A stretch of DNA of 64,000 nt from an uncultured virus (IMG/VR IMGVR_UViG_3300030106_006575) (Duplodnaviria > Heunggongvirae > Uroviricota > Caudoviricetes): the IMG/VR virus record IMGVR_UViG_3300030106_006575; one strand, 5' to 3'. Both the position numbers and the translations under genes were made by a program. Within the stretch, counting starts at the first letter, position 1. Each line of letters starts with the position of its first letter. Below, piece by piece: positions 1 to 64,000 of this stretch. The notes below the pieces were generated by a model, which did not search any database, had not been told where the DNA came from, and saw only the letters and a list, made by a program, of their open reading frames with translations.

Positions 1-2
1 CT

Positions 3-2570
3 TCTCTTGGTACTGGTTCTCTCGCCGCCGTTTGGTATATACGCGACGGCGCCGTCGTTCTTAAAGGAAAGCAGGTTTCGGCTCAACTCCAGGGCGATCT
101 CTCAACTGTGACTGGTTCAGCCGTGTTAATGAACTCGGAGGATAGCAGTTATACTTTCCAAGCTCAAATTTTGGACAATTCTAATAGCGCTCTCTACACT
201 ACAAAATTTAACTTTGATAGAACATCCGAGAATTATATCCGAAAAGTTTTTAATACTGATCCCATCTTGACAAATACAAGCGTGGTCGACTCAACTACTG
301 TCTCGGAGGGAAAAGGTAAGTATTTTCTTGGCGAGACATTTGAAAGCAACCTTTTCAACATCGTTGGAACGTCCGGCAATTCTTACGGAATGATTCTCCC
401 ACTCGTCAGTGGAAACTTTGCCGATTCTTCAGGAAGTATCGTCGTTGGTTATGAAGACCACCAAGAAGGGTTTAAGAACCCAGAAACAGGCTGGTTCTTC
501 TCTCAGGATCTTAGTACTGCCAACACTGATTATGCTGCCGAACGTATGACAAAACTGTTCAAGTTCCACGGACTTGATTCTGGCGAATGGTTGCAGAACA
601 ATATTAAGATTTCTATTGCAGACGTCAAAGCTCCAACAAATCTATCAAATCCATATGGAACTTTTACCATTCAAGTTCGACGCGCATCAGACACAGATAA
701 CGTTCCAGTGATTTTGGAGCAATTCACCAACTGTAATTTGAACCCCACTTCTGCTGATTATGTCGGCGTTAAGGTCGGCGACAAGTACATGTCGTTTGAC
801 TATGGCACGAACAGGCTCCGCGAATATGGTCAGTACAACAACAATTCCAAGTATATCCGCATCGAGATTAATCCGTCCATTCAGAGGGGGCAAGGAGACA
901 AAGAACTGCTTCCCTTCGGAGTCTTCGGACCAATCCGACCAACAGGCGTCCAGCTTATAGCCAATGAGAATAACACGGCTCACGGTACCCAAGCCATAAA
1001 TAGCGTTTATAACTTAGAGACTGTAGGCGGTCCGACAGGTCACCTGACCTCCGGTTCTTCCTTCTTCTGCTTTGACTCGGATTTTATTGCTAGTTATGGC
1101 GCCTCCATCTCCGGACGGCATGCTATGGATCGGCATGGTCCAAAGAGTTGGATATCACACGAAACGGGATCGACCTCGGTACCGGCGTTCACTGCATCCT
1201 ATGTTTTCCCGAGAACACTGATTAGAATCTCTGCTTCCGCCGGCGGTATGAGCGATCCTAAAGAGGCTTATTTCGGACTTCAAACCGGCAAAACACTATC
1301 TGACCCCACATTTGATCCCGGGTACGGCGATTATCTCCGACGTTTGCCAGCCGGTTATGGGCAGGTGGATACCATAAGTGGTCCCCCGGCCGACCGTGCA
1401 TACTCTTGGGTTTTCTCCCTTGACGATGTGAGGACTGTTATTGACGGCGACATCGCCCAAGCGGGGTTCTGGCAATCTGGCTCAAGAAGGGCTGGTGATT
1501 CACTTACCGCTATGAGTTCTTCATACAAGCAAATTCTAGACGAAGGTTACGACCGTTTCACCTCCCCCTTGTATGGCGGATTTGACGGACTTGATATCTT
1601 CGAAGCAGAGCCGTTTAGAAATTCAAACATCGGATCCTCAGATACGCAGTACACCAACTATGCTTACAACACTGTGAAGCGAGCAATCGATACTTGCGCC
1701 GATCCAGAGTTTGTCGAAACCAATATAATGACTGTTCCTGGGCTGACTGCCAAGAACCTTACCAAACATCTTATCAATGTTTGTGAAGCTCGTGCCGATG
1801 CCCTGGCTCTCATTGATATTGAAAATGTCTATACACCTTTTACCGAGAACACTAACTCGTTCCAAAGCAATGTTGGTACCGTGGCTTCAGCCATTAGTTC
1901 ACTAAGAACCAGAGACATTAACAGCAGCTATGCAGCTACTTATTATCCTTGGGTTCAGATTGTCGATCCAACCACTTCTCAACTCTTGTGGGCTCCCCCA
2001 TCAGTTGCAGCACTTGGAACATACGCTAGCTCCGAGGCCGCATCTGAACTTTGGTTCGCCCCGGCTGGTTTTACCAGAGGTGGACTGACTCAAGGTTCTG
2101 CTGGAATATCAGTTGTCAATGTTTCTGAGACGGTAGTAAAAAAGGATAGAGATAAGCTCTATACTGCTAACATTAACCCAATCGCTTCATTCCCTGCTGA
2201 AGGTATTGTAATCTTTGGACAAAAGACTTTGCAAGTGACTCCTTCAGCGCTGGACAGAATCAATGTTCGAAGGCTTATGATCTTTGTCAAGAAAGAGATT
2301 TCTCGCATGGCAGCAACGATCTTGTTTGACCAGAATGTGAAAACTACTTGGGCTCGGTTCCTTAGCGAAGTTAAGCCATTCCTGGCTAGCGTCAAAACCC
2401 GTCATGGATTGACAGAGTTCAAGGTTGTTCTCGATGAGACAACTACGACACCGGACTTGGTTGATCGAAACATCTTGTATGCTAAGATTTTCTTGAAGCC
2501 TGCAAGAGCTATCGAATATATCGCAGTTGACTTTGTGATTACACGCACTGGCGCAGGGTTTGAGGACTAA
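3..2570 (+). CDS. Contractile tail sheath protein (5'-truncated by window edge)
   Basis: Frame is open from nt 3. C-terminal sheath motifs: YYPWV, WFAPAGFTRG, INPIA, IFGQKTLQ, ALDRINVRRL, PARAIEYIAVDF. Confidence 0.95.
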   Translation, partial: SLGTGSLAAVWYIRDGAVVLKGKQVSAQLQGDLSTVTGSAVLMNSEDSSYTFQAQILDNSNSALYTTKFNFDRTSENYIRKVFNTDPILTNTSVVDSTTVSEGKGKYFLGETFESNLFNIVGTSGNSYGMILPLVSGNFADSSGSIVVGYEDHQEGFKNPETGWFFSQDLSTANTDYAAERMTKLFKFHGLDSGEWLQNNIKISIADVKAPTNLSNPYGTFTIQVRRASDTDNVPVILEQFTNCNLNPTSADYVGVKVGDKYMSFDYGTNRLREYGQYNNNSKYIRIEINPSIQRGQGDKELLPFGVFGPIRPTGVQLIANENNTAHGTQAINSVYNLETVGGPTGHLTSGSSFFCFDSDFIASYGASISGRHAMDRHGPKSWISHETGSTSVPAFTASYVFPRTLIRISASAGGMSDPKEAYFGLQTGKTLSDPTFDPGYGDYLRRLPAGYGQVDTISGPPADRAYSWVFSLDDVRTVIDGDIAQAGFWQSGSRRAGDSLTAMSSSYKQILDEGYDRFTSPLYGGFDGLDIFEAEPFRNSNIGSSDTQYTNYAYNTVKRAIDTCADPEFVETNIMTVPGLTAKNLTKHLINVCEARADALALIDIENVYTPFTENTNSFQSNVGTVASAISSLRTRDINSSYAATYYPWVQIVDPTTSQLLWAPPSVAALGTYASSEAASELWFAPAGFTRGGLTQGSAGISVVNVSETVVKKDRDKLYTANINPIASFPAEGIVIFGQKTLQVTPSALDRINVRRLMIFVKKEISRMAATILFDQNVKTTWARFLSEVKPFLASVKTRHGLTEFKVVLDETTTTPDLVDRNILYAKIFLKPARAIEYIAVDFVITRTGAGFED

Positions 2571-2600
2571 TTAAAACAGGGTAGTTTTCCTACCCTTATC

Positions 2601-2614
2601 ACTATTTATTATAG
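2601..2614 (+). promoter_or_regulatory. Putative late promoter motif ACTATTTATTATAG
   Basis: Identical 14-mer at 34307; variants sit upstream of other structural-type genes. Confidence 0.55.
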
Positions 2615-2637
2615 AAAAGATTAAGGAGTAACAATTA

Positions 2638-3192
2638 ATGGCATTCTGGACAGACGTATCCGCTAACTTAACGGAACCGAAAAGAGCATATAGGTTTATC
2701 GTGAACATTGCTAACTTTCCGGATGGTGCACAATGGTACGCCAAGAGCGCAACCAAGCCCAGTTTTAATATTAATGAAGCAAAACATAGTTACCTGAATC
2801 ATAGTTTTTATTATCCGGGTCGCGTTGAGTGGAATCCTGTTTCGATTACTTTGGTCGATCCTGGACAGCCCGATGCATCAGCCAACCTTCTTGAATTCCT
2901 TTCAATGGCCGGCTATGCACCCCCTTCAACTCAAAATGATTTGAGTACACTTAGTAAAGGCGAAATGGTTTCGGCATTGGGACAGATAACTATAGAGCAG
3001 ATTGATTCTAATGGAAATATGCTTGAACAGTGGACTATGAATGGTTCTTGGATTACAGAAATCTCATATAGTGACCTTTCTTATGAAAGTGACGATCTAA
3101 CCGAATTGTCTCTAACAATACGTTATGATTGGGCGACGTGTAACACAACAAATCCATCGAATGAAGGCAACACTGAGTTCTTCCAGATCTAG
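2638..3192 (+). CDS. Tail tube protein (T4 gp19-like)
   Basis: Follows the sheath; EPKRAYRF, YYPGRVEWNPVSITLVDP, W..G.W, LSY..DD, LTIRYDWA pattern. Confidence 0.85.
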   Translation: MAFWTDVSANLTEPKRAYRFIVNIANFPDGAQWYAKSATKPSFNINEAKHSYLNHSFYYPGRVEWNPVSITLVDPGQPDASANLLEFLSMAGYAPPSTQNDLSTLSKGEMVSALGQITIEQIDSNGNMLEQWTMNGSWITEISYSDLSYESDDLTELSLTIRYDWATCNTTNPSNEGNTEFFQI

Positions 3193-3222
3193 CATAAAAA
3201 CAAATCCACTTTGAGGTGAAAA

Positions 3223-4071
3223 TTGAGTAGAAATAATCAGGGGCGAACTGGAGCCCCGAAACGACCTGAGCCGGCAGATGTACCGGTAACCCCTCCCGCG
3301 GGAGGCTTTTCCTTTGCGACCCCAACAGAATTTGTTGAGTTGCCGACACAAGGAAAGTATTATCCAGAAGGACATCCTCTTCACGGCGAAGAGAGTATTG
3401 AAATACGTTATATGACAGCTAAGGATGAGGATATTCTTACATCAGAAACTCTTCTTAAGAAAGGCTTGGCTATTGAGCGCCTGCTTCAAAGTGTCATTGT
3501 CAATAAGGCTATTGATGTTAATACTTTGTATGTTGGAGATAAGAACGCTATTCTTATTGCTGCTCGTATTACTGGCTATGGAAATCAATATACAACAAGA
3601 ACTTTGTGTCCAGGCTGCTCTGCGGTATCTGAGTTTACATACGATCTTTCAAAATTGAAATCTTATGACGGAAGCGACTGGGGTGATTTTAATATTAAGC
3701 CAGATGAAAATGATAGATTCTTCATCACATTGCCTCAGTCGGAAGTGGAAGTTGGGGTCCACTTGATGACAAGCAGGCACGAACGTGCGTTGACTGAAGC
3801 TACTTCCAAAAGGAAAAAACAAAAGCTTCCCGAAGCTATCTTGACGAACCAGATGAAAGCTTTCATCCATTCAGTTAATGGGCACACTGATGCTAAATCC
3901 ATTCAAACTTTTATTAATGGCGTCCCCGCTAGTGATTCTAAATATTTGAGAACTGCATATCAAACGTTGATTCCGAATGTGGATATGACTCAGTTGTTTA
4001 ACTGCGAGCCTTGCGGGCTTGAACAGGAGGTGACGGTGCCGTTCACCGCCGCGTTTCTATGGCCTAAATGA
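3223..4071 (+). CDS. Baseplate hub/tail assembly chaperone (gp26-like)
   Basis: VELPTQGKYY, MTAKDEDILT, GDKNAILIAARITGYG, two CxxC pairs; lies between tube and tape measure. Confidence 0.7.
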   Translation: MSRNNQGRTGAPKRPEPADVPVTPPAGGFSFATPTEFVELPTQGKYYPEGHPLHGEESIEIRYMTAKDEDILTSETLLKKGLAIERLLQSVIVNKAIDVNTLYVGDKNAILIAARITGYGNQYTTRTLCPGCSAVSEFTYDLSKLKSYDGSDWGDFNIKPDENDRFFITLPQSEVEVGVHLMTSRHERALTEATSKRKKQKLPEAILTNQMKAFIHSVNGHTDAKSIQTFINGVPASDSKYLRTAYQTLIPNVDMTQLFNCEPCGLEQEVTVPFTAAFLWPK

Positions 4072-4105
4072 TGAATACATAGGACAGGTTTACGAAGAGT
4101 TCTTT

Positions 4106-4291
4106 TTGTTGAAATACCACGGAGGCTGGAGTTTTGTTGAGGCTTATAACTTGCCAGTTGTTCTGAGGAGATGGTTTTTAAATAGACTGGCTAAGCAGAT
4201 GGAAGAGGAAAGAGAGCAACTGGAAAAAGCTAATAAAGGAAGCAAAGGAAAAACGTATGAAGTGGGACAGGGACCCCCGGGAACACCCTGA
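4106..4291 (+). CDS. Small tail-assembly protein, possibly the frameshifted C-terminus of the upstream chaperone
   Basis: YHGGWSFVEAYNLPV.LRRWF; frame open from 4034; weak own start (TTG). Confidence 0.6.
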   Translation: MLKYHGGWSFVEAYNLPVVLRRWFLNRLAKQMEEEREQLEKANKGSKGKTYEVGQGPPGTP

Positions 4292-4299
4292 ATGAACTA

Positions 4300-4336
4300 T
4301 AAGGCTGAAAGGGCAATACTTTCAGCCTTATTTAAT
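4300..4336 (+). terminator. Intrinsic terminator
   Basis: TAAGGCTGAAAG-loop-CTTTCAGCCTTA followed by a T-rich tract. Confidence 0.7.
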
Positions 4337-4374
4337 TTTAATAACTAATTACCATAAGGCAAGGAGATCTTTCA

Positions 4375-4719
4375 ATGGATAACGTTAATGAAGACAAGAT
4401 AGAAGAACACGTAATTGATTTTGAACAGCTGAGATCAGGGCTGCTTAATGAAACTTATTTGTCGTCTTTTGGTTCGGCAATTAAACTAATGTTGGACGAT
4501 ATGTTCGGAACTAGCTTTACTTCAATGGGCGTTAAAGTGAAAGGCACACCAAGAGAAACAAAAGCCTTTAAGCACGCCTTGGGCAGCGAAAAACGATACA
4601 TACAGTCTGCCAGAGAATTTGGCTTGGATAATCCTAGAACGTACAAGAATAAATCAAAGCTGGACGGCGCCATCAAAGGGTTTGAGAAGGTAACAGGTCT
4701 TAAGTGGCCGTTTAAATAG
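4375..4719 (+). CDS. Hypothetical protein in tail module
   Basis: AGGAG RBS, 114 aa, preceded by a late-like motif at 4344. Confidence 0.7.
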   Translation: MDNVNEDKIEEHVIDFEQLRSGLLNETYLSSFGSAIKLMLDDMFGTSFTSMGVKVKGTPRETKAFKHALGSEKRYIQSAREFGLDNPRTYKNKSKLDGAIKGFEKVTGLKWPFK

Positions 4720-4730
4720 GGGATTCTTAA

Positions 4731-6485
4731 ATGGCAAATGGTAATCTGACACCAGAACAAATCGAGGCTATGAAAAAATCAGTCGACCTCATGGATGCGG
4801 AAATTAAGGCTCTGGAAAAGCTGGATAAACTTAATGCAAAAGCCCAGCAAGATCTCGCTACGCTTATTAGTGAACGAAGAGAACTCAATGAAGCGATAAG
4901 AGATGCCACCGCCGCCCAAAATGAGCTTAATGCATCCTCTGCTGCATTCGAGGGCCGAGCCGAATCGATGATCGACGCGTTGACTGGCTTAAACGCCAAC
5001 TGGAAAAACCAATCTAAAGCAATATTATTCTCTAAGGAAGGCTTTGAAGGGTTAGGCGGTGCTATAACGAAATTAGCCGGACCAATGACGATTGCTGGAA
5101 ACCTCGCAACAACAATGGCCGAAACCTCGATTGAACTCGCAATGGCAACTGAAAATGCTTCTGTTGCGTTCAACAAGCAGACAGGTATGGCCCGCAAGTA
5201 TGCAAGCGAAATAGCGTCAGTCGAAGTCGTAACTCGTGGACTCTATATGAGCGTTGGCGATCTTTATGACGTTTATGGTGATTTGTCTATTGGACTCCAA
5301 ACGTTTGGAAGACTGAGTGAAGATCAAAGAAGCACAGTAGCACAAAACGTCGCCCTCTTGGATAAGATGGGTGTATCTTCCGATGTGTCTGCTGAAAATA
5401 TTAAACATATGAATGCTGCAATGGGGATGACGGTGGTGGAGGCTTCCGAGGCTTTGCACGGTATGTATGCTTTTGCACAACAAAATGATATTGCAACCGC
5501 ACAGATGATGCAAGACTTTGAAGGTTCGCAGGCTACTCTGGCTAAATTTGGATCAGCCGGAGTAGATGTATTCCTCGACCTCGCCCTTGCCGCAGAAAAA
5601 TCAAATATGGCTGTTGGGGACCTCATAAGAATAACGGAACAGTTTGACGCATTTGATACCGCAGCAGAAGCTGTTGGAAGGCTTAACGCAGTCTTAGGCG
5701 GAGCTTACCTCAATGCTATAGAGATGACTATGACGACTAATCCGGTAGAAAGAATGCATATGCTTAAAGAAGCGCTTGACGCAACTGGCAGAAGTTTTGA
5801 TAGTATGGCCTATTATGAAAGAAAAGCCATTGCAGACGCCGCGGGGCTTAAAGATGTTAGTGAACTAGCTCTGGTAATGGGTGGAAACTTCGAACTTGTT
5901 AACCAAGAACTTAATTTGACACAAGAACAAATTGAAGCGAATGCACAACAGGCAAAAGATTTTACTACTATAATGGACCAGTTAAGATATGTTATGATGC
6001 AGCTTGCCATAGGGCTTGGTCCTGTGGTCGATTTTCTCAAGACGATGATAGACGCATATGTGTCGCTAGACCCAGCAGTAAAAGGAATAATTAAATTTGC
6101 TGTTCTTGCCACGGCAATAGGAATGGCCATTTTTTCGATTGTGGCCGCACTAGGCCCACTTCTCGCCGCCGCCGGCGCCGCAGCAGGAGCGCTTGGTATT
6201 TCCACCGGTGGGCTTGCTGCCATCGCCGCAGCAATTGGTGTCACCGGCGCCGCAGTGGCTATGTTTACGGGAACCGCCGCACCCACAGCCGGCACCGGCG
6301 CCACAGGCTCGATTAACCGAAGCGCCGCAGCCAACACAGCCGCTGGACGCACTGTGAATGTCAATGTTCCGGCTCAAACAATGGGTGATGTTGTCTTGCA
6401 AGTTAATAACCGAGAATTGGGCAGATTACAGGCAGAAAACAGAGCCCGCGCTGCCGGACGCCCCCTCAGCGTAACAGGTGGCTGA
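4731..6485 (+). CDS. Tape measure protein
   Basis: Ala-rich helical/coiled-coil protein with a hydrophobic Gly/Ala C-terminal segment; position after the chaperones. Confidence 0.75.
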   Translation: MANGNLTPEQIEAMKKSVDLMDAEIKALEKLDKLNAKAQQDLATLISERRELNEAIRDATAAQNELNASSAAFEGRAESMIDALTGLNANWKNQSKAILFSKEGFEGLGGAITKLAGPMTIAGNLATTMAETSIELAMATENASVAFNKQTGMARKYASEIASVEVVTRGLYMSVGDLYDVYGDLSIGLQTFGRLSEDQRSTVAQNVALLDKMGVSSDVSAENIKHMNAAMGMTVVEASEALHGMYAFAQQNDIATAQMMQDFEGSQATLAKFGSAGVDVFLDLALAAEKSNMAVGDLIRITEQFDAFDTAAEAVGRLNAVLGGAYLNAIEMTMTTNPVERMHMLKEALDATGRSFDSMAYYERKAIADAAGLKDVSELALVMGGNFELVNQELNLTQEQIEANAQQAKDFTTIMDQLRYVMMQLAIGLGPVVDFLKTMIDAYVSLDPAVKGIIKFAVLATAIGMAIFSIVAALGPLLAAAGAAAGALGISTGGLAAIAAAIGVTGAAVAMFTGTAAPTAGTGATGSINRSAAANTAAGRTVNVNVPAQTMGDVVLQVNNRELGRLQAENRARAAGRPLSVTGG

Positions 6486-6603
6486 TGAGCTAAATCACAA
6501 GCTTTTAAAGAAAGACAATCGTTTAGGCTTGTGTATGGACAATTTATTATATCTCTTTCTATTTATATTATGGGTTCTATAGAGAATAGGAGGGACTTCT
6601 AGT

Positions 6604-7443
6604 TTGCCAGAACAATATGTCGATGGAAAACCGGTTGGAGAGCAGTATACCGATGGAAAAGTGCTTGATCAAGAGGGCGAAGGGCTTGTCAAAGAATTTT
6701 CTGCTAATCCGTTTAGGGCAGTAGACTTTACCGACTCTTATGCCAATAATAAGAATTATATTATAGCGATCTCTCATCTTCCATCAGGCACAACAACGAC
6801 TTTCAAAGGTATGTTAACTGACTATCAAGATCAGTTTACTTCTGATTGGGCAAGTGAATCAGTATATGGTAGGATGGATGACATCCATACTTTTAGAAGT
6901 ACCAAAAGACAGATTACGCTCGCTTTCGTAGCTCCCGCCTTTAATGTCAAGGAAGCTCGCAGAAATTTATTAGAAGTCTCGAAGTTAGCCAAGCAGCTTT
7001 ATCCATCTTATACCAGCGGTGGAGGAGCAACCTCAATCTCTAGACCTCCATTGCTCAGATTAAAGTTTACAAACTTAATTAAAAACGCTGGACCAGGACA
7101 AGGCGGAATATTGGGAAAAATGAATGGCTTTACCTTCGCACCCAATTTAGATGCTGGCTTCTTTGATTACCCTGATCTTCTTTATCCAAAACAGATTGAT
7201 ATTGCCTTTACCTATGATGTTATGCACGAGCATAGCGTTGGCTGGGGTGACGATGGTCTGTGGCTGGAAGGGAGTGCCTTCCCTTATTTGACGCCTCAAG
7301 ATCTAGAGTTGTCAGACCAGGAAGGACCCAAGACCGGCACTGGTGTCTCCGCGGACGCAATGGGCTTGGAGCCCGGGCTTGATTCGACAGCCGACTTGAG
7401 TGCAGCGCTGGGAGATAGTTCTGATTTTGAGAATTTAGCTTAA
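6604..7443 (+). CDS. Baseplate/tube-initiator-like protein
   Basis: W..ESVYGRMD.I.TF..T.R.I.L.F and LYP.Y...PPLLRL motifs typical of myophage baseplate proteins. Confidence 0.6.
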   Translation: MPEQYVDGKPVGEQYTDGKVLDQEGEGLVKEFSANPFRAVDFTDSYANNKNYIIAISHLPSGTTTTFKGMLTDYQDQFTSDWASESVYGRMDDIHTFRSTKRQITLAFVAPAFNVKEARRNLLEVSKLAKQLYPSYTSGGGATSISRPPLLRLKFTNLIKNAGPGQGGILGKMNGFTFAPNLDAGFFDYPDLLYPKQIDIAFTYDVMHEHSVGWGDDGLWLEGSAFPYLTPQDLELSDQEGPKTGTGVSADAMGLEPGLDSTADLSAALGDSSDFENLA

Positions 7444-7460
7444 CAATAGGAAACTAACAA

Positions 7461-7802
7461 ATGGCATCTAGATACGGAAGTAGAAGAGTAGTAAGAAATA
7501 ACGCTGAGATATATGAGGAACATTTCAAAAAGAGAAAAGTTCGTCATATTAACCAGTACAGAACACCCAGATTAAAGCATCTCACTCCCAACCAGCGCGC
7601 CAACCTAAATAGGGTTAAGTACACTTGGAAACTTGGAGATCGTTATTGGAAGTTGGCTGCTGAGTATTATGGTGATGCTAAGTATTGGTGGGTAATAGCG
7701 TGGTATAATCAGAAGCCAACTGAAAGTATGGTGGAGCTTGGCGACACTGTAATCATACCATTGCCTCTAGAAACTGTTTTAGAGGGACTGAAGTATTATT
7801 GA
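7461..7802 (+). CDS. LysM-like baseplate wedge protein (gp53/tail X-like)
   Basis: GDRYWKLAAEYYGDAKYWWVIAWYN...GDTVIIP. Confidence 0.75.
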   Translation: MASRYGSRRVVRNNAEIYEEHFKKRKVRHINQYRTPRLKHLTPNQRANLNRVKYTWKLGDRYWKLAAEYYGDAKYWWVIAWYNQKPTESMVELGDTVIIPLPLETVLEGLKYY

Positions 7803-7816
7803 GGATGATCTAAGAT

Positions 7817-10800
7817 ATGCCAAATGAAAATGGGAATAATGTTTACGGAGAAAGCGATCCAGAGACAGCCCCAGAGGGGTATGGTGGTGAGCAGGAAAGC
7901 TTCCAGTTTGATGTAGAAGTGCAGCCCCCACCGGCCGAACAACGACGTCTCGCGGCCGAACGAAATCGCCTCGCGTATGAGCGAGCGCTCGCAGCAGACG
8001 AAGCCTTCATCGCCAGCGGTGGGGTTACTGGCGAGATGAATGCCGCCGAGCAACGCCGCTTGCAACAAGGGGGGACAGATTTTGGCAGAACTGCGGACGA
8101 AGAAGATGTCCGCGAAGGTTTAGAGATGCACACTACTGGGCAAGCGGATTTGCCGGAAGGAACACATTATCGCGGCGGAATACTCACTGTCGAAGAAGAG
8201 CCAACCAGTAAAACTCCACCAGAACCCGATTCATCTCAGAAGCGATTTGCTGAACAGTGTTATTTGGCCTGGAACCTCCCAACTTTAGCCGCTTATCATC
8301 AGATGTCAATGACGCCTCCATCGATTCAAGGCGAAACCGCTATAGGCAGGACAGAGGTTGAACGGTCCGCCTACTATGCATACAGAAGGACTCATCTTTT
8401 CGATGCGACAAAACCCGAAACAGCGGCCTTATTTATGACAAAATTAAATATGAGACCTGGGACAGAAAAGCTTTTGGATGCTAAGACGAATGAATTGTCG
8501 GAGTTGATTCCGAAGATTAAAATATATAAGATTGTTCATTCCGAAGGTACGAGATATGATGTACCTTTTAGATTTTTTGATCATACAATCACTCAAGCTG
8601 ATGCAGAAGAATTTTGGGACAGCCAGTCACCAGAAAATGACGCGTCAATTTTCGGACAAACTCCAGGCGGATTTCAAGGAAGAACCGGTGTTGGCATTAA
8701 ATCTTTTGATTGGGAGTATGTTGGCCAAACTGAACACACCGTCGAAAGAGAAATCCGAGCCAAATTAGTATTATTCGGCCAAAGCATGGATGAGTTTGCC
8801 AGAATGAGACAGGAGGTGGTCCCGGCTACATTTGAGGACGAAGTAGAGTTTGTAACAAAAGAATACTCTTATCTAGACTTGATTGTGCATCCTCCAATAA
8901 GAGACGCCGCCGAGGGCAACATTGAGGACACTAGTGTGGAAGATATGGAGGATCCTGATTCGCTCGCAAGTGCTGAGCCACACTTTGGTTCGCCTTATAG
9001 CCGCGGCCAAGGCGCCGGTAGTATGACCGTTCAGGACGAAGGCGAAGGCTTTGAAATAAAGGCGGTTGTTGGTTGGAATAGTATTGATCACGGTGAAACA
9101 ACTGTTAGCTCGGGAGTGCAAGACTCTACGAGAGCAGGACAAACGGTGATCACTTTATCTTTTGTGGATCACGAGTTTTCTATAAATGAAGACGGCACGA
9201 TATTATTGACTATACAATATATTGGTGCCCTACAGAGTTTATTGGATCTCACAAAGGCTAATGTTTTAATGACCGGCGGCGCCTTTGGGTCTGCTGGCTC
9301 CAATTCACCATTTGGCGAATATCACCGTAATATACGAATGTATGAAGCTGAATTAAAGAGGTTGGCGAATTCGGGTTGTGCCGAGGTAGACACGGCTCTT
9401 GGCGCCGGTCCCCGTGCACACGACCCTTGGGAGCAGGCGTTCATTGAAAATTCCATTGAGAAAAATAGACAAAGAGAAATTAGAAGAGGCGCCGCAATAA
9501 TCGGCGCCGGCGGCTTCACAGGCGTCGTTCTTGCCGAAGCGCTCGACAAAGAGGTTTATACCGGAACCGATGAACAAGAGGAAGAACTAAGGGACCAAGC
9601 TGAAAGGGAGTTACAACAAGCAAAAATTGATCGGCTTAATGAATTGGTAACAGAGTCAATGGATACTTTAAGAAGAGAGAGTATGGCAACAATGTTTCAA
9701 TTCTTAATGGACCCGAGGCCGATTTATCCAGAAGTTGAAGGCAAAAGACTAATGTACACAATTCCGATAACAAAAGAACTTATCGGACGTTTTGCAAACA
9801 ACTCAGTTCTTCCAGATGTAGGGGATTATATAGATGCATCGGCCATTGGTAGCGGAGATATCGCTGTCGGGCCCGATGCTCCCCAAGAAGATTTGTTGGA
9901 TGAGGTCACCGAAGCCCAGTTAGAAACAGCGGCATCGGCCCCCGGATATTTAGAGCACGTCTCAACTAGAGTCGGTGCTGGTGCAGCTATTGGCGCCGGG
10001 GTCGGCGCCGTTGCTGGAGCGGGCGTAGGAGGTGTCCCGGGATGGGCTGTAGGAGCATTAGCAGGCTTAGTTGTTGGCACGGCTACTTATCTTACTCGCG
10101 AAGAGGCGCCCCCGTTAGACAACTACGATGCGATATCTGCGTGGGATCCCAATGATCCGACCACTCACTACATCAATTACTTTTATTTGGGAGATTTAGT
10201 TGACATTTTAGCTTTCTTGGTATTAGGAAACACGGATGATTCTGCGTTTTATAGCGAAGACGACGATTATTTCAAAGCAAAATATGCTTTTAAGAAAGAA
10301 CAGGTGCAAGATGCAATGGTTCTCATGGGCCCAATGACGGTCACGGTACCATCTTTAGGAATAGATATGCCGATAAATATTTCCGATATACCAATATCAG
10401 TTAGAATGTTTGTTGAGTTCTTTCAAAGAAATGTTATTGAGAAAGATAGGATGGTATATCCATTTTACAGTTTTGTTAAAGACCTCATAGATCAAGTGGC
10501 GGTCCGCGCACTCGGCGCCGACTGTTTTTCTGGTATACATACTGGCGGTCAGCAACAGATAAACACCACAACGCTTAATGGCCCTCCTGTCGAGGGGAGC
10601 GAAGATCCAATATATTCAAGATACCTTGAAGAGGTTGATACGATTGAGAGAGAGCAAGGTATTGATGATGTTGGAGACAGTCCCTCGGCAGGCGAAGGTG
10701 CCGCGGGCGTAACGGCACGTCTAGATTTGGAAAAATATGGATACACAAAGCCTATTTTTACAAACAATATGGGAGCCAGCAACCAGATTAATAGTAGAGT

Positions 10801-11443
10801 TTGGAAGTATTTAGTTTTCTCCCAACCAGAATATAGGGCGCAAGATCTTGTTCACCCTAGTCAGCGCGAGGAAGAGTCCGAGTTAGATCCGCTAGCGGCA
10901 GATCGACAAAGAGGCATTCACCATTTACATATCGGTAGAGACAGTGGCCTAGTTAAAAGTGTTTCATTTTCTAAGTCTGCTAATTCCTCTCTTATGCCAG
11001 CTAGGCTTGAAAGAGAGGGGGAGTTTAATCCGTTAAATCAGTTAGCAGAAGTTTACAATGTAACAATTACTATGTTTGGCAATACTTTGTTTCGACCTGG
11101 ACAGATTATTTATATTAATCCTTTTGGGTTAGCCCCAACTGGCGGAATCGGGCAACCACATGATCCAAAGTCTATTTCAAATATAATGGGCTTGGGCGGG
11201 TATCATTCAATTACAAGAGTAAGTAGTTATATAGAGTCGGGTAAATTTGAAACAGTGATTGAGGCGACTTGGCAAAACAGCGGCGCCAAAAAGAGAGAAC
11301 AAAGTAACGTATCGTCGGATGACAAAGACTTTAATTGCCCAGCACCCCTTCCAGCATCATCATATATGCCTCCGCATCCCAGCCCGCGGGAGGGCAACTA
11401 TACTTCTGACACAGGCAACGACCTGCGTGCCAGGACTCAGTAA
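7817..11443 (+). CDS. Large baseplate hub/tail protein
   Basis: 1208 aa; C-terminal GLVKSVSFSK, ITMFGNTLFRPGQIIYINP, LGLGGYHSIT.V hub-like motifs; internal glycine zipper. Confidence 0.55.
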   Translation: MPNENGNNVYGESDPETAPEGYGGEQESFQFDVEVQPPPAEQRRLAAERNRLAYERALAADEAFIASGGVTGEMNAAEQRRLQQGGTDFGRTADEEDVREGLEMHTTGQADLPEGTHYRGGILTVEEEPTSKTPPEPDSSQKRFAEQCYLAWNLPTLAAYHQMSMTPPSIQGETAIGRTEVERSAYYAYRRTHLFDATKPETAALFMTKLNMRPGTEKLLDAKTNELSELIPKIKIYKIVHSEGTRYDVPFRFFDHTITQADAEEFWDSQSPENDASIFGQTPGGFQGRTGVGIKSFDWEYVGQTEHTVEREIRAKLVLFGQSMDEFARMRQEVVPATFEDEVEFVTKEYSYLDLIVHPPIRDAAEGNIEDTSVEDMEDPDSLASAEPHFGSPYSRGQGAGSMTVQDEGEGFEIKAVVGWNSIDHGETTVSSGVQDSTRAGQTVITLSFVDHEFSINEDGTILLTIQYIGALQSLLDLTKANVLMTGGAFGSAGSNSPFGEYHRNIRMYEAELKRLANSGCAEVDTALGAGPRAHDPWEQAFIENSIEKNRQREIRRGAAIIGAGGFTGVVLAEALDKEVYTGTDEQEEELRDQAERELQQAKIDRLNELVTESMDTLRRESMATMFQFLMDPRPIYPEVEGKRLMYTIPITKELIGRFANNSVLPDVGDYIDASAIGSGDIAVGPDAPQEDLLDEVTEAQLETAASAPGYLEHVSTRVGAGAAIGAGVGAVAGAGVGGVPGWAVGALAGLVVGTATYLTREEAPPLDNYDAISAWDPNDPTTHYINYFYLGDLVDILAFLVLGNTDDSAFYSEDDDYFKAKYAFKKEQVQDAMVLMGPMTVTVPSLGIDMPINISDIPISVRMFVEFFQRNVIEKDRMVYPFYSFVKDLIDQVAVRALGADCFSGIHTGGQQQINTTTLNGPPVEGSEDPIYSRYLEEVDTIEREQGIDDVGDSPSAGEGAAGVTARLDLEKYGYTKPIFTNNMGASNQINSRVWKYLVFSQPEYRAQDLVHPSQREEESELDPLAADRQRGIHHLHIGRDSGLVKSVSFSKSANSSLMPARLEREGEFNPLNQLAEVYNVTITMFGNTLFRPGQIIYINPFGLAPTGGIGQPHDPKSISNIMGLGGYHSITRVSSYIESGKFETVIEATWQNSGAKKREQSNVSSDDKDFNCPAPLPASSYMPPHPSPREGNYTSDTGNDLRARTQ

Positions 11444-11466
11444 ATTAAAGAAAGGAGAAACAAGTT

Positions 11467-12744
11467 ATGGCGATAAAAGCGAAAAACAAATCAAAAACAC
11501 GTAGCTTGTTTAGAGATAGGCTCGACTACAAAGGCTATGCCTATAGTGCTGGGACTACACTAAATCTTTACCCACAAAATGTTCACGATTTATGGCATAA
11601 AGAGTATATGTTTTATGGAAAAGTGAGCATGGACGGATTCGTAGAACCAATGGAGCCCTATCCTCCATATTTGAAAGGCTTGGCAACAGAAAAGTCTTCT
11701 GTGCACGTCTTAAACTTTGTTGCAGATGCATTTAATAATTTCAAACAGGAATATTTATTAAGTATACAATCCGGACGACTTGATCCAAATGATCCCATGC
11801 TATCGAATATAAATCCAGTTAAGGCTTATATATCTGTTGATCAAGCTTATGATAAATTTCGTAGAGGATTTCATAGGTCGTTTATGAAGTATTTAAAAAG
11901 GATTCGCAAGACTAAATCCATAAACACTATGGATGACTTTTTAGCGGAAATGTTTTCATTTTTCTCAAGCGCACCTGACATCCCCTTTACTAAAAGCGCT
12001 TTTGTTATGAGCAGATATTGCGATCCATTGGTTAGTGGCTTATCGATTGATTTAATGGATTTGTCTTATAGCGATGATGAAGTAAAGAAAAGATTTATTG
12101 ACAGCCCCAACTTTGAAGGCTATGTTAAGACAGCAGCCAATCACGGATTTTTGGTAGATAAAAATATACCTTGGCGGCTTGTTGCTTATCTAAGATCTGG
12201 AATAATGGTTGAGTATGCGAAAAAATACAGACCAGAAGTGCAAATTCCAGAGGATGTGGCTAGGTTATTTTATGTTCGCAGTTCTGTTAATGAGTTGGAG
12301 GCTTTTAAAATGTATGCCATAAGATCATACAATCGATTTGTAAAAAAGAACCCTGTAAACATAACATTTAAGCATTCTAGAGGAAGAACAAAGAAGACAA
12401 GGTATGCCCGGGCACCAGTGACCAAAAAAGAGTTGCTCGACAAATATCCAGACAGCTATTGGTTGGATCATTTTATAAGAATTAGAAATAAGGAAACCAC
12501 GATAGGATATTCGGAGCCTGCTCTAAAGGAAATCGTAAAAGTTTCAAGAGATATTGAGAAAACCCTTGACATGGCCTCCGCCATGATGTATATTAAACGT
12601 AAGTTCAGTGGTGTTGAGTTTTACGATGGCTCCTTGGAACATACCATAGAGAAATCCAATCAAAGCACATACGGCACTGGCGAAGAGACGGTTAAGGAAG
12701 CTATTAATAGAAGAGCAAGGTCAGCTAGAAAGAAGTTTTTCTAG
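11467..12744 (+). CDS. Hypothetical protein
   Basis: 425-aa ORF with AGGAG RBS. Confidence 0.75.
   Translation: MAIKAKNKSKTRSLFRDRLDYKGYAYSAGTTLNLYPQNVHDLWHKEYMFYGKVSMDGFVEPMEPYPPYLKGLATEKSSVHVLNFVADAFNNFKQEYLLSIQSGRLDPNDPMLSNINPVKAYISVDQAYDKFRRGFHRSFMKYLKRIRKTKSINTMDDFLAEMFSFFSSAPDIPFTKSAFVMSRYCDPLVSGLSIDLMDLSYSDDEVKKRFIDSPNFEGYVKTAANHGFLVDKNIPWRLVAYLRSGIMVEYAKKYRPEVQIPEDVARLFYVRSSVNELEAFKMYAIRSYNRFVKKNPVNITFKHSRGRTKKTRYARAPVTKKELLDKYPDSYWLDHFIRIRNKETTIGYSEPALKEIVKVSRDIEKTLDMASAMMYIKRKFSGVEFYDGSLEHTIEKSNQSTYGTGEETVKEAINRRARSARKKFF
12566..12594 (+). promoter_or_regulatory. Sigma70-type promoter for the replication block
   Basis: TTGACA-17-TATATT. Confidence 0.55.
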
Positions 12745-12759
12745 CAAGTAGGGGGAACA

Positions 12760-13947
12760 TTGTATTTTCAAACGCTCGATGATAAGGGCGAGTGCGTTGG
12801 CGTGTATAAGGGCGGTGAGTTGTTCTTTGGCGATCTTCCAGAGGGACTTAAGAGAACCTGGAAGTATGCGGAGTATCTCGATGATCAAGATATAGAGTAT
12901 GCCAGCCTGTATTGCAAGAATCCATCCCTCGAATCCGCTTGTCCGAGCTACCTGATCGATGATTGGGTGGCCGTTGAGAACAAGTTAAAGGCATATTATC
13001 GCTCGTTTGTGTTGGCAAAAGTCAATATGAACGAGAACTGCTTTTTTGACCTTGTTCCAAAGCCGTTTTTGATGGAATATTGCAAAATTCGTAATAAAAT
13101 CACCAAATATGTGTTCGAAAACTACGAAAAGCCGCAAAATTATGACTTTTTGTCTGATTTGACCAAAGTCCTGACATCCATCCGCAATCAGAAGCTAAAT
13201 ATTGACGTTTCTTCTCTATCGGGGCAGGCGCACCTTGCTAAGTTCCGTAAAGCAATGAAGAAATATGCCCAAATCGATCCATACTGCCGGTATAACATAT
13301 CAGGAACGAAAACAGGACGATTGACGACTCAGAAGAACTCTTTTCCTATTATGACAATGGATAAAGACTTTCGTTCTATCGTAAAACCCCAAAATGATTG
13401 GTTTGTCGAGCTTGACTTCAATGCTGCCGAGCTTCGCACGTTGATAGCCCTTGGTGGGGCTACAATGCCCCCTGAAGACCTCCATCAGTGGAATGCGACC
13501 AATCTATTTAATGCGCGCACAACACGCGTAGAAGCGAAACAGAGGCTATTCTCGTGGCTCTATGACGAGAACAAAGAAAATGCCGCTTTATCCAAGATAT
13601 ATGATCGAGACAAGGTAAGAAGTAAGTTTTGGATAGATGGGGTGGTGAAAACAATGTTCGGTCGAGAGATTGAAGCCGATAGAAGTCACGCACTGAACTA
13701 TATCATCCAGAGCACCACCGCAGACTTGGTTTTGCGACAAGTTATTAAAATTTATGATTTTCTGAAAAACAAAGATTCATTCATCTCTTTCACGATTCAC
13801 GACAATATAGTTCTTGACATTCCCGACAAAGAGAGGTATATTATACCAGAGATGATTGAAATCTTTTCCGATACAGCCTTGGGCAAGTTCAAAGTGAATG
13901 TGAAGGCTGGAAAGAGTTTCGGCGAGTTGAGGACTTTAAATTTATGA
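12760..13947 (+). CDS. Short family A DNA polymerase-like protein
   Basis: TKTGRLT, motif A DFNAAELR, motif B R..AK....WLY, NYIIQST.AD, motif C IHD; no recognisable exonuclease domains. Confidence 0.8.
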   Translation: MYFQTLDDKGECVGVYKGGELFFGDLPEGLKRTWKYAEYLDDQDIEYASLYCKNPSLESACPSYLIDDWVAVENKLKAYYRSFVLAKVNMNENCFFDLVPKPFLMEYCKIRNKITKYVFENYEKPQNYDFLSDLTKVLTSIRNQKLNIDVSSLSGQAHLAKFRKAMKKYAQIDPYCRYNISGTKTGRLTTQKNSFPIMTMDKDFRSIVKPQNDWFVELDFNAAELRTLIALGGATMPPEDLHQWNATNLFNARTTRVEAKQRLFSWLYDENKENAALSKIYDRDKVRSKFWIDGVVKTMFGREIEADRSHALNYIIQSTTADLVLRQVIKIYDFLKNKDSFISFTIHDNIVLDIPDKERYIIPEMIEIFSDTALGKFKVNVKAGKSFGELRTLNL

Positions 13948-14789
13948 ATATTATTGGACTAGGAAGGGCGGGCTGTGCAATCGCTGACAGCTTTAGTCAA
14001 TATCCTCAATATGAGGTGTATAAAATAGATACAGGGCTCAGCGGCGAGCGATGCTTCTCTGTGGAAAAACAAAAAGGACCAGAAGAATATGAGGCCAACA
14101 GCCCATCTCTCAAGTCTTTCTTTAAAGAGGTTGAAGGGGATGCATTTTTTATAATTGGGGGCTCTGGTGATATTTCTGGTATGTGCCTGCGAGTTATGCA
14201 AGAGATAAAATCATCTTGCAACATAAGTGTCTTATACATCCGTCCAGATACTGAACTCTTGAGCGAAGTAAAGAAGATGCACGAAAGGGTTACTTTTAAT
14301 GTTTTGCAGGAATACGCTCGTTCGGGCTTACTTTCGGGTGTTTGCCTCGTTAACAACGCGGATTTGGAGAACATTCTTGATAATGTTCCCATAATGGGAT
14401 ATTACGATAAACTTAATGAGTTGCTTGTTTCGACAATCCACATGACGAATGTTTATAAAAACTCAGAACCGGTGATGGGCTCACTTAGTAGTCCAGGCGA
14501 GACAAAAAGAATTTATACAGTTGGTATCTTTGATATGGAAAAGAATGAAGAAAAGTTCTTTTTTCCGCTTGACAAGGTGCGAGAAAAATGTTATATTTAT
14601 AGCATCAGTAAGGAAAAGCTTAAAACGGAAAGTGGCTTACATAAGNNNNNNNNNNATAAGACAATCACTTCCCAAATGAGAGAAAAACTTTCAGATGAAA
14701 ATATGAATATTTCTTTCGGGGTTTTCCCAACTGATTATAAAGTGGATTATGGGTACGTCTTAGCTTATAGTCCAAACATTCAAAGCTAG
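13944..14789 (+). CDS. Divergent tubulin/FtsZ-like protein
   Basis: IIGLGRAGCAIA, IDT, GGSGDISG (degenerate signature loop), LYIRP, LVNN. N gap at 14646-14655. Confidence 0.6.
   Translation: MNIIGLGRAGCAIADSFSQYPQYEVYKIDTGLSGERCFSVEKQKGPEEYEANSPSLKSFFKEVEGDAFFIIGGSGDISGMCLRVMQEIKSSCNISVLYIRPDTELLSEVKKMHERVTFNVLQEYARSGLLSGVCLVNNADLENILDNVPIMGYYDKLNELLVSTIHMTNVYKNSEPVMGSLSSPGETKRIYTVGIFDMEKNEEKFFFPLDKVREKCYIYSISKEKLKTESGLHKXXXXKTITSQMREKLSDENMNISFGVFPTDYKVDYGYVLAYSPNIQS
14569..14597 (+). promoter_or_regulatory. Sigma70-type promoter upstream of SSB
   Basis: TTGACA-17-TATATT with TG extension. Confidence 0.55.
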
Positions 14790-14839
14790 CAGAACAGGAA
14801 ATTTGCTGTTCTGACTTTAACAAAAAAGGAGAAAAGAAA

Positions 14840-15592
14840 ATGGCTATTGATCTTAATAAAATGCGTGCTAAACTAGACGCACTTCAAAGCAGAGGAGAAA
14901 AGAAGGATTCGGCTTTCTGGCGACCAGAAGACGGTGAACAGACAATTCGTATCGTCCCTACCGCGGATGGCGATCCCTTCAAGGAGTATTGGTTCCACTA
15001 TAACTTGGGCAAGAACCCTGGTTTCTTGAGTCCGAAGCGAAACTTCGGTATCGATGACCCGTTGAACGATTTTGTTCGACAGTTGTTTAATGAGGGAACT
15101 GAGGATTCTATTAAGATGGCCAAAAATCTTATGGCTCGTCAACGTTTCTTCNNNNNNNNNNTGGTTCGCGGAGAAGAAGAGAAAGGCGTCCGTATCTGGG
15201 GCTTTGGTAAGATGGCATATCAGGAGTTGCTGAACCTTGTTCTTAACCCTGAATATGGTGATATTACTGATACTGAATCAGGTACAGATCTCGTTCTTAA
15301 GTATGGTAAGCCACCAGGGGCTCAATTCCCGCAAACAACTTTGACTCCACGTCGACGGACTTCACCTTTGTGTGATGAAGCGTTGGGTGGACCCGAGAAG
15401 TGCGCGGAGCTTTTGGAGAGTATTCCAGACTTTGATGGTCTGTTTACACGGAAAACCCCCGAGGAGATTCAAGTTATGCTGGACGAATGGCTAGCAGGCG
15501 AAGATGAAGGCTCGGAGGATGTTGTCAAGTACGACAGCAAGGGTGTATCGACATCAGTTGATTCAGCCTTTAAACAACTAATGAATGCATAA
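14840..15592 (+). CDS. Single-stranded DNA-binding protein (gp32-like)
   Basis: FWRP..G.QTIRIVP, FHY, GVRIWGFGK, YGDITD..G.D, acidic tail. N gap at 15152-15161. Confidence 0.8.
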   Translation: MAIDLNKMRAKLDALQSRGEKKDSAFWRPEDGEQTIRIVPTADGDPFKEYWFHYNLGKNPGFLSPKRNFGIDDPLNDFVRQLFNEGTEDSIKMAKNLMARQRFFXXXXVRGEEEKGVRIWGFGKMAYQELLNLVLNPEYGDITDTESGTDLVLKYGKPPGAQFPQTTLTPRRRTSPLCDEALGGPEKCAELLESIPDFDGLFTRKTPEEIQVMLDEWLAGEDEGSEDVVKYDSKGVSTSVDSAFKQLMNA

Positions 15593-15605
15593 AGGAGAAA
15601 TTAGT

Positions 15606-15890
15606 ATGCTTAACAATATGGATGGTACGATGAAAATCGCACTCTTTAGCTTTATCGGCGCGGCAATCCTGTCGTTTTTCATGTTCACTGAAACCGCCAG
15701 TGACGATAATGAGACAACTGCGGCTGAGGAGCTTATTGAAGCAGCGCTCACGCCAACGACAGTGGATGCATTGACTGAGACAGTCGAAGCAAGTTCCGAA
15801 GAAGTGGCTACGGAGGGCAACACAGTAACAGCAGAGATGGTTATTACTGATTCGGAGTCCGAAGATACTGTGGATTCGTCTACGCACTAA
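15606..15890 (+). CDS. Small membrane-anchored acidic protein
   Basis: N-terminal hydrophobic helix, then a T/E-rich tail; AGGAG RBS. Confidence 0.6.
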   Translation: MLNNMDGTMKIALFSFIGAAILSFFMFTETASDDNETTAAEELIEAALTPTTVDALTETVEASSEEVATEGNTVTAEMVITDSESEDTVDSSTH

Positions 15891-15906
15891 TCCCCCAAAC
15901 CGCAGG

Positions 15907-15940
15907 GGGGCATGGGTTTACAGATGCCCCATTTTTTATT
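15907..15940 (+). terminator. Hairpin/possible terminator
   Basis: GGGGCAT...ATGCCCC followed by ATTTTTT. Confidence 0.5.
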
Positions 15941-15953
15941 AAAAGAGGGAAAA

Positions 15954-16418
15954 ATGAGTTTTTATAAGAAAATCCAAGCTTTGAATCTCGGAGATGATAC
16001 GAGTGTAAATCTTACTTGGGAAGAAGGGTGTGATGTGCATCATTATACCGATGATCATTTAGATCAAGCAATGTGTGAAACAGGTATTGCCGATACCTTG
16101 GCAGAAGCCATCACGAGTGGTCCGTTATATACGAATGGCAATGAAATTTTAGATGAGATGAGAGACGAAGGTCTGCTTGACGATTATGAGCGAGGAACAG
16201 AAGATTTCACTAGTTTCGTAGCCGAAGTTATCGCCTCAGAGCACTGGAACTATGACTGGCTTGATTATTCGACTGAGAAATACGATCACAAGCGAGGTTT
16301 TACCACCTTCACACTTGATTTTAATGTGAAAGCCGCTGATCTTAGAGAACATCCCTACGCTTTTTATGGCTGGACCGCTAGCGTCCGGACACCAAACGGC
16401 ACTTTAACACTGGATTAA
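15954..16418 (+). CDS. Hypothetical acidic protein
   Basis: ORF with GAGG RBS. Confidence 0.7.
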   Translation: MSFYKKIQALNLGDDTSVNLTWEEGCDVHHYTDDHLDQAMCETGIADTLAEAITSGPLYTNGNEILDEMRDEGLLDDYERGTEDFTSFVAEVIASEHWNYDWLDYSTEKYDHKRGFTTFTLDFNVKAADLREHPYAFYGWTASVRTPNGTLTLD

Positions 16419-16422
16419 CAAT

Positions 16423-17544
16423 ATGGCTAAAGCTAAGAAGCAAAAGGCAGGAAAGCTTTCTATCGCAGATATGCGAAAGATCATTAATAAGAAAGCAGGT
16501 ATTGAAGTCGCCCATGATTTGGGAGGCACCAATCCGACCGAAGTAAAAGAATGGATTCCAACTGGCTCACGCTGGCTAAATTCCATTATCTGTCGAGGCA
16601 AATACGCTGGTATTCCGATTGGTAAAATCAGCGAGATTGCCGGTCTTTCAGCTTCAGGCAAGTCGTATATGGCAGCTCAGATCGCAGGCAACGCCCAGAA
16701 AATGGGGATTGATGTTGTTTATTTTGATTCTGAGTCTGCCGTGGACCCAGACTTCTTGGCTGGCGCGGGCTGTGATTTAGAGAAACTACTTTATATCCAA
16801 GCACAATCAGTCGAGTTCGTTTTGGAAACCATTGAAGAGTTATTGGCCGGTAATGAAAACCGAATGCTCTTTATCTGGGACTCGCTTGCCATGACGCCTG
16901 CCGTATCTGATATCGAGGGTGACTTTAATCCCCTTTCCAGTATGGCAGTTAAGCCTCGTATTCTTTCAAAGGGGTTTGCTAAGCTAACGGTGCCGATTGC
17001 AAACTCGCAGTCAACCTTGCTTATTCTGAACCAGTTGAAAACCAATATTACGAGTAATATTGCAGAAGCCCGTTTGGAACCGTATTTCACCCCCGGTGGA
17101 AAGGCTGCAATCTACGCTTATTCGCTTCGAATCTGGCTAACTGCCCGACGAGGCAAATCAAGCTTCATTTATGATGATAAGGGATTCCGTGTTGGTACGG
17201 AGGTTAAAGCGAAGATTAAGAAGTCTCGTTTTGGCTCTGATGCACGAGAATGCACATTTAAGATTTTGTGGGCCGGTGAAGACGTGAAGATCCAAGATGA
17301 AGAGTCTTGGCTAGAGTCCATTAAAGGTTCTAAATATCTCACAAACGCCGGAGCCTGGTTTACTTTGCAATATGAAGATGGATCCAGCGAGAAGTTTCAA
17401 TCTGCTACTTGGATTAAGAAACTTGAGAGTGAAAAGTTTAGAAATCGTGTTTTGCAGGTTATGGAAGAAGAGGTTATTCTTAAATTCGAGAAAAAAGAAG
17501 TCGATGCAAAAGAATTTTATGATATTGATGGAGAAGATGAATAA
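16423..17544 (+). CDS. recA: RecA/UvsX recombinase
   Basis: IPTGS, Walker A GLSASGKS, YFDSE, IWDSLA, ILNQ, TPGGKA. Confidence 0.92.
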   Translation: MAKAKKQKAGKLSIADMRKIINKKAGIEVAHDLGGTNPTEVKEWIPTGSRWLNSIICRGKYAGIPIGKISEIAGLSASGKSYMAAQIAGNAQKMGIDVVYFDSESAVDPDFLAGAGCDLEKLLYIQAQSVEFVLETIEELLAGNENRMLFIWDSLAMTPAVSDIEGDFNPLSSMAVKPRILSKGFAKLTVPIANSQSTLLILNQLKTNITSNIAEARLEPYFTPGGKAAIYAYSLRIWLTARRGKSSFIYDDKGFRVGTEVKAKIKKSRFGSDARECTFKILWAGEDVKIQDEESWLESIKGSKYLTNAGAWFTLQYEDGSSEKFQSATWIKKLESEKFRNRVLQVMEEEVILKFEKKEVDAKEFYDIDGEDE

Positions 17545-17585
17545 CTTTTGTTTTTGTCCGTCTAATATATAAAGGAGGGAGAAAA

Positions 17586-17918
17586 ATGAAATATTTATTA
17601 TTTTTAGGATTGCTAGCCGGATGTGTTCACACTCAGCCAGTACATCATCACCATCACGTCACCCCACGTCCTGTGGTTGTTCACCACAATCACCATAATC
17701 ACCACAATCATCGTCCTAGGGTAGTTGTACACCACACAACGACACACAGGGTAGTGATTCGCCCACGAAGACCAGCACATACTGGCCACGGGCACCATCA
17801 CAACTCTCCTCATGCTGGGCATAACCATAATCACCATAATGGACAACATGCTCACAATCGGCGTCCTAACCGGCGTTCGCAGAATACTGTGACATTAAGA
17901 CGCCGACACCGACGTTAA
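17586..17918 (+). CDS. His/Arg-rich putative lipoprotein
   Basis: Lipobox LAGC after a short signal peptide; HHN repeats; AGGAGG RBS. Confidence 0.65.
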   Translation: MKYLLFLGLLAGCVHTQPVHHHHHVTPRPVVVHHNHHNHHNHRPRVVVHHTTTHRVVIRPRRPAHTGHGHHHNSPHAGHNHNHHNGQHAHNRRPNRRSQNTVTLRRRHRR

Positions 17919-17933
17919 AATAAATTCTTTAGC

Positions 17934-17962
17934 TTGACAGTTCCCCCTGGATATGTTATTAT
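17934..17962 (+). promoter_or_regulatory. Sigma70-type promoter
   Basis: TTGACA-17-TATTAT. Confidence 0.6.
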
Positions 17963-17987
17963 ATTAACAATACTCAGGGGGATTTTT

Positions 17988-18956
17988 ATGAAACGAGTAA
18001 TGGTAATCGATGCTCTCAATATGTTCATTCGGAACTATATTGTTAACCCGATGATTTCAACTAATGGTAATCCAGTCGGCGGAGCAGTCGGTTTTTTAAA
18101 TTCGGTTAAAAAGCTGATGAGGGAAGCAAAGCCGGATCAGGTTATTATCTGTTGGGATGGGGCTGGCGGCTCTCAGAAGCGCAGACAGACTGTCAAAGAA
18201 TATAAGCAGGGACGTAAGCCTCTTCGCAAGAACTACAAGATCGAAGGCATGTCAGAACAGTCTGAAAAAGACAATATGATCTGGCAACAGCGCATTTTGA
18301 TGGAAATGCTAAATGAGATGCCCATCATACAGCTTATGCTTGATAGGGTCGAAGCTGATGACATTATTGCTATGGTCACAAAGTCAACTAAGTATAATGG
18401 ATGGCAAAAAGTTATTGTTTCGTCGGACAAGGACTTTCTCCAACTTCTTGATGAAGAGACGATTTTATATCGACCCATTCAAAAGAAAGCGTGGACGAAG
18501 AACACAGTTATCGAAGAATATGGAATCTCCCCTGAGAATTTTGTTATCGCTCGTGCAATAGCAGGCGATAAATCAGACAATTTGGCTGGTATCAAGGGTG
18601 CTGGACTGCCAACTATTTCTAAGCGGCTCAGCTTTCTTTGCGAAGATAAGATGCACACACTTGACAAGGTATATGACCATTGTGTCAACATCGAGAGTAA
18701 ATTAAAGTTTCACGAAAGAATAGTTGAAGACTGGGATATTGTCAAGAGAAACTATAAAGTTATGAATCTCACACCGCCAGCCATCTCGGTTCAGGGTCGT
18801 CAAAAAGTCAACTTTGCTCTGGATAACTTTGAATTTGAATTAAACGCTACTGAACTAAAGCGTACCTCTGTTGAGCAGGGCTTCGGTTCCTATGATTGGT
18901 CCGAGCTTATGGCGATGCTCCGTGGCGTAGTTGAGAAAAATAGAAAAGCTGCTTGA
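17988..18956 (+). CDS. 5'-3' exonuclease/flap endonuclease (T4 RNase H/PolI N-terminal-like)
   Basis: IDALN, WDG, YKQGR, EADD, SSDKDFLQL, GDKSDNL.GIKGAG. Confidence 0.92.
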   Translation: MKRVMVIDALNMFIRNYIVNPMISTNGNPVGGAVGFLNSVKKLMREAKPDQVIICWDGAGGSQKRRQTVKEYKQGRKPLRKNYKIEGMSEQSEKDNMIWQQRILMEMLNEMPIIQLMLDRVEADDIIAMVTKSTKYNGWQKVIVSSDKDFLQLLDEETILYRPIQKKAWTKNTVIEEYGISPENFVIARAIAGDKSDNLAGIKGAGLPTISKRLSFLCEDKMHTLDKVYDHCVNIESKLKFHERIVEDWDIVKRNYKVMNLTPPAISVQGRQKVNFALDNFEFELNATELKRTSVEQGFGSYDWSELMAMLRGVVEKNRKAA

Positions 18957-18981
18957 CATTTGCAGCGTATCAGATTATACT
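18953..18981 (+). promoter_or_regulatory. Sigma70-type promoter
   Basis: TTGACA-17-TATACT. Confidence 0.6.
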
Positions 18982-19001
18982 AATAATCTACCGGGGGATT
19001 A

Positions 19002-20366
19002 GTGGAAAAGGACAAGCCTAGCTTTAGTAAATATGGCAAGGACTTTCAAGAGTCATTGTGTCAGATGATTCTGCAAGACAGACCGTTTGCAGACCAGATT
19101 TTGGAAGTCTTGGACATTGGTTTCTTGGAGCTTCGGTATCTTCGAGTGTTTGTGCAGAAGATATCGGATTATCGCGAAAAATATGAAGTTCATCCGAATT
19201 ACAAAACGATGATTTCTATTATTCGTGCCGATATAGAAGATGAGAACGTAGCGACACAACAACAGCTTCGCAATTACTTTGCTCGTATCCACGATACGCA
19301 AGTTAATGGTTCGGAATATATTAAGAACATTGCACTTGATTTTTGTCGAAAGCAGAAGTTAAAAGAAGCAATGATTAAGTCAGTCGGGCTACTTCAGACG
19401 TCATCGTTTGATGAAATCGCGAAAGTTATTAATGATGCAATTAAAATGGGCGACCCTTCAGATTTTGGTTACGACTATCTAAAGGACTTCGAAAAAAGAT
19501 TTGAGATCAAGGCTCGGAACCCCATAACCACTGGTTGGGAGCAGATTGATGAAATCTGCCGAGGCGGACTTGGTAAAGGCGAGCTTGGAGTTGTGATTGC
19601 GCCGACAGGTGCCGGTAAATCAATGGCTCTGGTCCATCTCGGAGCACAGGCTCTGAAAGCGGGCAAAACAGTTATCCACTATACTTTGGAGCTGTCAGAT
19701 ACAGTCACGGCATCTCGTTATGATTCTTGCTTGACTAAGATTCCATTGAGCCAACTACACTCGTTTAAAGAGGAGATTTATGAACAAGTGCAGGATATGG
19801 AAGGCGTCTTGATAGTTAAAGAATACCCGACTAAATCTGCCTCTACGCGATCTTTAAGAACTCACTTGGAAAAGCTAAGGATGCGCGATATAAGTCCAGA
19901 CATGGTTATTGTAGATTATGGTGATTTATTACGACCTATTTCTGGCAAAAGTGAGAAAAGACATGAGTTGGAATCTATTTATGAAGAGATGCGAGGACTC
20001 GCGCAAGAATTTAATTGTTGCGTATGGACAGCATCACAAACTAATAGATCCGGCCTCAATGCGGAAGTAATTACGATGGAATCAATTTCAGAAGCGTTTA
20101 ATAAATGCTTCGTATCAGATTTCATCTTTTCAATTTCGAGAACGGTAGAAGATAAACAGTCTAACACAGGAAGGATTTTTGTTGCTAAAAATAGAAATGG
20201 TCCCGATGGTCTTGTATACCCAATAAAAATGAATACAGCTAATGTGCACATTGAGGTATTGGACCCTACTGGAGCGGAGCAGCCTGGACTTTCTGTTAAA
20301 GATCAGAGCGAAATCTTGAAAGAGAAGTATAAGAAATTCAAACAAACTAAAAAAGAAAACGTATAA
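19002..20366 (+). CDS. dnaB: Replicative helicase (DnaB/gp41-like)
   Basis: GELGVVIAPTGAGKS, YTLE, IVDYGDLL, TASQTNR, KNRNG. Confidence 0.92.
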   Translation: MEKDKPSFSKYGKDFQESLCQMILQDRPFADQILEVLDIGFLELRYLRVFVQKISDYREKYEVHPNYKTMISIIRADIEDENVATQQQLRNYFARIHDTQVNGSEYIKNIALDFCRKQKLKEAMIKSVGLLQTSSFDEIAKVINDAIKMGDPSDFGYDYLKDFEKRFEIKARNPITTGWEQIDEICRGGLGKGELGVVIAPTGAGKSMALVHLGAQALKAGKTVIHYTLELSDTVTASRYDSCLTKIPLSQLHSFKEEIYEQVQDMEGVLIVKEYPTKSASTRSLRTHLEKLRMRDISPDMVIVDYGDLLRPISGKSEKRHELESIYEEMRGLAQEFNCCVWTASQTNRSGLNAEVITMESISEAFNKCFVSDFIFSISRTVEDKQSNTGRIFVAKNRNGPDGLVYPIKMNTANVHIEVLDPTGAEQPGLSVKDQSEILKEKYKKFKQTKKENV

Positions 20367-20377
20367 GGAGTAGAGTA

Positions 20378-22234
20378 ATGGAGTTAGCAGGACAGATATT
20401 ATCGGACATCACGGTGCATATGAAATACGCTAGGTATTTAAAAAATGAACTTCGCCGCGAAACATTTGAAGAATTGGTTCATAGAAACAAGCAGATGCAT
20501 ATTAAGAAGTTTCCCGAGTTAGAGGAGGAGATTCAAGAAGCTTATAAACTAGTTTATGCAAAAAAGGTTCTCCCCTCGATGAGATCGATGCAGTTTGGTG
20601 GCAAGCCCATTGAAGTTGCTCCAAACCGAGTGTTTAACTGCGCTTATATGCCCATTGACGATATTCGAGCATTTTCTGAAACAATGTTTTTGCTGCTTGG
20701 TGGCACCGGTGTCGGCTACTCTGTCCAGGCACACCATGTTGAACAGTTGCCGGAGATTCGCAAGCCTAGTGGCAAAAGAACTTACCGATACCTGATTGGG
20801 GACTCCATTGAGGGTTGGGCAGACGCCGTAAAGGCTCTTGTAACCTCTTATTTCCGAGGAACGTCGAAGATTCGTTTTGACTTCTCAGATATCCGACCGA
20901 AAGGCTCCAGACTAGTGACTTCGGGCGGTAAAGCCCCGGGGCCACAACCTCTGCGAGAGTGTTTGGTGAAATTGCGTGGTGTTTTGGATCTTAAAGAGAA
21001 TGGCGATAAACTGAGTCCGATTGAGGTCCACGATATGATCTGTCACATTGCAGATGCCGTGCTTGCAGGTGGAATCCGTCGCGCAGCGCTTATCTCATTG
21101 TTCTCCGCTGATGACGACGAGATGATTTCTGCAAAGGCAGGTTCTTGGTGGGAAACTAATCCACAGCGAGGTCGCGCAAATAACTCTGTTGTCCTTATGC
21201 GACACAAAGTTACTAAGGAGTTCTTTAGCGACCTTTGGGATCGAGTAAAGGCAAGTGGAGCCGGAGAGCCTGGTTTCTACTTCACATTTGATAAAGATTG
21301 GGGAACCAATCCTTGCTGTGAGATCGCCCTTCGTCCATATCAGTTTTGTAACTTGACCGAGGTCAATGTCTCAAACGTGGATTCCCAAGAGGAATATGAG
21401 GCACGAGTAAAAGCAGCCGCATTCATCGGGACACTTCAGGCATCGTACACTGATTTTCACTATCTCCGTCCAGTGTGGCAGCGCAACACCGAGAAAGATT
21501 CCCTTATTGGAGTTTCTATGACTGGTATTGCTTCCGGGAACGTTCTCAAGCTGGACATGAAAGCAGCCGCAAAGGTTGTGAAACAAGAGAATAAGCGAGT
21601 TGCTGCACTTCTCGGAATTAATCCAGCTGCACGAACAACCTGTGTAAAACCAGCCGGAACTACGTCTTTGACGCTCGGAACCTCATCGGGCATTCATGCT
21701 TGGCACAATGATTACTATATTCGCCGCATCAGGGTTGGCAAAAACGAGGCTATTTATGAATATCTCGCCGAGAAGCATCCAGAACTGGTTGAAGACGAAT
21801 ATTTCCGCCCTCACGATACCGCAGTTATTTCAGCACCACAAAAAGCGCCACCCGGAGCCATCACCAGATCCGAAAGTGCGCTAGATATGCTCAACCGCGT
21901 CAAGCAGGTTAGCACACAATGGGTGAAGTCGGGACATTGGAAAGGACAGAACACACATAATGTCAGCGCAACTGTTACCATTAAAGAAGAGGAGTGGGAA
22001 GAGGTTGGTGAATGGATGTGGGAAAACCGTAACTGTTATAACGGACTTTCTGTGCTGCCGCAAGATGGCGGAACATACGTCCAGGCGCCTTTTGAAGATT
22101 GTGATAAAGAGGTATATGAAACTATGATGGAAAGTTTGAAAGAAATTAATTTAACAAACATTATAGAGATTGGCGACGAAACCAATCTCCAAGGAGAACT
22201 AGCATGTGCAGGAGGGTCGTGTGAGATTGCATAA
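20378..22234 (+). CDS. nrdJ: Ribonucleotide reductase, class II (B12-dependent) type
   Basis: VLPSMR, FNC, GGIRRAA, TNPCCEI, CVKPAGT, C-terminal CAGGSC; no beta subunit adjacent. Confidence 0.85.
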   Translation: MELAGQILSDITVHMKYARYLKNELRRETFEELVHRNKQMHIKKFPELEEEIQEAYKLVYAKKVLPSMRSMQFGGKPIEVAPNRVFNCAYMPIDDIRAFSETMFLLLGGTGVGYSVQAHHVEQLPEIRKPSGKRTYRYLIGDSIEGWADAVKALVTSYFRGTSKIRFDFSDIRPKGSRLVTSGGKAPGPQPLRECLVKLRGVLDLKENGDKLSPIEVHDMICHIADAVLAGGIRRAALISLFSADDDEMISAKAGSWWETNPQRGRANNSVVLMRHKVTKEFFSDLWDRVKASGAGEPGFYFTFDKDWGTNPCCEIALRPYQFCNLTEVNVSNVDSQEEYEARVKAAAFIGTLQASYTDFHYLRPVWQRNTEKDSLIGVSMTGIASGNVLKLDMKAAAKVVKQENKRVAALLGINPAARTTCVKPAGTTSLTLGTSSGIHAWHNDYYIRRIRVGKNEAIYEYLAEKHPELVEDEYFRPHDTAVISAPQKAPPGAITRSESALDMLNRVKQVSTQWVKSGHWKGQNTHNVSATVTIKEEEWEEVGEWMWENRNCYNGLSVLPQDGGTYVQAPFEDCDKEVYETMMESLKEINLTNIIEIGDETNLQGELACAGGSCEIA

Positions 22235-22238
22235 ATAC

Positions 22239-22267
22239 TTGACTTATTTAATAATCTGTGTTATTAT
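22239..22267 (+). promoter_or_regulatory. Sigma70-type promoter
   Basis: TTGACT-17-TATTAT. Confidence 0.55.
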
Positions 22268-22285
22268 GTTTACTATGGAGTACAA

Positions 22286-22564
22286 ATGAGATTAGAACCT
22301 AAAAGAAATTGGATTTCTGTTAAAATACCAGAATCCAAGAAAGAAGAGAATGAAGTTGTGGTCCTTTTACCAGAGGATTACAAAGCCAAACAAAGCGCGT
22401 TTCAATGCGTAGAGGTGATTAAAGATCCTCAAGCGGAATATGACCAAGGCGTGACTATAATAGTGCCAACCCAAACACTTCGAGAGGTCGAAATAGAAAA
22501 TAATAAATTTCTACTTGTAGAAAGGAACTTTGTGATGGCGCAGGTGAGTAATGCAGAGCATTGA
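22286..22564 (+). CDS. GroES-like co-chaperonin (divergent)
   Basis: 92 aa; LEP...I.V, VLLPE, terminal FLLVE..VMA pattern. Confidence 0.55.
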   Translation: MRLEPKRNWISVKIPESKKEENEVVVLLPEDYKAKQSAFQCVEVIKDPQAEYDQGVTIIVPTQTLREVEIENNKFLLVERNFVMAQVSNAEH

Positions 22565-23270
22565 TATATATGGTGATAGCATTGGTAAAGTCGATTATGT
22601 TGAACATATGGGGTCTGACCTCACTATCGTCAACAGCGCCCGCGTTAGCTTTGGAAAACACAAGGATGCAATAGATGAAAAAGATGAGAGACTTATCAAC
22701 TACTTGGTTAGACATAGGCATACGTCTACATTTGAACATAACCTCGTTACATTCCGTTTTTGTGTACCATTATTTGTTAGGAGCCAGCATCATCGTCACC
22801 GCACTTGGTCATACAACGAAATCAGCAGACGGTATACTGACGTAGATATTCAATTTTACGAACCCGACAAGTTTCGGACGCAACACAAGTCAAACAGACA
22901 GGCAAGCAACGCAGGTGAGTTGCACGATCCACTAATACCCTTTCGGCATCCAAAAATGGCTAATGAGACAACTAAAAAGGCTTCAGAAATGATTAAAAGC
23001 CATAATATGAATTCTCTCAAGCTTTTTGACAACTTGCTGGATGCAGGGGTGTGCCGAGAGCAGGCGAGAGGCGTTCTACCTCAGAATATGTATACGCAAT
23101 ATTATGGCACGGTGAACCTCAATAATCTACTTAAGTTTGTTAATCTTCGTATGCACGAAGGGGCACAATGGGAAATACAAAAGGTTGCCGAGGCTTGTCT
23201 GGAGATTGCAACTGATCTTTGGCCGGTAGCTGTAGGTGCATATAAGAAGGCGACGAATGACTTGGGCTAG
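22551..23270 (+). CDS. thyX: Flavin-dependent thymidylate synthase
   Basis: RHRTWSYNEISRRY, H.STFEH, REQARGVLP, AQWEI. Confidence 0.95.
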   Translation: MQSIDIYGDSIGKVDYVEHMGSDLTIVNSARVSFGKHKDAIDEKDERLINYLVRHRHTSTFEHNLVTFRFCVPLFVRSQHHRHRTWSYNEISRRYTDVDIQFYEPDKFRTQHKSNRQASNAGELHDPLIPFRHPKMANETTKKASEMIKSHNMNSLKLFDNLLDAGVCREQARGVLPQNMYTQYYGTVNLNNLLKFVNLRMHEGAQWEIQKVAEACLEIATDLWPVAVGAYKKATNDLG

Positions 23271-23682
23271 TTTAGTATTATTTGTTTGCGGAGCGTCCGT
23301 AAGTCCGAACCTAGCTTCAGAGATCGAGATGGTAGCTGAAGAATATCACGTTGAGAAGACATTACTTCTTGGCATGATATATAAGGAAAGCACTTGTCGT
23401 CCAAATGTCGTTGGTTCGTCTGGGGATACCGGACTGATGCAAATAGTTCCAAAATGGCACCAAGATACAATTATAGACCTATCGGTTGAGGATCTTTTTG
23501 ATCCGCTTCAGAATATGAGAGTTGGCGCCAGCATCTTGGTCGATTTGGGTGTGCAAACAAACCCACACGCCGCCTTGGTCGTGTATAACGGGGGTTATGC
23601 ACGTCCGAGAGTTAGCTACAGATATGCTAGCGATATATTATACAAAAAAGAGACTTATGATACAATGTTGTATGGTGAGTGA
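23257..23682 (+). CDS. Lytic transglycosylase (SLT domain)
   Basis: KES, GLMQI, YNGG motifs; N-terminal signal-like stretch. Confidence 0.85.
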   Translation: MTWASLVLFVCGASVSPNLASEIEMVAEEYHVEKTLLLGMIYKESTCRPNVVGSSGDTGLMQIVPKWHQDTIIDLSVEDLFDPLQNMRVGASILVDLGVQTNPHAALVVYNGGYARPRVSYRYASDILYKKETYDTMLYGE

Positions 23683-23712
23683 GAAACAAAGCTTAACCAA
23701 AGGAGAGAAGCA

Positions 23713-24048
23713 ATGTTAGAAGAGACAAAACCAGTATTTAAAATGTATATCAAAGATGGGTGTCCTTACTGCGTAAAGGCACGAGATTATATTCTTAATG
23801 ATTTAAAAGCCAGCTTGCATACGATTGATGTTACGAACGAACCTATTTTGAGAAAAATGATTATCGAAGAGACAGGACAAAAAACTGTACCAGCTATTTT
23901 TATTGGAGACGAGTTTATTGGTGGCTGTGACGACCTCTTGAAAAATAAGTCATCGGGCCTACTAGAAATGAAGGTTCTTCGTGAAGAATTGAAAGCCTTG
24001 CGACTGCAACTCGCTGCTCTTAAAGAGGAAGTAAAAGCCTTACTTTGA
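23713..24048 (+). CDS. Glutaredoxin
   Basis: CPYC, TVPAIFI, IGGCDD. Confidence 0.9.
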   Translation: MLEETKPVFKMYIKDGCPYCVKARDYILNDLKASLHTIDVTNEPILRKMIIEETGQKTVPAIFIGDEFIGGCDDLLKNKSSGLLEMKVLREELKALRLQLAALKEEVKALL

Positions 24049-24049
24049 A

Positions 24050-24913
24050 ATGTCAAGTTTGGAGAAACATATCTATGAAAAGGACAAGATTGTTGTTGGA
24101 GGCGATCTAAGGTCACTTTTGTATGCCTTTAGCAATGCACAACCAGTAATATATGTTAATCCCGTAAAGCCTTTGCGTTTTGATATGTTTGAAGGTGTAG
24201 ATTTATCGGATTTAGGTATCTCGTCTATATCCCCTCAACCACAGGTCGAGGTTTGGTCACGTTTAAACTTTCTGCTTGGACTATCTGGGCTGTTGCCATT
24301 GGGTCCAAACGCAGAAAGCATGAGAGTGAGAGATAATCAATTATCAGTCATAACTAAGCACGCTAGAAATATAAAGTTTAATTTTAATAAACTAGTAGTT
24401 TTTGATAATGAACAAATATCGGGTTTACCACAAATTACGTCGGAGAAGAGGGGCAGAAATCGGGTGGTCGATTGGGTCAATGTTCGTAGTGGGTGCACCC
24501 ATGATTTCCTACATCTGCAAGGCGACGACGACTTTGTAAAAGAAATTATTTTTTATCCAACCGACCGATCAGATAATAGAAATTTAAAAGATTTAGCTGC
24601 GATATCTTATCTAACGGACGAGCAGCTAGCAGATTTTGATTATTCCGATACAATGGTCAAGTTTAAAGTAACAAAGATGATGAAAGAAGCGGGAATCCGA
24701 GGCGCTCGTAATGGAAGAGATGTAAACAACCCAGAAAGATATAAATATTATGCTGTAAAGGTAGAGCCTGCTGAGAGGCAAGTATTTACTGATGTCGTTC
24801 GCACATTTAAACCCGATGATCGTTTTGAGTTTTGCTATGATACTTTAGAAGATATCGTATCGAATATTAAAAAGCCAGAACACTATCTGGGCAAGCTGAG
24901 TGAGTCGTTTTGA
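24050..24913 (+). CDS. Hypothetical protein (degenerate Rossmann-like N-terminus)
   Basis: IVVGG..SLLYA start; 287 aa. Confidence 0.6.
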   Translation: MSSLEKHIYEKDKIVVGGDLRSLLYAFSNAQPVIYVNPVKPLRFDMFEGVDLSDLGISSISPQPQVEVWSRLNFLLGLSGLLPLGPNAESMRVRDNQLSVITKHARNIKFNFNKLVVFDNEQISGLPQITSEKRGRNRVVDWVNVRSGCTHDFLHLQGDDDFVKEIIFYPTDRSDNRNLKDLAAISYLTDEQLADFDYSDTMVKFKVTKMMKEAGIRGARNGRDVNNPERYKYYAVKVEPAERQVFTDVVRTFKPDDRFEFCYDTLEDIVSNIKKPEHYLGKLSESF

Positions 24914-25779
24914 ATAATCATATGGTTGGAGTAGTGCCCATCGTTACAAAGCCGATGGATTTTAATATGGATTGGCATGATTGCTTGATGCCAATAGCAC
25001 CAAACTATTATGCGATTGAACGCGCCGTCTTAGAGTGTGCTTACGCTGGCTGTAAGACCATTTGGATAGTAGCTAACGACGATGCAACCCCTCTGATCAG
25101 ACACAGACTAGGAGACTATATACAAGATCCTATATGGCTAAGGAGACAATGCAAGTTTCCTTCCAATAAGAGAACTTTGATCCCAATCTTTTATGTCCCG
25201 TGTCCACCGGAGCACAAAAACAAGGAATACTGTATATCTTGGACTATTCTTCGGGGAGCTTCTGTTGCATCCCGCGTTGGAGGATCCATAAGTAAATGGC
25301 TTAAACCAACGTCTTTCTACGTTGCTTTTCCGTATTCTGTATATCCGCCAGAGTTTTTAAGACAACATCGTATACTCCTAGCTAAAGAAGAGGGATTTTT
25401 TCTAAAATTCAAAAAACAATCGGTGGGCACAGGCAACTTTCTTGGCTTTACTTTCAATTTTAAACAATTTGAATCAATGAGAGATAAATTTTATAAAATC
25501 GAAGACAGCTTATTGTTGGGTGAGGAACTAGAAAATGAAAAAGAATACTTTAGAGACAAGTTTTCCCTTGACAATATTTTTAAATGTGCTATATTAATAG
25601 AACAGGATGGGTTTGAAATCCCCTGGTTTTATCAAATTGATAGCTGGGATTCGTACTGTGACTTTCTTTCCTCTGAAGAGAAAAGTGAGCTTCGACATCC
25701 CGGAAAACTAGTTATCTCTTACAGAGAACTTAACCCAATAGGAGTAGACAATGCCAACCAAAGCAACCAAGACAACTAA
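24910..25779 (+). CDS. Sugar nucleotidyltransferase-fold protein
   Basis: LMPI...AIERAVLECAYAGCKTIWIV; C-terminal IDSW..Y. Confidence 0.55.
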   Translation: MNNHMVGVVPIVTKPMDFNMDWHDCLMPIAPNYYAIERAVLECAYAGCKTIWIVANDDATPLIRHRLGDYIQDPIWLRRQCKFPSNKRTLIPIFYVPCPPEHKNKEYCISWTILRGASVASRVGGSISKWLKPTSFYVAFPYSVYPPEFLRQHRILLAKEEGFFLKFKKQSVGTGNFLGFTFNFKQFESMRDKFYKIEDSLLLGEELENEKEYFRDKFSLDNIFKCAILIEQDGFEIPWFYQIDSWDSYCDFLSSEEKSELRHPGKLVISYRELNPIGVDNANQSNQDN

Positions 25780-25990
25780 AACAACCAAGACAGCCAAGGC
25801 TTCGAAGCCCGCCGATAACAAGATGGAACTTTTTAAGAAGCTTGAAGAAACAAAGGTGCGCCAGCATAACCTCGAACAAGCGCTTGGGCGAATTCGAACT
25901 GATATCTTGAATCTTAACTTTCCCGGCGAACACCGTGAAACGGTCGATAATGTTATGAAAATTGTTGACAACGCTATGAAAAGCGTCTAA
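25751..25990 (+). CDS. Small protein with K/T/A-rich N-terminus
   Basis: AGGAG RBS; TKTTKTTK repeat. Confidence 0.55.
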   Translation: MPTKATKTTKTTKTAKASKPADNKMELFKKLEETKVRQHNLEQALGRIRTDILNLNFPGEHRETVDNVMKIVDNAMKSV

Positions 25991-26012
25991 TATATAGATA
26001 CAGGGGGGAACA

Positions 26013-29000
26013 ATGAGTAAAATACCATTTGTGGGATTACACGCGCATAGCGTTGCAGGATCTATATTTGATGCCTTGGGCTATCCGCAAGAGCACATGA
26101 ACTTTGCTTATGAAAATGGCATGGATGCGCTTGCATTAACAGATCACGGCAATATGAATGGGCTTGCTTGGCAGGTTTTGCACGCCAAGAAAATGCAAGC
26201 AGAAGGCAAGGACTTTAAGCCTATTTTCGGCTGTGAAGCCTATTTTGTTCCCTCCATCGCCAAGTGGCGCGATGAGTATGAAAGCATTATGCAGGACAAG
26301 AAAGCCGCCCGGGCCGCGAAGAAGGAAGAGACTTCGGGCGCAACGGTTGAGGATGAGGAAGCTTCCAAAAAGGCTACTCGGAGTATTCTCAACCGCCGGC
26401 GACATCTTGTCCTGCTCGTCCAGAACCAGACCGGTCTAAACAACCTTTTCAAGCTGATTTCTGAGTCGTACCAGCCCGAGAACTTCTATCGTTACCCGCG
26501 ACTGGACTTTGATCTTCTGGAGAAGTACAACGAGGGCATTATTGCGTCCTCTGCGTGCTTAGGAGGCGTCTATGCTGGCTGCTACTGGGAGAACCGGGAG
26601 GAAGGCAAAGAAGCTGTTCTGGGCGCTATGAGGGACGTTACAGAGCGTATGGTTNNNNNNNNNNCTATCCTTGATGCTATGCGTGAGACAACCAAGCGTA
26701 TGATAGAAGTATTGGGTGATCGTTGGTATGGCGAGCTTCAGTGGAACAACATTCCCGAACAGCACGAACTCAACAAGTATATCATTCAGGTGTGCAAGGA
26801 GTTTGGCGTCCAGATGATTTCCACTGCCGATAGTCACTATCCTAATCCTGATGCTTGGCGTGACCGAGAACTATATAAGCGACTTGGCTGGCTTGGTAAG
26901 GGTCGTCCTTCCTGGGGCGGTGACGGAGAGCTACCCATCGACGTTGACGAAATTGGGTACGAGCTATATCCAAAGAACGGCGATCAGATGTGGGAGTCCT
27001 ATAAGAAGTATTCTGAGCTATGTGGTGTGGAGTACGATGACCAACTGGTCTATGACTCGTTTACTACTACGCACTTTATTGCACACGAACGCATTGATTC
27101 GTTTATGCCAGACAACACGGTTCGCTTACCAGACTTTGTTATTCCCGTAGGCGAGACTGCTGATTCCGCTCTTCGTAAATTCTGTTTTGAAGGACTGAGA
27201 GCGAAGAACTTGCACAAGAATGATGAATACACTGAGCGCCTAGAGCACGAACTTTCGGTTATTGCAGACCGTGGTTTCTCTAAGTATTTCTTGACGATGA
27301 ACGAGATTGCGACCATCACGAACAAGGTGATGCTCACTGGTCCCGGTCGAGGGTCGGCAGCGGGTTCTCTTGTCGCCTACGCACTGGATATTACACAAGT
27401 CGATCCTCTCAAGTACGGACTTCAGTTTGCACGATTCCTCCGAGCCGATGCCAAGGACTATCCAGATATTGACTATGATGTAGCCGAACCGATGGAGTTG
27501 AAAGAGCTACTGGTGGAGAAGTGGGGCAACGATGTTGTCGCCCCCATCTCCAACTGGAATACTCTCCAATTGAAGTCGCTTATCAAAGATATTTCTAAAC
27601 TTTATGATATTCCTTTCCAAGAGGTCAACGCCGTTACTGGAAAGATGATGTTTGAAGCTACTGTTGCAGCAAAGCAGAAGCACGGCATTAGGGCTGGGGT
27701 GTATACTCCCACATTTGAAGAAGTGAAAGAGTTCTCTTCCACGCTTCGTGCTTTCTTGGCTAAATATCCAAATGTTGCAACACATGTCGATGCTTTATAT
27801 GGACAGGTCCGGTCCTGCTCCCGTCACGCTGGTGGCGTGGTGATTGCAGAGGACTTGGATACTCATATGCCGCTTATCTCCTCCAAGGATGTGCGTCAAA
27901 CGCCTTGGTCGGAGGGACAAAACGTCCGTCATCTAGAGCCCATGGGCTTTATCAAGTTTGACCTTCTGGGACTCTCTACCCTCCGCATGATTGAGGGTGC
28001 CATTCGGCATGTTCTCAAGCGTTATGAGGGTATCGAGAATCCATCGTTCAAGGATGTTATGAGTTATTACAATAACAAGCTCCATCCAGATGTCATTGAT
28101 TTCAATGACCAGAAGGTCTACAAAAACGTGTTCCAAAAGGGGAAGTGGGCTGGTGTATTCCAATTTACTGAAACCGGTGCACAAAACCTTTGCAAGCAGG
28201 TACAGCCAAAGAATCTCATTGATATCTCGGCTATTACCTCTATCTTCCGTCCCGGTCCTCTGTCGGCCAATGTTGACAAGGACTTTGTGAAGACTCGTCG
28301 AAGTCCCGGCATGGTGACCTATATGAATGAGATGCACCGCGAGGTGACCGAAGAGACGAACGGCTTCCTTATTTTCCAAGAGCAAATCGCTATGCTTGCA
28401 CATAAGCTAGGTAAAGACTTGTCTCTGGACGAGGGAAATATGCTTCGTAAGGTTCTCACGAAGAAAGGGACTGGCAAAGCTGCTAAAGTCAAGAAGGCTC
28501 TGCACGGCAAGTTCATCCAAGGTTGTGTTGACAAAGGAATGAACAAGTCCGCCGCCGAAAGGCTTTGGGAGACATTTGAATACTTTTCCGGCTATGGCTT
28601 TAATAAATCTCACGCCGTATCTTATTCGATGATTTCGTTCCAGTGTGCTTGGCTTCTAAACTACTATCCTGAGTGCTGGATGGCAGCATTCCTCGATAAG
28701 GAGCCTGAAACGCGCAAAGAGAAGGCTATCGCAATCGCCAAGCAGTTTGGCTTTGAGATTGAGCCGCTGAGTGTCAATACCTCTGGTCGAGTCTGGGAGA
28801 TTAGTGAAGACGGTAAGAAGCTGATTCAGCCGTTGACTTCTATCAAGGGATTGGGTGATGCCGCCATTGACCAGATATTCATTGGTCGTCCTTTCGAGAA
28901 AATTGAAGAGTTCCTTTTCAATGAAGATATGCGCTATTCCAAGCTCAACAAGAAGTCTCTTGACGTTCTTGTCCGCTCCGGAGCCTTGCAGCCACTTGTT

Positions 29001-29495
29001 GACGAACGCTTCACCGGAATGAGGCACTTTTGGTCTGCTATCGCTGTGGATCGCCCTCGTAAGCTAAAGAATCTTGAAGAGAACATTAAGCTTTATGCTC
29101 CCGAAGGTGATTTTACCGAGGAAGAGAAGATCCAGTCACTTGTTGACCTGACCGGACAGTTCCCGATTCATCGAGTGGTGAAAGAAGATATTATGGAAAA
29201 GCTAAACGCCATGGCGATTCCCCCCATTTCTGAGTATGACCCAGATTTGCAAGTTGTTTGGCTGGTGCCTCGTAAGATTACACCGAAGAAGACCAAGAAC
29301 GGAAAAGATTATTTAGTTGTTGACGCTACAGATTCCAATTCTTCTAATATTCGTATCCGTTGTTGGGGTGTTGATATCAGAGGTGGGGATAATATTGAGA
29401 TTAACAAACCCTACCTTATCCGCCCACAATACAATCTAGAGTGGGGGTTTTCCACTAGAGGTCGTGCATTTAAAACTTGGAAAGCTCTTGCATAG
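26013..29495 (+). CDS. dnaE: DNA polymerase III alpha subunit
   Basis: PHP domain (LHAHS, TDHG, ADSHY), GRGSAAGSLV, PDIDYD, KFDLLGL, YGFNKSHA. N gap at 26655-26664. Confidence 0.96.
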   Translation: MSKIPFVGLHAHSVAGSIFDALGYPQEHMNFAYENGMDALALTDHGNMNGLAWQVLHAKKMQAEGKDFKPIFGCEAYFVPSIAKWRDEYESIMQDKKAARAAKKEETSGATVEDEEASKKATRSILNRRRHLVLLVQNQTGLNNLFKLISESYQPENFYRYPRLDFDLLEKYNEGIIASSACLGGVYAGCYWENREEGKEAVLGAMRDVTERMVXXXXILDAMRETTKRMIEVLGDRWYGELQWNNIPEQHELNKYIIQVCKEFGVQMISTADSHYPNPDAWRDRELYKRLGWLGKGRPSWGGDGELPIDVDEIGYELYPKNGDQMWESYKKYSELCGVEYDDQLVYDSFTTTHFIAHERIDSFMPDNTVRLPDFVIPVGETADSALRKFCFEGLRAKNLHKNDEYTERLEHELSVIADRGFSKYFLTMNEIATITNKVMLTGPGRGSAAGSLVAYALDITQVDPLKYGLQFARFLRADAKDYPDIDYDVAEPMELKELLVEKWGNDVVAPISNWNTLQLKSLIKDISKLYDIPFQEVNAVTGKMMFEATVAAKQKHGIRAGVYTPTFEEVKEFSSTLRAFLAKYPNVATHVDALYGQVRSCSRHAGGVVIAEDLDTHMPLISSKDVRQTPWSEGQNVRHLEPMGFIKFDLLGLSTLRMIEGAIRHVLKRYEGIENPSFKDVMSYYNNKLHPDVIDFNDQKVYKNVFQKGKWAGVFQFTETGAQNLCKQVQPKNLIDISAITSIFRPGPLSANVDKDFVKTRRSPGMVTYMNEMHREVTEETNGFLIFQEQIAMLAHKLGKDLSLDEGNMLRKVLTKKGTGKAAKVKKALHGKFIQGCVDKGMNKSAAERLWETFEYFSGYGFNKSHAVSYSMISFQCAWLLNYYPECWMAAFLDKEPETRKEKAIAIAKQFGFEIEPLSVNTSGRVWEISEDGKKLIQPLTSIKGLGDAAIDQIFIGRPFEKIEEFLFNEDMRYSKLNKKSLDVLVRSGALQPLVDERFTGMRHFWSAIAVDRPRKLKNLEENIKLYAPEGDFTEEEKIQSLVDLTGQFPIHRVVKEDIMEKLNAMAIPPISEYDPDLQVVWLVPRKITPKKTKNGKDYLVVDATDSNSSNIRIRCWGVDIRGGDNIEINKPYLIRPQYNLEWGFSTRGRAFKTWKALA

Positions 29496-29516
29496 TTAAT
29501 TTAAATATGCTATAAT
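29488..29516 (+). promoter_or_regulatory. Sigma70-type promoter
   Basis: TTGCAT-17-TATAAT with TG extension. Confidence 0.55.
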
Positions 29517-29538
29517 AAATATACAAAAAGGGGGGAAA

Positions 29539-30060
29539 ATGAATATATTTCCAATTGAAGGCAACGAAGAAACAGGCGAGATTGACTGGATTAGGTCGGC
29601 TCAATCACAAGACAACTATCGTGTCGTAAAGATGATATTAGAGTCTTGTCAGATTCTGAGCACAGTTCTTAATGAACAAGGTATCAAGGCTCCATATCGC
29701 TCATTCAATCCAAAGCATCCGTCTTGCCTGTGGGCAGCGGAGAGTTCTGATAACTTTCTAAAGCTGGCTATGCACTGTTCAGCAATGATTGGTGAATATA
29801 AAGCAAGATTTGGTAAAGTTCATAAATGCACGGATGTATTGATAGAGATTCTGGATTTGTTTGATGAGACGCGATTTGCAAACCACAAGCCCACACCGAT
29901 TCGTATGGCTATGCCGGAGCATTTTAAGAGCGACAATCCAGTAATATCATATCGCAAGTATTATGCCAGCAAGCCACGGATTCGATACCCAGAGAACAAA
30001 GTGCCATTATGGTTTGATGAATACCGTGGCTCTGAACCATACGAGGTGATTAGTGAATAA
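29539..30060 (+). CDS. Pyrimidine-dimer DNA glycosylase-like protein
   Basis: MNIF, VVKMILESCQILST, HP.CLWA, RFGKVH, AMP, YR.YY. Confidence 0.75.
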   Translation: MNIFPIEGNEETGEIDWIRSAQSQDNYRVVKMILESCQILSTVLNEQGIKAPYRSFNPKHPSCLWAAESSDNFLKLAMHCSAMIGEYKARFGKVHKCTDVLIEILDLFDETRFANHKPTPIRMAMPEHFKSDNPVISYRKYYASKPRIRYPENKVPLWFDEYRGSEPYEVISE

Positions 30061-31069
30061 CTTAATAGTTGATATTATAGTTGGGCTCCAAGCAGGAGAT
30101 GAGGGAAAAGGAAAGGTTACCCACAACCTTTTAAGGGAACGCGACTACACACACTGCGTTCGTTATAATGGGGGCGGTAACGCCGGACACACTATCTACC
30201 ATAATGGACAAAAGTTCGTTACCCACGCTGTTCCTGCCGGCATTTTTTATGGTATTAAATCTATTATTGGACCTGGCTGTGTTTTGGATATTAATAAGTT
30301 CTTTGAAGAAGTCCAGATGCTTAATAATGCTGGAATCAATACTGATGGACTAATCTTTATTTCTAAAAACGCACACATCATTCAGCCGGAGCACTTGGCC
30401 GAGGATGGTAAAGATACCAAGATTGGTACTACCCGCACAGGTAATGGACCAGCGTATCGCGACAAGTATGCTCGCAAAGGTGTTAGGGCACAGGATGTCG
30501 ATGCACTATTGCCTTACCTTATCGACTTCTACTATGAAATGCACTATAATGTGAAACCTGTTGTAGCTCTTTTTGAAGGCGCTCAAGGCTTTCAACTGGA
30601 TGTCGATTGGGGAGACTACCCATATGTTACTTCGAGCCACTGTACGTCGGCTGGAGCGCTCCTAAACGGCATTCCTCCCCAAGCTGTCCGCGAAGTGTGG
30701 GGTGTCGCAAAGATGTACGAGACTTATGTGGGGACAAAGGAGTTTCAGCCCAAAGGAGACATCTTTAAAGACCTTCAACGGGCAGGTAATGAATTTGGTG
30801 CGACAACTGGTCGCCCACGGCAATGCAACTGGCTAAATATTGAAGCACTAATCAGATCTGTCGCGATGAATGGGGCCACACACGTCGTCTTTAATAAAGT
30901 GGATATTTTACGAGATGTGGGGTCTTGGCGTCTTCGACTCAATAATCGGTCAAGGAGCGAGATGATTTTTCAAAAAGAAGAACAAATGATTAATTATCTT
31001 GAAAATAGTTTCCCAAATACAACCTTGTATTTCTCGGATAATCCAGAAACTTTTGATTTATGTGCTTGA
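30053..31069 (+). CDS. purA: Adenylosuccinate synthetase (short form)
   Basis: GDEGKGK, GG.NAGHT, IGTT.TG.GPAY.DK, EGAQG, YPYVTSS, GATTGRPR. Confidence 0.92.
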   Translation: MNNLIVDIIVGLQAGDEGKGKVTHNLLRERDYTHCVRYNGGGNAGHTIYHNGQKFVTHAVPAGIFYGIKSIIGPGCVLDINKFFEEVQMLNNAGINTDGLIFISKNAHIIQPEHLAEDGKDTKIGTTRTGNGPAYRDKYARKGVRAQDVDALLPYLIDFYYEMHYNVKPVVALFEGAQGFQLDVDWGDYPYVTSSHCTSAGALLNGIPPQAVREVWGVAKMYETYVGTKEFQPKGDIFKDLQRAGNEFGATTGRPRQCNWLNIEALIRSVAMNGATHVVFNKVDILRDVGSWRLRLNNRSRSEMIFQKEEQMINYLENSFPNTTLYFSDNPETFDLCA

Positions 31070-31094
31070 CAAACTCAGCTAAATAAACTATACT
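31066..31094 (+). promoter_or_regulatory. Sigma70-type promoter
   Basis: TTGACA-17-TATACT. Confidence 0.6.
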
Positions 31095-31117
31095 ATATAC
31101 ATAACTTGGAGGTTAGA

Positions 31118-31405
31118 ATGTTCCCATCAACAGAGAACGAAATTGCAATGGTACAAGAAGTGAGAGATGAAAAAACAGAGAAGATGATTGAATACATCAG
31201 GAGTCTTAAAGCTATTGAGGACGCTATTGAGCCTTATGCTGAACAGAAGAGAGAACTTCGTAAGGACTTCAAGGATCAAGGCTGGCTCACGAAAGAAGAG
31301 ATTAGTATGACTGTAAAGGCGTACCGAATGATGAAGAAAGATGTAGATATTGACCAGTTCGTTGATATTTTCAACTCTATCACACAGGCTGCGCGAGGGT
31401 CATGA
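31118..31405 (+). CDS. Small helical protein, possible dsDNA-binding (DsbA/GapR-like)
   Basis: GGAGG RBS; IEDAI......KRELRKDF...G pattern. Confidence 0.5.
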   Translation: MFPSTENEIAMVQEVRDEKTEKMIEYIRSLKAIEDAIEPYAEQKRELRKDFKDQGWLTKEEISMTVKAYRMMKKDVDIDQFVDIFNSITQAARGS

Positions 31406-31427
31406 TTATCCGCATATTGGAGAGATT

Positions 31428-31712
31428 ATGAATAGACAACAAAGGCGAGCCGCAGCCAAAAGCGGCAACAAGGACAATACTGAGTTAGAAGAGAAGATTG
31501 CACTATTTAGCAAAATGCCTGAAGAATGCTTGACTTGTTTAAAACCTTTTGATAAGTCGAATAAAGAGATGGCTATGACCTGGAGTGTCGTTGTTCATGG
31601 TGAGGAGGAGTTGGTCCGGCTTTATTGCCCAGAATGCTGGAATAAGGCCAAGGAAATCACGGAAAACTTTAAAAAACATTTAGAAGAGAAATTTGGGAGA
31701 ATCGATGATTAA
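31428..31712 (+). CDS. Hypothetical zinc-binding protein
   Basis: MNRQQRR start; CLTC and CPEC pairs. Confidence 0.65.
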   Translation: MNRQQRRAAAKSGNKDNTELEEKIALFSKMPEECLTCLKPFDKSNKEMAMTWSVVVHGEEELVRLYCPECWNKAKEITENFKKHLEEKFGRIDD

Positions 31713-32739
31713 AGCAGAATATATTTGGTTAGACGGTACAGAGAACGAGCCGTGTTTAAGAAGTAAAACTAGAATTTTAGAAACAAGCGACTCGCTCCCG
31801 GCGTTGCTTGATAGTTTGCCAGTGTGGGGATTCGACGGGTCTTCCACCAATCAGGCAGAGGGCTCAAGTTCGGACTGTGTACTTCAGCCCGTTTGGGCAT
31901 GCCCAGACCCATTGCGAGGCGGTCGTCATATTTTGGTGCTGTGTGAAGTTCTCAATGTGGATATGAGTCCACATGTTACCAATACGAGGCACGATTGCAG
32001 TGAGACAGCACAGATTTATGCAGACCACGAATCTTGGTTCGGTTTAGAGCAAGAATACACGCTTTTGAAAAACGGCAGACCCCTGGGTTTTCCAGAAAAC
32101 GGATATCCGAATCCTCAAGGGCAATATTACTGTAGTGTTGGTGGGCAAAATGCTTTCGGTCGTCAGATAGTTGAGACGCATTTAGACCTATGCTTGGCTG
32201 CAAAACTAAAAATCTCAGGCATTAATGCAGAAGTTATGCCGGGACAGTGGGAGTTCCAAGTTGGTCCTTTGGGTCCGACCGAGGTATCAGACCAGCTTTG
32301 GATTGCTCGGTATCTATTGGAGCGAGTCGCAGAAGGGCACGGTGTCACAGTTTCTTGGGATCCAAAGCCTGTTAAGGGCGATTGGAACGGCGCTGGCTGT
32401 CATACTAACTTTAGTACTAATGCGATGCGTGGACAGATGGGGATGTATGCTGTTGCTGCTGAAGCCTTGAGTAAGAACGCAGATGAGCACATTGCCAACT
32501 ACGGACATGCCATCGAGGAACGTCTTACAGGGCTTCACGAGACTTGCTCATATAGACAGTTTAAATGGGGAGTATCAGATAGAGGGGCTTCTGTTAGGAT
32601 CCCTTGGCAAGTAGACCGCGATGGCGTCGGATACATTGAAGATCGCCGTCCAAATGCCAACTGCGACCCATATGTTGTAACTCGATTGATTACCGAAACG
32701 TGTTGCGGCGAATTAGAAAAGAGCCGAATGGGAATATAA
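31705..32739 (+). CDS. glnII: Glutamine synthetase type II
   Basis: AEYIWLDG, WGFDGSST.QA, FGLEQEY, NAEVMPGQWEFQVGP, GDWNGAGCH, RLTG.HET, EDRRP. Confidence 0.95.
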   Translation: MIKAEYIWLDGTENEPCLRSKTRILETSDSLPALLDSLPVWGFDGSSTNQAEGSSSDCVLQPVWACPDPLRGGRHILVLCEVLNVDMSPHVTNTRHDCSETAQIYADHESWFGLEQEYTLLKNGRPLGFPENGYPNPQGQYYCSVGGQNAFGRQIVETHLDLCLAAKLKISGINAEVMPGQWEFQVGPLGPTEVSDQLWIARYLLERVAEGHGVTVSWDPKPVKGDWNGAGCHTNFSTNAMRGQMGMYAVAAEALSKNADEHIANYGHAIEERLTGLHETCSYRQFKWGVSDRGASVRIPWQVDRDGVGYIEDRRPNANCDPYVVTRLITETCCGELEKSRMGI

Positions 32740-33770
32740 TGTTTCAAGAGACAATAAAAGAGTCACTTAGTTTTGATGACGTATTACTAAGACCACAATA
32801 CTCTGAAATCAGTTCAAGGTCAGAAGTTAAAATCCTACAAGAGCTGGAGGGATGTGGTCGTTTTAGTCTGCCTATCATCTCCTCTCCGATGGATACTATA
32901 ACCGAAGCCAGTATGGCGATTGCTATGTCAGACCACGGTGGGCTCGGCATTATTCATAGATACAACACGATTGAAAAACAAGTTGATATGGCTATGTGTG
33001 TTATGCAGTGCCAATGTACTACCGCAGCAGCTATTGGAGTAAGTGACGATTTTGTTGACAGAGCGACAGCCCTTTATGATGCTGGAGTGCGCCTATTGTG
33101 TATTGACGTTGCTCACGGGCATCACTCCAAAGTCCGATATGCCATTGAGGTCTTACGGAAGACATTTGGATCATCAGTGCACATTATGGCTGGGAACGTC
33201 GCGACTTTAGAGGCTTTTAACGATTTGGCCGATTGGGGTGCGGATTCGATTAGGGTTGGCATCGGTGGTGGCTCTATATGCTCCACTAGGATCCAAACAG
33301 GGCACGGAGTTCCGACTTTTCAATCAATCTTGGAATGCTCGAATTCGAATCGCGACGTTGCTTTGATTGCCGATGGAGGCATCAGGACTAGCGGAGATAT
33401 TGTTAAAGCTTATGCCGCAGGTGCTGATTTTGTAATGCTCGGTTCGTTATTGTCAGGCACAATTGAATCCCCCGGAGAGTCATTTTTGGGAGAAGACGGA
33501 AGCAAATACAAGACCTATAGAGGCATGGCAAGCAAGGAAGCCCAGCGATCTTGGAGAGGACGCTTCGCCTCGGTCGAGGGCGTATCGCATTTCGTACCTT
33601 TAAAGGGTCGTGTCGAAGAAGTCTTGTCCGAGTTAGAAATCGGGATTAGGAGTGGGTTATCCTATACAGGAGCAAAGAACATCCCTCAACTTCAAGCAAA
33701 AGCAAGATTTATCCGCCAAACTAATTCGGGACAGATCGAAAGTTCTACGCATATTAGGGGGCGACAATGA
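32739..33770 (+). CDS. guaB: IMP dehydrogenase/GMP reductase family (no CBS domains)
   Basis: [43 protein letters not shown]. Confidence 0.88.
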
Positions 33771-33943
33771 TGAGGCTCGGTGTTAAAGAAATAATTAATG
33801 AGATCGGCAGATGGAAGACAGAAATGAGGAGCGATCACAATGATGGCTGGACAAAGCGGTGCTATGAAGAGATGCTTGAGGAGATTAGGGCTGCTTTGGG
33901 TGAACGAGAGCAGCTTGATTTAGAGGAAGAGGGAAACTATTAA
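33767..33943 (+). CDS. Small hypothetical protein (58 aa; not in ORF track)
   Basis: Fills the gap with overlapping start/stop on both sides. Confidence 0.5.
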   Translation: MMRLGVKEIINEIGRWKTEMRSDHNDGWTKRCYEEMLEEIRAALGEREQLDLEEEGNY

Positions 33944-34284
33944 TGAAAGACCCAGCTTACGGGACAATGAAAAAGAAGATAGTCTTTTATGATTCAGATA
34001 AAAGATACGCCGATCTCAAGATAAGGCTGGAACACGATAAACTTTCTCAAGCAAAGTTTTTCAGAGGAATACTAACTGGGTACTTGTCCCAAGACCCAGA
34101 CATACTCAACTTTGTTGATAAGCTAAAGGCAAGCAAGCGGAACAACAAGACGAGCAAAAAGAGAAATAAAGAAATTAGAGAACTAGTTAATGATGGAAAC
34201 GAAACACTTGAAAAGGTTTTATTAAATGAGGATGAGATAGAGAATATCTTCGATATTCTTGAAAATGAAGATTCTATCTTTTAA
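33943..34284 (+). CDS. Hypothetical protein
   Basis: 113-aa ORF with GAGG RBS. Confidence 0.65.
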   Translation: MKDPAYGTMKKKIVFYDSDKRYADLKIRLEHDKLSQAKFFRGILTGYLSQDPDILNFVDKLKASKRNNKTSKKRNKEIRELVNDGNETLEKVLLNEDEIENIFDILENEDSIF

Positions 34285-34345
34285 AGTGCTTTTATTGATA
34301 ATAAACACTATTTATTATAGCGCAAACGTCGCAGGAGATTTTCAA

Positions 34346-35083
34346 ATGAGCAAAAAACCACTTTTAAACGAAACAGTAATTCGGCAGTTTATGAAATATG
34401 CCAACATTGAGCCTTTGGCAGACAATTTCATTAATGAAAACTATGTCGAAGAAGAGGTCAACGAGGAGGTTGTTGAAGAGGAAGAGCAACTTGAAGAGAT
34501 TGCCCCCTCGGTCAGCCTGGAAGAAGCAGAGCACGATATGGATGCTGTAGGCGCCGATATGGACGTTGATGAGCTTGGCGACGAAGAAGAGCCCGTAGCT
34601 GACGAAGCCCCCAGCGAAGAAGAACTCCCGCCAGAAGCTGTTAACGCTCTAGAGCAAGCAGTTGAAGCTGCTGCCGACGCGATGTTGAGCGCCCTTGCAC
34701 CATACGGTGTAGAAGGTGAAGCCTCAATCGAAGGTGGTGAGGAAGCCGATATCGATTTGGAACCAGCCATGGACGACATGGACGACATGGGCGATATGGG
34801 CGACGAAGTTCCTGTTGATGACATGGGCTTGGTAGATGACGGCGAAGACGAGCCAGGACGACGCCCTGGTAAGCCCGGACAAAAAGCCCGACCGCCAACA
34901 CATATCAAAGTAAAAGAAGGCGAAGAAACCCTTGACGAAGAAGATATCGTCAACGAAACAGTTAAAAGAGTGATGGCTAGACTTTCCGAGATGAAAGCAC
35001 AAGCCGAAGCTGCTGATAAGAAAGATAAAATGATTGAATCTGTGACCGAAGCAATCCTTGCTCGGCTTAACACTAAAAAGTGA
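34346..35083 (+). CDS. Highly acidic protein, candidate prohead scaffold/core protein
   Basis: LLNE/INE/LEE motifs, D/E-rich, preceded by ACTATTTATTATAG (34307) and AGGAG. Confidence 0.6.
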   Translation: MSKKPLLNETVIRQFMKYANIEPLADNFINENYVEEEVNEEVVEEEEQLEEIAPSVSLEEAEHDMDAVGADMDVDELGDEEEPVADEAPSEEELPPEAVNALEQAVEAAADAMLSALAPYGVEGEASIEGGEEADIDLEPAMDDMDDMGDMGDEVPVDDMGLVDDGEDEPGRRPGKPGQKARPPTHIKVKEGEETLDEEDIVNETVKRVMARLSEMKAQAEAADKKDKMIESVTEAILARLNTKK

Positions 35084-35101
35084 TTAAATAAAATATGAAC
35101 T

Positions 35102-35136
35102 ATAAACCACGGTCAATGACCGTGGTTTATTTTATT
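35102..35136 (+). terminator. Intrinsic terminator
   Basis: Perfect inverted repeat ATAAACCACGGTCA/TGACCGTGGTTTAT plus T tract. Confidence 0.75.
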
Positions 35137-35146
35137 GAGAATAGAA

Positions 35147-35545
35147 ATGCATTTTGATATAAGTTCCTTGATTCTGGGTATGGTAGCTGGGATAATCATT
35201 CACCGGGTCGTAAGTTCTTTTTACGATCTAGGGCAAATCGGACTTTATATCATAGAAGTAGAGAAAAACGCTCTGATAATGTTGGCTACAGTAGCCGAGT
35301 CTATTTCCTACATTCAGACGATTAAGCACAATACTATGTCTGACCTAGGTTTGTCGGAAAACCTGATCAAGACTACTAAAAACGTCGATAACTATAACTT
35401 TGATGCGTGGAAGAACGCAGCGGTCAGCAATTTGTTGGCAGCATATCCAGAGAAATATAAAAACTTTCCACGCTATGTTGATTGGTCAGCCGCAATGAAA
35501 TATTTGGATAAGATATACAAACAAGGATTAAGGGGGAGCAAATGA
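35147..35545 (+). CDS. Hypothetical membrane-anchored protein
   Basis: N-terminal hydrophobic segment. Confidence 0.6.
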   Translation: MHFDISSLILGMVAGIIIHRVVSSFYDLGQIGLYIIEVEKNALIMLATVAESISYIQTIKHNTMSDLGLSENLIKTTKNVDNYNFDAWKNAAVSNLLAAYPEKYKNFPRYVDWSAAMKYLDKIYKQGLRGSK

Positions 35546-36204
35546 GTAATACGTCATTGGATAAGGAAGATTCCGACGAGGAATCAGGCAAGAAAGAAGA
35601 AGAGGCTTTAACCAACGTTTTGATGATTGGTGCCTCTGAGGTCGAAATCAGAACTGTATCCGTAATGGGTGACATCTGCGAGGAGATATGCAAGGATGTT
35701 ATTAGCGGATTGTGGTATTTGAAAGCCAATGCTGTCGATCCAGACAGCCCCGCATCGGATGACGAGGAGTCGGAGGTTGCAGAAAACAACCGACCAATAG
35801 AAATGCTTATATCAACACACGGAGGCAGCGCAGATGATATGTTTGCCATTTACGATGCGATGCGTTACATTCGTGAAACTGTCGATATTGAAACTTTTGG
35901 TTTAGGCAAGGTTATGTCAGCAGGAACCCTGCTTCTCGCTGCCGGCACCAAGGGCAAGCGCAAGATTGGAAAGCACTGTCGGGTAATGATACACTCCGTT
36001 ATAGGAGGTTCAGTCGGACCAATGCACCAACTAGATAATGAAATGAAAGAAGTCAAGGCTATTCAAGAGTCTTATATTAGGGCTATTTGTGATGAAACTA
36101 ACTTGACCGAAAGAAAACTTCGCTCTTTACTAAAAAAGAAAGTTAATATTTATCTAACTGCACCAGAGGCAGTTGAATATGGTTTTGCAGATATTATTGT
36201 ATAA
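35542..36204 (+). CDS. clpP: ClpP-family protease
   Basis: ISTHGG, IYDAM, VMSAG (Ser), GTKGKR, MIH (His), YLTA.EAVEYG.AD.I. Confidence 0.88.
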   Translation: MSNTSLDKEDSDEESGKKEEEALTNVLMIGASEVEIRTVSVMGDICEEICKDVISGLWYLKANAVDPDSPASDDEESEVAENNRPIEMLISTHGGSADDMFAIYDAMRYIRETVDIETFGLGKVMSAGTLLLAAGTKGKRKIGKHCRVMIHSVIGGSVGPMHQLDNEMKEVKAIQESYIRAICDETNLTERKLRSLLKKKVNIYLTAPEAVEYGFADIIV

Positions 36205-36216
36205 GGAGATATTACA

Positions 36217-36840
36217 ATGGCTAAGATTCGAGGCGTACAAGCTAAACTAATTAAGGGTTATTACAAGACCGCGTTAGAGAACAAGGGACATACATTTTTT
36301 GAGAATGGAACATATAATTTAAATATTATTGGAACTCGCGATTCTGACAAGATTGCAAACAAGTTTAATGATAACCTTGCGGTTATTTACAAAGACAGGA
36401 CTAAACAGTGGGTTGTCAATAGCTATGCGATTACTACCGATCCAGGCACGTATTGGCTAAAAAATGCTAGCAATGTCAAAGGCACAGCTATCCTAGTGCC
36501 TGGGCAATATCGAGGTGTATATAAGATTGATAAACACGCCGGTAAGTATGAGGCTCTATGTCAGAGAGGCGGTGCAGTCAAGGTGTATCGTGACGGAAAT
36601 AAAGACGAGGTACACGATATGGACCCAGACACCATTATGGAAGGTTGGTATGGAATAAACATCCACAGAGCCTCAATTGCCCGTGATTTGACCGAAAATG
36701 TTGATAGATGGTCGGCAGGTTGTCAAGTTTTCAAGAGTAGTGTTGACTTTAGTGAATTTATGAAACTAATTAAGACATCGGCTAAATACTATGGAAATAG
36801 CTTTACCTATACATTAATAAATGAGGAAGACTTGACATGA
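36217..36840 (+). CDS. L,D-transpeptidase-like/peptidoglycan-active protein
   Basis: TTDPG, GINIH...WSAGCQV (His...SxGC). Confidence 0.55.
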   Translation: MAKIRGVQAKLIKGYYKTALENKGHTFFENGTYNLNIIGTRDSDKIANKFNDNLAVIYKDRTKQWVVNSYAITTDPGTYWLKNASNVKGTAILVPGQYRGVYKIDKHAGKYEALCQRGGAVKVYRDGNKDEVHDMDPDTIMEGWYGINIHRASIARDLTENVDRWSAGCQVFKSSVDFSEFMKLIKTSAKYYGNSFTYTLINEEDLT

Positions 36841-38423
36841 ATACAAATTGGGATCTACTGATCGAGAATCACTTCAATAATAAGAAGAACAATAGTTTAA
36901 AGATGCTCACCGAAGCAGTTCGCGAAGTTATGGCAGAGATGCCCGTGGAAGATGACATTTTGTTGACCGAAGATGCGCCATCTGGAGGACGATTCAGTAT
37001 GAGTATCCCGATTCCCAAGTTGGTTCCTACAGAGGCTTGGGGTAACCCTGATAGTATTTCCCGTGAAGATATTAAAGAAATCTTCAACGTTTTTAGAAGA
37101 GCAGGGGGAATTAAAGAGAGAATAGATCACATCAATTCGTTTTTGAGTCCAGAATCAGCAAGAAGAAAAGCTCCCGGCGGCAAGATTAACACCCTACTGC
37201 GAATGATGCAGGTTATTGAAGCACTTCAGGCTGCTATTAATGATTATAGTGAATCATCTGCTGGTTTTGTTTTTGAGGGCTTTATGGCCGCGCTTACTGG
37301 AGGTCGTCAAGAGGCTGGTCGTGTTGGCGGTACCTTGCCGATTGAGGACTTCATAACAGGTAAAGGCGATAATGTCAGCCTAAAGCTTCTTAGCCCCGGA
37401 ACTGGTGTTCACGGCAGTTTTACAAACTTGGTTGATTACTTATTCCTCCGTGGTGATGCAGGCGAGCCAAGTATTCAATATCTGGTGGCAACTAAGAATT
37501 CAGAGGGTGACGTTGTGACGCATCTTTTAATTTCCGAGTTTGAAATCTCAAGAGATAGTTTTGTTGATGTCATGGTCAATACAAAGAATGGCGACCGCTT
37601 GGGAGAAATGGCACAGCCTATGAAGGCGCACGTTGCAAACTGGCAAAATAGCCCCGAGTGGCGGTTAAGAATGGCAGAGATACTTAGACAAACGCCTGGT
37701 TACGACATAAAAAGAGGAATGTTTGTAAAGAGCCTAGGGGCTGATGGAGATAGGGTCGAAACCGAAGAAGAACCCGGCAGTGATTTGGAAGCCAAAAAGC
37801 AGAAGGCGTTCACCAAGAGGGAAGCCGATACCTATCTTACTGGCCTCAAGCAAGCAACACGCGCCGCTGGAGAGGCACACGGAAGAGGAGACGGTCCAAG
37901 TTTTGAAGAGTGGTATCCACAGAACATAGATGATGACGATCTCGTCCGCGCAGGCAAAACTGCAAAAGGTGGTGCCAGTAATAAAAATTATATAAAACAA
38001 TTCAAAGCTCAGTTTGAAGCAGGTAAAAAAGCAGGCTCACAATTATCTGAGTCTTTCTTCGGCGAGTTCGACGCTAGAGAAAAGATGTTAATGAATGAGG
38101 GCAAAGCCGGTAAAGGCGATGGTGGAGCCCAATGGACTATTTCCCAGGCAGCGTTGCAGGGGCAAGAGCAGATTTTGAAAACTAGAAACTATGGGAAAGT
38201 TGACCTCTCGCAAAAGAATATTGATGAACTTAGTGAGATATACATTGAAAAGCTAGGTGAAGATGTTATGGCTATCCTTAATGCAACTAAAGACTTTACT
38301 GAAAACATTGGAACATACTTCTCTACTGAAGATCGTTCAAAGGCTAAGACCGCTAATACGAAAGCACAAGAGCAAGGTAAAGATATTGCAGACAGACTAG
38401 CTGCCCAAGTAGAAGAAAAATAA
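36837..38423 (+). CDS. Hypothetical protein, probable virion-associated
   Basis: 528 aa; LIE/LTE motifs at N-terminus; AGFVFEGF...D...SLK. Confidence 0.7.
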   Translation: MNTNWDLLIENHFNNKKNNSLKMLTEAVREVMAEMPVEDDILLTEDAPSGGRFSMSIPIPKLVPTEAWGNPDSISREDIKEIFNVFRRAGGIKERIDHINSFLSPESARRKAPGGKINTLLRMMQVIEALQAAINDYSESSAGFVFEGFMAALTGGRQEAGRVGGTLPIEDFITGKGDNVSLKLLSPGTGVHGSFTNLVDYLFLRGDAGEPSIQYLVATKNSEGDVVTHLLISEFEISRDSFVDVMVNTKNGDRLGEMAQPMKAHVANWQNSPEWRLRMAEILRQTPGYDIKRGMFVKSLGADGDRVETEEEPGSDLEAKKQKAFTKREADTYLTGLKQATRAAGEAHGRGDGPSFEEWYPQNIDDDDLVRAGKTAKGGASNKNYIKQFKAQFEAGKKAGSQLSESFFGEFDAREKMLMNEGKAGKGDGGAQWTISQAALQGQEQILKTRNYGKVDLSQKNIDELSEIYIEKLGEDVMAILNATKDFTENIGTYFSTEDRSKAKTANTKAQEQGKDIADRLAAQVEEK

Positions 38424-38435
38424 AATTAATAACCC

Positions 38436-38464
38436 TTGACAAGTGTGCAAAATGTGATTATAAT
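38436..38464 (+). promoter_or_regulatory. Consensus sigma70 promoter for groEL
   Basis: TTGACA-17-TATAAT with TG extension. Confidence 0.7.
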
Positions 38465-38494
38465 ATATAGTAACATTAACAAATGAGGTGTTAG

Positions 38495-40063
38495 TTGTCA
38501 GTTAAATACGATGATGGGTCTTCCCTTCATAAGAAAATGATTCAGGGTGTGGACATTCTAGCAGATAACATTGCTAGTACCCTAGGTCCGAAAGGGCGAA
38601 ATGTACTTTTGAGGCAGAAAGATAAAGCCCCTTTTATTACCAAGGATGGCGTTACTGTCTCAAGGTTTGTAAAGCTGGAAGATCCCTTTATGGACGCAGC
38701 AGCGCAAGTTATTCGACAGGCTTCCGAGAATACTAACATTAGTGCAGGAGACGGCACAACGACAGCCACGGTGCTTTCAAGGGCAATCCTAAAGAACGCT
38801 CACAAGCACTTGATTAACGACACCAGTGTGGTTGAGATTAAGAGAGGTATTGATAAAGCAGCCGCAGAGATAGCCAAGCAGCTTGAAGAGATGGCAACGC
38901 CAGTTCAAAGCAAAGAAGATATTGAACATATCGCAACTATATCAGCAAACAATGATGCAGCAGTGGGAACTTTAATATCAAACGCAGTGGACAGCGTAGG
39001 CAAAGACGGCTCTATTACAATAGAAGAAGCCGGCTCTCTTGAGACTTCATTGGACTTCCAAGAAGGTTTTCGGTTCCCCGGTGGTTATGCCGCCGGCGCA
39101 TTTATCACCGATGAAAGACGAGGGGCCGCTATTTATGAAAATGCCTTTGTGCTTGTTGCTGATGCCAAGATAGAGAATGTGCAAGATATTCTCCCTGTTT
39201 TGGAGCAGGTGGCAAGAGAAAACAAGCCACTGGTCATTGTCGCTAGCGAGATCGAAGGTCAAGCCTTGGCTGCTTTGATTATGAATACAGTGCGTGGGAG
39301 TCTAAAGGTTGCCGCTGTTAAGATTTCACGTTATGGAGCCGAGAGGCGCAATATTCTGGGAGACTTGTGTCTGGCGACTGGAGCCTCGTATATCACGAAG
39401 AACTCCGCTCTTAAACTAGAAGAGGTTAAGCTGGAGCACTTAGGGACTTGCTCGCGAATAGAAATACTTAAACACATAACGACAGTCGTTGGCGGAAATC
39501 GAGATCAAGAAAAAGTTGAAGAAAAGATTGAAGCATTAAAAGCCGAGCTAGAACAAGCCGAGACTTTTCCTGAGTGTGAGAGGATCCAAGAGCGCGTCAC
39601 TAGGTTGGCTTCCGGTGTCGCTATTATAAAAGTTGGTGCCCCAACTGAGGTTGAGATGACGGAGAAAAAGCACCGCATTGAGGATGCTTTGGAAGCTGTG
39701 AAAGCCGCCCAATTGGAGGGTATCGTGCCTGGAGGTGGTGTCGCTTTCTTGAGGGTTCTCAAGAACTTAGAGGTGAATGTTGACAATCAAGATCAAGCCA
39801 TCGGCGCTCAATGTGTTGCAGAGGCAATCAGGGAGCCAATAAGACAGATGGCTAAGAATGCTGGCCTTAGTGCCGATATTGTTGAGAATATAGTTCAAAG
39901 CATGGAAGGCACGAAAGGCTTTGATTTTAGTCGGCAAACAGAGTGCGATATGATTGAGGCTGGCATTATCGATCCAGTTCGAGTAACAAAGGTTGCTTTG
40001 CAAAATGCTGCATCAGCCGCCGGAACCTTGATTATGACCGGCTATTCTATTTTGGAGGTTTGA
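38495..40063 (+). CDS. groEL: Chaperonin GroEL
   Basis: TLGPKGRNV, ITKDGVTV, AGDGTTTATVL, EGIVPGGG, GIIDP. Confidence 0.96.
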   Translation: MSVKYDDGSSLHKKMIQGVDILADNIASTLGPKGRNVLLRQKDKAPFITKDGVTVSRFVKLEDPFMDAAAQVIRQASENTNISAGDGTTTATVLSRAILKNAHKHLINDTSVVEIKRGIDKAAAEIAKQLEEMATPVQSKEDIEHIATISANNDAAVGTLISNAVDSVGKDGSITIEEAGSLETSLDFQEGFRFPGGYAAGAFITDERRGAAIYENAFVLVADAKIENVQDILPVLEQVARENKPLVIVASEIEGQALAALIMNTVRGSLKVAAVKISRYGAERRNILGDLCLATGASYITKNSALKLEEVKLEHLGTCSRIEILKHITTVVGGNRDQEKVEEKIEALKAELEQAETFPECERIQERVTRLASGVAIIKVGAPTEVEMTEKKHRIEDALEAVKAAQLEGIVPGGGVAFLRVLKNLEVNVDNQDQAIGAQCVAEAIREPIRQMAKNAGLSADIVENIVQSMEGTKGFDFSRQTECDMIEAGIIDPVRVTKVALQNAASAAGTLIMTGYSILEV

Positions 40064-40064
40064 A

Positions 40065-40490
40065 ATGAAAAGAGTTAATCTAGTATATTCCGTTACTGAG
40101 GAGGAATATAATCAAGAGATTAAAAGATTGTTGGAGTCGTCAGCGGTTTATCTGGGAGACTTTACTCATTTTATAAACCAGTCAATCTCTTTGCATAAAA
40201 GCGGAAACCAGGAAGGTTGCTTAAATAGTGTTGGAAAAGCTCGCGATTGCTTGGCAGATGCAGATTATAGATTGCACGATATTATGAATTTGATCGTTGC
40301 CAGTGTGGATATAACCGAAGAACAGCCGGCTGTACCACAGGATGTTGAATATGCTGTGCCCGAAGAAAAGTTAATTAATATAAACAACCGTTTAGCCGAA
40401 GTTCGCAAGAATGTAAAAAATCTAGGAATTCAAATATCAGATGCTGAATTGGAGAAGTTATTGGAGAAAAATAATGATAAGATTGATTGA
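40065..40490 (+). CDS. Hypothetical protein
   Basis: ORF with GGAGG RBS. Confidence 0.65.
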   Translation: MKRVNLVYSVTEEEYNQEIKRLLESSAVYLGDFTHFINQSISLHKSGNQEGCLNSVGKARDCLADADYRLHDIMNLIVASVDITEEQPAVPQDVEYAVPEEKLININNRLAEVRKNVKNLGIQISDAELEKLLEKNNDKID

Positions 40491-40755
40491 GATTTATAAA
40501 AATGTTTCTTCCACGTCGGATTACAAAGTAAGAGAAGTTTATATTAATCCGAAACATGTTGTAGCGTTACGTGCAGATGAGCGACTAAATAAAATGCTAT
40601 CGGAAGGAAAGTTGCCAGACGATTTGGACGCTAGACAAAGTTTTACTAAGGTATATGTGGATAGAGGACAAACTGGAATTGATTTTACAGTTATTGGCAG
40701 TGTTGAGCACATAAAAGAGAAGCTAAACACTGGAAAACAATTGCTAAAAGGGTGA
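40474..40755 (+). CDS. Small protein, FlbD-like pattern
   Basis: MIRL...VYINPKHV..L; GGAG RBS. Confidence 0.55.
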   Translation: MIRLIEIYKNVSSTSDYKVREVYINPKHVVALRADERLNKMLSEGKLPDDLDARQSFTKVYVDRGQTGIDFTVIGSVEHIKEKLNTGKQLLKG

Positions 40756-40758
40756 TAT

Positions 40759-41196
40759 GTGAATGATCATCAAGAAGGCATTAGTGCAGTTCAAATATAT
40801 TTATTAGAAGAAATGGATGTTGATACGGTATTTGGTCCAGATGAACTTAGTGCTTATTGGCTAAATGGTGGAACTACAATATCGATTAACACTAAGCAAA
40901 ACAAGAGGTTACAGTTGTACTGTATTCTTCACGAAGCAGGGCACGCAATACTAAGATCGCAACCCGATTACGAAACCAACTTTCCGTATGGCGATAATAG
41001 AAAGAACAAGTCGATTGCTCGACGAATTGATGTGCTGAGAGAGGAAGTAATGGCTTGGGAAGAGGGAAGTAAGTTGGCTCAAGGGCTGGGGATAGAATTA
41101 GATTTTAAGCTTTGGCACAAGTTTTTAAAGAAAAACCTATTTGACTATGTGAGGTGGGCATATGACCCAGAAAGCTCTAACGCTGATTTCCGATAA
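40759..41196 (+). CDS. HExxH metallopeptidase-like (ImmA/IrrE-like)
   Basis: ILHEAGH, EEVMAW. Confidence 0.65.
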   Translation: MNDHQEGISAVQIYLLEEMDVDTVFGPDELSAYWLNGGTTISINTKQNKRLQLYCILHEAGHAILRSQPDYETNFPYGDNRKNKSIARRIDVLREEVMAWEEGSKLAQGLGIELDFKLWHKFLKKNLFDYVRWAYDPESSNADFR

Positions 41197-41539
41197 TCAT
41201 GCTATGGTAGTAGCATGTTTGTGCATGCTCGGTGGGCAAGTTTGTATATGGTTCGGTTCCAACGCCCAGTGTGTTTGGAAATGGTGGTCAGATAAGCCGC
41301 TGCTAACTGTTATACTCTTCGGTGTACCAGCGTCATTATTCTTTTGGCATGGCACTAAATATGCTTTTTCTGCAATGGATGAACTTTGGGGTCCGAGATT
41401 CCTCGGATTTGGCATGTCGTATGTGACTTTTCCAATTTTAACTTGGTGGTTGGCAAATGAAAGCATGTTTACGCCCAAAACAATGCTTTGTGCCTTTTTA
41501 TCCTTTACAATAGTGGGCATACAAATCTTCTGGAGATGA
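41162..41539 (+). CDS. Small multi-pass membrane protein
   Basis: About four hydrophobic helices. Confidence 0.6.
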   Translation: MTQKALTLISDNHAMVVACLCMLGGQVCIWFGSNAQCVWKWWSDKPLLTVILFGVPASLFFWHGTKYAFSAMDELWGPRFLGFGMSYVTFPILTWWLANESMFTPKTMLCAFLSFTIVGIQIFWR

Positions 41540-41540
41540 T

Positions 41541-41921
41541 ATGGAAAGAAAAACGAAACACTACATTGATAAGCCTTGGGGCTATGAAAGCATGTGGGCA
41601 CATACCGACAAGTACGTTGGAAAGATTTTATACATAAAGCCTGGTAATAAGCTATCTAGACAATACCATGAGAAGAAGGAAGAAACCATCTATGTCATGG
41701 ATGGAACATTAATTTTAGAAATAGGTCCGTGCGACCATTATGAAACAATGACCATACGCAGAACAGGCACCTATCATATTGAGCCAGGGACCATACATCG
41801 GTTTTGCGCCGAGCCAAATGGAATGCCAGTTACTTTAATGGAAGTTTCAACCCCAGAAATCGATGATGTTGTAAGATTACAGGATGATTACAATAGAGTT
41901 GGGGTTGACACCAAAAAATAG
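41541..41921 (+). CDS. Cupin (mannose-6-phosphate isomerase type II C-terminal-like)
   Basis: KPWG, LSRQYH..K.ET, IHRF, EVST...DDVVRL.DDY. Confidence 0.8.
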   Translation: MERKTKHYIDKPWGYESMWAHTDKYVGKILYIKPGNKLSRQYHEKKEETIYVMDGTLILEIGPCDHYETMTIRRTGTYHIEPGTIHRFCAEPNGMPVTLMEVSTPEIDDVVRLQDDYNRVGVDTKK

Positions 41922-41976
41922 GTGATTATATTTTAATATGGGCTTGGACAGCCCCAGTTAATAAGGAGAAACATAA

Positions 41977-42393
41977 ATGTCTTTAGTTAAGTACAACCCA
42001 AATATTCAACCACTTTTCAATCGGTTTGAGGATATTTTTGATATTTTTGATGCTTTCGATCCGATTTCCCGCCCGACACCTAGTCTTTCGGGACCAAAGA
42101 CCAATGTCGAGAACATTGACGGAAAGCACATCATATCGATTGCGACACCCGGTATTGATAAGGATGATTTGAAGGTGGATATTGGTGATGGACGTATATC
42201 CATTTCTTATGACCAGGAGTCAGGGGATGGATCGAATAGTTGGATTCAGAAATCTTTTGCCCGTTCTTGGAACTTGCCCAAGAATGTAAACATCGACGCC
42301 ATTTCAGCAGCGTATGATAATGGGGTTTTGAGGGTTACAGTGCCGAAGAACGAAGAAACAGTGCCCATTGCACGGCGCATTGAGATAGTTTAG
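41977..42393 (+). CDS. Small heat-shock protein Hsp20
   Basis: PG..K.DL.V, SF.RSW.LP, A.YDNGVL.V.VPK, IEI; sigma70-type promoter at 41905-41932. Confidence 0.9.
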   Translation: MSLVKYNPNIQPLFNRFEDIFDIFDAFDPISRPTPSLSGPKTNVENIDGKHIISIATPGIDKDDLKVDIGDGRISISYDQESGDGSNSWIQKSFARSWNLPKNVNIDAISAAYDNGVLRVTVPKNEETVPIARRIEIV

Positions 42394-42415
42394 TTTTCTC
42401 GCGCCATTTTTTTCT

Positions 42416-42450
42416 AAGGCACTCTCAAATCGGGGGTGCCTTTCTTTTTA
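42416..42450 (+). terminator. Intrinsic terminator
   Basis: AAGGCACTCTC...GGGGGTGCCTT plus T tract. Confidence 0.65.
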
Positions 42451-42484
42451 ACTCAAACTATTTACTAGTGCGGAGATTATATAA

Positions 42485-42955
42485 ATGAAACTTTTACTTG
42501 AAAATTGGAAAAAGTATTTGAACGAGGAAAAAGATTTAAGTTCTTTAGATTCTTGGCAGCACGAAGATGCTAAGGCTTATGCCAAGGAGTTAACGGAGAA
42601 GTACGGTGACCCCGATGCGGTCACAGACAACATGGTTTTATGGGAAGATAACAGAATATCCAAATTTAAAAAAGTTTATGTTTTGGATGAGTCTATTGCC
42701 CACGATTCCCCGTCACCGCACCGTGATTTCGTCTATTCAAGAATGGAAATAGATGTACCAGAAGACTTGATGGAGGCGATTGCCAAAGCTAGTGAAAGTA
42801 TTATTGTNNNNNNNNNNGATATTATCGCAAATGCCATAACATTGGGGTTTGTTCAAAAACTCGTAGACGGGAAAATAAAGCCCGAAGACTCAGAGGAAGA
42901 ATATAAAAAACACATTCTTGAGGGAATGGTGCCTAATTGGTTTAAGGAAGGATAG
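42485..42955 (+). CDS. Hypothetical protein with MKLLLENW leader
   Basis: Leader MKLLLENWKKYLNE; late-like motif at 42457; N gap at 42808-42817. Confidence 0.7.
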   Translation: MKLLLENWKKYLNEEKDLSSLDSWQHEDAKAYAKELTEKYGDPDAVTDNMVLWEDNRISKFKKVYVLDESIAHDSPSPHRDFVYSRMEIDVPEDLMEAIAKASESIIXXXXDIIANAITLGFVQKLVDGKIKPEDSEEEYKKHILEGMVPNWFKEG

Positions 42956-42957
42956 GA

Positions 42958-45672
42958 ATGGATTTTCAAACTATGGTTTCCACGTTCAAGCGAAGCGTGC
43001 TTGAAGAAGAGGAAAATAAACTAGACGAACTTAGTTCCGATGCGCGTGAGCGAGTTAGAAAGTATATGAGACAAGGTACGCCCGGTCGTCATACACCAAA
43101 ATACTCCTTTGCTCACCTTTTTAAAGACGTTCCCGGTAGGTGGGGCGACACCGGTCCTATGCGACTTGCCCTCCCAATGGATACGAGCATTAAGGCGAAA
43201 GGGACTCAACTATTTAAGCGCATAGTCGATCAAGGTTGGAAGCCACACTTCACGTTTAAGACTGTTACACAGAAGCGCCAAAGGTTGGCCGACGAAGGTG
43301 GAGGCGTGGAAGAGGTAGAAATAGAACTGCCAGTTCTTAATATGAAAAAGGAAAAGGAGTATGTTATTCCAAAAGGACCAAGGGCAGGTGAGAAAATCTT
43401 AAAAGCAGAAACCACTTCTTTGGGTAAGCTTGTTGCAAAGCTCGGATCAGAAGAGGACAAGAAATGGTGGCAAGAAAACCAAAATAGTCTTCGTGAAATG
43501 GATAACGTGCAAGATTACTTCCTAAGACCTTGGTTCGATGATTTCGCACAAGTTGAGGAAGAACCGCCTGTTATCGTTATTTCTCGTCACCCAATTGACG
43601 TTGCCCGTATGTCCGATTTTGGCTTAACCCGCTCCTGCCATTCCGAAGGTTCTTCGCATTTCGGATGCGCTATAGCAGAGTCGAAGGGGCACGGCATGGT
43701 TGCCTACCTTGTCAAAAGAGAGGACTATGAAACTATAAAGGACAATCTGCAAGACGACGAAATATTTGGCGATAGGGATGTTGGGCAACAAGGTCCATCG
43801 CCCATTGCTCGTGTTCGCCTTCGCAAGCTATATAACGATGAAACGGGACAAGAGTTCGCCACGGTCGAAGATCGAGTTTATGGCAGGTCTGTTCCCGATT
43901 TTCTTCCCGCAGTTCGTAAATGGGCAAGGGAAAGCCAAAAAGATATGTGGCTAGGCGAAGACGGCAAGATCGATCCAGGCGCTCTTGGAAGTGGAGAGTG
44001 GATTATGGTCGGCGGCGAGTATCTGGACACCCAAATCGATGACCAGTTGATTGGTATGTTTGAGGATACTGAATGGGATCAGCAAGCTACGGATATTTGG
44101 AATGGTGCACAGTACGAGCACGAAGACTATTTTAGTGAAGGCGCAGAATCCATGTATGATGAAGCCGTTGCTAGAGTGGAGGCTATAGACACATCGGCGA
44201 ACCAACGAGCGCAGCACGGCTCTTATTATATATCTGTCGAAGAAGGCTGGGATGACATGCCGTTTTATGTTCAAGCGGGTTATTCCGCTGAATGGCGCTT
44301 TCCTATACCTCACGATTGGTTTGGGTCCACCGGACACGGCAGGTCTTCCGTACCGGAGTATAATGACAGTTGGCAACTAAGAAGGGACTTTGAAGGGGTG
44401 CTTGACAGAGCCTTTGATAAAGCAAACGTATACCAGGGGTACAACGCCGAATGGGAGTATGGAGAAGAGGAAGATGAAATTGTTATTCGTTATCGCGAGG
44501 ACGCTGAAATCACCCAGTCAGGTGCGGATTCGATAGATGAGGTGGATAACTGGGTTGATTATTCGCTGGATGATACAGACGCTAAATGGCCGGCTATTAG
44601 ACTTGCTCTAAGGGCTTTGTTCATAACAGAAGAATACTTGCCACCCGGCACATATCAAAAAGCAGAAGAAGAATTGCCGGAGATGGAATTTAATAATCTG
44701 GAGGTCTTTTACGACGAGGACGAACCAGAGGAAGGCATTCAAATCAGGTTTAAAGAGGACTATCTTCCTATTGGATCTTATAAGAAAAACGACAAAACAG
44801 GGCGGAATATTGCTGGCGACTTTGCTAAGAGGATTCATTCTGGCGCTGTCAAAACCACAGTTAACGCTGCTGTCCGTGCTGCTTTCAAGCGACTTGCGAG
44901 GGCAGCAGAGAAAGCAGCCGCAAAACAGATGCAGTTTCAGTTTCCGCAAGCGCAAGCCGGCTTGTTTGGCACACCCGCTGACCCACGTTATCAGCGACCA
45001 GACCCCAAGATGCCCGAAATGCCATTGGATGAGTTTGCAGTATTCTATGGTATGATGGAAGACCCGGAAGGCAAAGACTATGTTAGCATCGGATTGCGAG
45101 GGCTGATTGAGATTGGCATTGAAATTGACGACCAAACTTATCAAGTTATTAAAACCTTTGTTGATTATCTGGACAAGAATATAAAAATACTGGAACAAGC
45201 AGCTAAGAAAGTTGCCGATAATGCCTATGAGTGGGCAAGTGCCCAGTTTAAACCAGAGGATTCTTATGAAACTATCTCTGGCACCGCTGTGGTGGAAGAT
45301 GCATTAAGGGAAGCAATCCGAAAAGCGCTCAAGAAGAGACTTATGAAAGAGCAAACTGGCTTTGAGACTCGGTTATTTCAAGTCAATCTTAAAATCCAAA
45401 TTGATCCAAATATGGGTGGAGGAATCGAGCAAAAGCTAAATCGTATTCGAGCGATTGAGGGCGTGACAGTTGTTGGACACGATGAGATTGATAAAAGGTC
45501 AGGAAGGTCTACTATCGAGGCAAGAATTAAGTTTCATCCTGAGTCAGATGCCTTGCGACCTGGCACATATGTGAGCCAAGTTCTCGTTCCAAACATCAAT
45601 AGTTCAAAGCAGGTTCCAGGCGTAAGAGTTATTGATATTGTCAAAGGCACATTGAAAAGATTGGACAAATGA
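42958..45672 (+). CDS. Large acidic hypothetical protein
   Basis: 904-aa ORF; N-terminal FKRSVLEE and internal LREAIRKAL..LMKE segments. Confidence 0.8.
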   Translation: MDFQTMVSTFKRSVLEEEENKLDELSSDARERVRKYMRQGTPGRHTPKYSFAHLFKDVPGRWGDTGPMRLALPMDTSIKAKGTQLFKRIVDQGWKPHFTFKTVTQKRQRLADEGGGVEEVEIELPVLNMKKEKEYVIPKGPRAGEKILKAETTSLGKLVAKLGSEEDKKWWQENQNSLREMDNVQDYFLRPWFDDFAQVEEEPPVIVISRHPIDVARMSDFGLTRSCHSEGSSHFGCAIAESKGHGMVAYLVKREDYETIKDNLQDDEIFGDRDVGQQGPSPIARVRLRKLYNDETGQEFATVEDRVYGRSVPDFLPAVRKWARESQKDMWLGEDGKIDPGALGSGEWIMVGGEYLDTQIDDQLIGMFEDTEWDQQATDIWNGAQYEHEDYFSEGAESMYDEAVARVEAIDTSANQRAQHGSYYISVEEGWDDMPFYVQAGYSAEWRFPIPHDWFGSTGHGRSSVPEYNDSWQLRRDFEGVLDRAFDKANVYQGYNAEWEYGEEEDEIVIRYREDAEITQSGADSIDEVDNWVDYSLDDTDAKWPAIRLALRALFITEEYLPPGTYQKAEEELPEMEFNNLEVFYDEDEPEEGIQIRFKEDYLPIGSYKKNDKTGRNIAGDFAKRIHSGAVKTTVNAAVRAAFKRLARAAEKAAAKQMQFQFPQAQAGLFGTPADPRYQRPDPKMPEMPLDEFAVFYGMMEDPEGKDYVSIGLRGLIEIGIEIDDQTYQVIKTFVDYLDKNIKILEQAAKKVADNAYEWASAQFKPEDSYETISGTAVVEDALREAIRKALKKRLMKEQTGFETRLFQVNLKIQIDPNMGGGIEQKLNRIRAIEGVTVVGHDEIDKRSGRSTIEARIKFHPESDALRPGTYVSQVLVPNINSSKQVPGVRVIDIVKGTLKRLDK

Positions 45673-46115
45673 AACTTTTATTGGAAAAGTGGAATACTTA
45701 TCTTCAGGAGGCTGAAGATATGAAAAGAGTTTCAAAGGCTGTTATGGTGGGAGATATTCCAGAGTATAATCAAGGAAAGATATTAATTCTAAGGCGAGCT
45801 GCAAGTTCAATAAATGATGAATCCCCTTGGGAATGGGATCTTCCAGGTGGACACGCCAAAGAAGACGAGTCCGATAAACAAGCTTTAAGCAGAGAAGTCA
45901 AAGAGGAGACAGGATTTGAACCATCAACAGTGCCCGGTTGGTTTTTGTTGGATAAAAGCACAAGATTCTTTTTATTGCGTGACTGGACAGGCAAGTTATC
46001 TTTAAGTGATGAACACGGTGACTATGAGTGGATATACCCAGATGAAGCCAAGAACTATAATCTAGGCAAGGTTTATCTTTCCGCTATTGACGCTGTATTT
46101 AACAAGGGAGCATAA
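45669..46115 (+). CDS. Nudix hydrolase with MKLLLEKW leader
   Basis: Nudix box PGG....ESDKQALSREVKEETG. Confidence 0.85.
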   Translation: MKLLLEKWNTYLQEAEDMKRVSKAVMVGDIPEYNQGKILILRRAASSINDESPWEWDLPGGHAKEDESDKQALSREVKEETGFEPSTVPGWFLLDKSTRFFLLRDWTGKLSLSDEHGDYEWIYPDEAKNYNLGKVYLSAIDAVFNKGA

Positions 46116-46116
46116 T

Positions 46117-46491
46117 ATGAAAATGAGTGAAAAGTTGAGGTTATCTAAGCCTCGGTTTATAGAATTTAGTAAAGTGCCTGGATTGCTTTCTAAAATTTCA
46201 CCCATCGATATTGGCGCAATCACGCTGGGACCGTTTGTGTTCTCGCGAGTGTCAATACCGGAAAAGACTAGGAATCACGAGACTATACACTGGCAACAAT
46301 ATATAGAAACTGGCATAATAGGTTTTTTATTGCTGTATGCGTTGTTCTGGCTCATTGGTTTTATAAAGTATAAAGACGGCGAGAAGGCTTATTATCAGAT
46401 ACCTTTTGAGCAAGAGGCTTATGAGAATGATGATAATAAATATTATTTGGTTGGTCGTCGAAGATGGTGTTGGAGGAAATATAAAATATGA
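46117..46491 (+). CDS. HExxH-containing small protein
   Basis: AITLGPF, NHETIH, Y..IPFEQEAY. Confidence 0.65.
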   Translation: MKMSEKLRLSKPRFIEFSKVPGLLSKISPIDIGAITLGPFVFSRVSIPEKTRNHETIHWQQYIETGIIGFLLLYALFWLIGFIKYKDGEKAYYQIPFEQEAYENDDNKYYLVGRRRWCWRKYKI

Positions 46492-47111
46492 AACTCCTAC
46501 TTGAAAATTGGCGTGAATACCTAAATGAAAAGCTTATGCTTAAACCCGGTCCTAATGGCTGGGATCTGTATGCACAGCTTGTTGCGGAGGCATATTTGGC
46601 AGCACCAAAGTTTGAACCAAGAGCAGCATCAAGTTTTGAAGCGTTTGTCCCATTCATCGAAAAAATGTTTAAAAGAATACAATCAAGAGTCAACGTGGAA
46701 TTTGTTGATTATCATCCGTATGAAAGCGCCCAAGAACTGAGACAAGATATTAGTGCAACCGGCACGATGAAAATTGCTACGATTGATGCAGAGCACGAAG
46801 TATTTGATGTAGTCACAAATGCTAAGTTTCGGGCAATCCACGATTATATGTCCCATGTACAGGCAATAGGCTCAAGAGGAACTGAGTTTACGCTTCGCGG
46901 GGAGATTGCAGCATACAACGCACACCTTAAAACAACGCCCAGCGCTGCGGTGCCAGCCCTATTCACAGAGGTTGTTGGGCAAGTGTGTGCTTATGTTGTT
47001 ACTGGAAAGTTTGCAGAACAAAAGATTTGCTTGCTTGATGGTTTTGACTATTATAATATCGGCGTTGTTGAAGGTTACGACATAATTAATAAGGAGCTTG
47101 TAAAGAAGTGA
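46488..47111 (+). CDS. Hypothetical protein with MKLLLENW leader
   Basis: Leader followed by FRAIHDYMSH...F..RGE..AY..H...TEVVGQ domain. Confidence 0.75.
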   Translation: MKLLLENWREYLNEKLMLKPGPNGWDLYAQLVAEAYLAAPKFEPRAASSFEAFVPFIEKMFKRIQSRVNVEFVDYHPYESAQELRQDISATGTMKIATIDAEHEVFDVVTNAKFRAIHDYMSHVQAIGSRGTEFTLRGEIAAYNAHLKTTPSAAVPALFTEVVGQVCAYVVTGKFAEQKICLLDGFDYYNIGVVEGYDIINKELVKK

Positions 47112-47476
47112 AACTCCTACTTGAAAATTGGCGGAAGTATTTGAAGGAAGGTGAATCACACCCGTCCGAATATATTGATTTTAAAAGGGGTGATTGCTCG
47201 CTCTTGGCTAATACAGTTGCGGATTTACTAAATTTACCGACTTATGGTGTTTTTGATAAAGATGGCAATATACATCATGTCTTTGCTTATGACCCCAACA
47301 CAGATGAGGCTATAGATTGTCGCGGAAGAATACCGGCTGAAGATGTAGTCCAAAACATTCGTGGAGATAATCTAACTTATCAAAAAGTAACACAACAAGA
47401 AATTGAAGATACATTTGGCACATATAGCGATGAAGAATATGAATATGCCGAAGAGGAGGCATACTCAATAATATGA
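47108..47476 (+). CDS. Hypothetical protein with MKLLLENW leader
   Basis: GTG start; GDC..LA, H.F, D.RG (possible Cys-His-Asp triad). Confidence 0.7.
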   Translation: MKLLLENWRKYLKEGESHPSEYIDFKRGDCSLLANTVADLLNLPTYGVFDKDGNIHHVFAYDPNTDEAIDCRGRIPAEDVVQNIRGDNLTYQKVTQQEIEDTFGTYSDEEYEYAEEEAYSII

Positions 47477-47814
47477 AACTCCTACTTGAAAATTGGCGAG
47501 AGTATTTAAAAGAATATAAGGAAAAACAGTTTTCGGAGTACGGAGACACTTTTCTAAAGTATATTTCTAAGATTAATCCTTACATTAATAATGGAGGTAT
47601 GTACTACCAGATGCACATTGGTGTTGACCCAGAACACCAAGGTCAGGGAGTTGCCGGAAAGATTATAATGCAATTTGCTGACGAATCTCCGTTTCCCTTG
47701 TTCTTTAATAAGCACAGAATAATAAACAAGAATTTAATAAAAGTTCTAGAATCTCTGCGCGAACAATATTCAGATAGGATAGAAAAGACAGACTATGGGT
47801 GGATGATAAGATGA
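47473..47814 (+). CDS. GNAT-like acetyltransferase with MKLLLENW leader
   Basis: IGVDPEHQGQGVA acetyl-CoA binding motif. Confidence 0.7.
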   Translation: MKLLLENWREYLKEYKEKQFSEYGDTFLKYISKINPYINNGGMYYQMHIGVDPEHQGQGVAGKIIMQFADESPFPLFFNKHRIINKNLIKVLESLREQYSDRIEKTDYGWMIR

Positions 47815-48446
47815 AACTCCTGTTTGAAAGCTTTAAATCATTCATAGCAGAGCAAGAGGTCGATCTGCCACAAATCTATTGTGATATGGATGGCGTACTG
47901 GTTGATTTCGAGCAGGGAGTTGTGAACCAGATTAATAAAGACTTGCAGATGATTCGTAAGATGCCGGACCAAAAGAACTTACTAAAGATTCAGAGAGCAC
48001 TTGAGGCTGTTGGGCGAGATGAAGTAATACTATCTGATATGCGAGGCAAGGGCGCGACATCCACGCCGGTACGAGATTATATGTATGGTCGAGTTGGTAA
48101 CAACGCAGACTTTTGGGCTAATCTGCCTTGGATGCCTGGAGGCAAAGAGCTATGGGCGTTTATATCGCCCTACAACCCCCATATACTGACTTCTCCGATG
48201 CAGAAGGGGTCAGAGATAGGCAAGGCGTTTTGGATCGATTCTAACCTAAGCCCTGCGCCCGATCAGGTATTTATGAGTCGCGACAAATATAACTGGGCTG
48301 TCGATGAAAATGGTAGTCCAAGTGTGCTTATCGACGACTGGTCGAAGAACACGGTTCCGTGGTCTAACTCAGGCGGCATAGCTATACAGCATATCGATGG
48401 TGATGTATCAGCAACCATCGCAACTCTTAAAAAACTTGGCTTTTAA
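47811..48446 (+). CDS. HAD 5'(3')-deoxyribonucleotidase-like with MKLLFESF leader
   Basis: DMDGVLVDF, FW.NLPWMP, ILTS, VLIDD, W..SGG. Confidence 0.85.
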   Translation: MKLLFESFKSFIAEQEVDLPQIYCDMDGVLVDFEQGVVNQINKDLQMIRKMPDQKNLLKIQRALEAVGRDEVILSDMRGKGATSTPVRDYMYGRVGNNADFWANLPWMPGGKELWAFISPYNPHILTSPMQKGSEIGKAFWIDSNLSPAPDQVFMSRDKYNWAVDENGSPSVLIDDWSKNTVPWSNSGGIAIQHIDGDVSATIATLKKLGF

Positions 48447-48513
48447 TTCTAAAAAGTTGTACTGACCGCCTTTTCTCCAAGGCACCCCTAGTTACTAATA
48501 GGGGGACAGTATA

Positions 48514-49224
48514 ATGATTTATATAATTTTGGGGATATTGTATGTTTTATTTGCATACGATAAGGAGCCATCTTTTGAAGTCTGCAATATAGATGGGACA
48601 GTAACCGAAGCACAAACAGTTGAATCAGCCAGTCGGCTAATCAATAACAGCAGGGAGGCTTCGGTTATGGTCTACTCTTATCGGGAGAGTGGAATAGCAA
48701 CCGGCTCAGGTGGCATCTTTAGATATGGCTCGGAGTTGATTGTTATAACGGCTGCACACACTATTGGCAGCGCGGATAATGTGGTGATGATCCAGGCTCA
48801 ACAGGAAAAATACTTCACGCCAGTGGTGTATTACGATGCACACGAGGACATCGCTGTCTTGAAGATGCCAGTGTATAGCGACTATATTGAATCTTTGCGT
48901 TTAAGGCCGTTAAAGAAAAAAGACTTAGAGATTGGTTTGGAAGTGACGTACTCTGGATACCCGAATGTGGGCTCCTTACTTACTATTCAAGGCTATATAG
49001 CTGGGCTACATTCGTCTGGGGATTTATATATGCACTCGTATGGCTGGTCAGGAGCATCAGGGTCTTCGGTGCTTGACAACAGAGGTCGGCTGGTCGGAAT
49101 CCTGATAGCATTGGATGTTGGTACAGGGATTTTGGGCGAACCAACCGTTATAGAGGATGTGGTGGTTGTAGTTCCGATATGGAAGTTGGATTTTGATGAA
49201 CTAGATAATGGTTTAAGCAAGTGA
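48514..49224 (+). CDS. Trypsin-like serine protease with N-terminal anchor
   Basis: ITAAH, DIAVL, GYP, GASGS. Confidence 0.85.
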   Translation: MIYIILGILYVLFAYDKEPSFEVCNIDGTVTEAQTVESASRLINNSREASVMVYSYRESGIATGSGGIFRYGSELIVITAAHTIGSADNVVMIQAQQEKYFTPVVYYDAHEDIAVLKMPVYSDYIESLRLRPLKKKDLEIGLEVTYSGYPNVGSLLTIQGYIAGLHSSGDLYMHSYGWSGASGSSVLDNRGRLVGILIALDVGTGILGEPTVIEDVVVVVPIWKLDFDELDNGLSK

Positions 49225-49276
49225 TTGACATATTATTTTAAATATGATACACTATTTATTATAAGAGGATAAAGTT

Positions 49277-49483
49277 ATGGATGAGTTCGTGGATGAGTTA
49301 AAACAAATTATAAAAAACCTGTCTGCCGAGATCGTTTCTTTGAGAGAAGAAAACGAATCACTTTGGCTGATGCTTGATGAGATAAAAGAATCGGACAAGG
49401 TGCTCAATAAGACTATCAATGAGTACGATCAAGAAAAGTTGATTGAACTTTTATTAAAACAAAAGCCAGTCGGTGACGCATAG
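49277..49483 (+). CDS. Small coiled-coil protein
   Basis: GAGG RBS; both sigma70-like (49225) and late-like (49251) motifs upstream. Confidence 0.6.
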   Translation: MDEFVDELKQIIKNLSAEIVSLREENESLWLMLDEIKESDKVLNKTINEYDQEKLIELLLKQKPVGDA

Positions 49484-49493
49484 AGGCTCCATT

Positions 49494-50237
49494 ATGAACA
49501 GAATTTATGTATTTGACATTGATGGTACTCTTACACCTGCACGCCAACGGATGACAGATGAGTTTGCAAGCTTCTTTCTGGAATTTAGCAAAGAGAATGG
49601 TGTTTATTTGGTGACGGGCAGTGACTACGATAAGGTGATTGAGCAGGTTCCTGCCGACATATTATCGATAGTTAAAGGAGTTTTTACCTGTTCGGGAAAC
49701 CAATACTGGGAACATGATTGTTTAATACACGAAAATGCATTTAGCGCTCCCGAAAAACTACTTAGTTATTTGAATGATAGAATTGAATATTCGGCATATC
49801 ATACCAAAACGGGCAGACACATTGAGGTCCGCCCCGGTATGATTAATTTTAGTACAGTTGGAAGGAACTGTACAATAGAGCAAAGAAAACAATATTACTA
49901 TTGGGACAGACAAGTAGGAGAAAGAAAACACATGAGGGACAGAATTAAATATATGTTTCCAGAACTGGATTGCGTAATCGGCGGCGAGATAAGCGTTGAT
50001 ATTTATCCAATGGGCTGCGATAAATCTCAAGCAATTTTATTTATTAAAGATAATAATAAAGGTTGTCCGATTTCATTTTTTGGTGACAAGCTGGCCCGTG
50101 GTGGCAATGATTATTCTGTTTTATCAGCTTTGAATGGGGAAGATCGCGAACCATATGATACAGCCAAGAATGTAGATTGCTGGCGCGATACAATGAGAAA
50201 TTTACAGGAGTTTCAAGAAAATGTCCGAGCAAGATGA
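49494..50237 (+). CDS. Phosphomannomutase, HAD-IIB (eukaryote-type PMM family)
   Basis: FDIDGTLTPAR, VTGSD, IE.R.GMINFS.VGR, GGEISVDIYP.G.DK, FFGD...GGND. Confidence 0.85.
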   Translation: MNRIYVFDIDGTLTPARQRMTDEFASFFLEFSKENGVYLVTGSDYDKVIEQVPADILSIVKGVFTCSGNQYWEHDCLIHENAFSAPEKLLSYLNDRIEYSAYHTKTGRHIEVRPGMINFSTVGRNCTIEQRKQYYYWDRQVGERKHMRDRIKYMFPELDCVIGGEISVDIYPMGCDKSQAILFIKDNNKGCPISFFGDKLARGGNDYSVLSALNGEDREPYDTAKNVDCWRDTMRNLQEFQENVRAR

Positions 50238-50562
50238 AAATGAACAGCCAATAGAGGAAAAGATTTCCACAGATGCTGAAGAATTGAAGCCAAAGCCGGC
50301 AACAAAGCTGGCTCCTCGCGGAATTGAAACATTTACTGTCTGTCGGCAATCTGATGAAAGCGGAGTTTCGGGCACAGGAGTTGTCATAGAAGGCGTTCAA
50401 TATGCTACCGGACAGGTCGTTCTACATTGGCTAACGCCGTTTCCCAAAGGCTCAATCGCAATATTCGAGAGCCTAACAGATTTTAAGAAAGTACACATCA
50501 ATCCACACCCAGATAACAAGACCATTATTACTTGGTCTGATGGCCGACAAGAAGAATTATAA
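50221..50562 (+). CDS. Conserved phage hypothetical protein
   Basis: R..DESGVSGTGVV.EGV...G.VVLHW motif. Confidence 0.7.
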   Translation: MSEQDENEQPIEEKISTDAEELKPKPATKLAPRGIETFTVCRQSDESGVSGTGVVIEGVQYATGQVVLHWLTPFPKGSIAIFESLTDFKKVHINPHPDNKTIITWSDGRQEEL

Positions 50563-50590
50563 ACTACTTATTATAACGGGAGGAAACACT

Positions 50591-51532
50591 ATGTCCTTTG
50601 AGCAAGGGTGGAAGAATTATCAAAAAATCACGGAAGCTATGGAGCAAACTCCGTTTAAGAGTGACGCACAGAAAAACTTTAAAGATTTGCGTAGACGTAA
50701 CGATATATACACCACGAAGGGAGGGCATAAGAATAAGAAAGCCGGAAGCCCGTTTACTGGAAAGGTTAAAAGATTTGGCACATCCAGACTGCGTTTTGAG
50801 GGACTACAAGAGAAAATAGACCAGCAAGCTCTAAAATCATTTGAAGTAAATGATACACTGGAGCCAAATGTCTGGGAAGATGATAAGCTGATTCCAGAGG
50901 TTCGCAAGGCATTATTAAAGATTGCGAATGATTTTCTTATCGACTTCCCGTTCAAGGTGACGGTTGAAGATATAACTTTAACCGGCTCTTTAGCGAATTA
51001 TAACTGGTCAAAATACTCGGATGTTGACCTTCATATTGTTTTAGATTTTTCACAGGTTGATGAGAATGAGGAGCTTGTAGCTGGTTTTTTCAAGAACCTC
51101 CAAACAAACTGGAACAACCGACACGATATTTTAATGAAAGGCTACGAAGTCGAAATCTATTTTCAAGACTCTCGCGAACCTCACCTTTCAACAGGAATAT
51201 ACTCAATTGAAAGGGACGATTGGCTGGTTAAATCGGAGCCGGAACCAGTTAGTATCGACTATGCAAACATAGAGAAGAAAGCAGAAGATATTGTAGATAG
51301 AATCGATCATATCGAGCAAATGATGGCAGACGAAGAAGGTGAAGCCGTTCTCGATGCAATCGACCGATTAAAGGCAAAGATACGGAACATGCGGAAGACT
51401 GGGCTTGAAGGCGCTGGACAATACTCAGTTGAAAACTTGGCGTTCAAAGTTCTCCGAAGAAGCGAGGAACTAGGTCGTCTTTCCGACCTCAAGGCGAAAG
51501 CCTATGATGAACTTATGACAGTTCCAAAATAA
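50591..51532 (+). CDS. Pol-beta-superfamily nucleotidyltransferase
   Basis: TGSLANYNWS.YSDVDLH, YEVEIY, GE/QYS.ENL.FK; late-like motif at 50563. Confidence 0.75.
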   Translation: MSFEQGWKNYQKITEAMEQTPFKSDAQKNFKDLRRRNDIYTTKGGHKNKKAGSPFTGKVKRFGTSRLRFEGLQEKIDQQALKSFEVNDTLEPNVWEDDKLIPEVRKALLKIANDFLIDFPFKVTVEDITLTGSLANYNWSKYSDVDLHIVLDFSQVDENEELVAGFFKNLQTNWNNRHDILMKGYEVEIYFQDSREPHLSTGIYSIERDDWLVKSEPEPVSIDYANIEKKAEDIVDRIDHIEQMMADEEGEAVLDAIDRLKAKIRNMRKTGLEGAGQYSVENLAFKVLRRSEELGRLSDLKAKAYDELMTVPK

Positions 51533-51539
51533 TATGAGA

Positions 51540-51591
51540 TGTCAAAAAAATGTAAATCACCCTTGACAGTACGACCACAGGTGATTATATT
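51540..51591 (+). promoter_or_regulatory. Sigma70 promoter with upstream inverted 11-bp direct-repeat box
   Basis: TGTCAA-N5-TGTAAA, then TTGACA-17-TATATT. Confidence 0.6.
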
Positions 51592-51791
51592 AATAACTGA
51601 ACGCGGGAGAATTAACTTACCGTGAGCAGCAAAAAGAGGAAAATTATGATTTCGGATTTAAATATCACGATTGTAATGGATGAAGCAACAGAAATAATGT
51701 CTCTCATTGATGAGATTGCGAGTGAGCAGAACCCAGAAATTAAGTTTGAACATGTGCTTTGCTGGTGGATAGCTAGTGAGCCCGCCGAGGC

Positions 51792-51833
51792 TTGACATTT
51801 TTGCTTGACTTCAAATCCTTTCGGTGCTATAAT
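51792..51833 (+). promoter_or_regulatory. Sigma70 promoter
   Basis: TTGACT-17-TATAAT with an extra upstream TTGACA. Confidence 0.65.
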
Positions 51834-51953
51834 GTATAGACAAAGTTTGTTTTTTATACTATTTAGTAGTGACCTATGGAGGGATTGATATGAGACGGGG
51901 TAAGCCAAGGAAGAATAGCAAGAGAAAAGAGAACTTAGCCCTCACAGTTAAAC

Positions 51954-52601
51954 ATGACATCGCTGAAGTATCAGATAGNNNNNNNNNNTTTAGCCCGCGT
52001 TTACGAGCATATGATGGCACACGAAACCGCCGCGATTACTGCTTTCCGAGATGATCCTCTTGATGGTTCAAAGTGTTCTGACACCGCAGTCGTTGAAGAA
52101 CCAACCGAAGAGGAGGCTTTGAAGGTTAATCTGCGTAGAAACAAAGAACTTAAAGCAGTGCTCTTGTCGATGCACTACGGCGTTACAAAGGTGGCTGGCT
52201 CCTACATCGAAGCCTTCGGAACCGAGGCAGCACGAGAAGTAAGCGAGCAATCCTTTATGGTTGTGAACCTCGTCGATGACCCTGGCTTTCAAGATAACAT
52301 TAAAATGCTAGGCGAAAGATTCTGTCAAGACTCAGTTCTAATCGTGCCAAAGGGCGGAAAGGGAGCTTATCTCTACGGAACCAACAGTTCGGAATTCCCC
52401 GGCTTTGGTGAGAGCTTTCAGACCGGCGATTTCAAAGGCGGCGAGGAAGCTGAGTTTATGAGCCGTGTCGATGGACGACCATATACGTTTGGTGAAGAAC
52501 TCAATGAAGAAATCACCTTAGAGACACTCGCAGACCACGGACGGAATTCTCGCTGGGTGATTCGCAAAATCTCAGATAGAATCTTGAATAAATCGTCTTG
52601 A
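51954..52601 (+). CDS. Putative SAM lyase (T3 SAMase-like); start uncertain because of N gap at 51979-51988
   Basis: ITAFR, VN.RRN, YG, GSYIE, EQSF.V, F.QDSVLI, AYLY, DGRPY order matches T3 SAMase motifs as recalled. Confidence 0.55.
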   Translation: MTSLKYQIXXXXLARVYEHMMAHETAAITAFRDDPLDGSKCSDTAVVEEPTEEEALKVNLRRNKELKAVLLSMHYGVTKVAGSYIEAFGTEAAREVSEQSFMVVNLVDDPGFQDNIKMLGERFCQDSVLIVPKGGKGAYLYGTNSSEFPGFGESFQTGDFKGGEEAEFMSRVDGRPYTFGEELNEEITLETLADHGRNSRWVIRKISDRILNKSS

Positions 52602-52651
52602 CATTTTCTTGACATCTTTTGCTTGACTTCCGAATATCTCAGTGTTATAAT
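52598..52651 (+). promoter_or_regulatory. Sigma70 promoter with upstream TTGACA-N5-TTGACA box
   Basis: Box at 52598-52614; TTGACT-17-TATAAT at 52623-52651. Confidence 0.7.
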
Positions 52652-52672
52652 GTATAGACAAATGGGGGAACT

Positions 52673-53110
52673 ATGTCATTCATTAAACTAAACGACCAAA
52701 TGCACACTAAATTTTTCACCGTCGCAGAGGGTGATTGCCGCTCCCATTCTGACACACACGGGGAGGTTTCAATCCAGAGCGACACGCAAAGTTGGCCCAC
52801 CGAAGTATATCTGTTCAGAAGCCGGGAAGATGCTGGACAATATGTGCGAGATTACTGGGAAGATTTTGTCAACCATGAATCCTCGGAAGAGGTTGTCGCC
52901 ATGCTCGGCGCTGAAACTCTCATTTCGTGGGCACTTGGTCGGTTAGCCGGTCCCGGCACTATCAAGGTCAAGAGCTTAGAAGAGTGGTTGGACCTGTATC
53001 TTGACGTACCCGAAGAGCATTTTGAAGAAGAATTCGATGTGGATGCCATTGGTGAAAACATCGTTGAAATCTTAGGTTTCAAGCCCGCAGTCGCGTTTTG
53101 GAACAACTAG
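52673..53110 (+). CDS. Hypothetical acidic protein
   Basis: Directly downstream of the promoter, GGGG RBS. Confidence 0.65.
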   Translation: MSFIKLNDQMHTKFFTVAEGDCRSHSDTHGEVSIQSDTQSWPTEVYLFRSREDAGQYVRDYWEDFVNHESSEEVVAMLGAETLISWALGRLAGPGTIKVKSLEEWLDLYLDVPEEHFEEEFDVDAIGENIVEILGFKPAVAFWNN

Positions 53111-53111
53111 T

Positions 53112-53480
53112 ATGGAGCGACCGCAAGAAGAAATTGAATGGCATTTCGAGCGTTTCTGCGAGCTTATCCAGAAGATGCAAGACGAGCGCACTAAAATTAG
53201 CCTTATGGAAATAACTTATAAAGTTAGAGTTAGAAAGGGGCATAAATACTGGAAAATCTTTATTGATGAAGAAGAATATGTGCCGTGGCTTAACGAAAAT
53301 ACAGTCCAACGTGCCGACATTTTTGGCTTTGTACGCCGAAAAGATGGAGCCATCTTCCGTGCCGCATCATACAAATCACCAGAAACTCGCACCAAAAGTG
53401 CAATAAGAGGGTATGTGTACGACCCAAATCCAGAAGAATACTTTACAGAATACGGAATTATTTATGCGGAGGGAACATAA
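53112..53480 (+). CDS. Conserved phage hypothetical protein
   Basis: KY.KI...FGFV...G.IF.AASYK.P...RG pattern. Confidence 0.7.
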   Translation: MERPQEEIEWHFERFCELIQKMQDERTKISLMEITYKVRVRKGHKYWKIFIDEEEYVPWLNENTVQRADIFGFVRRKDGAIFRAASYKSPETRTKSAIRGYVYDPNPEEYFTEYGIIYAEGT

Positions 53481-53482
53481 CA

Positions 53483-53986
53483 ATGGCTGCTAAACATTTA
53501 TCTGCCCGTGAAAACTGGCAAAAGAAAGCAAGCGAGATCGGCATTAGAGGCGAGATCACCCTTGCTGCCGCCCTTCGCTGCACCTTTCCACGGCAATACG
53601 AGGTGATAGAGAAGCCACCTAAGTTGTGTATTTACCCGGAAAGGCCAGGGAAAAAACGGAAAGGCATTTGCCCAGATATAAAGATTATCAATCATAACAC
53701 GGGCAAGTCTCTATATCTTGAGAAGAAGACGGGTGACGCATGCGCCGGCAATGCGCATAATCGTGCCGGCGTGTATATGGGAGGAGGTAGAAAACGTGCT
53801 GTCCGTCGCGTCGATCCTAGCGTGGCCGATGAGCCTTTCTTTATAGTGTTCTCTGGAGCCACTTTCCAACTCGAAGAATACCAAGACAGGATAAAAGTTG
53901 ACTTCGAGTGCACACCCCACGCTATAATGGACCCAGATTTTGCGAATATTAACGAAGTTGCAAAGCGGATCATGGAGATTGTATGA
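53483..53986 (+). CDS. Putative type II restriction endonuclease (PD-(D/E)xK, MunI-like)
   Basis: PD.KIIN..TGKSLYLEKK, GNAH; ATGA-coupled to the methylase. Confidence 0.55.
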   Translation: MAAKHLSARENWQKKASEIGIRGEITLAAALRCTFPRQYEVIEKPPKLCIYPERPGKKRKGICPDIKIINHNTGKSLYLEKKTGDACAGNAHNRAGVYMGGGRKRAVRRVDPSVADEPFFIVFSGATFQLEEYQDRIKVDFECTPHAIMDPDFANINEVAKRIMEIV

Positions 53987-54984
53987 AGCCACTGTTTATG
54001 TGGGCTGGCGGTAAAACCAAGTTGCTCGATACTTTTGCTGAACACCTACCAGAAAGTTTTGATACATACATTGAGCCTTTCTTTGGTGGTGGAGCTATGT
54101 TTACATGGGCACACTCCAAAAATCCAGATGCAAAGTTCGTAATTAACGATATAAATCCATACATTATGGAGATTTATCGTACAATCAAAAATGATTTGCA
54201 GCAGTTTTACAATATCCTTGATGACTTGGAAGCTAAGTATATCGCACTTGCGCCGCCAACTTACAAGAAGATTGTTTATCTGGATGGCAAGAAGAAGACG
54301 AAGTGGGTTCCCCACGAAGACGGCAAGCCGGACAAAGACCTGGAGAAAAGTCATAAATTAAAGGGCAATACTTACGATTGGGATAGCATTTATCGCCTTC
54401 GTCCTTCCCGTCGAACTTTTTTCTTTAAGGCACGGGCTTTATATCAGGAAAATCTGCATAACTGGAGTGTAACCCGGCGTTCGGCATATCTTTATTTTTT
54501 AATGAAAACGGCGTTTAATGGTGTTTGGCAAGCCAAGGCTGGTACAGATATTTTTAACACTCCATGCGGGCTGATGAGACAAAAAGATACCATTTATGAT
54601 AAAGACAACGTGTTGCTCTGGAATAAAGCACTTCAGAAGGCGACTATTTTGGATGGGGATTTCCAGCAAGCATTAAGTCACGCTTCTGGTAACGCATTTG
54701 TTTATTTAGACCCTCCATATCGCGGAGGCTTCGCAGATTACAACACCAAGAAAGATGATGATTTTCAAGAATTAGTTATTAAGTTTTTTGAAAACTGTAA
54801 AAGTAGAGGCTCATACTGCCTTTTGTCGAATCGTGACTTGGGCGACAGCTTCTTCTTGTCAAGAAAAGGAACTAACAAGCTGGTATATTTCGATGTGACT
54901 TATACTGTCGGCAGAAAGAAGAAGACTGAAGATGGTGGTCACGAAGCCACAAAAGCACGCGAGATATTGATGATAGGACAGTAA
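53983..54984 (+). CDS. DNA N6-adenine methyltransferase (Dam/D12 class)
   Basis: WAGGK, YIEPFFGGGA, INDIN, YLDPPY. Confidence 0.92.
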   Translation: MKPLFMWAGGKTKLLDTFAEHLPESFDTYIEPFFGGGAMFTWAHSKNPDAKFVINDINPYIMEIYRTIKNDLQQFYNILDDLEAKYIALAPPTYKKIVYLDGKKKTKWVPHEDGKPDKDLEKSHKLKGNTYDWDSIYRLRPSRRTFFFKARALYQENLHNWSVTRRSAYLYFLMKTAFNGVWQAKAGTDIFNTPCGLMRQKDTIYDKDNVLLWNKALQKATILDGDFQQALSHASGNAFVYLDPPYRGGFADYNTKKDDDFQELVIKFFENCKSRGSYCLLSNRDLGDSFFLSRKGTNKLVYFDVTYTVGRKKKTEDGGHEATKAREILMIGQ

Positions 54985-54996
54985 TAAGCTATATTT

Positions 54997-55073
54997 GCCC
55001 CTTTAGTTCAGTTGGTTAGAGCACCCGGCTCATAACCGGATAGTCGCTGGTTCGAGTCCAGCAGGGGGCACCA
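54997..55073 (+). tRNA. tRNA with CAT anticodon, most similar to tRNA-Ile2 (lysidine type)
   Basis: Cloverleaf: GCCCCTT/AGGGGGC acceptor stem, CTCATAA loop, GTTCGAGTC T-arm, encoded CCA. Confidence 0.9.
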
Positions 55074-55093
55074 TTTAACTAGGGAATCGTCTC

Positions 55094-55147
55094 TTGACAT
55101 TTTCTTTACAATTAATCATTGACATACGCCTCGATTGGTAGTATAAT
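55094..55147 (+). promoter_or_regulatory. Sigma70 promoter with upstream direct-repeat box
   Basis: TTGACA-N5-TTTACA, then TTGACA-17-TATAAT. Confidence 0.7.
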
Positions 55148-55174
55148 TATAATTGAATCAACACGGAGTATTAA

Positions 55175-55348
55175 ATGAAAGTTGGTAATTTTGTCGAAAA
55201 ACGTGGGTCAAAGGGCAGTCTGGGATTCATTTCTGAATACCGAGACAAGTCAGACTCTTGGAAGGTTGTGTGGATGAGGGGAGAGAAACAAGGTTCGACC
55301 TCCGTTACAAGAGAAAAGGATTTAATTATGCCAAGGTCATATAAATAA
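55175..55348 (+). CDS. Isolated MKVG-family small SH3/KOW-like protein (57 aa; not in ORF track)
   Basis: MKVGNFVEK...LGFI...WKVVW; GGAG RBS. Confidence 0.6.
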   Translation: MKVGNFVEKRGSKGSLGFISEYRDKSDSWKVVWMRGEKQGSTSVTREKDLIMPRSYK

Positions 55349-55417
55349 TGGCTATTTGGGAAAATGCTGATGGAAGCTTGAGCTTCTTTCTACTAGTTAA
55401 CAATAGAGGGTATACAG

Positions 55418-55591
55418 ATGCAGCCTTGGATAATAGAAGAACTGGAACAACTAAGACAGCAAAGGGATCGAAAAACAGAGGTACAACCTTATCTTACGAT
55501 CCCCAATCCAATGTGGGAATATCCGCCAGATGATGAATGTGCAGATGATAATGAGGGTGTTGCGATTGTAGACTTTGAAATTAAATTATGA
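55418..55591 (+). CDS. Small hypothetical protein (57 aa; not in ORF track)
   Basis: GAGG RBS; MQPWIIEELEQ...GVAIVDFEI. Confidence 0.55.
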   Translation: MQPWIIEELEQLRQQRDRKTEVQPYLTIPNPMWEYPPDDECADDNEGVAIVDFEIKL

Positions 55592-55795
55592 GAAAAGACA
55601 GGCGCAAACCCTATTGTCCATAACAACAATAAAGGATTAGGACGGTGTTCAATGCCAACGACGAACACCCTAAACCCGGTTAGGAGGCTTTTTATTATGA
55701 TAGCCAAGAAGCGAAAAGCAGTTGACGGTTGGCTGGGGTGGTGGTCCCGCACCGAGGATATGCGGAATCCGGCGTTTGTGCCTGTCTTTTCTCTC

Positions 55796-55850
55796 TTGAC
55801 ATTTACTTGACAATTTAAGTCTTTACTTTTCTATCAAATGGTTGTATAAT
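55796..55850 (+). promoter_or_regulatory. Sigma70 promoter with upstream direct-repeat box
   Basis: TTGACA-N5-TTGACA, TTTACT-17-TATAAT; nearly identical to 61698-61752. Confidence 0.7.
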
Positions 55851-55880
55851 ATATAAGTAAGGTCAAGGAGGGCTAACAAC

Positions 55881-56102
55881 ATGGCAGCAAATTTAGATAA
55901 CGTAATGACTTGGGAACAGGCATGTATACAGTTTGAAGCTGTGATATTGCCCTGTGTGGTGGCAGAGTACGAGCAGGATGGGCGACCTGATTGGCCCGCT
56001 CGCTCCGAGGCTTGGAACAACTGGACCGACGCGCTCTGTAAGGGCGATCAGATTTCTGATTGGCAGTACGAGAACTGGTCACAATCACCATTGTGCGGAT
56101 AG
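55881..56102 (+). CDS. Small hypothetical protein
   Basis: AGGAGG RBS; EAWNNWTDALCK.G.I..WQY motif. Confidence 0.7.
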   Translation: MAANLDNVMTWEQACIQFEAVILPCVVAEYEQDGRPDWPARSEAWNNWTDALCKGDQISDWQYENWSQSPLCG

Positions 56103-56112
56103 GAGGTATATT

Positions 56113-56484
56113 ATGGGAATTAGAAGCGAAGTAGCGATTTGTATGAAAGAGTGTGTGCATAGGCACCTGTCCCCAGAAGCAAGGAAGTTCCTTAAAGAAT
56201 GGCATTTTGAGGAAAGGGAGCGGATTAAAACTGGTGAGGATGCTGGTAGGTTATTCCACACAAGCGACGTGAAGTGGTATTCAGATAGTTACGAGGATAT
56301 TATAGCTTTTATGCGGCATCTTCACGAGGAACATGATGAGGATGATTGGCTGCTGATTAATGCGTGCCCCGAATATCCGAATGATGATACTGGTGATGCT
56401 GGGGGCTGGTATGAGAATCCTTGGAATCTTTACAAGCGCGTATCTGTAGATTTAGATTGGGATTATGCGGAGGTCCAATTATGA
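56113..56484 (+). CDS. Hypothetical protein
   Basis: AGGAGGT RBS; MGIRSEVAI...VKWY. Confidence 0.7.
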   Translation: MGIRSEVAICMKECVHRHLSPEARKFLKEWHFEERERIKTGEDAGRLFHTSDVKWYSDSYEDIIAFMRHLHEEHDEDDWLLINACPEYPNDDTGDAGGWYENPWNLYKRVSVDLDWDYAEVQL

Positions 56485-56726
56485 GAGAGGAAGTATATAT
56501 TTGCACTTATGAACACAAGCATGGCGAGGATACATCAGTCCATTGGACGATGGAAGGGGCAGAAGCCTATCTTCGCCAACTTGCTAGAGAGAACCTTGAA
56601 GAATGGGGGGAAGACCTAACACAATACAGCGATGATGTTGATGCTTGGAATGAGGTATGGCGTAACTGGCACGATATTGCAGGTATGACCGAGTTTATGC
56701 GAATCGAAGTGCATAAAGTACATTAA
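56481..56726 (+). CDS. Hypothetical protein
   Basis: GGAGG RBS; ATGA coupling. Confidence 0.65.
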   Translation: MREEVYICTYEHKHGEDTSVHWTMEGAEAYLRQLARENLEEWGEDLTQYSDDVDAWNEVWRNWHDIAGMTEFMRIEVHKVH

Positions 56727-56771
56727 CAACAAAGGATAATATAGGATGAATCTGATAAGTCAGAAATAAGT

Positions 56772-56981
56772 AACGGGTGAATGAGGCAGGTAAACACAAG
56801 TGCGAGTTATCCTCCGCTTGTGTAACATTGGAAGCGTTCAAAGCCAGACACGAACGCATGGCACAACAAGCGCCGAGGCTGTATTGCTCAAGACTCGCTG
56901 TGTCTAGGCCGAAAGGTAGTTGAAAGCTGGATAGCGAGGGAGACGCGGTAAAGACAGCGACCCCTACCTCATTCGCCCGTT
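56772..56981 (+). ncRNA. Putative structured non-coding RNA (unassigned family; strand assumed from flanking genes)
   Basis: 15-bp closing helix 56772-56786/56967-56981 enclosing several hairpins and a GAAA tetraloop; no + strand ORF. Confidence 0.55.
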
Positions 56982-57038
56982 TTAAATTCTTAACTTTTAA
57001 ACTTAACAACCAACAAAACCTTCATTATGGAGTTTATA

Positions 57039-57365
57039 ATGAAAACAGTCACAGCTAGCAATCTACGAGTACAGTTTACAGATATTCTAAAAGACCTTTC
57101 AACTGGTCCGGTCAACATTACTAAACACGGCAAGACAATTGCAGTCCTTACAAGCCCTGAGAGCCCCGTGAAGCGCGTTTCAAGGGTAGCCCCGACTATA
57201 GACCCGTTTGGCTCTTACGAAGAGCCTAGCGAGCCAGTACAGGCACTTATAAACGTCCTCTCCGATGACGAAGATGATGAGGGAGAGCCGCCCGACTGGG
57301 ACGCTCAGATGGAGGCAGACTTTGATAGGTATATAGAAAATATGATTGAAACAAATACAGCTTGA
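57039..57365 (+). CDS. Phd/YefM-type antitoxin domain protein with acidic tail
   Basis: MKTVTASNLR..F..IL.....GPV.ITKHGK.IAVL. Confidence 0.75.
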   Translation: MKTVTASNLRVQFTDILKDLSTGPVNITKHGKTIAVLTSPESPVKRVSRVAPTIDPFGSYEEPSEPVQALINVLSDDEDDEGEPPDWDAQMEADFDRYIENMIETNTA

Positions 57366-57382
57366 AGCTGGCTTTACCACAC

Positions 57383-57437
57383 TTGACATTTTCTTTACAA
57401 TTTAGGGCTGGACTTCCAGCCCATTTGGTTGTATAAT
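57383..57437 (+). promoter_or_regulatory. Sigma70 promoter with upstream direct-repeat box
   Basis: TTGACA-N5-TTTACA, TGGACT-17-TATAAT. Confidence 0.65.
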
Positions 57438-57443
57438 ATATGT

Positions 57444-57626
57444 ATGAATGAGAAAATAAAAGTCGGTGATATTGTAGTTCGGACATACGGGGAAGGAGAA
57501 CGCCCCCGTGGATTCGTTTTAGGGAAGCGCTACGTCGATGGGTTGATAGTCCGATGGTTTGGGCCAGCAATGAAAGAAGAAGTTATTAGTGCAAGATACT
57601 TGGAGGTTATAAATGAAAGTCGGTGA
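57444..57626 (+). CDS. MKVGDLV-family small protein (possibly leaderless)
   Basis: IKVGDIV...LEVINESR; ATG 7 nt after the -10 box. Confidence 0.7.
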   Translation: MNEKIKVGDIVVRTYGEGERPRGFVLGKRYVDGLIVRWFGPAMKEEVISARYLEVINESR

Positions 57627-57849
57627 TTTGGTAATGTTTAAGCACAATAACCCCACCTATTCAAAGTGGTTTGGCGGTGAGCTTGGTATTGTAATAAGCT
57701 ATACAGCCAAAGCGCCAGATGGTCATGCTCACTGTCGCGTTCAGTGGGTTAGACCAGTTAAATACTTTAAAAGTTGGACTACAAGTTCTGACTTTAAGGC
57801 CGATAATTATGAGGTTGTCAATGAAAGTCGGCGATTTAGTAACTTATAG
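57613..57849 (+). CDS. MKVGDLV-family small protein
   Basis: MKVGDLV...LGIV...VQW...YEVVNESR. Confidence 0.75.
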   Translation: MKVGDLVMFKHNNPTYSKWFGGELGIVISYTAKAPDGHAHCRVQWVRPVKYFKSWTTSSDFKADNYEVVNESRRFSNL

Positions 57850-58000
57850 CTCGCCATCGATAACTGGCAACTTTATCGGTCTAGTCACTGAAACTGGTAT
57901 TTGGACGGGCAATTGCGATGTAAAAGTTTTGTGGTGTGGTGATTCTCAGGCACAAACGTATAAAAGTGCTTACTTGAAGGTCATCAATGAAGGTCGGTGA
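57821..58000 (+). CDS. MKVGDLV-family small protein
   Basis: MKVGDLV...IGLV...VLW...LKVINEGR. Confidence 0.75.
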   Translation: MKVGDLVTYSSPSITGNFIGLVTETGIWTGNCDVKVLWCGDSQAQTYKSAYLKVINEGR

Positions 58001-58190
58001 TTTAGTAAAGTTGAAACCAAACGCAGCGGAAGGAAATGCTGAAAGCGTAGGTTTGGGGGTTGTTATCAAGGAGGGAAAAGATGAACATAATCAGGAGTTT
58101 GCATATGTTGTATTTCTGAAAATGCAAGGCAAACCTTGGTTTCGCTACAAAACAGAGTTGGAATTAGTTGAAGATGTCAAGAAAATGTAA
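57987..58190 (+). CDS. MKVGDLV-family small protein
   Basis: MKVGDLVKL...LGVV...LELV. Confidence 0.75.
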   Translation: MKVGDLVKLKPNAAEGNAESVGLGVVIKEGKDEHNQEFAYVVFLKMQGKPWFRYKTELELVEDVKKM

Positions 58191-58236
58191 AGACTAGTCT
58201 ATACACGTTGACTTTCTTTTACTACTATGGTATATT
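58175..58236 (+). promoter_or_regulatory. Sigma70 promoter with inverted direct-repeat box
   Basis: TGTCAA-N5-TGTAAA, TTGACT-17-TATATT. Confidence 0.6.
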
Positions 58237-58258
58237 ATTAAGACAAGGGAGGAGAACA

Positions 58259-58501
58259 ATGTTAGAAGCACTTTCTAAGATTAAAGAGGAGCAAGACAGA
58301 GCCCAGGTATTGAGGGTCGAGTTGGAGCAGATAGCCAAACTCGATTCACTGGGCATAACTCGACACAATATTGTGAAGCAGCGCAAGCGCGTCCAATGGC
58401 TTGACGGAAACAAGCGGATAGAAACAGGTGAGGCCGACATCATTATGCGAGATGGAACCAGGCATATTGTTCCGGCAAGGCTTTTGAAATGGAATAAATA
58501 G
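58259..58501 (+). CDS. Hypothetical protein interrupting the array
   Basis: GGAGGAG RBS. Confidence 0.65.
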   Translation: MLEALSKIKEEQDRAQVLRVELEQIAKLDSLGITRHNIVKQRKRVQWLDGNKRIETGEADIIMRDGTRHIVPARLLKWNK

Positions 58502-58526
58502 CGGGAATACAATAAGGGAGAGAATC

Positions 58527-58757
58527 GTGCAGGTTGGTCAAACAATAGAAATCAAGGCTCTTTCCGGCGCAAGTCGGCGTACAAAGAACAGAATCAGAGA
58601 GCGTGGCTCGCAGGGGTTTGTGGTCAGTCAACCACCCCAGCCTGTAAGATTCTCCAATTCCAGAGGAGTTGACTGGGTTTTGCTTGACTCAAAAGATTCG
58701 GATTGGTCTGGTTGGCTCCCTGTCGATGAAATCGAGGTCATCAATGCAAGTCGGTGA
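58527..58757 (+). CDS. MKVGDLV-family small protein (variant)
   Basis: MQVGQTI...W.GW...IEVINASR. Confidence 0.7.
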   Translation: MQVGQTIEIKALSGASRRTKNRIRERGSQGFVVSQPPQPVRFSNSRGVDWVLLDSKDSDWSGWLPVDEIEVINASR

Positions 58758-58896
58758 TTTGGTGAGGTTTGTTGATTGCTTTGGCAACGATATAAGGTTG
58801 GGGCTTGTGCTTATTGCCGATGTTGATTATGCGAAAGTGTTGGGCATCGGATGGGTGCGACGAAACCAATTGGAGGTGCTCAATGCAAGTCGGTGA
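58744..58896 (+). CDS. MKVGDLV-family small protein
   Basis: MQVGDLVRF...LGLV...LEVLNASR. Confidence 0.75.
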   Translation: MQVGDLVRFVDCFGNDIRLGLVLIADVDYAKVLGIGWVRRNQLEVLNASR

Positions 58897-59047
58897 TTTG
58901 GTACAGAACTGGGCCGACGGTATTGGAGTTCTTATCAGGAAAGTTAGTGATTTTGACGGTGATGTTTGGTGGCTTGTCCAGTGGGCACACGGCGAGCGTG
59001 ACACGCTTAACGAGCGTTTGATGGAGGTTATCAATGCAAGTCGGTGA
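58883..59047 (+). CDS. MKVGDLV-family small protein
   Basis: MQVGDLV...IGVL...VQW...MEVINASR. Confidence 0.75.
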   Translation: MQVGDLVQNWADGIGVLIRKVSDFDGDVWWLVQWAHGERDTLNERLMEVINASR

Positions 59048-59207
59048 TTTAGTAAAGTTCAAAGGAGATATTGGAGTCACCCGACCCAGCCCTCTCTTTC
59101 TTATTCTGGATATTATAGCTCACACCACACTTGTCGTTAGTCTCCAGACGAACCATAAAATGTGGGGGGACAAAGCGGCTTATGAGGTTATCAGTGAAAG
59201 CCGGTGA
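59034..59207 (+). CDS. MKVGDLV-family small protein (not in ORF track)
   Basis: Manual translation MQVGDLVKFKG...YEVISESR. Confidence 0.7.
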   Translation: MQVGDLVKFKGDIGVTRPSPLFLILDIIAHTTLVVSLQTNHKMWGDKAAYEVISESR

Positions 59208-59382
59208 TTTAGTAAGGTTGAAGAGCCTGCCCGAAGAGTGCGGCAATGTCGGACTTATAACTAGGATATTACACACTAGTGTTAATACAGGACAGATTGT
59301 CTTTCTCGCCAATGGCACAAAACGCTCCGTTCCTTGGTTTAAACGGGATGAATTCTTGGAGGTGATTAGTGAAAGTCGGTGA
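59194..59382 (+). CDS. MKVGDLV-family small protein
   Basis: GTG start; KAGDLVRL...VGLI...LEVISESR. Confidence 0.75.
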   Translation: MKAGDLVRLKSLPEECGNVGLITRILHTSVNTGQIVFLANGTKRSVPWFKRDEFLEVISESR

Positions 59383-59569
59383 TTTAGTAAAGTTGAAAAG
59401 CAAGCTAAAGAAGAAAGTCATGCAGATGTATGAAACATCAGACCATCCCTATTCGATTTCTCTTATTGTCGCTCCCGGTCGCGACAGAGTTTTGATTGAG
59501 AGCTTGAAAACTGGCTCTAGAGCGTGGGTGCGAAAGCAATCTATTGAGGTAGTCAGTGAAAGTCGGTGA
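59369..59569 (+). CDS. MKVGDLV-family small protein
   Basis: MKVGDLVKL...IEVVSESR. Confidence 0.75.
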   Translation: MKVGDLVKLKSKLKKKVMQMYETSDHPYSISLIVAPGRDRVLIESLKTGSRAWVRKQSIEVVSESR

Positions 59570-59720
59570 TTTAGTAAGAAGCAAGCGCACTGGTAAAGTT
59601 AGCCTTGTAACTAAGATATGGTGGGAAAACAAATCTACAGTCCTCTTTACTGCTAGCGGCTTTGCGGGCAACCAAGTGCACGATGCAAAGTTTTGGGAGG
59701 TTGTAAGTGCGAAAAGGTGA
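59556..59720 (+). CDS. MKVGDLV-family small protein (not in ORF track)
   Basis: Manual translation MKVGDLVRSK...WEVVSAKR. Confidence 0.7.
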   Translation: MKVGDLVRSKRTGKVSLVTKIWWENKSTVLFTASGFAGNQVHDAKFWEVVSAKR

Positions 59721-59901
59721 TGTTGTATGCTACAAGGGTGACAGAAGTGCGCTTGCAACCATAGCAATCGTGTATCCCGGTCAAGAAAAGTCCGGTCAGG
59801 CGGCTACTAGGGCTAAAATCATCTGGCTAACTGGTCCAAGCATCGGAAAAACTCGTATCTTTGATGTGCGAGACTTGATAAAGGTGAAACAAGCTGGATA
59901 A
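59707..59901 (+). CDS. MKVGDLV-family small protein (terminal, degenerate)
   Basis: MRKGDVV...IIW...LIKV. Confidence 0.7.
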   Translation: MRKGDVVCYKGDRSALATIAIVYPGQEKSGQAATRAKIIWLTGPSIGKTRIFDVRDLIKVKQAG

Positions 59902-59907
59902 TCACTC

Positions 59908-59962
59908 TTGACATTTCTTTGACAATTTAGGTCTTTACTTTTGGCGCGTCTGGTTGTATAAT
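59908..59962 (+). promoter_or_regulatory. Sigma70 promoter with upstream direct-repeat box
   Basis: TTGACA-N5-TTGACA, TTTACT-17-TATAAT. Confidence 0.7.
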
Positions 59963-60026
59963 ATATATGTGAGGTCGAGGAATGACTTTCGACAACGCTT
60001 CTAAACCCGAGAATCGAGGTTAAAAT

Positions 60027-60746
60027 ATGGGAAATTATAAACGCACAGTCCGATGTTCATACTGTCACCAGAGTGGACACAATAAGAATGGTTGCGCCGA
60101 TTACAAGGAGAGAATCGAGGATATTCGAGCGTCAGAAGGAAGCGACCACTGGGCAGTACTGGCTTACGACGCCAAGAGAAGAAAGAAAGCTGAGACTATT
60201 GCGAACCGAAAATGCACATATTGTGGGGGGAAAGGGCACAATCGCGCCGGCTGCACGAAACTCAAAGCAGCGATGAAGGCATATAGCATCAAAAACGCCG
60301 AATATCGTGCGAATGTTCTCGCTGCAATGGCTGAACGCGGTATTGGAATTGGGGCGATGATGGGACATGAAAGCTGGGACGGGTATGTGACTCGAATGAT
60401 TACAGGCTTTGAATGGGAAAAGGTAAATATGAACTATAAAGGCCAGCCATTTATTAAATGCATCAATGTCAAGCATCTTTCGCGTTACGCTAATCCAAGG
60501 TGGCACGAGGAAACCAGACTCCCCCGGTCAGTCACTAATACTTCGTATGGCCCACAGTGGGATATATCAGTTCCAAGCTCGGAATCCGCGATTCGCGCTT
60601 CTGTACCTTCGGACTTTTTATCTGGTAAGCTTGGTTTGAAGCAGGTTTTTAAAGATAAGGATTCTGATTTATATACTATGCGCGATTACAGTGGCGACTT
60701 TGTTTGCCAATTCGACGCAGACAATTATACCACTGACTTGAAATAG
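60027..60746 (+). CDS. Protein with two CCHC zinc knuckles
   Basis: CSYCHQSGHNKNGC and CTYCGGKGHNRAGC (C-x2-C-x4-H-x4-C). Confidence 0.8.
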   Translation: MGNYKRTVRCSYCHQSGHNKNGCADYKERIEDIRASEGSDHWAVLAYDAKRRKKAETIANRKCTYCGGKGHNRAGCTKLKAAMKAYSIKNAEYRANVLAAMAERGIGIGAMMGHESWDGYVTRMITGFEWEKVNMNYKGQPFIKCINVKHLSRYANPRWHEETRLPRSVTNTSYGPQWDISVPSSESAIRASVPSDFLSGKLGLKQVFKDKDSDLYTMRDYSGDFVCQFDADNYTTDLK

Positions 60747-60754
60747 GAGTTTCA

Positions 60755-60825
60755 AAGGGGCTTTTGCCCCTTGACATTTTTTTGACATTTCAAGTCTTTA
60801 CTTTAATCACGATATTTAGTATACT
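60755..60825 (+). promoter_or_regulatory. Hairpin followed by sigma70 promoter with direct-repeat box
   Basis: AAGGGGC-TTTT-GCCCCTT; TTGACA-N5-TTGACA; TTTACT-17-TATACT. Confidence 0.65.
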
Positions 60826-60848
60826 TTAATAGTAACTAGGAGGCACCA

Positions 60849-61670
60849 ATGGCTCGACGCATCCAACCCATTTTAGACGCAATCCTCGCCGATGAGCGTT
60901 GCCAAGGTTCAACCCGTAAATTCGTGGTTAATCTTCTGGCGCACTACACGCGCAAGAAGTCGCTTTCCCCAGGTCAAAGGCGGGCTTTGGACCGGATTGA
61001 GAAGCAGTTAGCGGAGGCTCCCGAAACTATCGACTCTGCAATCGATAATGAGCTTTCTGACTTGGCTATCCGCGCCGACGATGCTGGCGACGATTGGGCT
61101 AAAGAGTTCGTTGCCAGCCTCAAAGGTCAGCTTTTGATGGGTCGCGAGCTTTCTCCGCGTCAAAAGGAGATTTTGGAGAAGGTCAAGGCTCGCCACAGCG
61201 ATAAGGTACGCACCGAGCGTAATAAGTGGGTTTCAAACTTCTCTTCTGAGATGCGGGAAAAGTTGAGGATTGCAGCAATGTATTATATCGCCAATCCTCC
61301 TTATTTTGGAGCTATATCGCGCACTATCCTTTCGGATGACGATTTTGTCCCGACAAAGCGGCAATATGAGAAGATGGTCGAAAACAAGTATACCAAGAAG
61401 GTTATCGATAGCACCTTCTCCGAACCCAAGTATAAAACTGGCAATTATGTGATGCTGCGCTCGACAGCGCCGGGATCTGTCCGATGGCCTCGCCAAAGAC
61501 CACAGGATCCCGCGATTTCCCGTGGCGACAAGCTGGCTATCGTCCTAAAGACAGATGCAAAGCCAGTTATCAGCGCTGCACGCGGTTCCAAGGTTTACTC
61601 GGTGCTTTTCTTCGGAGAGACAGAAGCGCTATTCATCGAAGAACGTCACTTGAAGAAAGGGAAGCGATAA
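60849..61670 (+). CDS. Hypothetical protein with duplicated helical repeat and SH3-like C-terminus
   Basis: FV..L......LSP.Q...L..I twice; YKTGNYV...AIV...Y.V.F...EERHLK. Confidence 0.75.
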   Translation: MARRIQPILDAILADERCQGSTRKFVVNLLAHYTRKKSLSPGQRRALDRIEKQLAEAPETIDSAIDNELSDLAIRADDAGDDWAKEFVASLKGQLLMGRELSPRQKEILEKVKARHSDKVRTERNKWVSNFSSEMREKLRIAAMYYIANPPYFGAISRTILSDDDFVPTKRQYEKMVENKYTKKVIDSTFSEPKYKTGNYVMLRSTAPGSVRWPRQRPQDPAISRGDKLAIVLKTDAKPVISAARGSKVYSVLFFGETEALFIEERHLKKGKR

Positions 61671-61697
61671 ATGCACTTGCAAGCCTACCTTTCACTC

Positions 61698-61752
61698 TTG
61701 ACATTTACTTGACAATTTAAGTCTTTACTTTTCTACTAAATGGTTGTATAAT
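61698..61752 (+). promoter_or_regulatory. Sigma70 promoter with upstream direct-repeat box
   Basis: TTGACA-N5-TTGACA, TTTACT-17-TATAAT. Confidence 0.7.
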
Positions 61753-61809
61753 ATATGTATGAGGTCGGGGGATAGACCCGACTAAACAACTTAAAACTGG
61801 AGCGTTCAC

Positions 61810-62883
61810 ATGTCAATCGATTTTGCTACCTTTCAAGCTGTTGTTTCCCACGTTATCGACGCGGGGTTTCCTGTCCTCATTCGCGGGCGTCACGGAATCG
61901 GTAAGTCCGAAGTCGTTTATCAGTTCGCGAACGAGCGTAACCTGCCCGTCGTCGAACGTCGGGCCTCGCAGATGACCGAGGGCGATTTGATGGGTTTGCC
62001 CTCGATTGACGGCGAATCGACTCGCTGGAACGCACCCGACTGGCTCAAAGAAGCCTGTGACAACGCTGTCGTCCTCTTCCTCGATGAGGTGGACCGGGCG
62101 ACAATGGAGGTTCGTCAAGGCATTTTCGAGCTTACCGACTCGCGTAAGCTGAACGGGTGGCACCTGCACCCACAAACCCGCATCTTCGCTGCCGTCAACG
62201 GTGGCGAGCATGCTGGAGCTTCTTCCTACCAAGTTGGGGAGATGGACCCTGCCGAGCTTGACCGTTGGACGGTCTTCGATGTGGAGCCTACTGTGGGCGA
62301 TTGGCTCACTTGGGCGAAAGACAAGGTTGATGGTGTCGTATGGGACTTCATCAATCAGAACCACGCTCATCTTGAGCACCTGCCCGATAGTGGTGGTTAC
62401 GAGCCGAATAAGGTCTATCCTTCGCGTCGGTCTTGGAAGCGGTACAACGATTGTGTCGATGGAGCCTCGCTTCTCGCGGAGCCGAAGCAAAACCTTGCTT
62501 CAATCTACAATCTCGCGACCAGCTTCCTTGGTTTCGAGGCTGCGGTTGCTTTCCGTGACTTCTGCGAAAAGTACGAGCGAATGGTAACTATCGAAGACAT
62601 CATCGACCACGGCAAGATCGAGTTGACTGAGGACTTCGGGATTAACGACCATCTAGCGTTGTGCGAGAAGCTGGAAGCTAACGGTATGCTGGAAAGGGCT
62701 CTTTCTACCACGCAAATCCAGAACCTCGCTAACTGGTTCGTGACTTTGCCTTCTGAGGTAGCTATGAAGTTGTTCGCAGCCATCGGCGCAAGTGCAGATA
62801 ACTCCAATGTTATCGCGCTGCACGCTGCCACTGCCGACAACGGCAAGAAGGTTCTGGACTTCATCGTCGAAATCGTGGGCTAA
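61810..62883 (+). CDS. MoxR-like AAA+ ATPase
   Basis: GRHGIGKS, GDL.GLP, LFLDEVDRA, AAVN, MDPAELDRW, PSRRSW. Confidence 0.88.
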   Translation: MSIDFATFQAVVSHVIDAGFPVLIRGRHGIGKSEVVYQFANERNLPVVERRASQMTEGDLMGLPSIDGESTRWNAPDWLKEACDNAVVLFLDEVDRATMEVRQGIFELTDSRKLNGWHLHPQTRIFAAVNGGEHAGASSYQVGEMDPAELDRWTVFDVEPTVGDWLTWAKDKVDGVVWDFINQNHAHLEHLPDSGGYEPNKVYPSRRSWKRYNDCVDGASLLAEPKQNLASIYNLATSFLGFEAAVAFRDFCEKYERMVTIEDIIDHGKIELTEDFGINDHLALCEKLEANGMLERALSTTQIQNLANWFVTLPSEVAMKLFAAIGASADNSNVIALHAATADNGKKVLDFIVEIVG

Positions 62884-62895
62884 ACGCCCGCTTTC

Positions 62896-62971
62896 GGGAC
62901 GCTAGCTCAGTTGGCAGAGCACCGGCCTTTTAAGCCGATGGTCATGGGTTCGAGTCCCATGCGTCCCACCA
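62896..62971 (+). tRNA. tRNA-Lys (TTT)
   Basis: GGGACGC/GCGTCCC acceptor stem, CTTTTAA loop, GTTCGAGTC T-arm, encoded CCA. Confidence 0.92.
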
Positions 62972-62995
62972 CCTATTAAACCAAGAGAGAAACAA

Positions 62996-63199
62996 ATGAA
63001 AGAAAGCCTAGATACTAGCTTCTCGGTGATGTTGTCGAAAAGTGACATCTTTATTATCTTAGATTGTCTGCGTGCAGGTTCGATGGAACCAGTTACAGGA
63101 CTTATTGAACACCTTGAACGGGAACTATCGCGCAGGGATACGTTTCTCAGGTTGATAGCTGAAGAAAACAGGCGACCCGATTTTCTGGTTGGAATATAA
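62996..63199 (+). CDS. Small hypothetical protein
   Basis: 67-aa ORF between the tRNA and the next promoter. Confidence 0.5.
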   Translation: MKESLDTSFSVMLSKSDIFIILDCLRAGSMEPVTGLIEHLERELSRRDTFLRLIAEENRRPDFLVGI

Positions 63200-63211
63200 A
63201 CCAGGGCTAAA

Positions 63212-63272
63212 TGTCAAGAAAATGTCAAGAAAACAAAATCCTATTGACTTTGGGGCGAAATGGTTGTATAAT
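63212..63272 (+). promoter_or_regulatory. Sigma70 promoter with inverted direct-repeat box
   Basis: TGTCAA-N5-TGTCAA; TTGACT-17-TATAAT. Confidence 0.65.
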
Positions 63273-63313
63273 ATAAGAGTAAGTCGCGATTTATACTGCA
63301 TTTCGAGGATAAA

Positions 63314-64000
63314 ATGACCGATACTAAAGAAAAAGCCACTTTCAACCTGAATATGCACACGCATCGACTTCTCACGAATGAGCCGTTCTTCGCTGCTCTC
63401 TCTCGTCGTATCGATAAGCGAGCTTCAACCTCTGTTCCCACAGCGGGTGTTCGCGTCACTGACGATGGTCGTTTCGAGATGCTCTATAATCCAGATTTCA
63501 TGCAGCGTATGATCGAGGAGTGCGAAAACGCCAAGGGGAACGAGGACAATCCTTATCGTTGGGTCCGTGGCATCCTGATGCATGAGTTCTACCACCTGAT
63601 TTACGGGCATGTAACTACACGATTGCCCGAAGAGGGCATGAGCAAGTTGTGGAACGTCGCGACTGACCTAGCTATTAACTCGCATATCGCAGACGACTTG
63701 CCTCCAATCGCTTGTATTCCAGGTCACGGACCCTTTGAGGAGTTTGAGACTGCTCTTTCGGCTGATGCTTACTATAAGCTTCTCCAGAAGAAGCAAGAGG
63801 AAAAGGAGCAGGAAGGAGAAGATGGCGAGGGTGAAGGCGAAGAATCAGAGGGTTCTAGTTCTAGTGCAGGTGCTGGCGATATGGATTCTATGGACGACCA
63901 TAGTGGTTGGGGCGAGGCTATAGGCGAAGATGCAGCTACAAACCAGCAAATCGCTGAAGAACGACTCAAGGATATGGTCAAGAAGGCAGCAGAAGAAGCC
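63314..64000 (+). CDS. DUF2201-like putative metallopeptidase (usual partner of MoxR, often fused to VWA); 3'-truncated
   Basis: Manual translation: EPFFA, PTAGV, YNPDF, MHEFYH, WNVATDLAINS, D.H..W; GAGG RBS. Confidence 0.8.
   Translation, partial: MTDTKEKATFNLNMHTHRLLTNEPFFAALSRRIDKRASTSVPTAGVRVTDDGRFEMLYNPDFMQRMIEECENAKGNEDNPYRWVRGILMHEFYHLIYGHVTTRLPEEGMSKLWNVATDLAINSHIADDLPPIACIPGHGPFEEFETALSADAYYKLLQKKQEEKEQEGEDGEGEGEESEGSSSSAGAGDMDSMDDHSGWGEAIGEDAATNQQIAEERLKDMVKKAAEEA

What the first reader, a model, noticed from the sequence alone, without database searches (positions are those of the whole stretch)
56772..56981. ~210-nt multi-helix non-coding RNA candidate with a possible pseudoknot
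Seen: in a gene-dense genome, a ~310-nt gap contains a 15-bp closing helix (AACGGGTGAATGAGG 56772-86 / CCTCATTCGCCCGTT 56967-81, one G-U). Inner helices: ACACAAG/CTTGTGT (56794-800/56817-23), GCGTTC/GAACGC (56834-39/56852-57), CTCGCTG/TAGCGAG (56894-900/56932-38), and a GCC-GAAA-GGT tetraloop. Loop sequence AGACAC (56846-51) is complementary to GTGTCT (56900-05). The G-U pairs and GNRA loop favour a + strand RNA. It does not match tRNA, tmRNA, RNase P or group II domain V by eye. It sits directly upstream of an antitoxin-like gene. Inference: a novel phage sRNA, ribozyme or protein-sponging RNA.
Basis: partly seen in the sequence, partly recalled or inferred. Interest (0 to 1): 0.7.

Follow-up and report, generated by a model that had tools for sequence, protein, structure and literature searches.

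The report
New pseudoknotted RNA family in marine phages
The flagged stretch is a real folded RNA gene, one of two related copies in this uncultured marine phage, and it belongs to a previously uncatalogued RNA family that sits among the phage's tRNA genes and whose job is still unknown.

Summary
Window 56772-56981 (+) folds far better than shuffles (z -5.4). It is not a one-off. A paralog lies at 55590-55793 (z -4.9). I collected 23 distinct full-length relatives of that paralog ("B-type") and 3 more relatives of the flagged element ("A-type"), all from uncultured marine phage contigs. Base-pair counts support three features: a 12-23 bp closing helix (16 of 20 pairs change on both sides), a hairpin P3, and an H-type pseudoknot between the P3 loop and a downstream strand (4 of 6 pairs; 0 of 500 shuffles reach the observed scores). 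A covariance model built from B-type sequences alone finds the flagged element end to end (38.5 bits, E about 2e-7). G-U outnumbers A-C 40 to 7, so the RNA is read from the + strand. Rfam 15 has no match. Members lie in tRNA-gene regions. My best guess is a stable small RNA excised from early transcripts that binds a protein. The family is well supported; that function is only inferred.

The parts
56772..56790 (+). Element A, P1 5' arm (15 bp, one C/A mismatch, then 3 bp)
   Evidence: P1 is paired in 4 of 4 A-type copies, with different arm sequences in each.
56794..56823 (+). Element A, insertion hairpin specific to the window copy (ACACAAG.../...CTTGTGT)
   Evidence: It is absent from the 3 other A-type copies.
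56834..56857 (+). Element A, P3 hairpin: GCGUUC, 12-nt loop AAAGCCAGACAC, GAACGC
   Evidence: The inner GUUC/GAAC is invariant in 27 of 27 sequences; the outer pairs covary.
56844..56847 (+). Element A, pseudoknot 5' strand (CCAG, inside the P3 loop)
56908..56917 (+). Element A, P4 mini-hairpin GCC-GAAA-GGU
   Evidence: GCC/GGU in 2 copies, GUC/GGC in L172, GCA/UGC in L305.
56918..56925 (+). Element A, conserved linker AGUUGAAA
   Evidence: AGUUGAA is present in 4 of 4 A-type and most B-type copies.
56927..56930 (+). Element A, pseudoknot 3' strand (CUGG)
56932..56944 (+). Element A, A-type purine-rich block UAGCGAGGGAGAC. CGAGGGAGAC is invariant in the 4 A-type copies.
56939..56962 (+). Element A, P5/P6 two-part hairpin: GG/CC, then CGC/GCG, then a G-C pair closing the 7-nt loop GUAAAGA
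   Evidence: In B-type copies the loop-closing pair is G-C (17) or A-U (6).
56963..56981 (+). Element A, P1 3' arm
55590..55793 (+). Element B, the B-type paralog. P1 is 55590-55609 with 55774-55793. P3 is 55644-55669. The pseudoknot pairs GCCAAC 55654-59 with GUUGGC 55728-33. P4 is 55711-19. P5/P6 is 55743-55770.
   Evidence: 160.6 bits.
54997..55073 (+). tRNA-Met gene 517 nt upstream of element B (conserved neighbourhood)
55418..55591 (+). Small conserved ORF (57 aa, ends ...VDFEIKL). Its stop codon abuts the P1 5' arm of element B.
   Evidence: The same ORF end precedes B-type copies in many loci. It has no Pfam or PHROG family.
55822..55850 (+). Promoter-like site (TTTACT-17-TATAAT) directly downstream of element B
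   Evidence: A similar TTGACA-rich motif followed by TATAAT lies downstream of most B-type copies.
57027..57365 (+). Phd/YefM-like ORF downstream of element A (neighbour only, not part of the element)
   Evidence: 30.0 bits against a cut-off of 29.8. It is not conserved next to the other A-type copies.

Best explanation
Element A (56772-56981, + strand) is a genuine structured non-coding RNA. It is the divergent "A-type" member of an uncatalogued two-subtype RNA family of uncultured marine myovirus-like phages. The window also carries the "B-type" paralog at 55590-55793.

Shown: the shared fold.
- A long closing helix P1 (12-23 bp) joins the 5' and 3' ends.
- A variable AU-rich hairpin follows.
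- Hairpin P3 has an invariant GUUC/GAAC stem. Its 12-nt loop pairs with a strand 30-90 nt downstream, giving an H-type pseudoknot.
- Variable hairpins are inserted in the long pseudoknot loop.
- A small, usually GNRA-capped hairpin P4 is followed by the linker AGUUGAAR.
- A subtype-specific purine-rich strand comes next.
- A two-part hairpin P5/P6 closes the core.

Inferred: how it works. The RNA has no promoter of its own. It is co-transcribed with small early genes and tRNA genes. It is then released by host nucleases, with P1 either cut as double-stranded RNA or acting as the barrier that stops exonuclease trimming. It persists as a compact, stable 140-215-nt RNA that acts in trans by binding a host or phage protein.

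Confidence that it is a real, conserved, + strand structured RNA family is about 0.9. Confidence in the stable trans-acting RNA-protein mechanism is about 0.35. The figure given below blends the two.
For: Fold strength: z -5.40 for A and -4.89 for B.

Family:
- 38 pattern hits collapse to 24 distinct B-type sequences.
- 23 full-length ones were aligned (A3). One 5'-truncated sequence (L288) was dropped.

Pair counts on A3:
- 94.7% of 908 cells are paired.
- 25 of 42 pairs change on both sides.
- 0 of 500 shuffles reach any of the five observed measures.
- Slid controls give 31-40% paired.
- P1 has 16 of 20 pairs with changes on both sides; the pseudoknot 4 of 6; the loop-closing pair in P6 is G-C (17) or A-U (6).

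Strand: G-U/U-G 40 against A-C/C-A 7. Model R1 scores B at 160.6 bits on + and 21.1 on -.

A belongs to the family:
- R1 was built without any A-type sequence. It matches 56771-56982 over model positions 1-188 at 38.5 bits, E 1.9e-7. The next unrelated hit is 17 bits, and that hit is a plain terminator hairpin.
- Three more A-type copies score 52, 48.6 and 44.9 bits.
- Their P1 arms all differ and all pair.

Combined core alignment of 27 sequences: 88.2% paired, and the pseudoknot again has 4 of 6 pairs with changes on both sides.

Compact tertiary fold: two distant positions read G,G (17) or A,A (10) in 27 of 27 sequences.

Context:
- tRNA genes lie within about 0.03-1.9 kb of a member in the window and in 4 of the 7 homolog loci scanned, plus L248.
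- No promoter-like site was found directly upstream of A or B, but promoters lie after B and after the Phd-like gene.
- Near-complete relatives carry one copy of either type (G002 B only, G005 A only).
Against: - Nothing is known about expression. No RNA run covers the elements.
- The ends of the RNA, its stability and any partner are all inferred.
- Ascertainment: most B-type sequences were found with a pattern that required GGTGGTCCCGC-N11-GCGGAA. The invariance of P5/P6 in the B-type is therefore partly by construction. P1, P3, the pseudoknot, the loop-closing pair and the G,G/A,A pair lie outside the fixed letters.
- The A-type rests on only 4 sequences.
- Model E-values are rough because calibration was shortened.
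- The shuffle control does not correct for relatedness between sequences.
- No RNase III gene was found in 4 related contigs, so any P1 cleavage would have to be done by the host.
- P1 of 12-15 bp in A-type copies is short for a classical RNase III site.
Confidence: 0.5

Rival explanations
1. A cis-acting processing and stability element. The long helix P1 is a host double-strand RNase site that separates the cistrons of early polycistronic transcripts. The compact pseudoknotted core protects the new 3' or 5' ends from exonucleases. No trans function is involved.
For: The elements lie between genes or at the ends of transcription units, on the same strand as all genes. The P1 of B starts at the stop codon of a conserved ORF and ends just before a promoter. 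P1 is a nearly perfect 12-23 bp duplex.
Against: About 45 invariant core nucleotides, a covarying pseudoknot and a long-range G,G/A,A correlation are far more than a nuclease site or end-cap needs. The neighbouring genes differ between copies.
Confidence: 0.22
2. A new class of self-cleaving ribozyme that cuts the polycistronic early or tRNA-region transcripts.
For: The size, the pseudoknot, the many invariant junction nucleotides, the closing helix of variable length and the phage intergenic location near tRNAs fit the general profile of small ribozymes (general knowledge).
Against: No known ribozyme family in Rfam matches. No cleavage site can be proposed from the sequence. Nothing here tests catalysis.
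Confidence: 0.1
3. A processive antitermination RNA of the put/EAR kind. The nascent RNA binds the RNA polymerase that made it and lets it read through downstream terminators into later genes.
For: It is an intercistronic position inside early operons. EAR is also a pseudoknotted RNA between genes (recalled). A weak terminator-like hairpin lies downstream of A at 57405-57422.
Against: In most B-type loci a fresh promoter follows immediately, which makes read-through unnecessary. No Rfam family of any kind matches. The long P1 is not a feature of those RNAs.
Confidence: 0.08
4. A riboswitch or cis-regulator of the downstream antitoxin-like gene.
For: Element A ends 46 nt upstream of the Phd-like ORF.
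Against: The downstream feature differs in every A-type copy whose downstream sequence is known: the Phd-like ORF in the window, a tRNA-Leu in G003, and an unrelated 69-aa ORF followed by tRNA-Leu in G005. For most B-type copies it is a promoter. P1 does not overlap a ribosome-binding site in the window copy.
Confidence: 0.03
5. Not an RNA: a DNA-level inverted repeat (origin, recombination or packaging site), or a chance fold.
For: The - strand also folds better than shuffles (z -4.51), as any inverted repeat would.
Against: G-U 40 against A-C 7. The model scores 160.6 bits on + and 21.1 on -. A pseudoknot and hairpins are maintained by compensatory changes.
Confidence: 0.02

Closest known systems
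Phage T4 stable RNAs rnaC and rnaD (species 1 and 2 RNAs) in the T4 tRNA gene cluster
   Same: They are small (119-139 nt) non-tRNA stable RNAs encoded within a myovirus tRNA-gene region and co-transcribed with tRNAs (T4 annotation). A 2022 paper still calls their functions 'yet unknown' (PMC9697503, passage read).
   Different: There is no detectable homology. Model R1 gives no hit at either gene with filters off; the best overlapping hit is 3.8 bits, E 2.4. The T4 rnaC sequence ends in a tRNA-like T-arm (read). The present family has none, and has a long closing helix and an H-type pseudoknot instead.
Orphan structured RNA candidates from comparative genomics of viral metagenomes (8,495 IMG/VR csRNAs of PMC10690425; Rfam metagenome motifs)
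   Same: The discovery logic and evidence type are the same: conserved intergenic structure with covariation in IMG/VR and marine contigs, and function unknown.
   Different: It is not in Rfam 15. Whether it is among the 8,495 candidates could not be checked. Files 1-4 of that paper's supplements were not searched (too large, timed out or beyond the fetch limit) and the files that were searched held no occurrence of the 4 contig ids. I saw only passages of the paper, which give those candidates a mean length of 67 nt, against 138-215 nt here.
Bacterial Y RNA-like RNAs (YrlA) bound by Ro60/Rsr
   Same: The 5' and 3' ends form a long closing stem around a structured module. YrlA is found in some phages and near tRNA-like sequence (recalled).
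   Different: The Rfam YrlA model does not hit any element; its only sub-threshold hit lies on the two adjacent tRNA genes of L248. No TROVE/Ro60 gene was found in 4 related contigs, 2 of them at least 90% complete. There is no tRNA-like T-arm.
phi29 packaging RNA (pRNA)
   Same: Similar size. The paired 5'/3' ends form a long helix. A hairpin loop is complementary to an internal strand and the two covary. In pRNA that pairing is intermolecular (recalled).
   Different: No Rfam hit. The hosts here are T4-like myoviruses, not phi29-like podoviruses. Covariation cannot tell intramolecular from intermolecular pairing. The genomic position is among early genes and tRNAs.
Retron msr-msd non-coding RNA
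   Same: Inverted repeats at both ends close a structured RNA of 150-250 nt (recalled).
   Different: No reverse transcriptase was found in 4 related contigs or among the window ORFs scanned. The conserved core is a pseudoknot rather than the msd hairpin.

Membership tests
Any Rfam 15 family | Covariance-model match at or near the gathering score | tested here: not met
   - Whole window at gathering thresholds: only 2 tRNAs.
- E<=10 around A: 0 matches.
- E<=10 around B: 1 spurious 10.5-bit snoRNA hit outside the element.
- E<=5 on 10 homolog loci: 5 matches, all on the tRNA genes of L248.
New family defined here (model R1) | Full-length match to a model built from B-type sequences only | tested here: met
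   A scores 38.5 bits, E 1.9e-7, over model positions 1-188 at 56771-56982.
New family defined here (model R1) | P3 loop pairs with the strand that follows AGUUGAAR (pseudoknot) | tested here: met
   A pairs CCAG with CUGG. Family-wide, 4 of 6 pairs change on both sides and 88.7-91.3% of cells are paired.
T4 rnaC/rnaD | Sequence and structure homology to the T4 genes | tested here: not met
   R1 with filters off over T4 68000-76000 gives no significant hit at 70908-71171.
T4 rnaC/rnaD | Location in the phage tRNA gene region | tested here: met
   tRNA genes lie within about 0.03-1.9 kb in the window and in 4 of the 7 homolog loci scanned (L305, L291, L292, L026), plus L248.
Retron ncRNA | Adjacent reverse transcriptase gene | tested here: not met
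   RVT_1 was found in 0 of 4 related contigs. None of the window ORFs scanned is an RT.
Y RNA / YrlA | Match to the YrlA model, tRNA-like module and a Ro60 partner | tested here: not met
   No YrlA hit on the elements. TROVE was found in 0 of 4 related contigs. Host Ro60 is not testable because the host is unknown.
Riboswitch | Conserved position in the 5' UTR of a functionally coherent gene set, with an expression platform | tested here: not met
   The downstream features differ: a Phd-like ORF, a tRNA, an unrelated ORF, or a promoter.
Self-cleaving ribozyme | Site-specific self-scission | not testable with these tools
   This needs an in-vitro cleavage assay. No known ribozyme model matches.
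phi29 pRNA | Intermolecular loop-loop pairing that forms a ring on the portal | not testable with these tools
   Covariation of the loop-strand pairing fits either intramolecular or intermolecular pairing. No Rfam hit.

The most novel reading that the evidence does not exclude
The family is a new functional RNA class. One possibility is a new self-cleaving ribozyme. The other is a phage-made stable RNA that captures or mimics a substrate of a conserved host factor, such as a nuclease, a tRNA- or ribosome-associated protein, or a defence protein. In that reading the two subtypes carry different invariant purine-rich recognition strands on one pseudoknotted scaffold. It would be a sequence-tractable counterpart of the unexplained stable RNAs of the T4 tRNA cluster.
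Probability: 0.2. Interest if true: 0.85.

Novelty: new variant of a known kind. Interest (0 to 1): 0.62.

Why it matters
Phage-encoded structured RNAs other than tRNAs are few, and their functions are mostly unknown. The small stable RNAs of the T4 tRNA cluster are still described as being of unknown function (PMC9697503).

This family supplies:
- a well-defined fold supported by covariation, including a pseudoknot;
- two natural subtypes that differ in one conserved single-stranded block;
- a fixed genomic setting among tRNA genes;
- occurrence across many marine samples.

That is enough to design probing, cleavage and pull-down experiments, and to add a family to RNA databases. If it proves catalytic, or proves to target a host factor, it would be a new tool of phage-host conflict in the ocean. 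If it is only a processing element, it is still a useful marker for annotating early operons of this uncultured phage clade.

Tried and rejected
- **Close phage relatives by DNA.** blastn/megablast of A, of B and of a 10-kb stretch against 50,697 phage records found no match.
- **Flanking small proteins as handles.** The 81-aa ORF and the Phd-like ORF have no relatives in viral contigs or phage records.
- **Closing-arm 15-mer scan.** 25 stretches, all matching the seed only.
- **P3-motif scan in viral contigs.** 59 stretches, 3 of them true members.
- **A-type 16-mer scan.** 9 stretches, 1 true.
- **Bacterial and archaeal genome scan with the B-type 3' motif.** 1 stretch, in a Halomarina genome. 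It matches only part of the model at 16.5 bits, so I take it as chance.
- **Weak R1 hit at window 35074-35223 (17 bits).** It is an ordinary terminator hairpin.
- **Targets for the purine-rich blocks.** Complements in the window occur no more often than in shuffles.
- **Expression.** No RNA holder is listed for the elements. One run guessed to be RNA (X20) gave contigs only over 55842-56192, outside both elements. This says nothing either way.
- **Own-genome search.** No genome is held for this window.
- **Earlier findings of this scan.** Nothing relevant.
- **Literature.** Four motif strings occur only in unrelated primer-type contexts. A word search found the IMG/VR csRNA paper, but files 1-4 of its supplements were not searched.
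- **Extra helices considered and not adopted.** These were (a) the segment 5' of P3 with GGUGGUGG(UCC), which is complementary in several B-type copies but in shifting registers and not in all, and (b) the pyrimidines after P1 with GGGG, which cannot covary because the G's are invariant.
- **Resemblances recalled from memory and rejected as unsupported.** T-loop, SRP Alu domain, CRISPR repeat mimic, sarcin-ricin loop, RNase P P4.

Full report
**1. The observation**

As RNA, the + strand of 56772-56981 folds to -84.8 kcal/mol. Two hundred dinucleotide-preserving shuffles give -61.6 +/- 4.3 (z -5.40, none as good), and the centroid structure equals the MFE structure. The - strand gives z -4.51 with a much weaker centroid. 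The closing helix has 15 pairs with one U-G. It continues for three more pairs after a C/A mismatch.

**2. No known family**

- Rfam 15 at gathering thresholds finds only two tRNAs in the window.
- With E up to 10 it finds nothing in 56600-57150.
- In 55500-55900 it finds one spurious 10.5-bit snoRNA hit outside the second element.
- With E up to 5, ten loci holding homologs gave five matches, all on the tRNA genes of one locus.

**3. The window**

All large ORFs are on the + strand. They include a tail sheath, a T4-type baseplate protein, a gp32-like protein, a UvsX-like protein, a DnaB-like helicase, a DnaE-like polymerase, RNR, ThyX, a PurZ-like synthetase, GroEL and ClpP. The window has no DNA match in 50,697 phage records. 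The best protein identities to isolates are 27-41%. DNA runs holding the stretch are marine metagenomes. It is an uncultured marine myovirus-like phage.

**4. Finding relatives**

The small flanking proteins gave no relatives, and a scan with the closing-arm 15-mer gave only chance hits. The Dam methylase 2.8 kb upstream gave related contigs: 109 relatives, 80 loci kept, the best at 82% identity.

A blastn of the region against those loci showed two short similarities in L026/L027. One was to the P3 hairpin of the flagged element. The other was to window 55715-55772. Reading both places revealed a second element in the window, 55590-55793. It has a 20-bp closing helix (z -4.89). L027 carries a homolog of it.

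Scans with consensus patterns then gave more members:
- Viral contigs: 3 true of 59 stretches, then 4 true of 6 stretches.
25 carried a strict P3 motif and a few more were true by eye.

A stricter regular expression over everything held gave 38 hits and 24 distinct B-type sequences. One is 5'-truncated (L288) and was left out. The other 23 form alignment A3.

**5. Structure of the B-type**

The structure I named has P1, P3, a mini-hairpin, P5/P6 and a pseudoknot between the P3 loop and a downstream strand. On that structure:
- 94.7% of 908 cells are standard pairs.
- 25 of 42 pairs change on both sides, in 127 cells.
- None of 500 column shuffles reaches any of the five observed measures.
- Sliding the 3' partners by 1-3 columns drops pairing to 31-40%.

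Per helix:
- P1: 16 of 20 pairs with changes on both sides, 98.8% paired.
- P3: 3 of 7; the inner GUUC/GAAC never varies.
- Pseudoknot: 4 of 6, 91.3% paired.
- The pair closing the P6 loop is G-C in 17 sequences and A-U in 6.
- The mini-hairpin scored only 50% in fixed columns. It has 2 or 3 pairs in different registers, and the L026 group lacks it.

Examples of the pseudoknot read directly from the sequences: GCCAAC:GUUGGC, GCCAG:CUGGC, GUCAAC:GUUGAC, GCCGAC:GUCGGC, GUCAGU:ACUGGC, GCCAAG:UUUGGC.

G-U/U-G pairs number 40 against 7 A-C/C-A, so the structure is read from the + strand.

Caveat: the metagenome pattern fixed GGTGGTCCCGC-N11-GCGGAA. The invariance of P5/P6 is therefore partly by construction. 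All covarying features lie outside those fixed letters.

**6. The flagged element belongs to the family**

Model R1 was built from A3 alone. Run over the whole window with filters off, it gives:
- B: 160.6 bits.
- The flagged element: 38.5 bits, E 1.9e-7 (rough), at 56771-56982, covering model positions 1-188.
- B on the wrong strand: 21.1 bits.
- Next: a 17-bit hit that is a plain terminator hairpin.

R1 also finds second, weaker copies:
- 1.04 kb downstream of the B-type copy in contig G003 (52 bits).
- 0.73 kb downstream of the B-type copy in L172 (48.6 bits).

A scan with an A-type motif gave one further copy, L305 in contig G005 (44.9 bits).

The four A-type copies share the block RCGAGGGAGACGCGGYAAAGACAGCGACC. 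They also share AGUUGAA, P3 and the mini-hairpin. Their P1 arms are all different and all complementary, at 12, 15, 16 and 19 positions.

The combined core alignment of 27 sequences gives 88.2% paired. The pseudoknot again has 4 of 6 pairs with changes on both sides. Four A-type rows are misaligned in P6 there and count as gaps.

In A the conserved pseudoknot is CCAG (56844-47) with CUGG (56927-30).

The ACACAAG/CTTGTGT hairpin is an insertion found only in the window copy.

**7. A tertiary hint**

Two distant positions always agree: the nucleotide two positions after the pseudoknot strand, and the fifth nucleotide of the 7-nt P6 loop. They read G,G in 17 sequences and A,A in 10, which is 27 of 27. 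The A,A state occurs in the L026 group, in L217/L242 and in all A-type copies. This suggests a contact between the P6 loop and the junction, and hence a compact fold.

**8. Context**

Members lie in tRNA-gene regions.
- Window: tRNA-Met at 54997-55073, B at 55590, A at 56772.
- G003: the A-type copy is about 35 nt upstream of tRNA-Leu.
- G005: tRNA-Leu lies 234 nt downstream of the A-type copy.
- G002: tRNA-Met lies about 455 nt upstream of the B-type copy.
- L026: four tRNAs lie upstream and tRNA-Leu downstream.
- L248: two tRNAs lie about 770 nt upstream.

Three of the seven loci scanned (L172, L225, L180) held no tRNA within their short flanks.

Most B-type copies start 0-8 nt after the stop codon of a conserved small ORF ending in ...(I/V)DFE(I/L)K. 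They are followed by a TTGACA-rich motif and a TATAAT box.

The scan found no promoter-like site directly upstream of A or B. The Phd-like gene is next to an A-type copy only in the window.

Near-complete relatives carry one copy only: G002 (95% complete) a B-type, G005 (90% complete) an A-type. The subtypes therefore look interchangeable, and the window has both.

No TROVE/Ro60, RNase III or reverse transcriptase gene is found in G001, G002, G003 or G005.

**9. Mechanism**

Shown: a conserved, + strand, pseudoknotted fold closed by a long helix.

Inferred:
- The RNA is co-transcribed with early genes and tRNAs.
- Host nucleases release it, with P1 either cut as a duplex or acting as the barrier to exonucleases.
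- It acts as a stable RNA in trans, most simply by binding a protein. The invariant purine-rich strand and the P3 and P6 loops would be the recognition surface.

Rivals are a purely cis processing or stability element, a new self-cleaving ribozyme, a put/EAR-like antiterminator, a riboswitch, and a DNA element. The last two are disfavoured by the data above. The purine-rich blocks have no more complements in the window than expected by chance.

**10. Comparison with known RNAs**

The closest analogy in setting is the pair of stable RNAs rnaC/rnaD in the T4 tRNA cluster, still described as of unknown function (PMC9697503, passage). R1 does not match them, and rnaC ends in a tRNA-like arm that this family lacks. 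This is therefore an analogy and does not make the family a member.

The family may or may not be among the 8,495 IMG/VR candidate structured RNAs of PMC10690425. I saw only passages of that paper, and files 1-4 of its supplements were not searched. The motif strings do not occur in the searched literature in any relevant context.

**11. Verdict**

The interpretation as a novel structured phage RNA is right in kind. The proposed pseudoknot, one helix and the antitoxin link are not conserved. The flagged element is the divergent paralog of a new, well-supported RNA family whose function remains to be found.

Noticed in passing
window 55590-55793: This is a second, better conserved copy (B-type) of the same RNA family, 1.2 kb upstream of the flagged element.
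   Followed up: yes
window 55735 and 55756; 56933 and 56952: Two distant positions, one just after the pseudoknot strand and one in the P6 loop, are G,G or A,A in 27 of 27 family members. This may be a tertiary contact.
   Followed up: partly
window 57429-59569: A tandem array of about ten small paralogous ORFs (about 57-83 aa). Each starts with M(K/Q)VGDLV and ends with (I/L)(N/S)(E/A)SR. No family was found for the two that were scanned.
   Followed up: no
window 55119-55147, 55796-55850, 57373-57437: There is a perfect TTGACA-17-TATAAT promoter after tRNA-Met, and a recurring motif CTTGACATTnnCTTkACAAT followed by TATAAT. The same motif follows B-type RNAs in many related contigs. These are probably the early promoters of this phage clade.
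   Followed up: partly
window 57027-57365: The Phd/YefM-like ORF matches only at its N-terminus (residues 5-46, 30.0 bits against a cut-off of 29.8). It has an acidic C-terminal half and no toxin gene beside it. It may be an orphan antitoxin-like protein.
   Followed up: no
window 51954-54984: Three neighbouring genes: a SAM-lyase-like gene (51954-52601), a weak MunI-like restriction enzyme match (53483-53986, 24.4 bits, below the cut-off) and an overlapping Dam-type methyltransferase (53983-54984).
   Followed up: no
window 30053-31069 and 26013-29495: A PurZ-like adenylosuccinate-synthetase homolog (phrog_1211, E 1e-68) together with a DnaE-like polymerase. This hints at a modified (2-aminoadenine) genome. 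Not examined.
   Followed up: no
window 35104-35135: A clean intrinsic terminator hairpin with a U-tract. It shows that this phage does use ordinary terminators, which the A and B elements lack.
   Followed up: partly
L291 282-626 (- strand): In contig G003 the ORF just upstream of the A-type RNA has a CxC...CxH pattern that I recognise from memory as SWIM zinc-finger-like; no family search was run on it. The upstream neighbours of A-type copies differ between phages.
   Followed up: no

Follow-up and report, generated by a model that had tools for sequence, protein, structure and literature searches.

The closest known analogue of the locus described here is the shuffling mediated by promoter-early stem-loop (PeSL) cassettes in T4-type phages (Arbiol et al. 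2010, PMC2839356; Comeau et al. 2014, PMC4122927). In these two papers, the insertions, deletions and replacements between related phages are attributed to recombination between PeSL repeats, the motif ends with the Shine-Dalgarno (SD) sequence and the start of the next gene (fig. 2 legend), and mini-circles, which are encapsidated and come from recombination between nearby motifs, have been shown. Our locus shares with PeSLs (i) short conserved gene-boundary repeats in hyperplastic regions of small early genes, (ii) end points of indels and replacements that fall in the repeated motif, here the junction (see below the L013/L020 contig pair, cassette 7 and the crossover zone), and (iii) composite promoter modules that resemble PeSLs, of which five surround the arrays and one carries a stem-loop between its -35-like and -10 boxes. 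In contrast to a PeSL, our junction encodes protein in two frames and sits within a 14-nt gene overlap, has neither a sigma70-like promoter nor a stem-loop, and links genes within one transcript, whereas a PeSL delimits transcription units; in addition, the array cassettes form one protein family, whereas PeSL cassettes are unrelated ORFans. A literature search outside supplements (marine-phage SH3-like arrays, anti-defence early genes, cassette shuffling, MKVGDLV) returned no description of such an array system.

The source is a large uncultured marine myovirus with a genome of ~169 kb, of which a 64-kb stretch (64,000 nucleotides, hereafter the window) was analysed. ORF calling in the window located 12 ORFs of 50–78 aa on the + strand between 57444 and 59901, in chains of four and eight genes (Table 1). 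We consider it likely that these are two operons of barrel mini-genes chained by a short connector, lying in the early, hyperplastic part of the genome, each behind a conserved sigma70-like promoter module, whose whole genes are shuffled at the connector by general recombination and encode diversified early binders. The sequence-only reading of this DNA had proposed about 12 mini-genes with products of 50–78 aa and a solo member at 55175, and both the ORFs and the family HMM agree, since the profile matches all 12 array ORFs and the solo ORF, and nothing further in the window. The start region of the solo ORF is ATGAAAGTTGGTAAT, a degenerate right half of the junction. The coordinates also confirm the proposed exact 14-nt overlap in nine of the ten junctions; at the exception, 57821, the codon is GGC and not GGT, so the TGA is gone and ORF 57613 extends to 57849. 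The promoter and unrelated ORF said to divide the array were likewise found, the promoter-like site scoring 10 of 12 consensus positions.

Table 1. Coordinates of the features in the window.
Feature	Position	Strand	Basis or remark
UvsX-like recombinase	16423..17544	+	phrog_97, E 3e-50
Solo member of the family (57 aa), preceded by promoter module 55093-55147	55175..55348	+	ORF, family HMM match
ORF immediately preceding chain 1, N-terminal domain of Phd/YefM antitoxin type	57027..57365	+	30.0 bits, cut-off 29.8
Composite sigma70-like promoter module with stem-loop 57405-57422	57382..57440	+	One of five copies
Cassette 1, 60 aa, opens chain 1; 4-residue N-terminal extension, no upstream overlap	57444..57626	+	ORF, alignment, family HMM
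Junction repeat, first of ten	57603..57632	+	Pattern search, alignment
Other junctions	57811, 57977, 58734, 58873, 59024, 59184, 59359, 59546, ~59697 (degenerate)	+	Pattern search, alignment
Start/previous-stop pairs, 14-nt overlap each	57613/57626, 57987/58000, 58744/58757, 58883/58896, 59034/59047, 59194/59207, 59369/59382, 59556/59569, 59707/59720	+	ORF coordinates
Cassette 2, 78 aa; stop lost at next junction (GGC for GGT), 29-nt overlap	57613..57849	+	ORF, alignment
Cassette 3, 59 aa	57821..58000	+	ORF, family HMM
Cassette 4, 67 aa, closes chain 1; without ESR tail	57987..58190	+	ORF, family HMM
Promoter-like site	58208-58236
Unrelated 80-aa ORF between chains 1 and 2	58259..58501	+	Behind promoter-like site 58208-58236
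Cassette 5, 76 aa, GTG start, opens chain 2	58527..58757	+	ORF, family HMM, AF2 five-strand barrel (pLDDT 78)
Cassette 6, 50 aa	58744..58896	+	ORF, family HMM
Cassette 7, 54 aa	58883..59047	+	AF2 pLDDT 94
Cassette 8, 57 aa	59034..59207	+	ORF, family HMM
Cassette 9, 62 aa, GTG start	59194..59382	+	ORF, family HMM
Cassette 10, 66 aa, GTG start	59369..59569	+	ORF, family HMM
Cassette 11, 54 aa, GTG start	59556..59720	+	ORF, family HMM
Cassette 12, 64 aa, GTG start, divergent, closes chain 2, tail-less	59707..59901	+	ORF, family HMM

The junction, of ~30 nt, contains the SD site, the next start and the 14-nt start/stop overlap, and is the sole DNA common to otherwise unrelated cassettes. Its ribosome-binding site is made up of the L-E-V codons (TTGGAGGT) that specify the final strand of the upstream protein. 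In a frame shifted by one, the five codons that open the downstream gene (M-K-V-G-D) are read as the (N/S)(E/A)SR tail of the upstream gene and its TGA stop. The junction pattern was matched nine times at ≤3 mismatches, versus zero in 100 shuffles, and the more degenerate tenth copy is visible only in the alignment. The alignment and family-wide tail counts bear out the earlier view that this repeat serves as SD, start and stop in two reading frames. The junction 19-mer is present in at least 154 IMG/VR stretches, and the exact 14-nt overlap was found in 288 of the 335 family-gene pairs lying ≤60 nt apart (537 adjacent pairs overall). Among 621 evaluable family genes, 362 end in xR, and in 352 of these another ORF starts 14 nt ahead of the stop; no such ORF exists for 205 genes, of which 195 are tail-less. 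The C-terminal tail is thus essentially confined to genes overlapped by a downstream gene, as a by-product of the next start.

Comparison of related genomes had been set beforehand as the test for the gain, loss and reordering of whole in-register genes between junctions, and it upheld this part of the sequence-only reading, as neither content nor order is fixed and similarity starts and stops at junctions. In the syntenic relative L158, the flanking genes 57027, 60027 and 60849 all have orthologues (38–57% aa identity), the Phd-like ORF 57027 (38% aa) being the left flank, and the cassettes run: 58527-like / new, 57444-like, 59194-like, 58883-like, new, new, 57987-like / 59707-like; six cassettes of the window have no orthologue in it. 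L157, a separate scaffold, has the same order as L158. As an example, cassette 7 is 90% identical in nucleotides to L158:1904-2068 with unrelated neighbours on both sides. The orthologue of cassette 1 is internal in the L158 array (54% aa), those of cassette 9 occupy another position in L157 and L158 (56–58% aa) and that of cassette 4 is terminal in these two relatives as well (63% aa); cassette 5 has an orthologue in L158 (59% aa) and cassette 12 in both (45% aa). Related IMG/VR contigs likewise differ: across related phages, entire cassettes can be found or missing, duplicated or in another order, with similarity beginning and ending inside the connector. Shared cassettes occur in altered orders (e.g., 12-18 vs 18-12), and of 108 comparisons of shared cassettes between contigs that are not near-identical, only 7 kept the same overlapped downstream neighbour, these comparisons being non-independent events and the cassette clusters, drawn at 60% identity, possibly mixing paralogues. 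In L013 and L020, the aligned stretch is identical except for one 176-nt cassette, which is flanked by an exact 20-nt direct junction repeat.

All these relatives are assemblies, contigs in four public runs often end or branch at junctions, and the exact repeat is merely ~20 nt long; for the L013/L020 indel and the other arrangements, which come from metagenome assemblies, a 20-nt repeat could mislead a short-k assembler. Nevertheless, it is highly improbable that the gain, loss and reordering are artefacts of assembly across the repeated junction. Two separate scaffolds (L157 and L158) have the same alternative order, arrays of 17 and 19 cassettes recur complete and in unchanged order in two more contig pairs, and three other studies contain identical contigs that bridge the order of the window, the ~20-nt exact repeats being shorter than the 31-letter words of those contigs. 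Counting against shuffling, the order of the window strain was unchanged in these studies wherever a junction was bridged (57613, 57821, 57987, 59556 and 59707), and no within-population variation was seen in the bridging contigs. Note that 'joints' in public-run contigs were rejected as deletions in the window phage, as they reflect other cassettes sharing the junction; all those listed link junction positions, with sides of 21–32 nt, and the sides of the 'goes back' joints (≤32 nt) match the junction alone.

The position of the breaks was examined by aligning crossover zones in 14 pairs whose upstream neighbours differ and 13 whose downstream neighbours differ. Up to 9 nt before the start, identity is close to random; it is ~1.0 from the start codon, and on the 3' side returns to near random within ~10 nt after the stop. 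In 68 orthologous pairs the break positions are bimodal, 27 ending ≤10 nt from the start, 40 running for ≥100 nt and one falling between. In G001 and G002, the DnaE genes share 73% nucleotide identity and the shared cassettes 83–96%, which points to lateral exchange of cassettes. Outside the 14 overlapped bases, synonymous conservation drops fast (GAT 69–81% vs a 62% background), and therefore much of the conservation of the junction can be put down to the SD, to the start and stop codons and to the N-terminal GD-x-V strand typical of the fold. The array could be read as an ordinary family of tandem paralogues, in which the junction is kept for SD, start, stop and first strand, and unspecific or illegitimate recombination followed by selection at gene boundaries produces the observed arrangements, the junction being no preferred substrate. 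In line with this, GGT (needed for TGA) and GTC (needed for the tail Arg) account for most of the nucleotide conservation, codon bias outside the overlap is modest, the VGDxV N-terminus is one commonly seen in barrels of the KOW and SH3_15 types, and neither junction RNA structure nor a site-specific recombinase was found in the 64-kb window. We nevertheless regard this reading as unlikely. It is opposed by the bimodal breakpoints, by the exact direct repeat around the L013/L020 indel and by the G001/G002 cassettes, whose similarity exceeds that of a core gene in these genomes. In addition, non-overlapped first genes retain the junction codons (GGT in 92 of 153, background 29%; GTC in 74 of 153, background 20%), as expected if those genes were recently internal. 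Recent tandem duplication was also rejected, as adjacent cassette bodies are 0.24 alike and distant ones 0.22. It should be noted that a role of the junction in recombination is inseparable from selection that keeps only the recombinants cut at gene boundaries.

The sequence-only reading had likened the locus to an integron or a CRISPR array, a resemblance that holds for the architecture only. As in integrons, promoterless co-oriented cassettes lie, by sequence, behind an upstream promoter, the pool is very large, and whole units are gained, lost and reordered. However, no integrase or IntI tyrosine recombinase was detected in the window among 40 ORFs searched with PHROGs and 36 with Pfam, no cas gene or reverse transcriptase was found in the scanned ORFs, and there are no inverted repeats or hairpins, attC-like ones included, at the junctions; because integrase, attC-like hairpin and reverse transcriptase were not found, we do not consider the array an integron. 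A conserved RNA structure at the junction was rejected as well, the consensus fold of the ten junctions reaching only -1.8 kcal/mol. The array cassettes also share one fold, and their expression would use the start/stop overlap rather than signals of their own. A dedicated site-specific recombinase encoded outside the window, using the junction as its site and perhaps excising cassettes as circles, would account for the one-orientation promoterless cassettes, the very large pool and the precise units of gain and loss (L013/L020). We judge it very improbable, given the lack of an integrase or similar recombinase among the 76 window ORFs (64 kb of ~169 kb), the lack of hairpins, and crossovers that fall anywhere in a shared zone of ~20 nt, as in homologous exchange. 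For such homology-driven exchange at junctions, the UvsX-like recombinase is a candidate enzyme. In contrast to a CRISPR array, the 'spacers' here code for members of a single protein family, on which purifying selection acts, and cas genes are missing from the scanned ORFs. Like a diversity-generating retroelement, this phage locus offers many variants of one small binding scaffold, but it has neither a reverse transcriptase nor a template/variable repeat pair; the cassette bodies are 12–39% identical, and the diversity is stored as separate genes under purifying selection and not created by targeted mutagenesis.

Promoter-like sites were absent from all junctions. The promoter module, of ~65 nt, is separate from the junctions and occurs in five copies (55093, 55795, 57382, 59907 and 61697). 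A D12 methylase and the Phd-like ORF adjoin the arrays, and in G003, the one relative with terminal repeats, the arrays lie 16.6–32 kb from an end. Among 50,697 cultured-phage records (megablast, and blastn of the region), there was no relative and no junction array, only five chance matches of 26–46 nt, and tblastn with the DnaE polymerase gave ≤31% identity. The junction 19-mer was present in 118 stretches of 596 Gb of prokaryote genomes, from which no host could be inferred; among the best 80 of these 118 stretches, multiple matches were found only in L177, a MAG contig.

Each gene is predicted to encode one KOW/Tudor/SH3-like five-strand barrel, in agreement with the SH3/KOW-like fold proposed earlier. 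AF2 modelled such a barrel for cassettes 7 and 5 (pLDDT 94 and 78), and the structures matched best are barrels of the KOW and Tudor types (4zn3_A, Z 8.0, rmsd 1.7, 51 aligned; 7egs_B, Z 7.6; also 5dma, TM 0.73). These matches are generic, with Z ≤8.0 in the range that the tool gives for a common arrangement and no E-value ≤1e-3 in Foldseek against PDB. Likewise, the barrels of Spt5/NusG KOW, the UvrD/PcrA C-terminal Tudor, the Mfd RNAP-interacting domain and ribosomal eS4 KOW have five strands and ~50 residues, and KOW and Mind-bomb SH3 repeats start much like the N-terminal VGDxV strand of the array proteins, which differ from these named domains in being stand-alone and without sequence membership. 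Indeed, Pfam and PHROGs gave nothing above cut-off for 14 small ORFs (best Pfam E 0.15–0.16), no array protein reached the cut-off of named barrel families (Pfam KOW, DUF2158, SH3_15 and others), no Pfam family was matched by more than two of 106 family members at E ≤0.1, and the ESM Atlas returned unnamed clusters only. With ~4,380 clusters at 50% identity, the small barrel proteins of these mini-genes make up a very large family, as yet without a name, in abundant marine viruses. A search for longer forms, which the tool itself rates as weak evidence, yielded no fused domain that would hint at function: the long matches of the representative search were eukaryote-type Mind-bomb SH3/RING proteins or internal repeats and not phage fusions, and a 775-aa 'cluster member' was an unrelated outer-membrane-receptor-like protein. 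Binding to RNA polymerase or the ribosome, as the modelled fold might suggest, is only a lead.

The cassettes had also been called hypervariable, which is true between paralogues and not of orthologues; pooled dN/dS of the cassette bodies is 0.22, with values below 1 in 23 of 23 pairs, and orthologous cassettes are thus under purifying selection. An SD inside the upstream gene and a downstream start overlapping the upstream stop form the layout of a translationally coupled operon. The only indirect sign that downstream translation would depend on the upstream gene is the use of GTG starts, found in 192 of 379 overlapped genes vs 15 of 153 first or non-overlapped genes. Overlapping start/stop gene pairs often encode subunits of one complex, and the junction-encoded termini are the only conserved surface positions; the mini-proteins might therefore co-assemble through their conserved first and last strands into a combinatorial hetero-oligomer, with coupling serving stoichiometry, and not act as independent binders. 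We find this rather improbable, as neighbours change freely between relatives, charge varies (pI 4.2 to 10) and the AF2 model is a closed monomeric barrel.

Under the preferred explanation, shuffling by general recombination, the connector would provide the short homology at which whole in-frame genes are deleted, inserted or swapped, plausibly by the phage's own UvsX-type system during mixed infection. The layout suggests that the connector couples translation, so that any cassette would be expressed wherever it lands, and the proteins may act as diversified, early-expressed binders for host takeover or counter-defence. We also put forward, at slightly less than even chances, a broader reading in which a clade of large marine phages shares a virome-wide pool of thousands of single-domain barrel genes made interchangeable by one coding connector. 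As this connector carries ribosome site, start and stop and is protein-silent, any homologous crossover would transfer an entire gene, expressed at once, within one phage or between co-infecting phages, a recombinase-free functional counterpart of the integron that would re-deal early takeover and counter-defence binders.

Altogether, if this is true, the locus would add a second form, one that is coding, to the repeat-mediated gene shuffling of phages, in which a 14-nt gene overlap doubles as expression coupler and recombination handle. The ~4,380 clusters define a large unnamed barrel family in abundant marine viruses, and its cassettes are small enough for bulk synthesis and screening. Phage diversification of early accessory genes becomes testable, as the connector can be scrambled synonymously, and the comparative signal of co-travelling cassettes is already visible in public metagenomes.

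The array was found just as the sequence-only reading had described it, that is, 12 co-oriented ORFs of 50–78 aa in both the ORF list and the sequence, in which nine of ten internal boundaries have an overlap of exactly 14 nt, counted from the start of the downstream gene to the last base of the upstream stop codon. At the remaining boundary (57821), GGC stands instead of GGT, which removes the TGA and lengthens the upstream ORF by five codons. The array is split into two chains, one of four genes and one of eight, by a promoter-like site and an unrelated ORF of 80 aa, and the family profile matched all twelve array ORFs and a solo ORF at 55175, with no further member elsewhere in the 64-kb window. 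Nine of the ten claimed copies of the 30-nt junction were recovered by pattern search (≤3 mismatches; 0 in 100 shuffles), and the tenth (~59697) is degenerate. Junction types are grouped along the array (ATG-AAA three times, ATG-CAA three times and GTG four times over junctions 57613–59707), with same-type neighbours in 7 of 9 cases, a value reached in 151 of 100,000 shuffles. Unlike these junction variants, the cassette bodies showed no neighbour similarity along the array; block inheritance or local conversion is a possible source of the grouping.

Within the junction, the codons for the upstream L-E-V (TTGGAGGT) also form the GGAGGT Shine-Dalgarno site, 5 nt before the next start, and ATGAAAGTCGGTGA is read one frame over as (N/S)-E-S-R-stop. 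A 19-mer of the junction was found in at least 154 stretches of IMG/VR, and five large contigs carrying it (159–293 kb) all share the DnaE of the window at 39–66% identity; each large contig holds 2 to 24 family genes within one ~15-kb region, except for two isolated copies in one of them (G004). Over all fetched loci (658 distinct family genes, 537 adjacent pairs), the exact 14-nt overlap was present in 288/537 adjacent pairs, i.e., 288/335 pairs within 60 nt. Of the genes that could be evaluated (621), 362 end in xR, and in 352 of these another ORF begins 14 nt ahead of the stop; 205 genes have no such ORF, and 195 of them lack the tail. The two terminal genes of the window chains follow the same rule; the C-terminal tail arises as a by-product of the next gene. 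GTG starts were found in 192/379 overlapped genes versus 15/153 first genes, an indirect sign that fits re-initiation rather than independent initiation. The GGT codon needed for the TGA is present in all 379 overlapped genes (29% background) and GTC in 275 of them (20% background), and the first free positions are mildly biased (GAT 69–81% vs 62%; TTR 61–77% vs 39%). Folding of the junctions gave no conserved RNA structure. Note that one contig of a marine MAG carries three junction matches within 600 nt, the sole multiple match among the 80 prokaryote-genome stretches listed; it probably comes from a phage and was binned with a bacterial genome.

The claim that whole cassettes are shuffled was supported by related metagenome scaffolds, which differ from the window in cassette content and order. 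One of them (L158) retains the genes that flank the array (orthologues of 57027, 60027 and 60849; 38–57% aa), between which the cassettes, named by their start in the window, run as 58527-like; then a block of new, 57444-like, 59194-like, 58883-like, new, new and 57987-like, chained by 14-nt overlaps; then 59707-like. Cassettes 57613, 57821, 58744, 59034, 59369 and 59556 have no orthologue there, cassette 57444 is first in the window and internal in the scaffold, and cassette 58883 is 90% identical to its copy at the nucleotide level, with similarity lost on either side immediately beyond the two junctions. The L158 cassette order recurs in a second scaffold (L157). Contigs of three other studies contained the window strain with identical sequence in the same order across five junctions, and no variation within the window lineage was seen in them.

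On a larger scale, shared cassettes in IMG/VR contigs have other neighbours and inverted order. The same overlapped downstream neighbour was kept in 7/108 comparisons between non-near-identical contigs versus 23/25 in two near-identical contig pairs, these comparisons not being independent events. Two IMG/VR contigs (L013 and L020) are identical over their aligned stretch but for one 176-nt cassette extra in L013, bounded by a 20-nt direct repeat that is the junction core. Breakpoints in 68 orthologous pairs (≥80% nucleotide identity) are bimodal: 27 pairs lose upstream similarity ≤10 nt from the start, 40 keep it for ≥100 nt and 1 loses it in between. In addition, across 14 pairs that differ in their upstream neighbour and 13 that differ in their downstream one, identity stays near random until 9 nt before the start, is ~1.0 from the start codon on and becomes near random again within ~10 nt after the stop. 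Together with the breakpoints, this profile indicates that the exchanged unit extends from start codon to stop codon, with crossovers in the ~20-nt shared core. Either the junction acts as a recombination substrate, or selection retains those recombinants that respect the boundaries, and the data fit both. Exchange also seems to reach across lineages: two large junction-carrying contigs (G001 and G002), whose DnaE genes are 73% identical (82% aa), share six cassette pairs in different order at 83–96% nucleotide identity, and cassettes closer than DnaE point to exchange between lineages. Non-overlapped first genes have GGT in 92/153 and GTC in 74/153 cases, far above background, as expected if they were recently internal; cassette 57444 of the window is an example. 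The relatives are all assemblies, in which an assembler working with short k could be misled by a repeat of 20 nt, and several arrangements were seen twice independently; by sequence comparison, the shuffling mechanism is well supported.

The term 'hypervariable' stood between paralogues, whose bodies are 12–39% identical in the window, but not between orthologues. Indeed, for orthologous cassette bodies trimmed by eight codons at each end, pooled dN/dS was 0.22 (24 pairs) and remained below 1 in 23/23 pairs with measurable dS. The family is hyperdiverse between paralogues, not hypermutating.

None of the mini-proteins scored above Pfam or PHROG cut-off, and no Pfam family was matched by more than two of 106 family members at E≤0.1. 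A word-indexed search returned 223 unnamed relatives and an exhaustive profile search 4,380 clusters at 50% identity (E≤0.001), with a length of ≤85 aa in 143 of the best 150. Over 653 unique members, the N-terminus (M-K-V-G-D-L-V), a core of G-[IV]-[VI], one Val and one Trp, and the C-terminus (L-E-V-I-(S/N)-E-S-R) are conserved, the entropy of every remaining position is ~4 bits, and there are three loops of variable length. Isoelectric points range from 4.2 to 10. The proposed SH3/KOW-like beta-barrel was recovered by AlphaFold2, which folded cassette 58883 (pLDDT 94, pTM 0.76) and the divergent, longer cassette 58527 (pLDDT 78) as five-strand barrels. Among solved structures, KOW and Tudor barrels match best (Spt5 KOW, Z 8.0; UvrD C-terminal domain on the RNA polymerase lobe, Z 7.6; PcrA/UvrD Tudor, TM 0.73; further, the Mfd RNAP-interacting domain and the eS4 KOW domain), with scores in the range that the tool describes as a common arrangement, thus establishing the fold and not the function. 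Viral predicted structures match better than solved ones (five at E≤0.001, all unnamed). Two family proteins, P0116 (127 aa) and P0208 (126 aa), are natural in-frame two-unit fusions, and P0116 reads through the connector as ...LEVVKQVKVGDLV... Downstream of its 14-nt chain, L158 (2919–3842, + strand) carries four more GDLV-type mini-genes with N-terminal extensions, whose 4-nt or 1-nt overlaps and VEK-type tails make them look like a second sub-family with another connector.

All large ORFs of the window lie on the + strand, and among their products are a tail sheath, tail tube, baseplate hub, DnaE-type polymerase, DnaB-like helicase, UvsX-like recombinase, ribonucleotide reductase, PurZ-like synthetase, GroEL and an Hsp20 domain protein; a contig of 168,682 bases lists proteins that the window encodes. 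The public runs containing the stretch are all marine metagenomes, and neither nucleotide searches of the region nor a protein search found a close cultured phage. The PurZ-like gene, which one marine myovirus here combines with DnaE-type polymerase, GroEL and Hsp20, would suggest a 2-aminoadenine genome as a possibility. The arrays are embedded in a 7-kb block of small ORFs, interspersed with the five copies of the ~65-nt promoter module, and are adjoined by a D12 adenine methylase and an ORF with a Phd/YefM antitoxin-type domain. The Phd/YefM-type ORF, kept as left flank of the L158 array (38% aa), has no visible toxin partner and may act as an orphan antitoxin that counters toxin systems of the host. 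Contigs of two runs (X2 and X4) lead from 56856 back to 55715 through 39 other letters, identical in both, which suggests that the small-ORF block upstream of the arrays is arranged otherwise in some strains. Close by, in the ORF-free stretch at 56772–56982, lies a candidate structured phage RNA, predicted at an MFE of −85.3 versus −62.9 ± 4.8 kcal/mol in shuffles (z −4.7), with no Rfam family at E≤1.

Features of the array and its surroundings in the window
Feature	Position	Strand	Remarks
Mini-gene array	57444–59901		
Unrelated ORF splitting the array	58259–58501		80 aa
Composite sigma70-like promoter module, ~65 nt, five copies	55093, 55795, 57382, 59907, 61697	+	two or three -35-like boxes, variable middle, TGGTTGTATAATATAT
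Stem-loop between boxes of promoter module 57382	57405–57422	+	
ORF with Phd/YefM antitoxin-type N-terminal domain	57027–57365	+	30.0 bits vs cut-off 29.8
167-aa ORF and D12-class adenine methyltransferase	53483–54984	+	sub-threshold MunI restriction-enzyme match (24.4 bits vs 25); ORF overlaps methyltransferase start by 4 nt
ORF-free stretch, ~210 nt	56772–56982	+	closed multi-helix fold, 15-bp closing helix, then U run
PurZ-like adenylosuccinate-synthetase homologue	30053–31069		phrog_1211
DnaE-type polymerase	26013–29495		
GroEL	38495–40063		
Hsp20	41977–42393		

The suggested resemblance to an integron or CRISPR-like architecture held for the architecture only: an integron was rejected because no integrase was found among the 76 window ORFs scanned and no attC-like hairpins at the junctions, and the array is not a CRISPR array. 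A diversity-generating retroelement was likewise rejected. The closest known mechanism is modular shuffling mediated by promoter-early stem-loops (PeSLs), short repeats at gene boundaries in the hyperplastic early regions of T4-type phages, in which indels and replacements end (PMC2839356, PMC4122927). The junction array also has boundary repeats in a hyperplastic early region, with indels and replacements ending in the repeat, and the window carries five promoter modules that resemble PeSLs. However, the junction has neither promoter nor stem-loop, two features that define a PeSL, and it is coding in two frames, acts inside a transcript and joins genes of a single family. Literature searches returned no description of a junction-linked mini-gene system.

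Altogether, this system is real, widespread and apparently undescribed. In the sole relative with terminal repeats (G003), the arrays lie 16.6–32 kb from an end. The KOW/Tudor likeness to domains docking on RNA polymerase or ribosomes is a lead only. Early-type promoters, the adjoining methylase, the orphan antitoxin-like ORF and the array position in G003, together with a stable scaffold, free surfaces and widely varying charge, can be cited for a tentative and rather doubtful reading of function, in which the mini-proteins would be a varied repertoire of early binders that serve host takeover or counter-defence.
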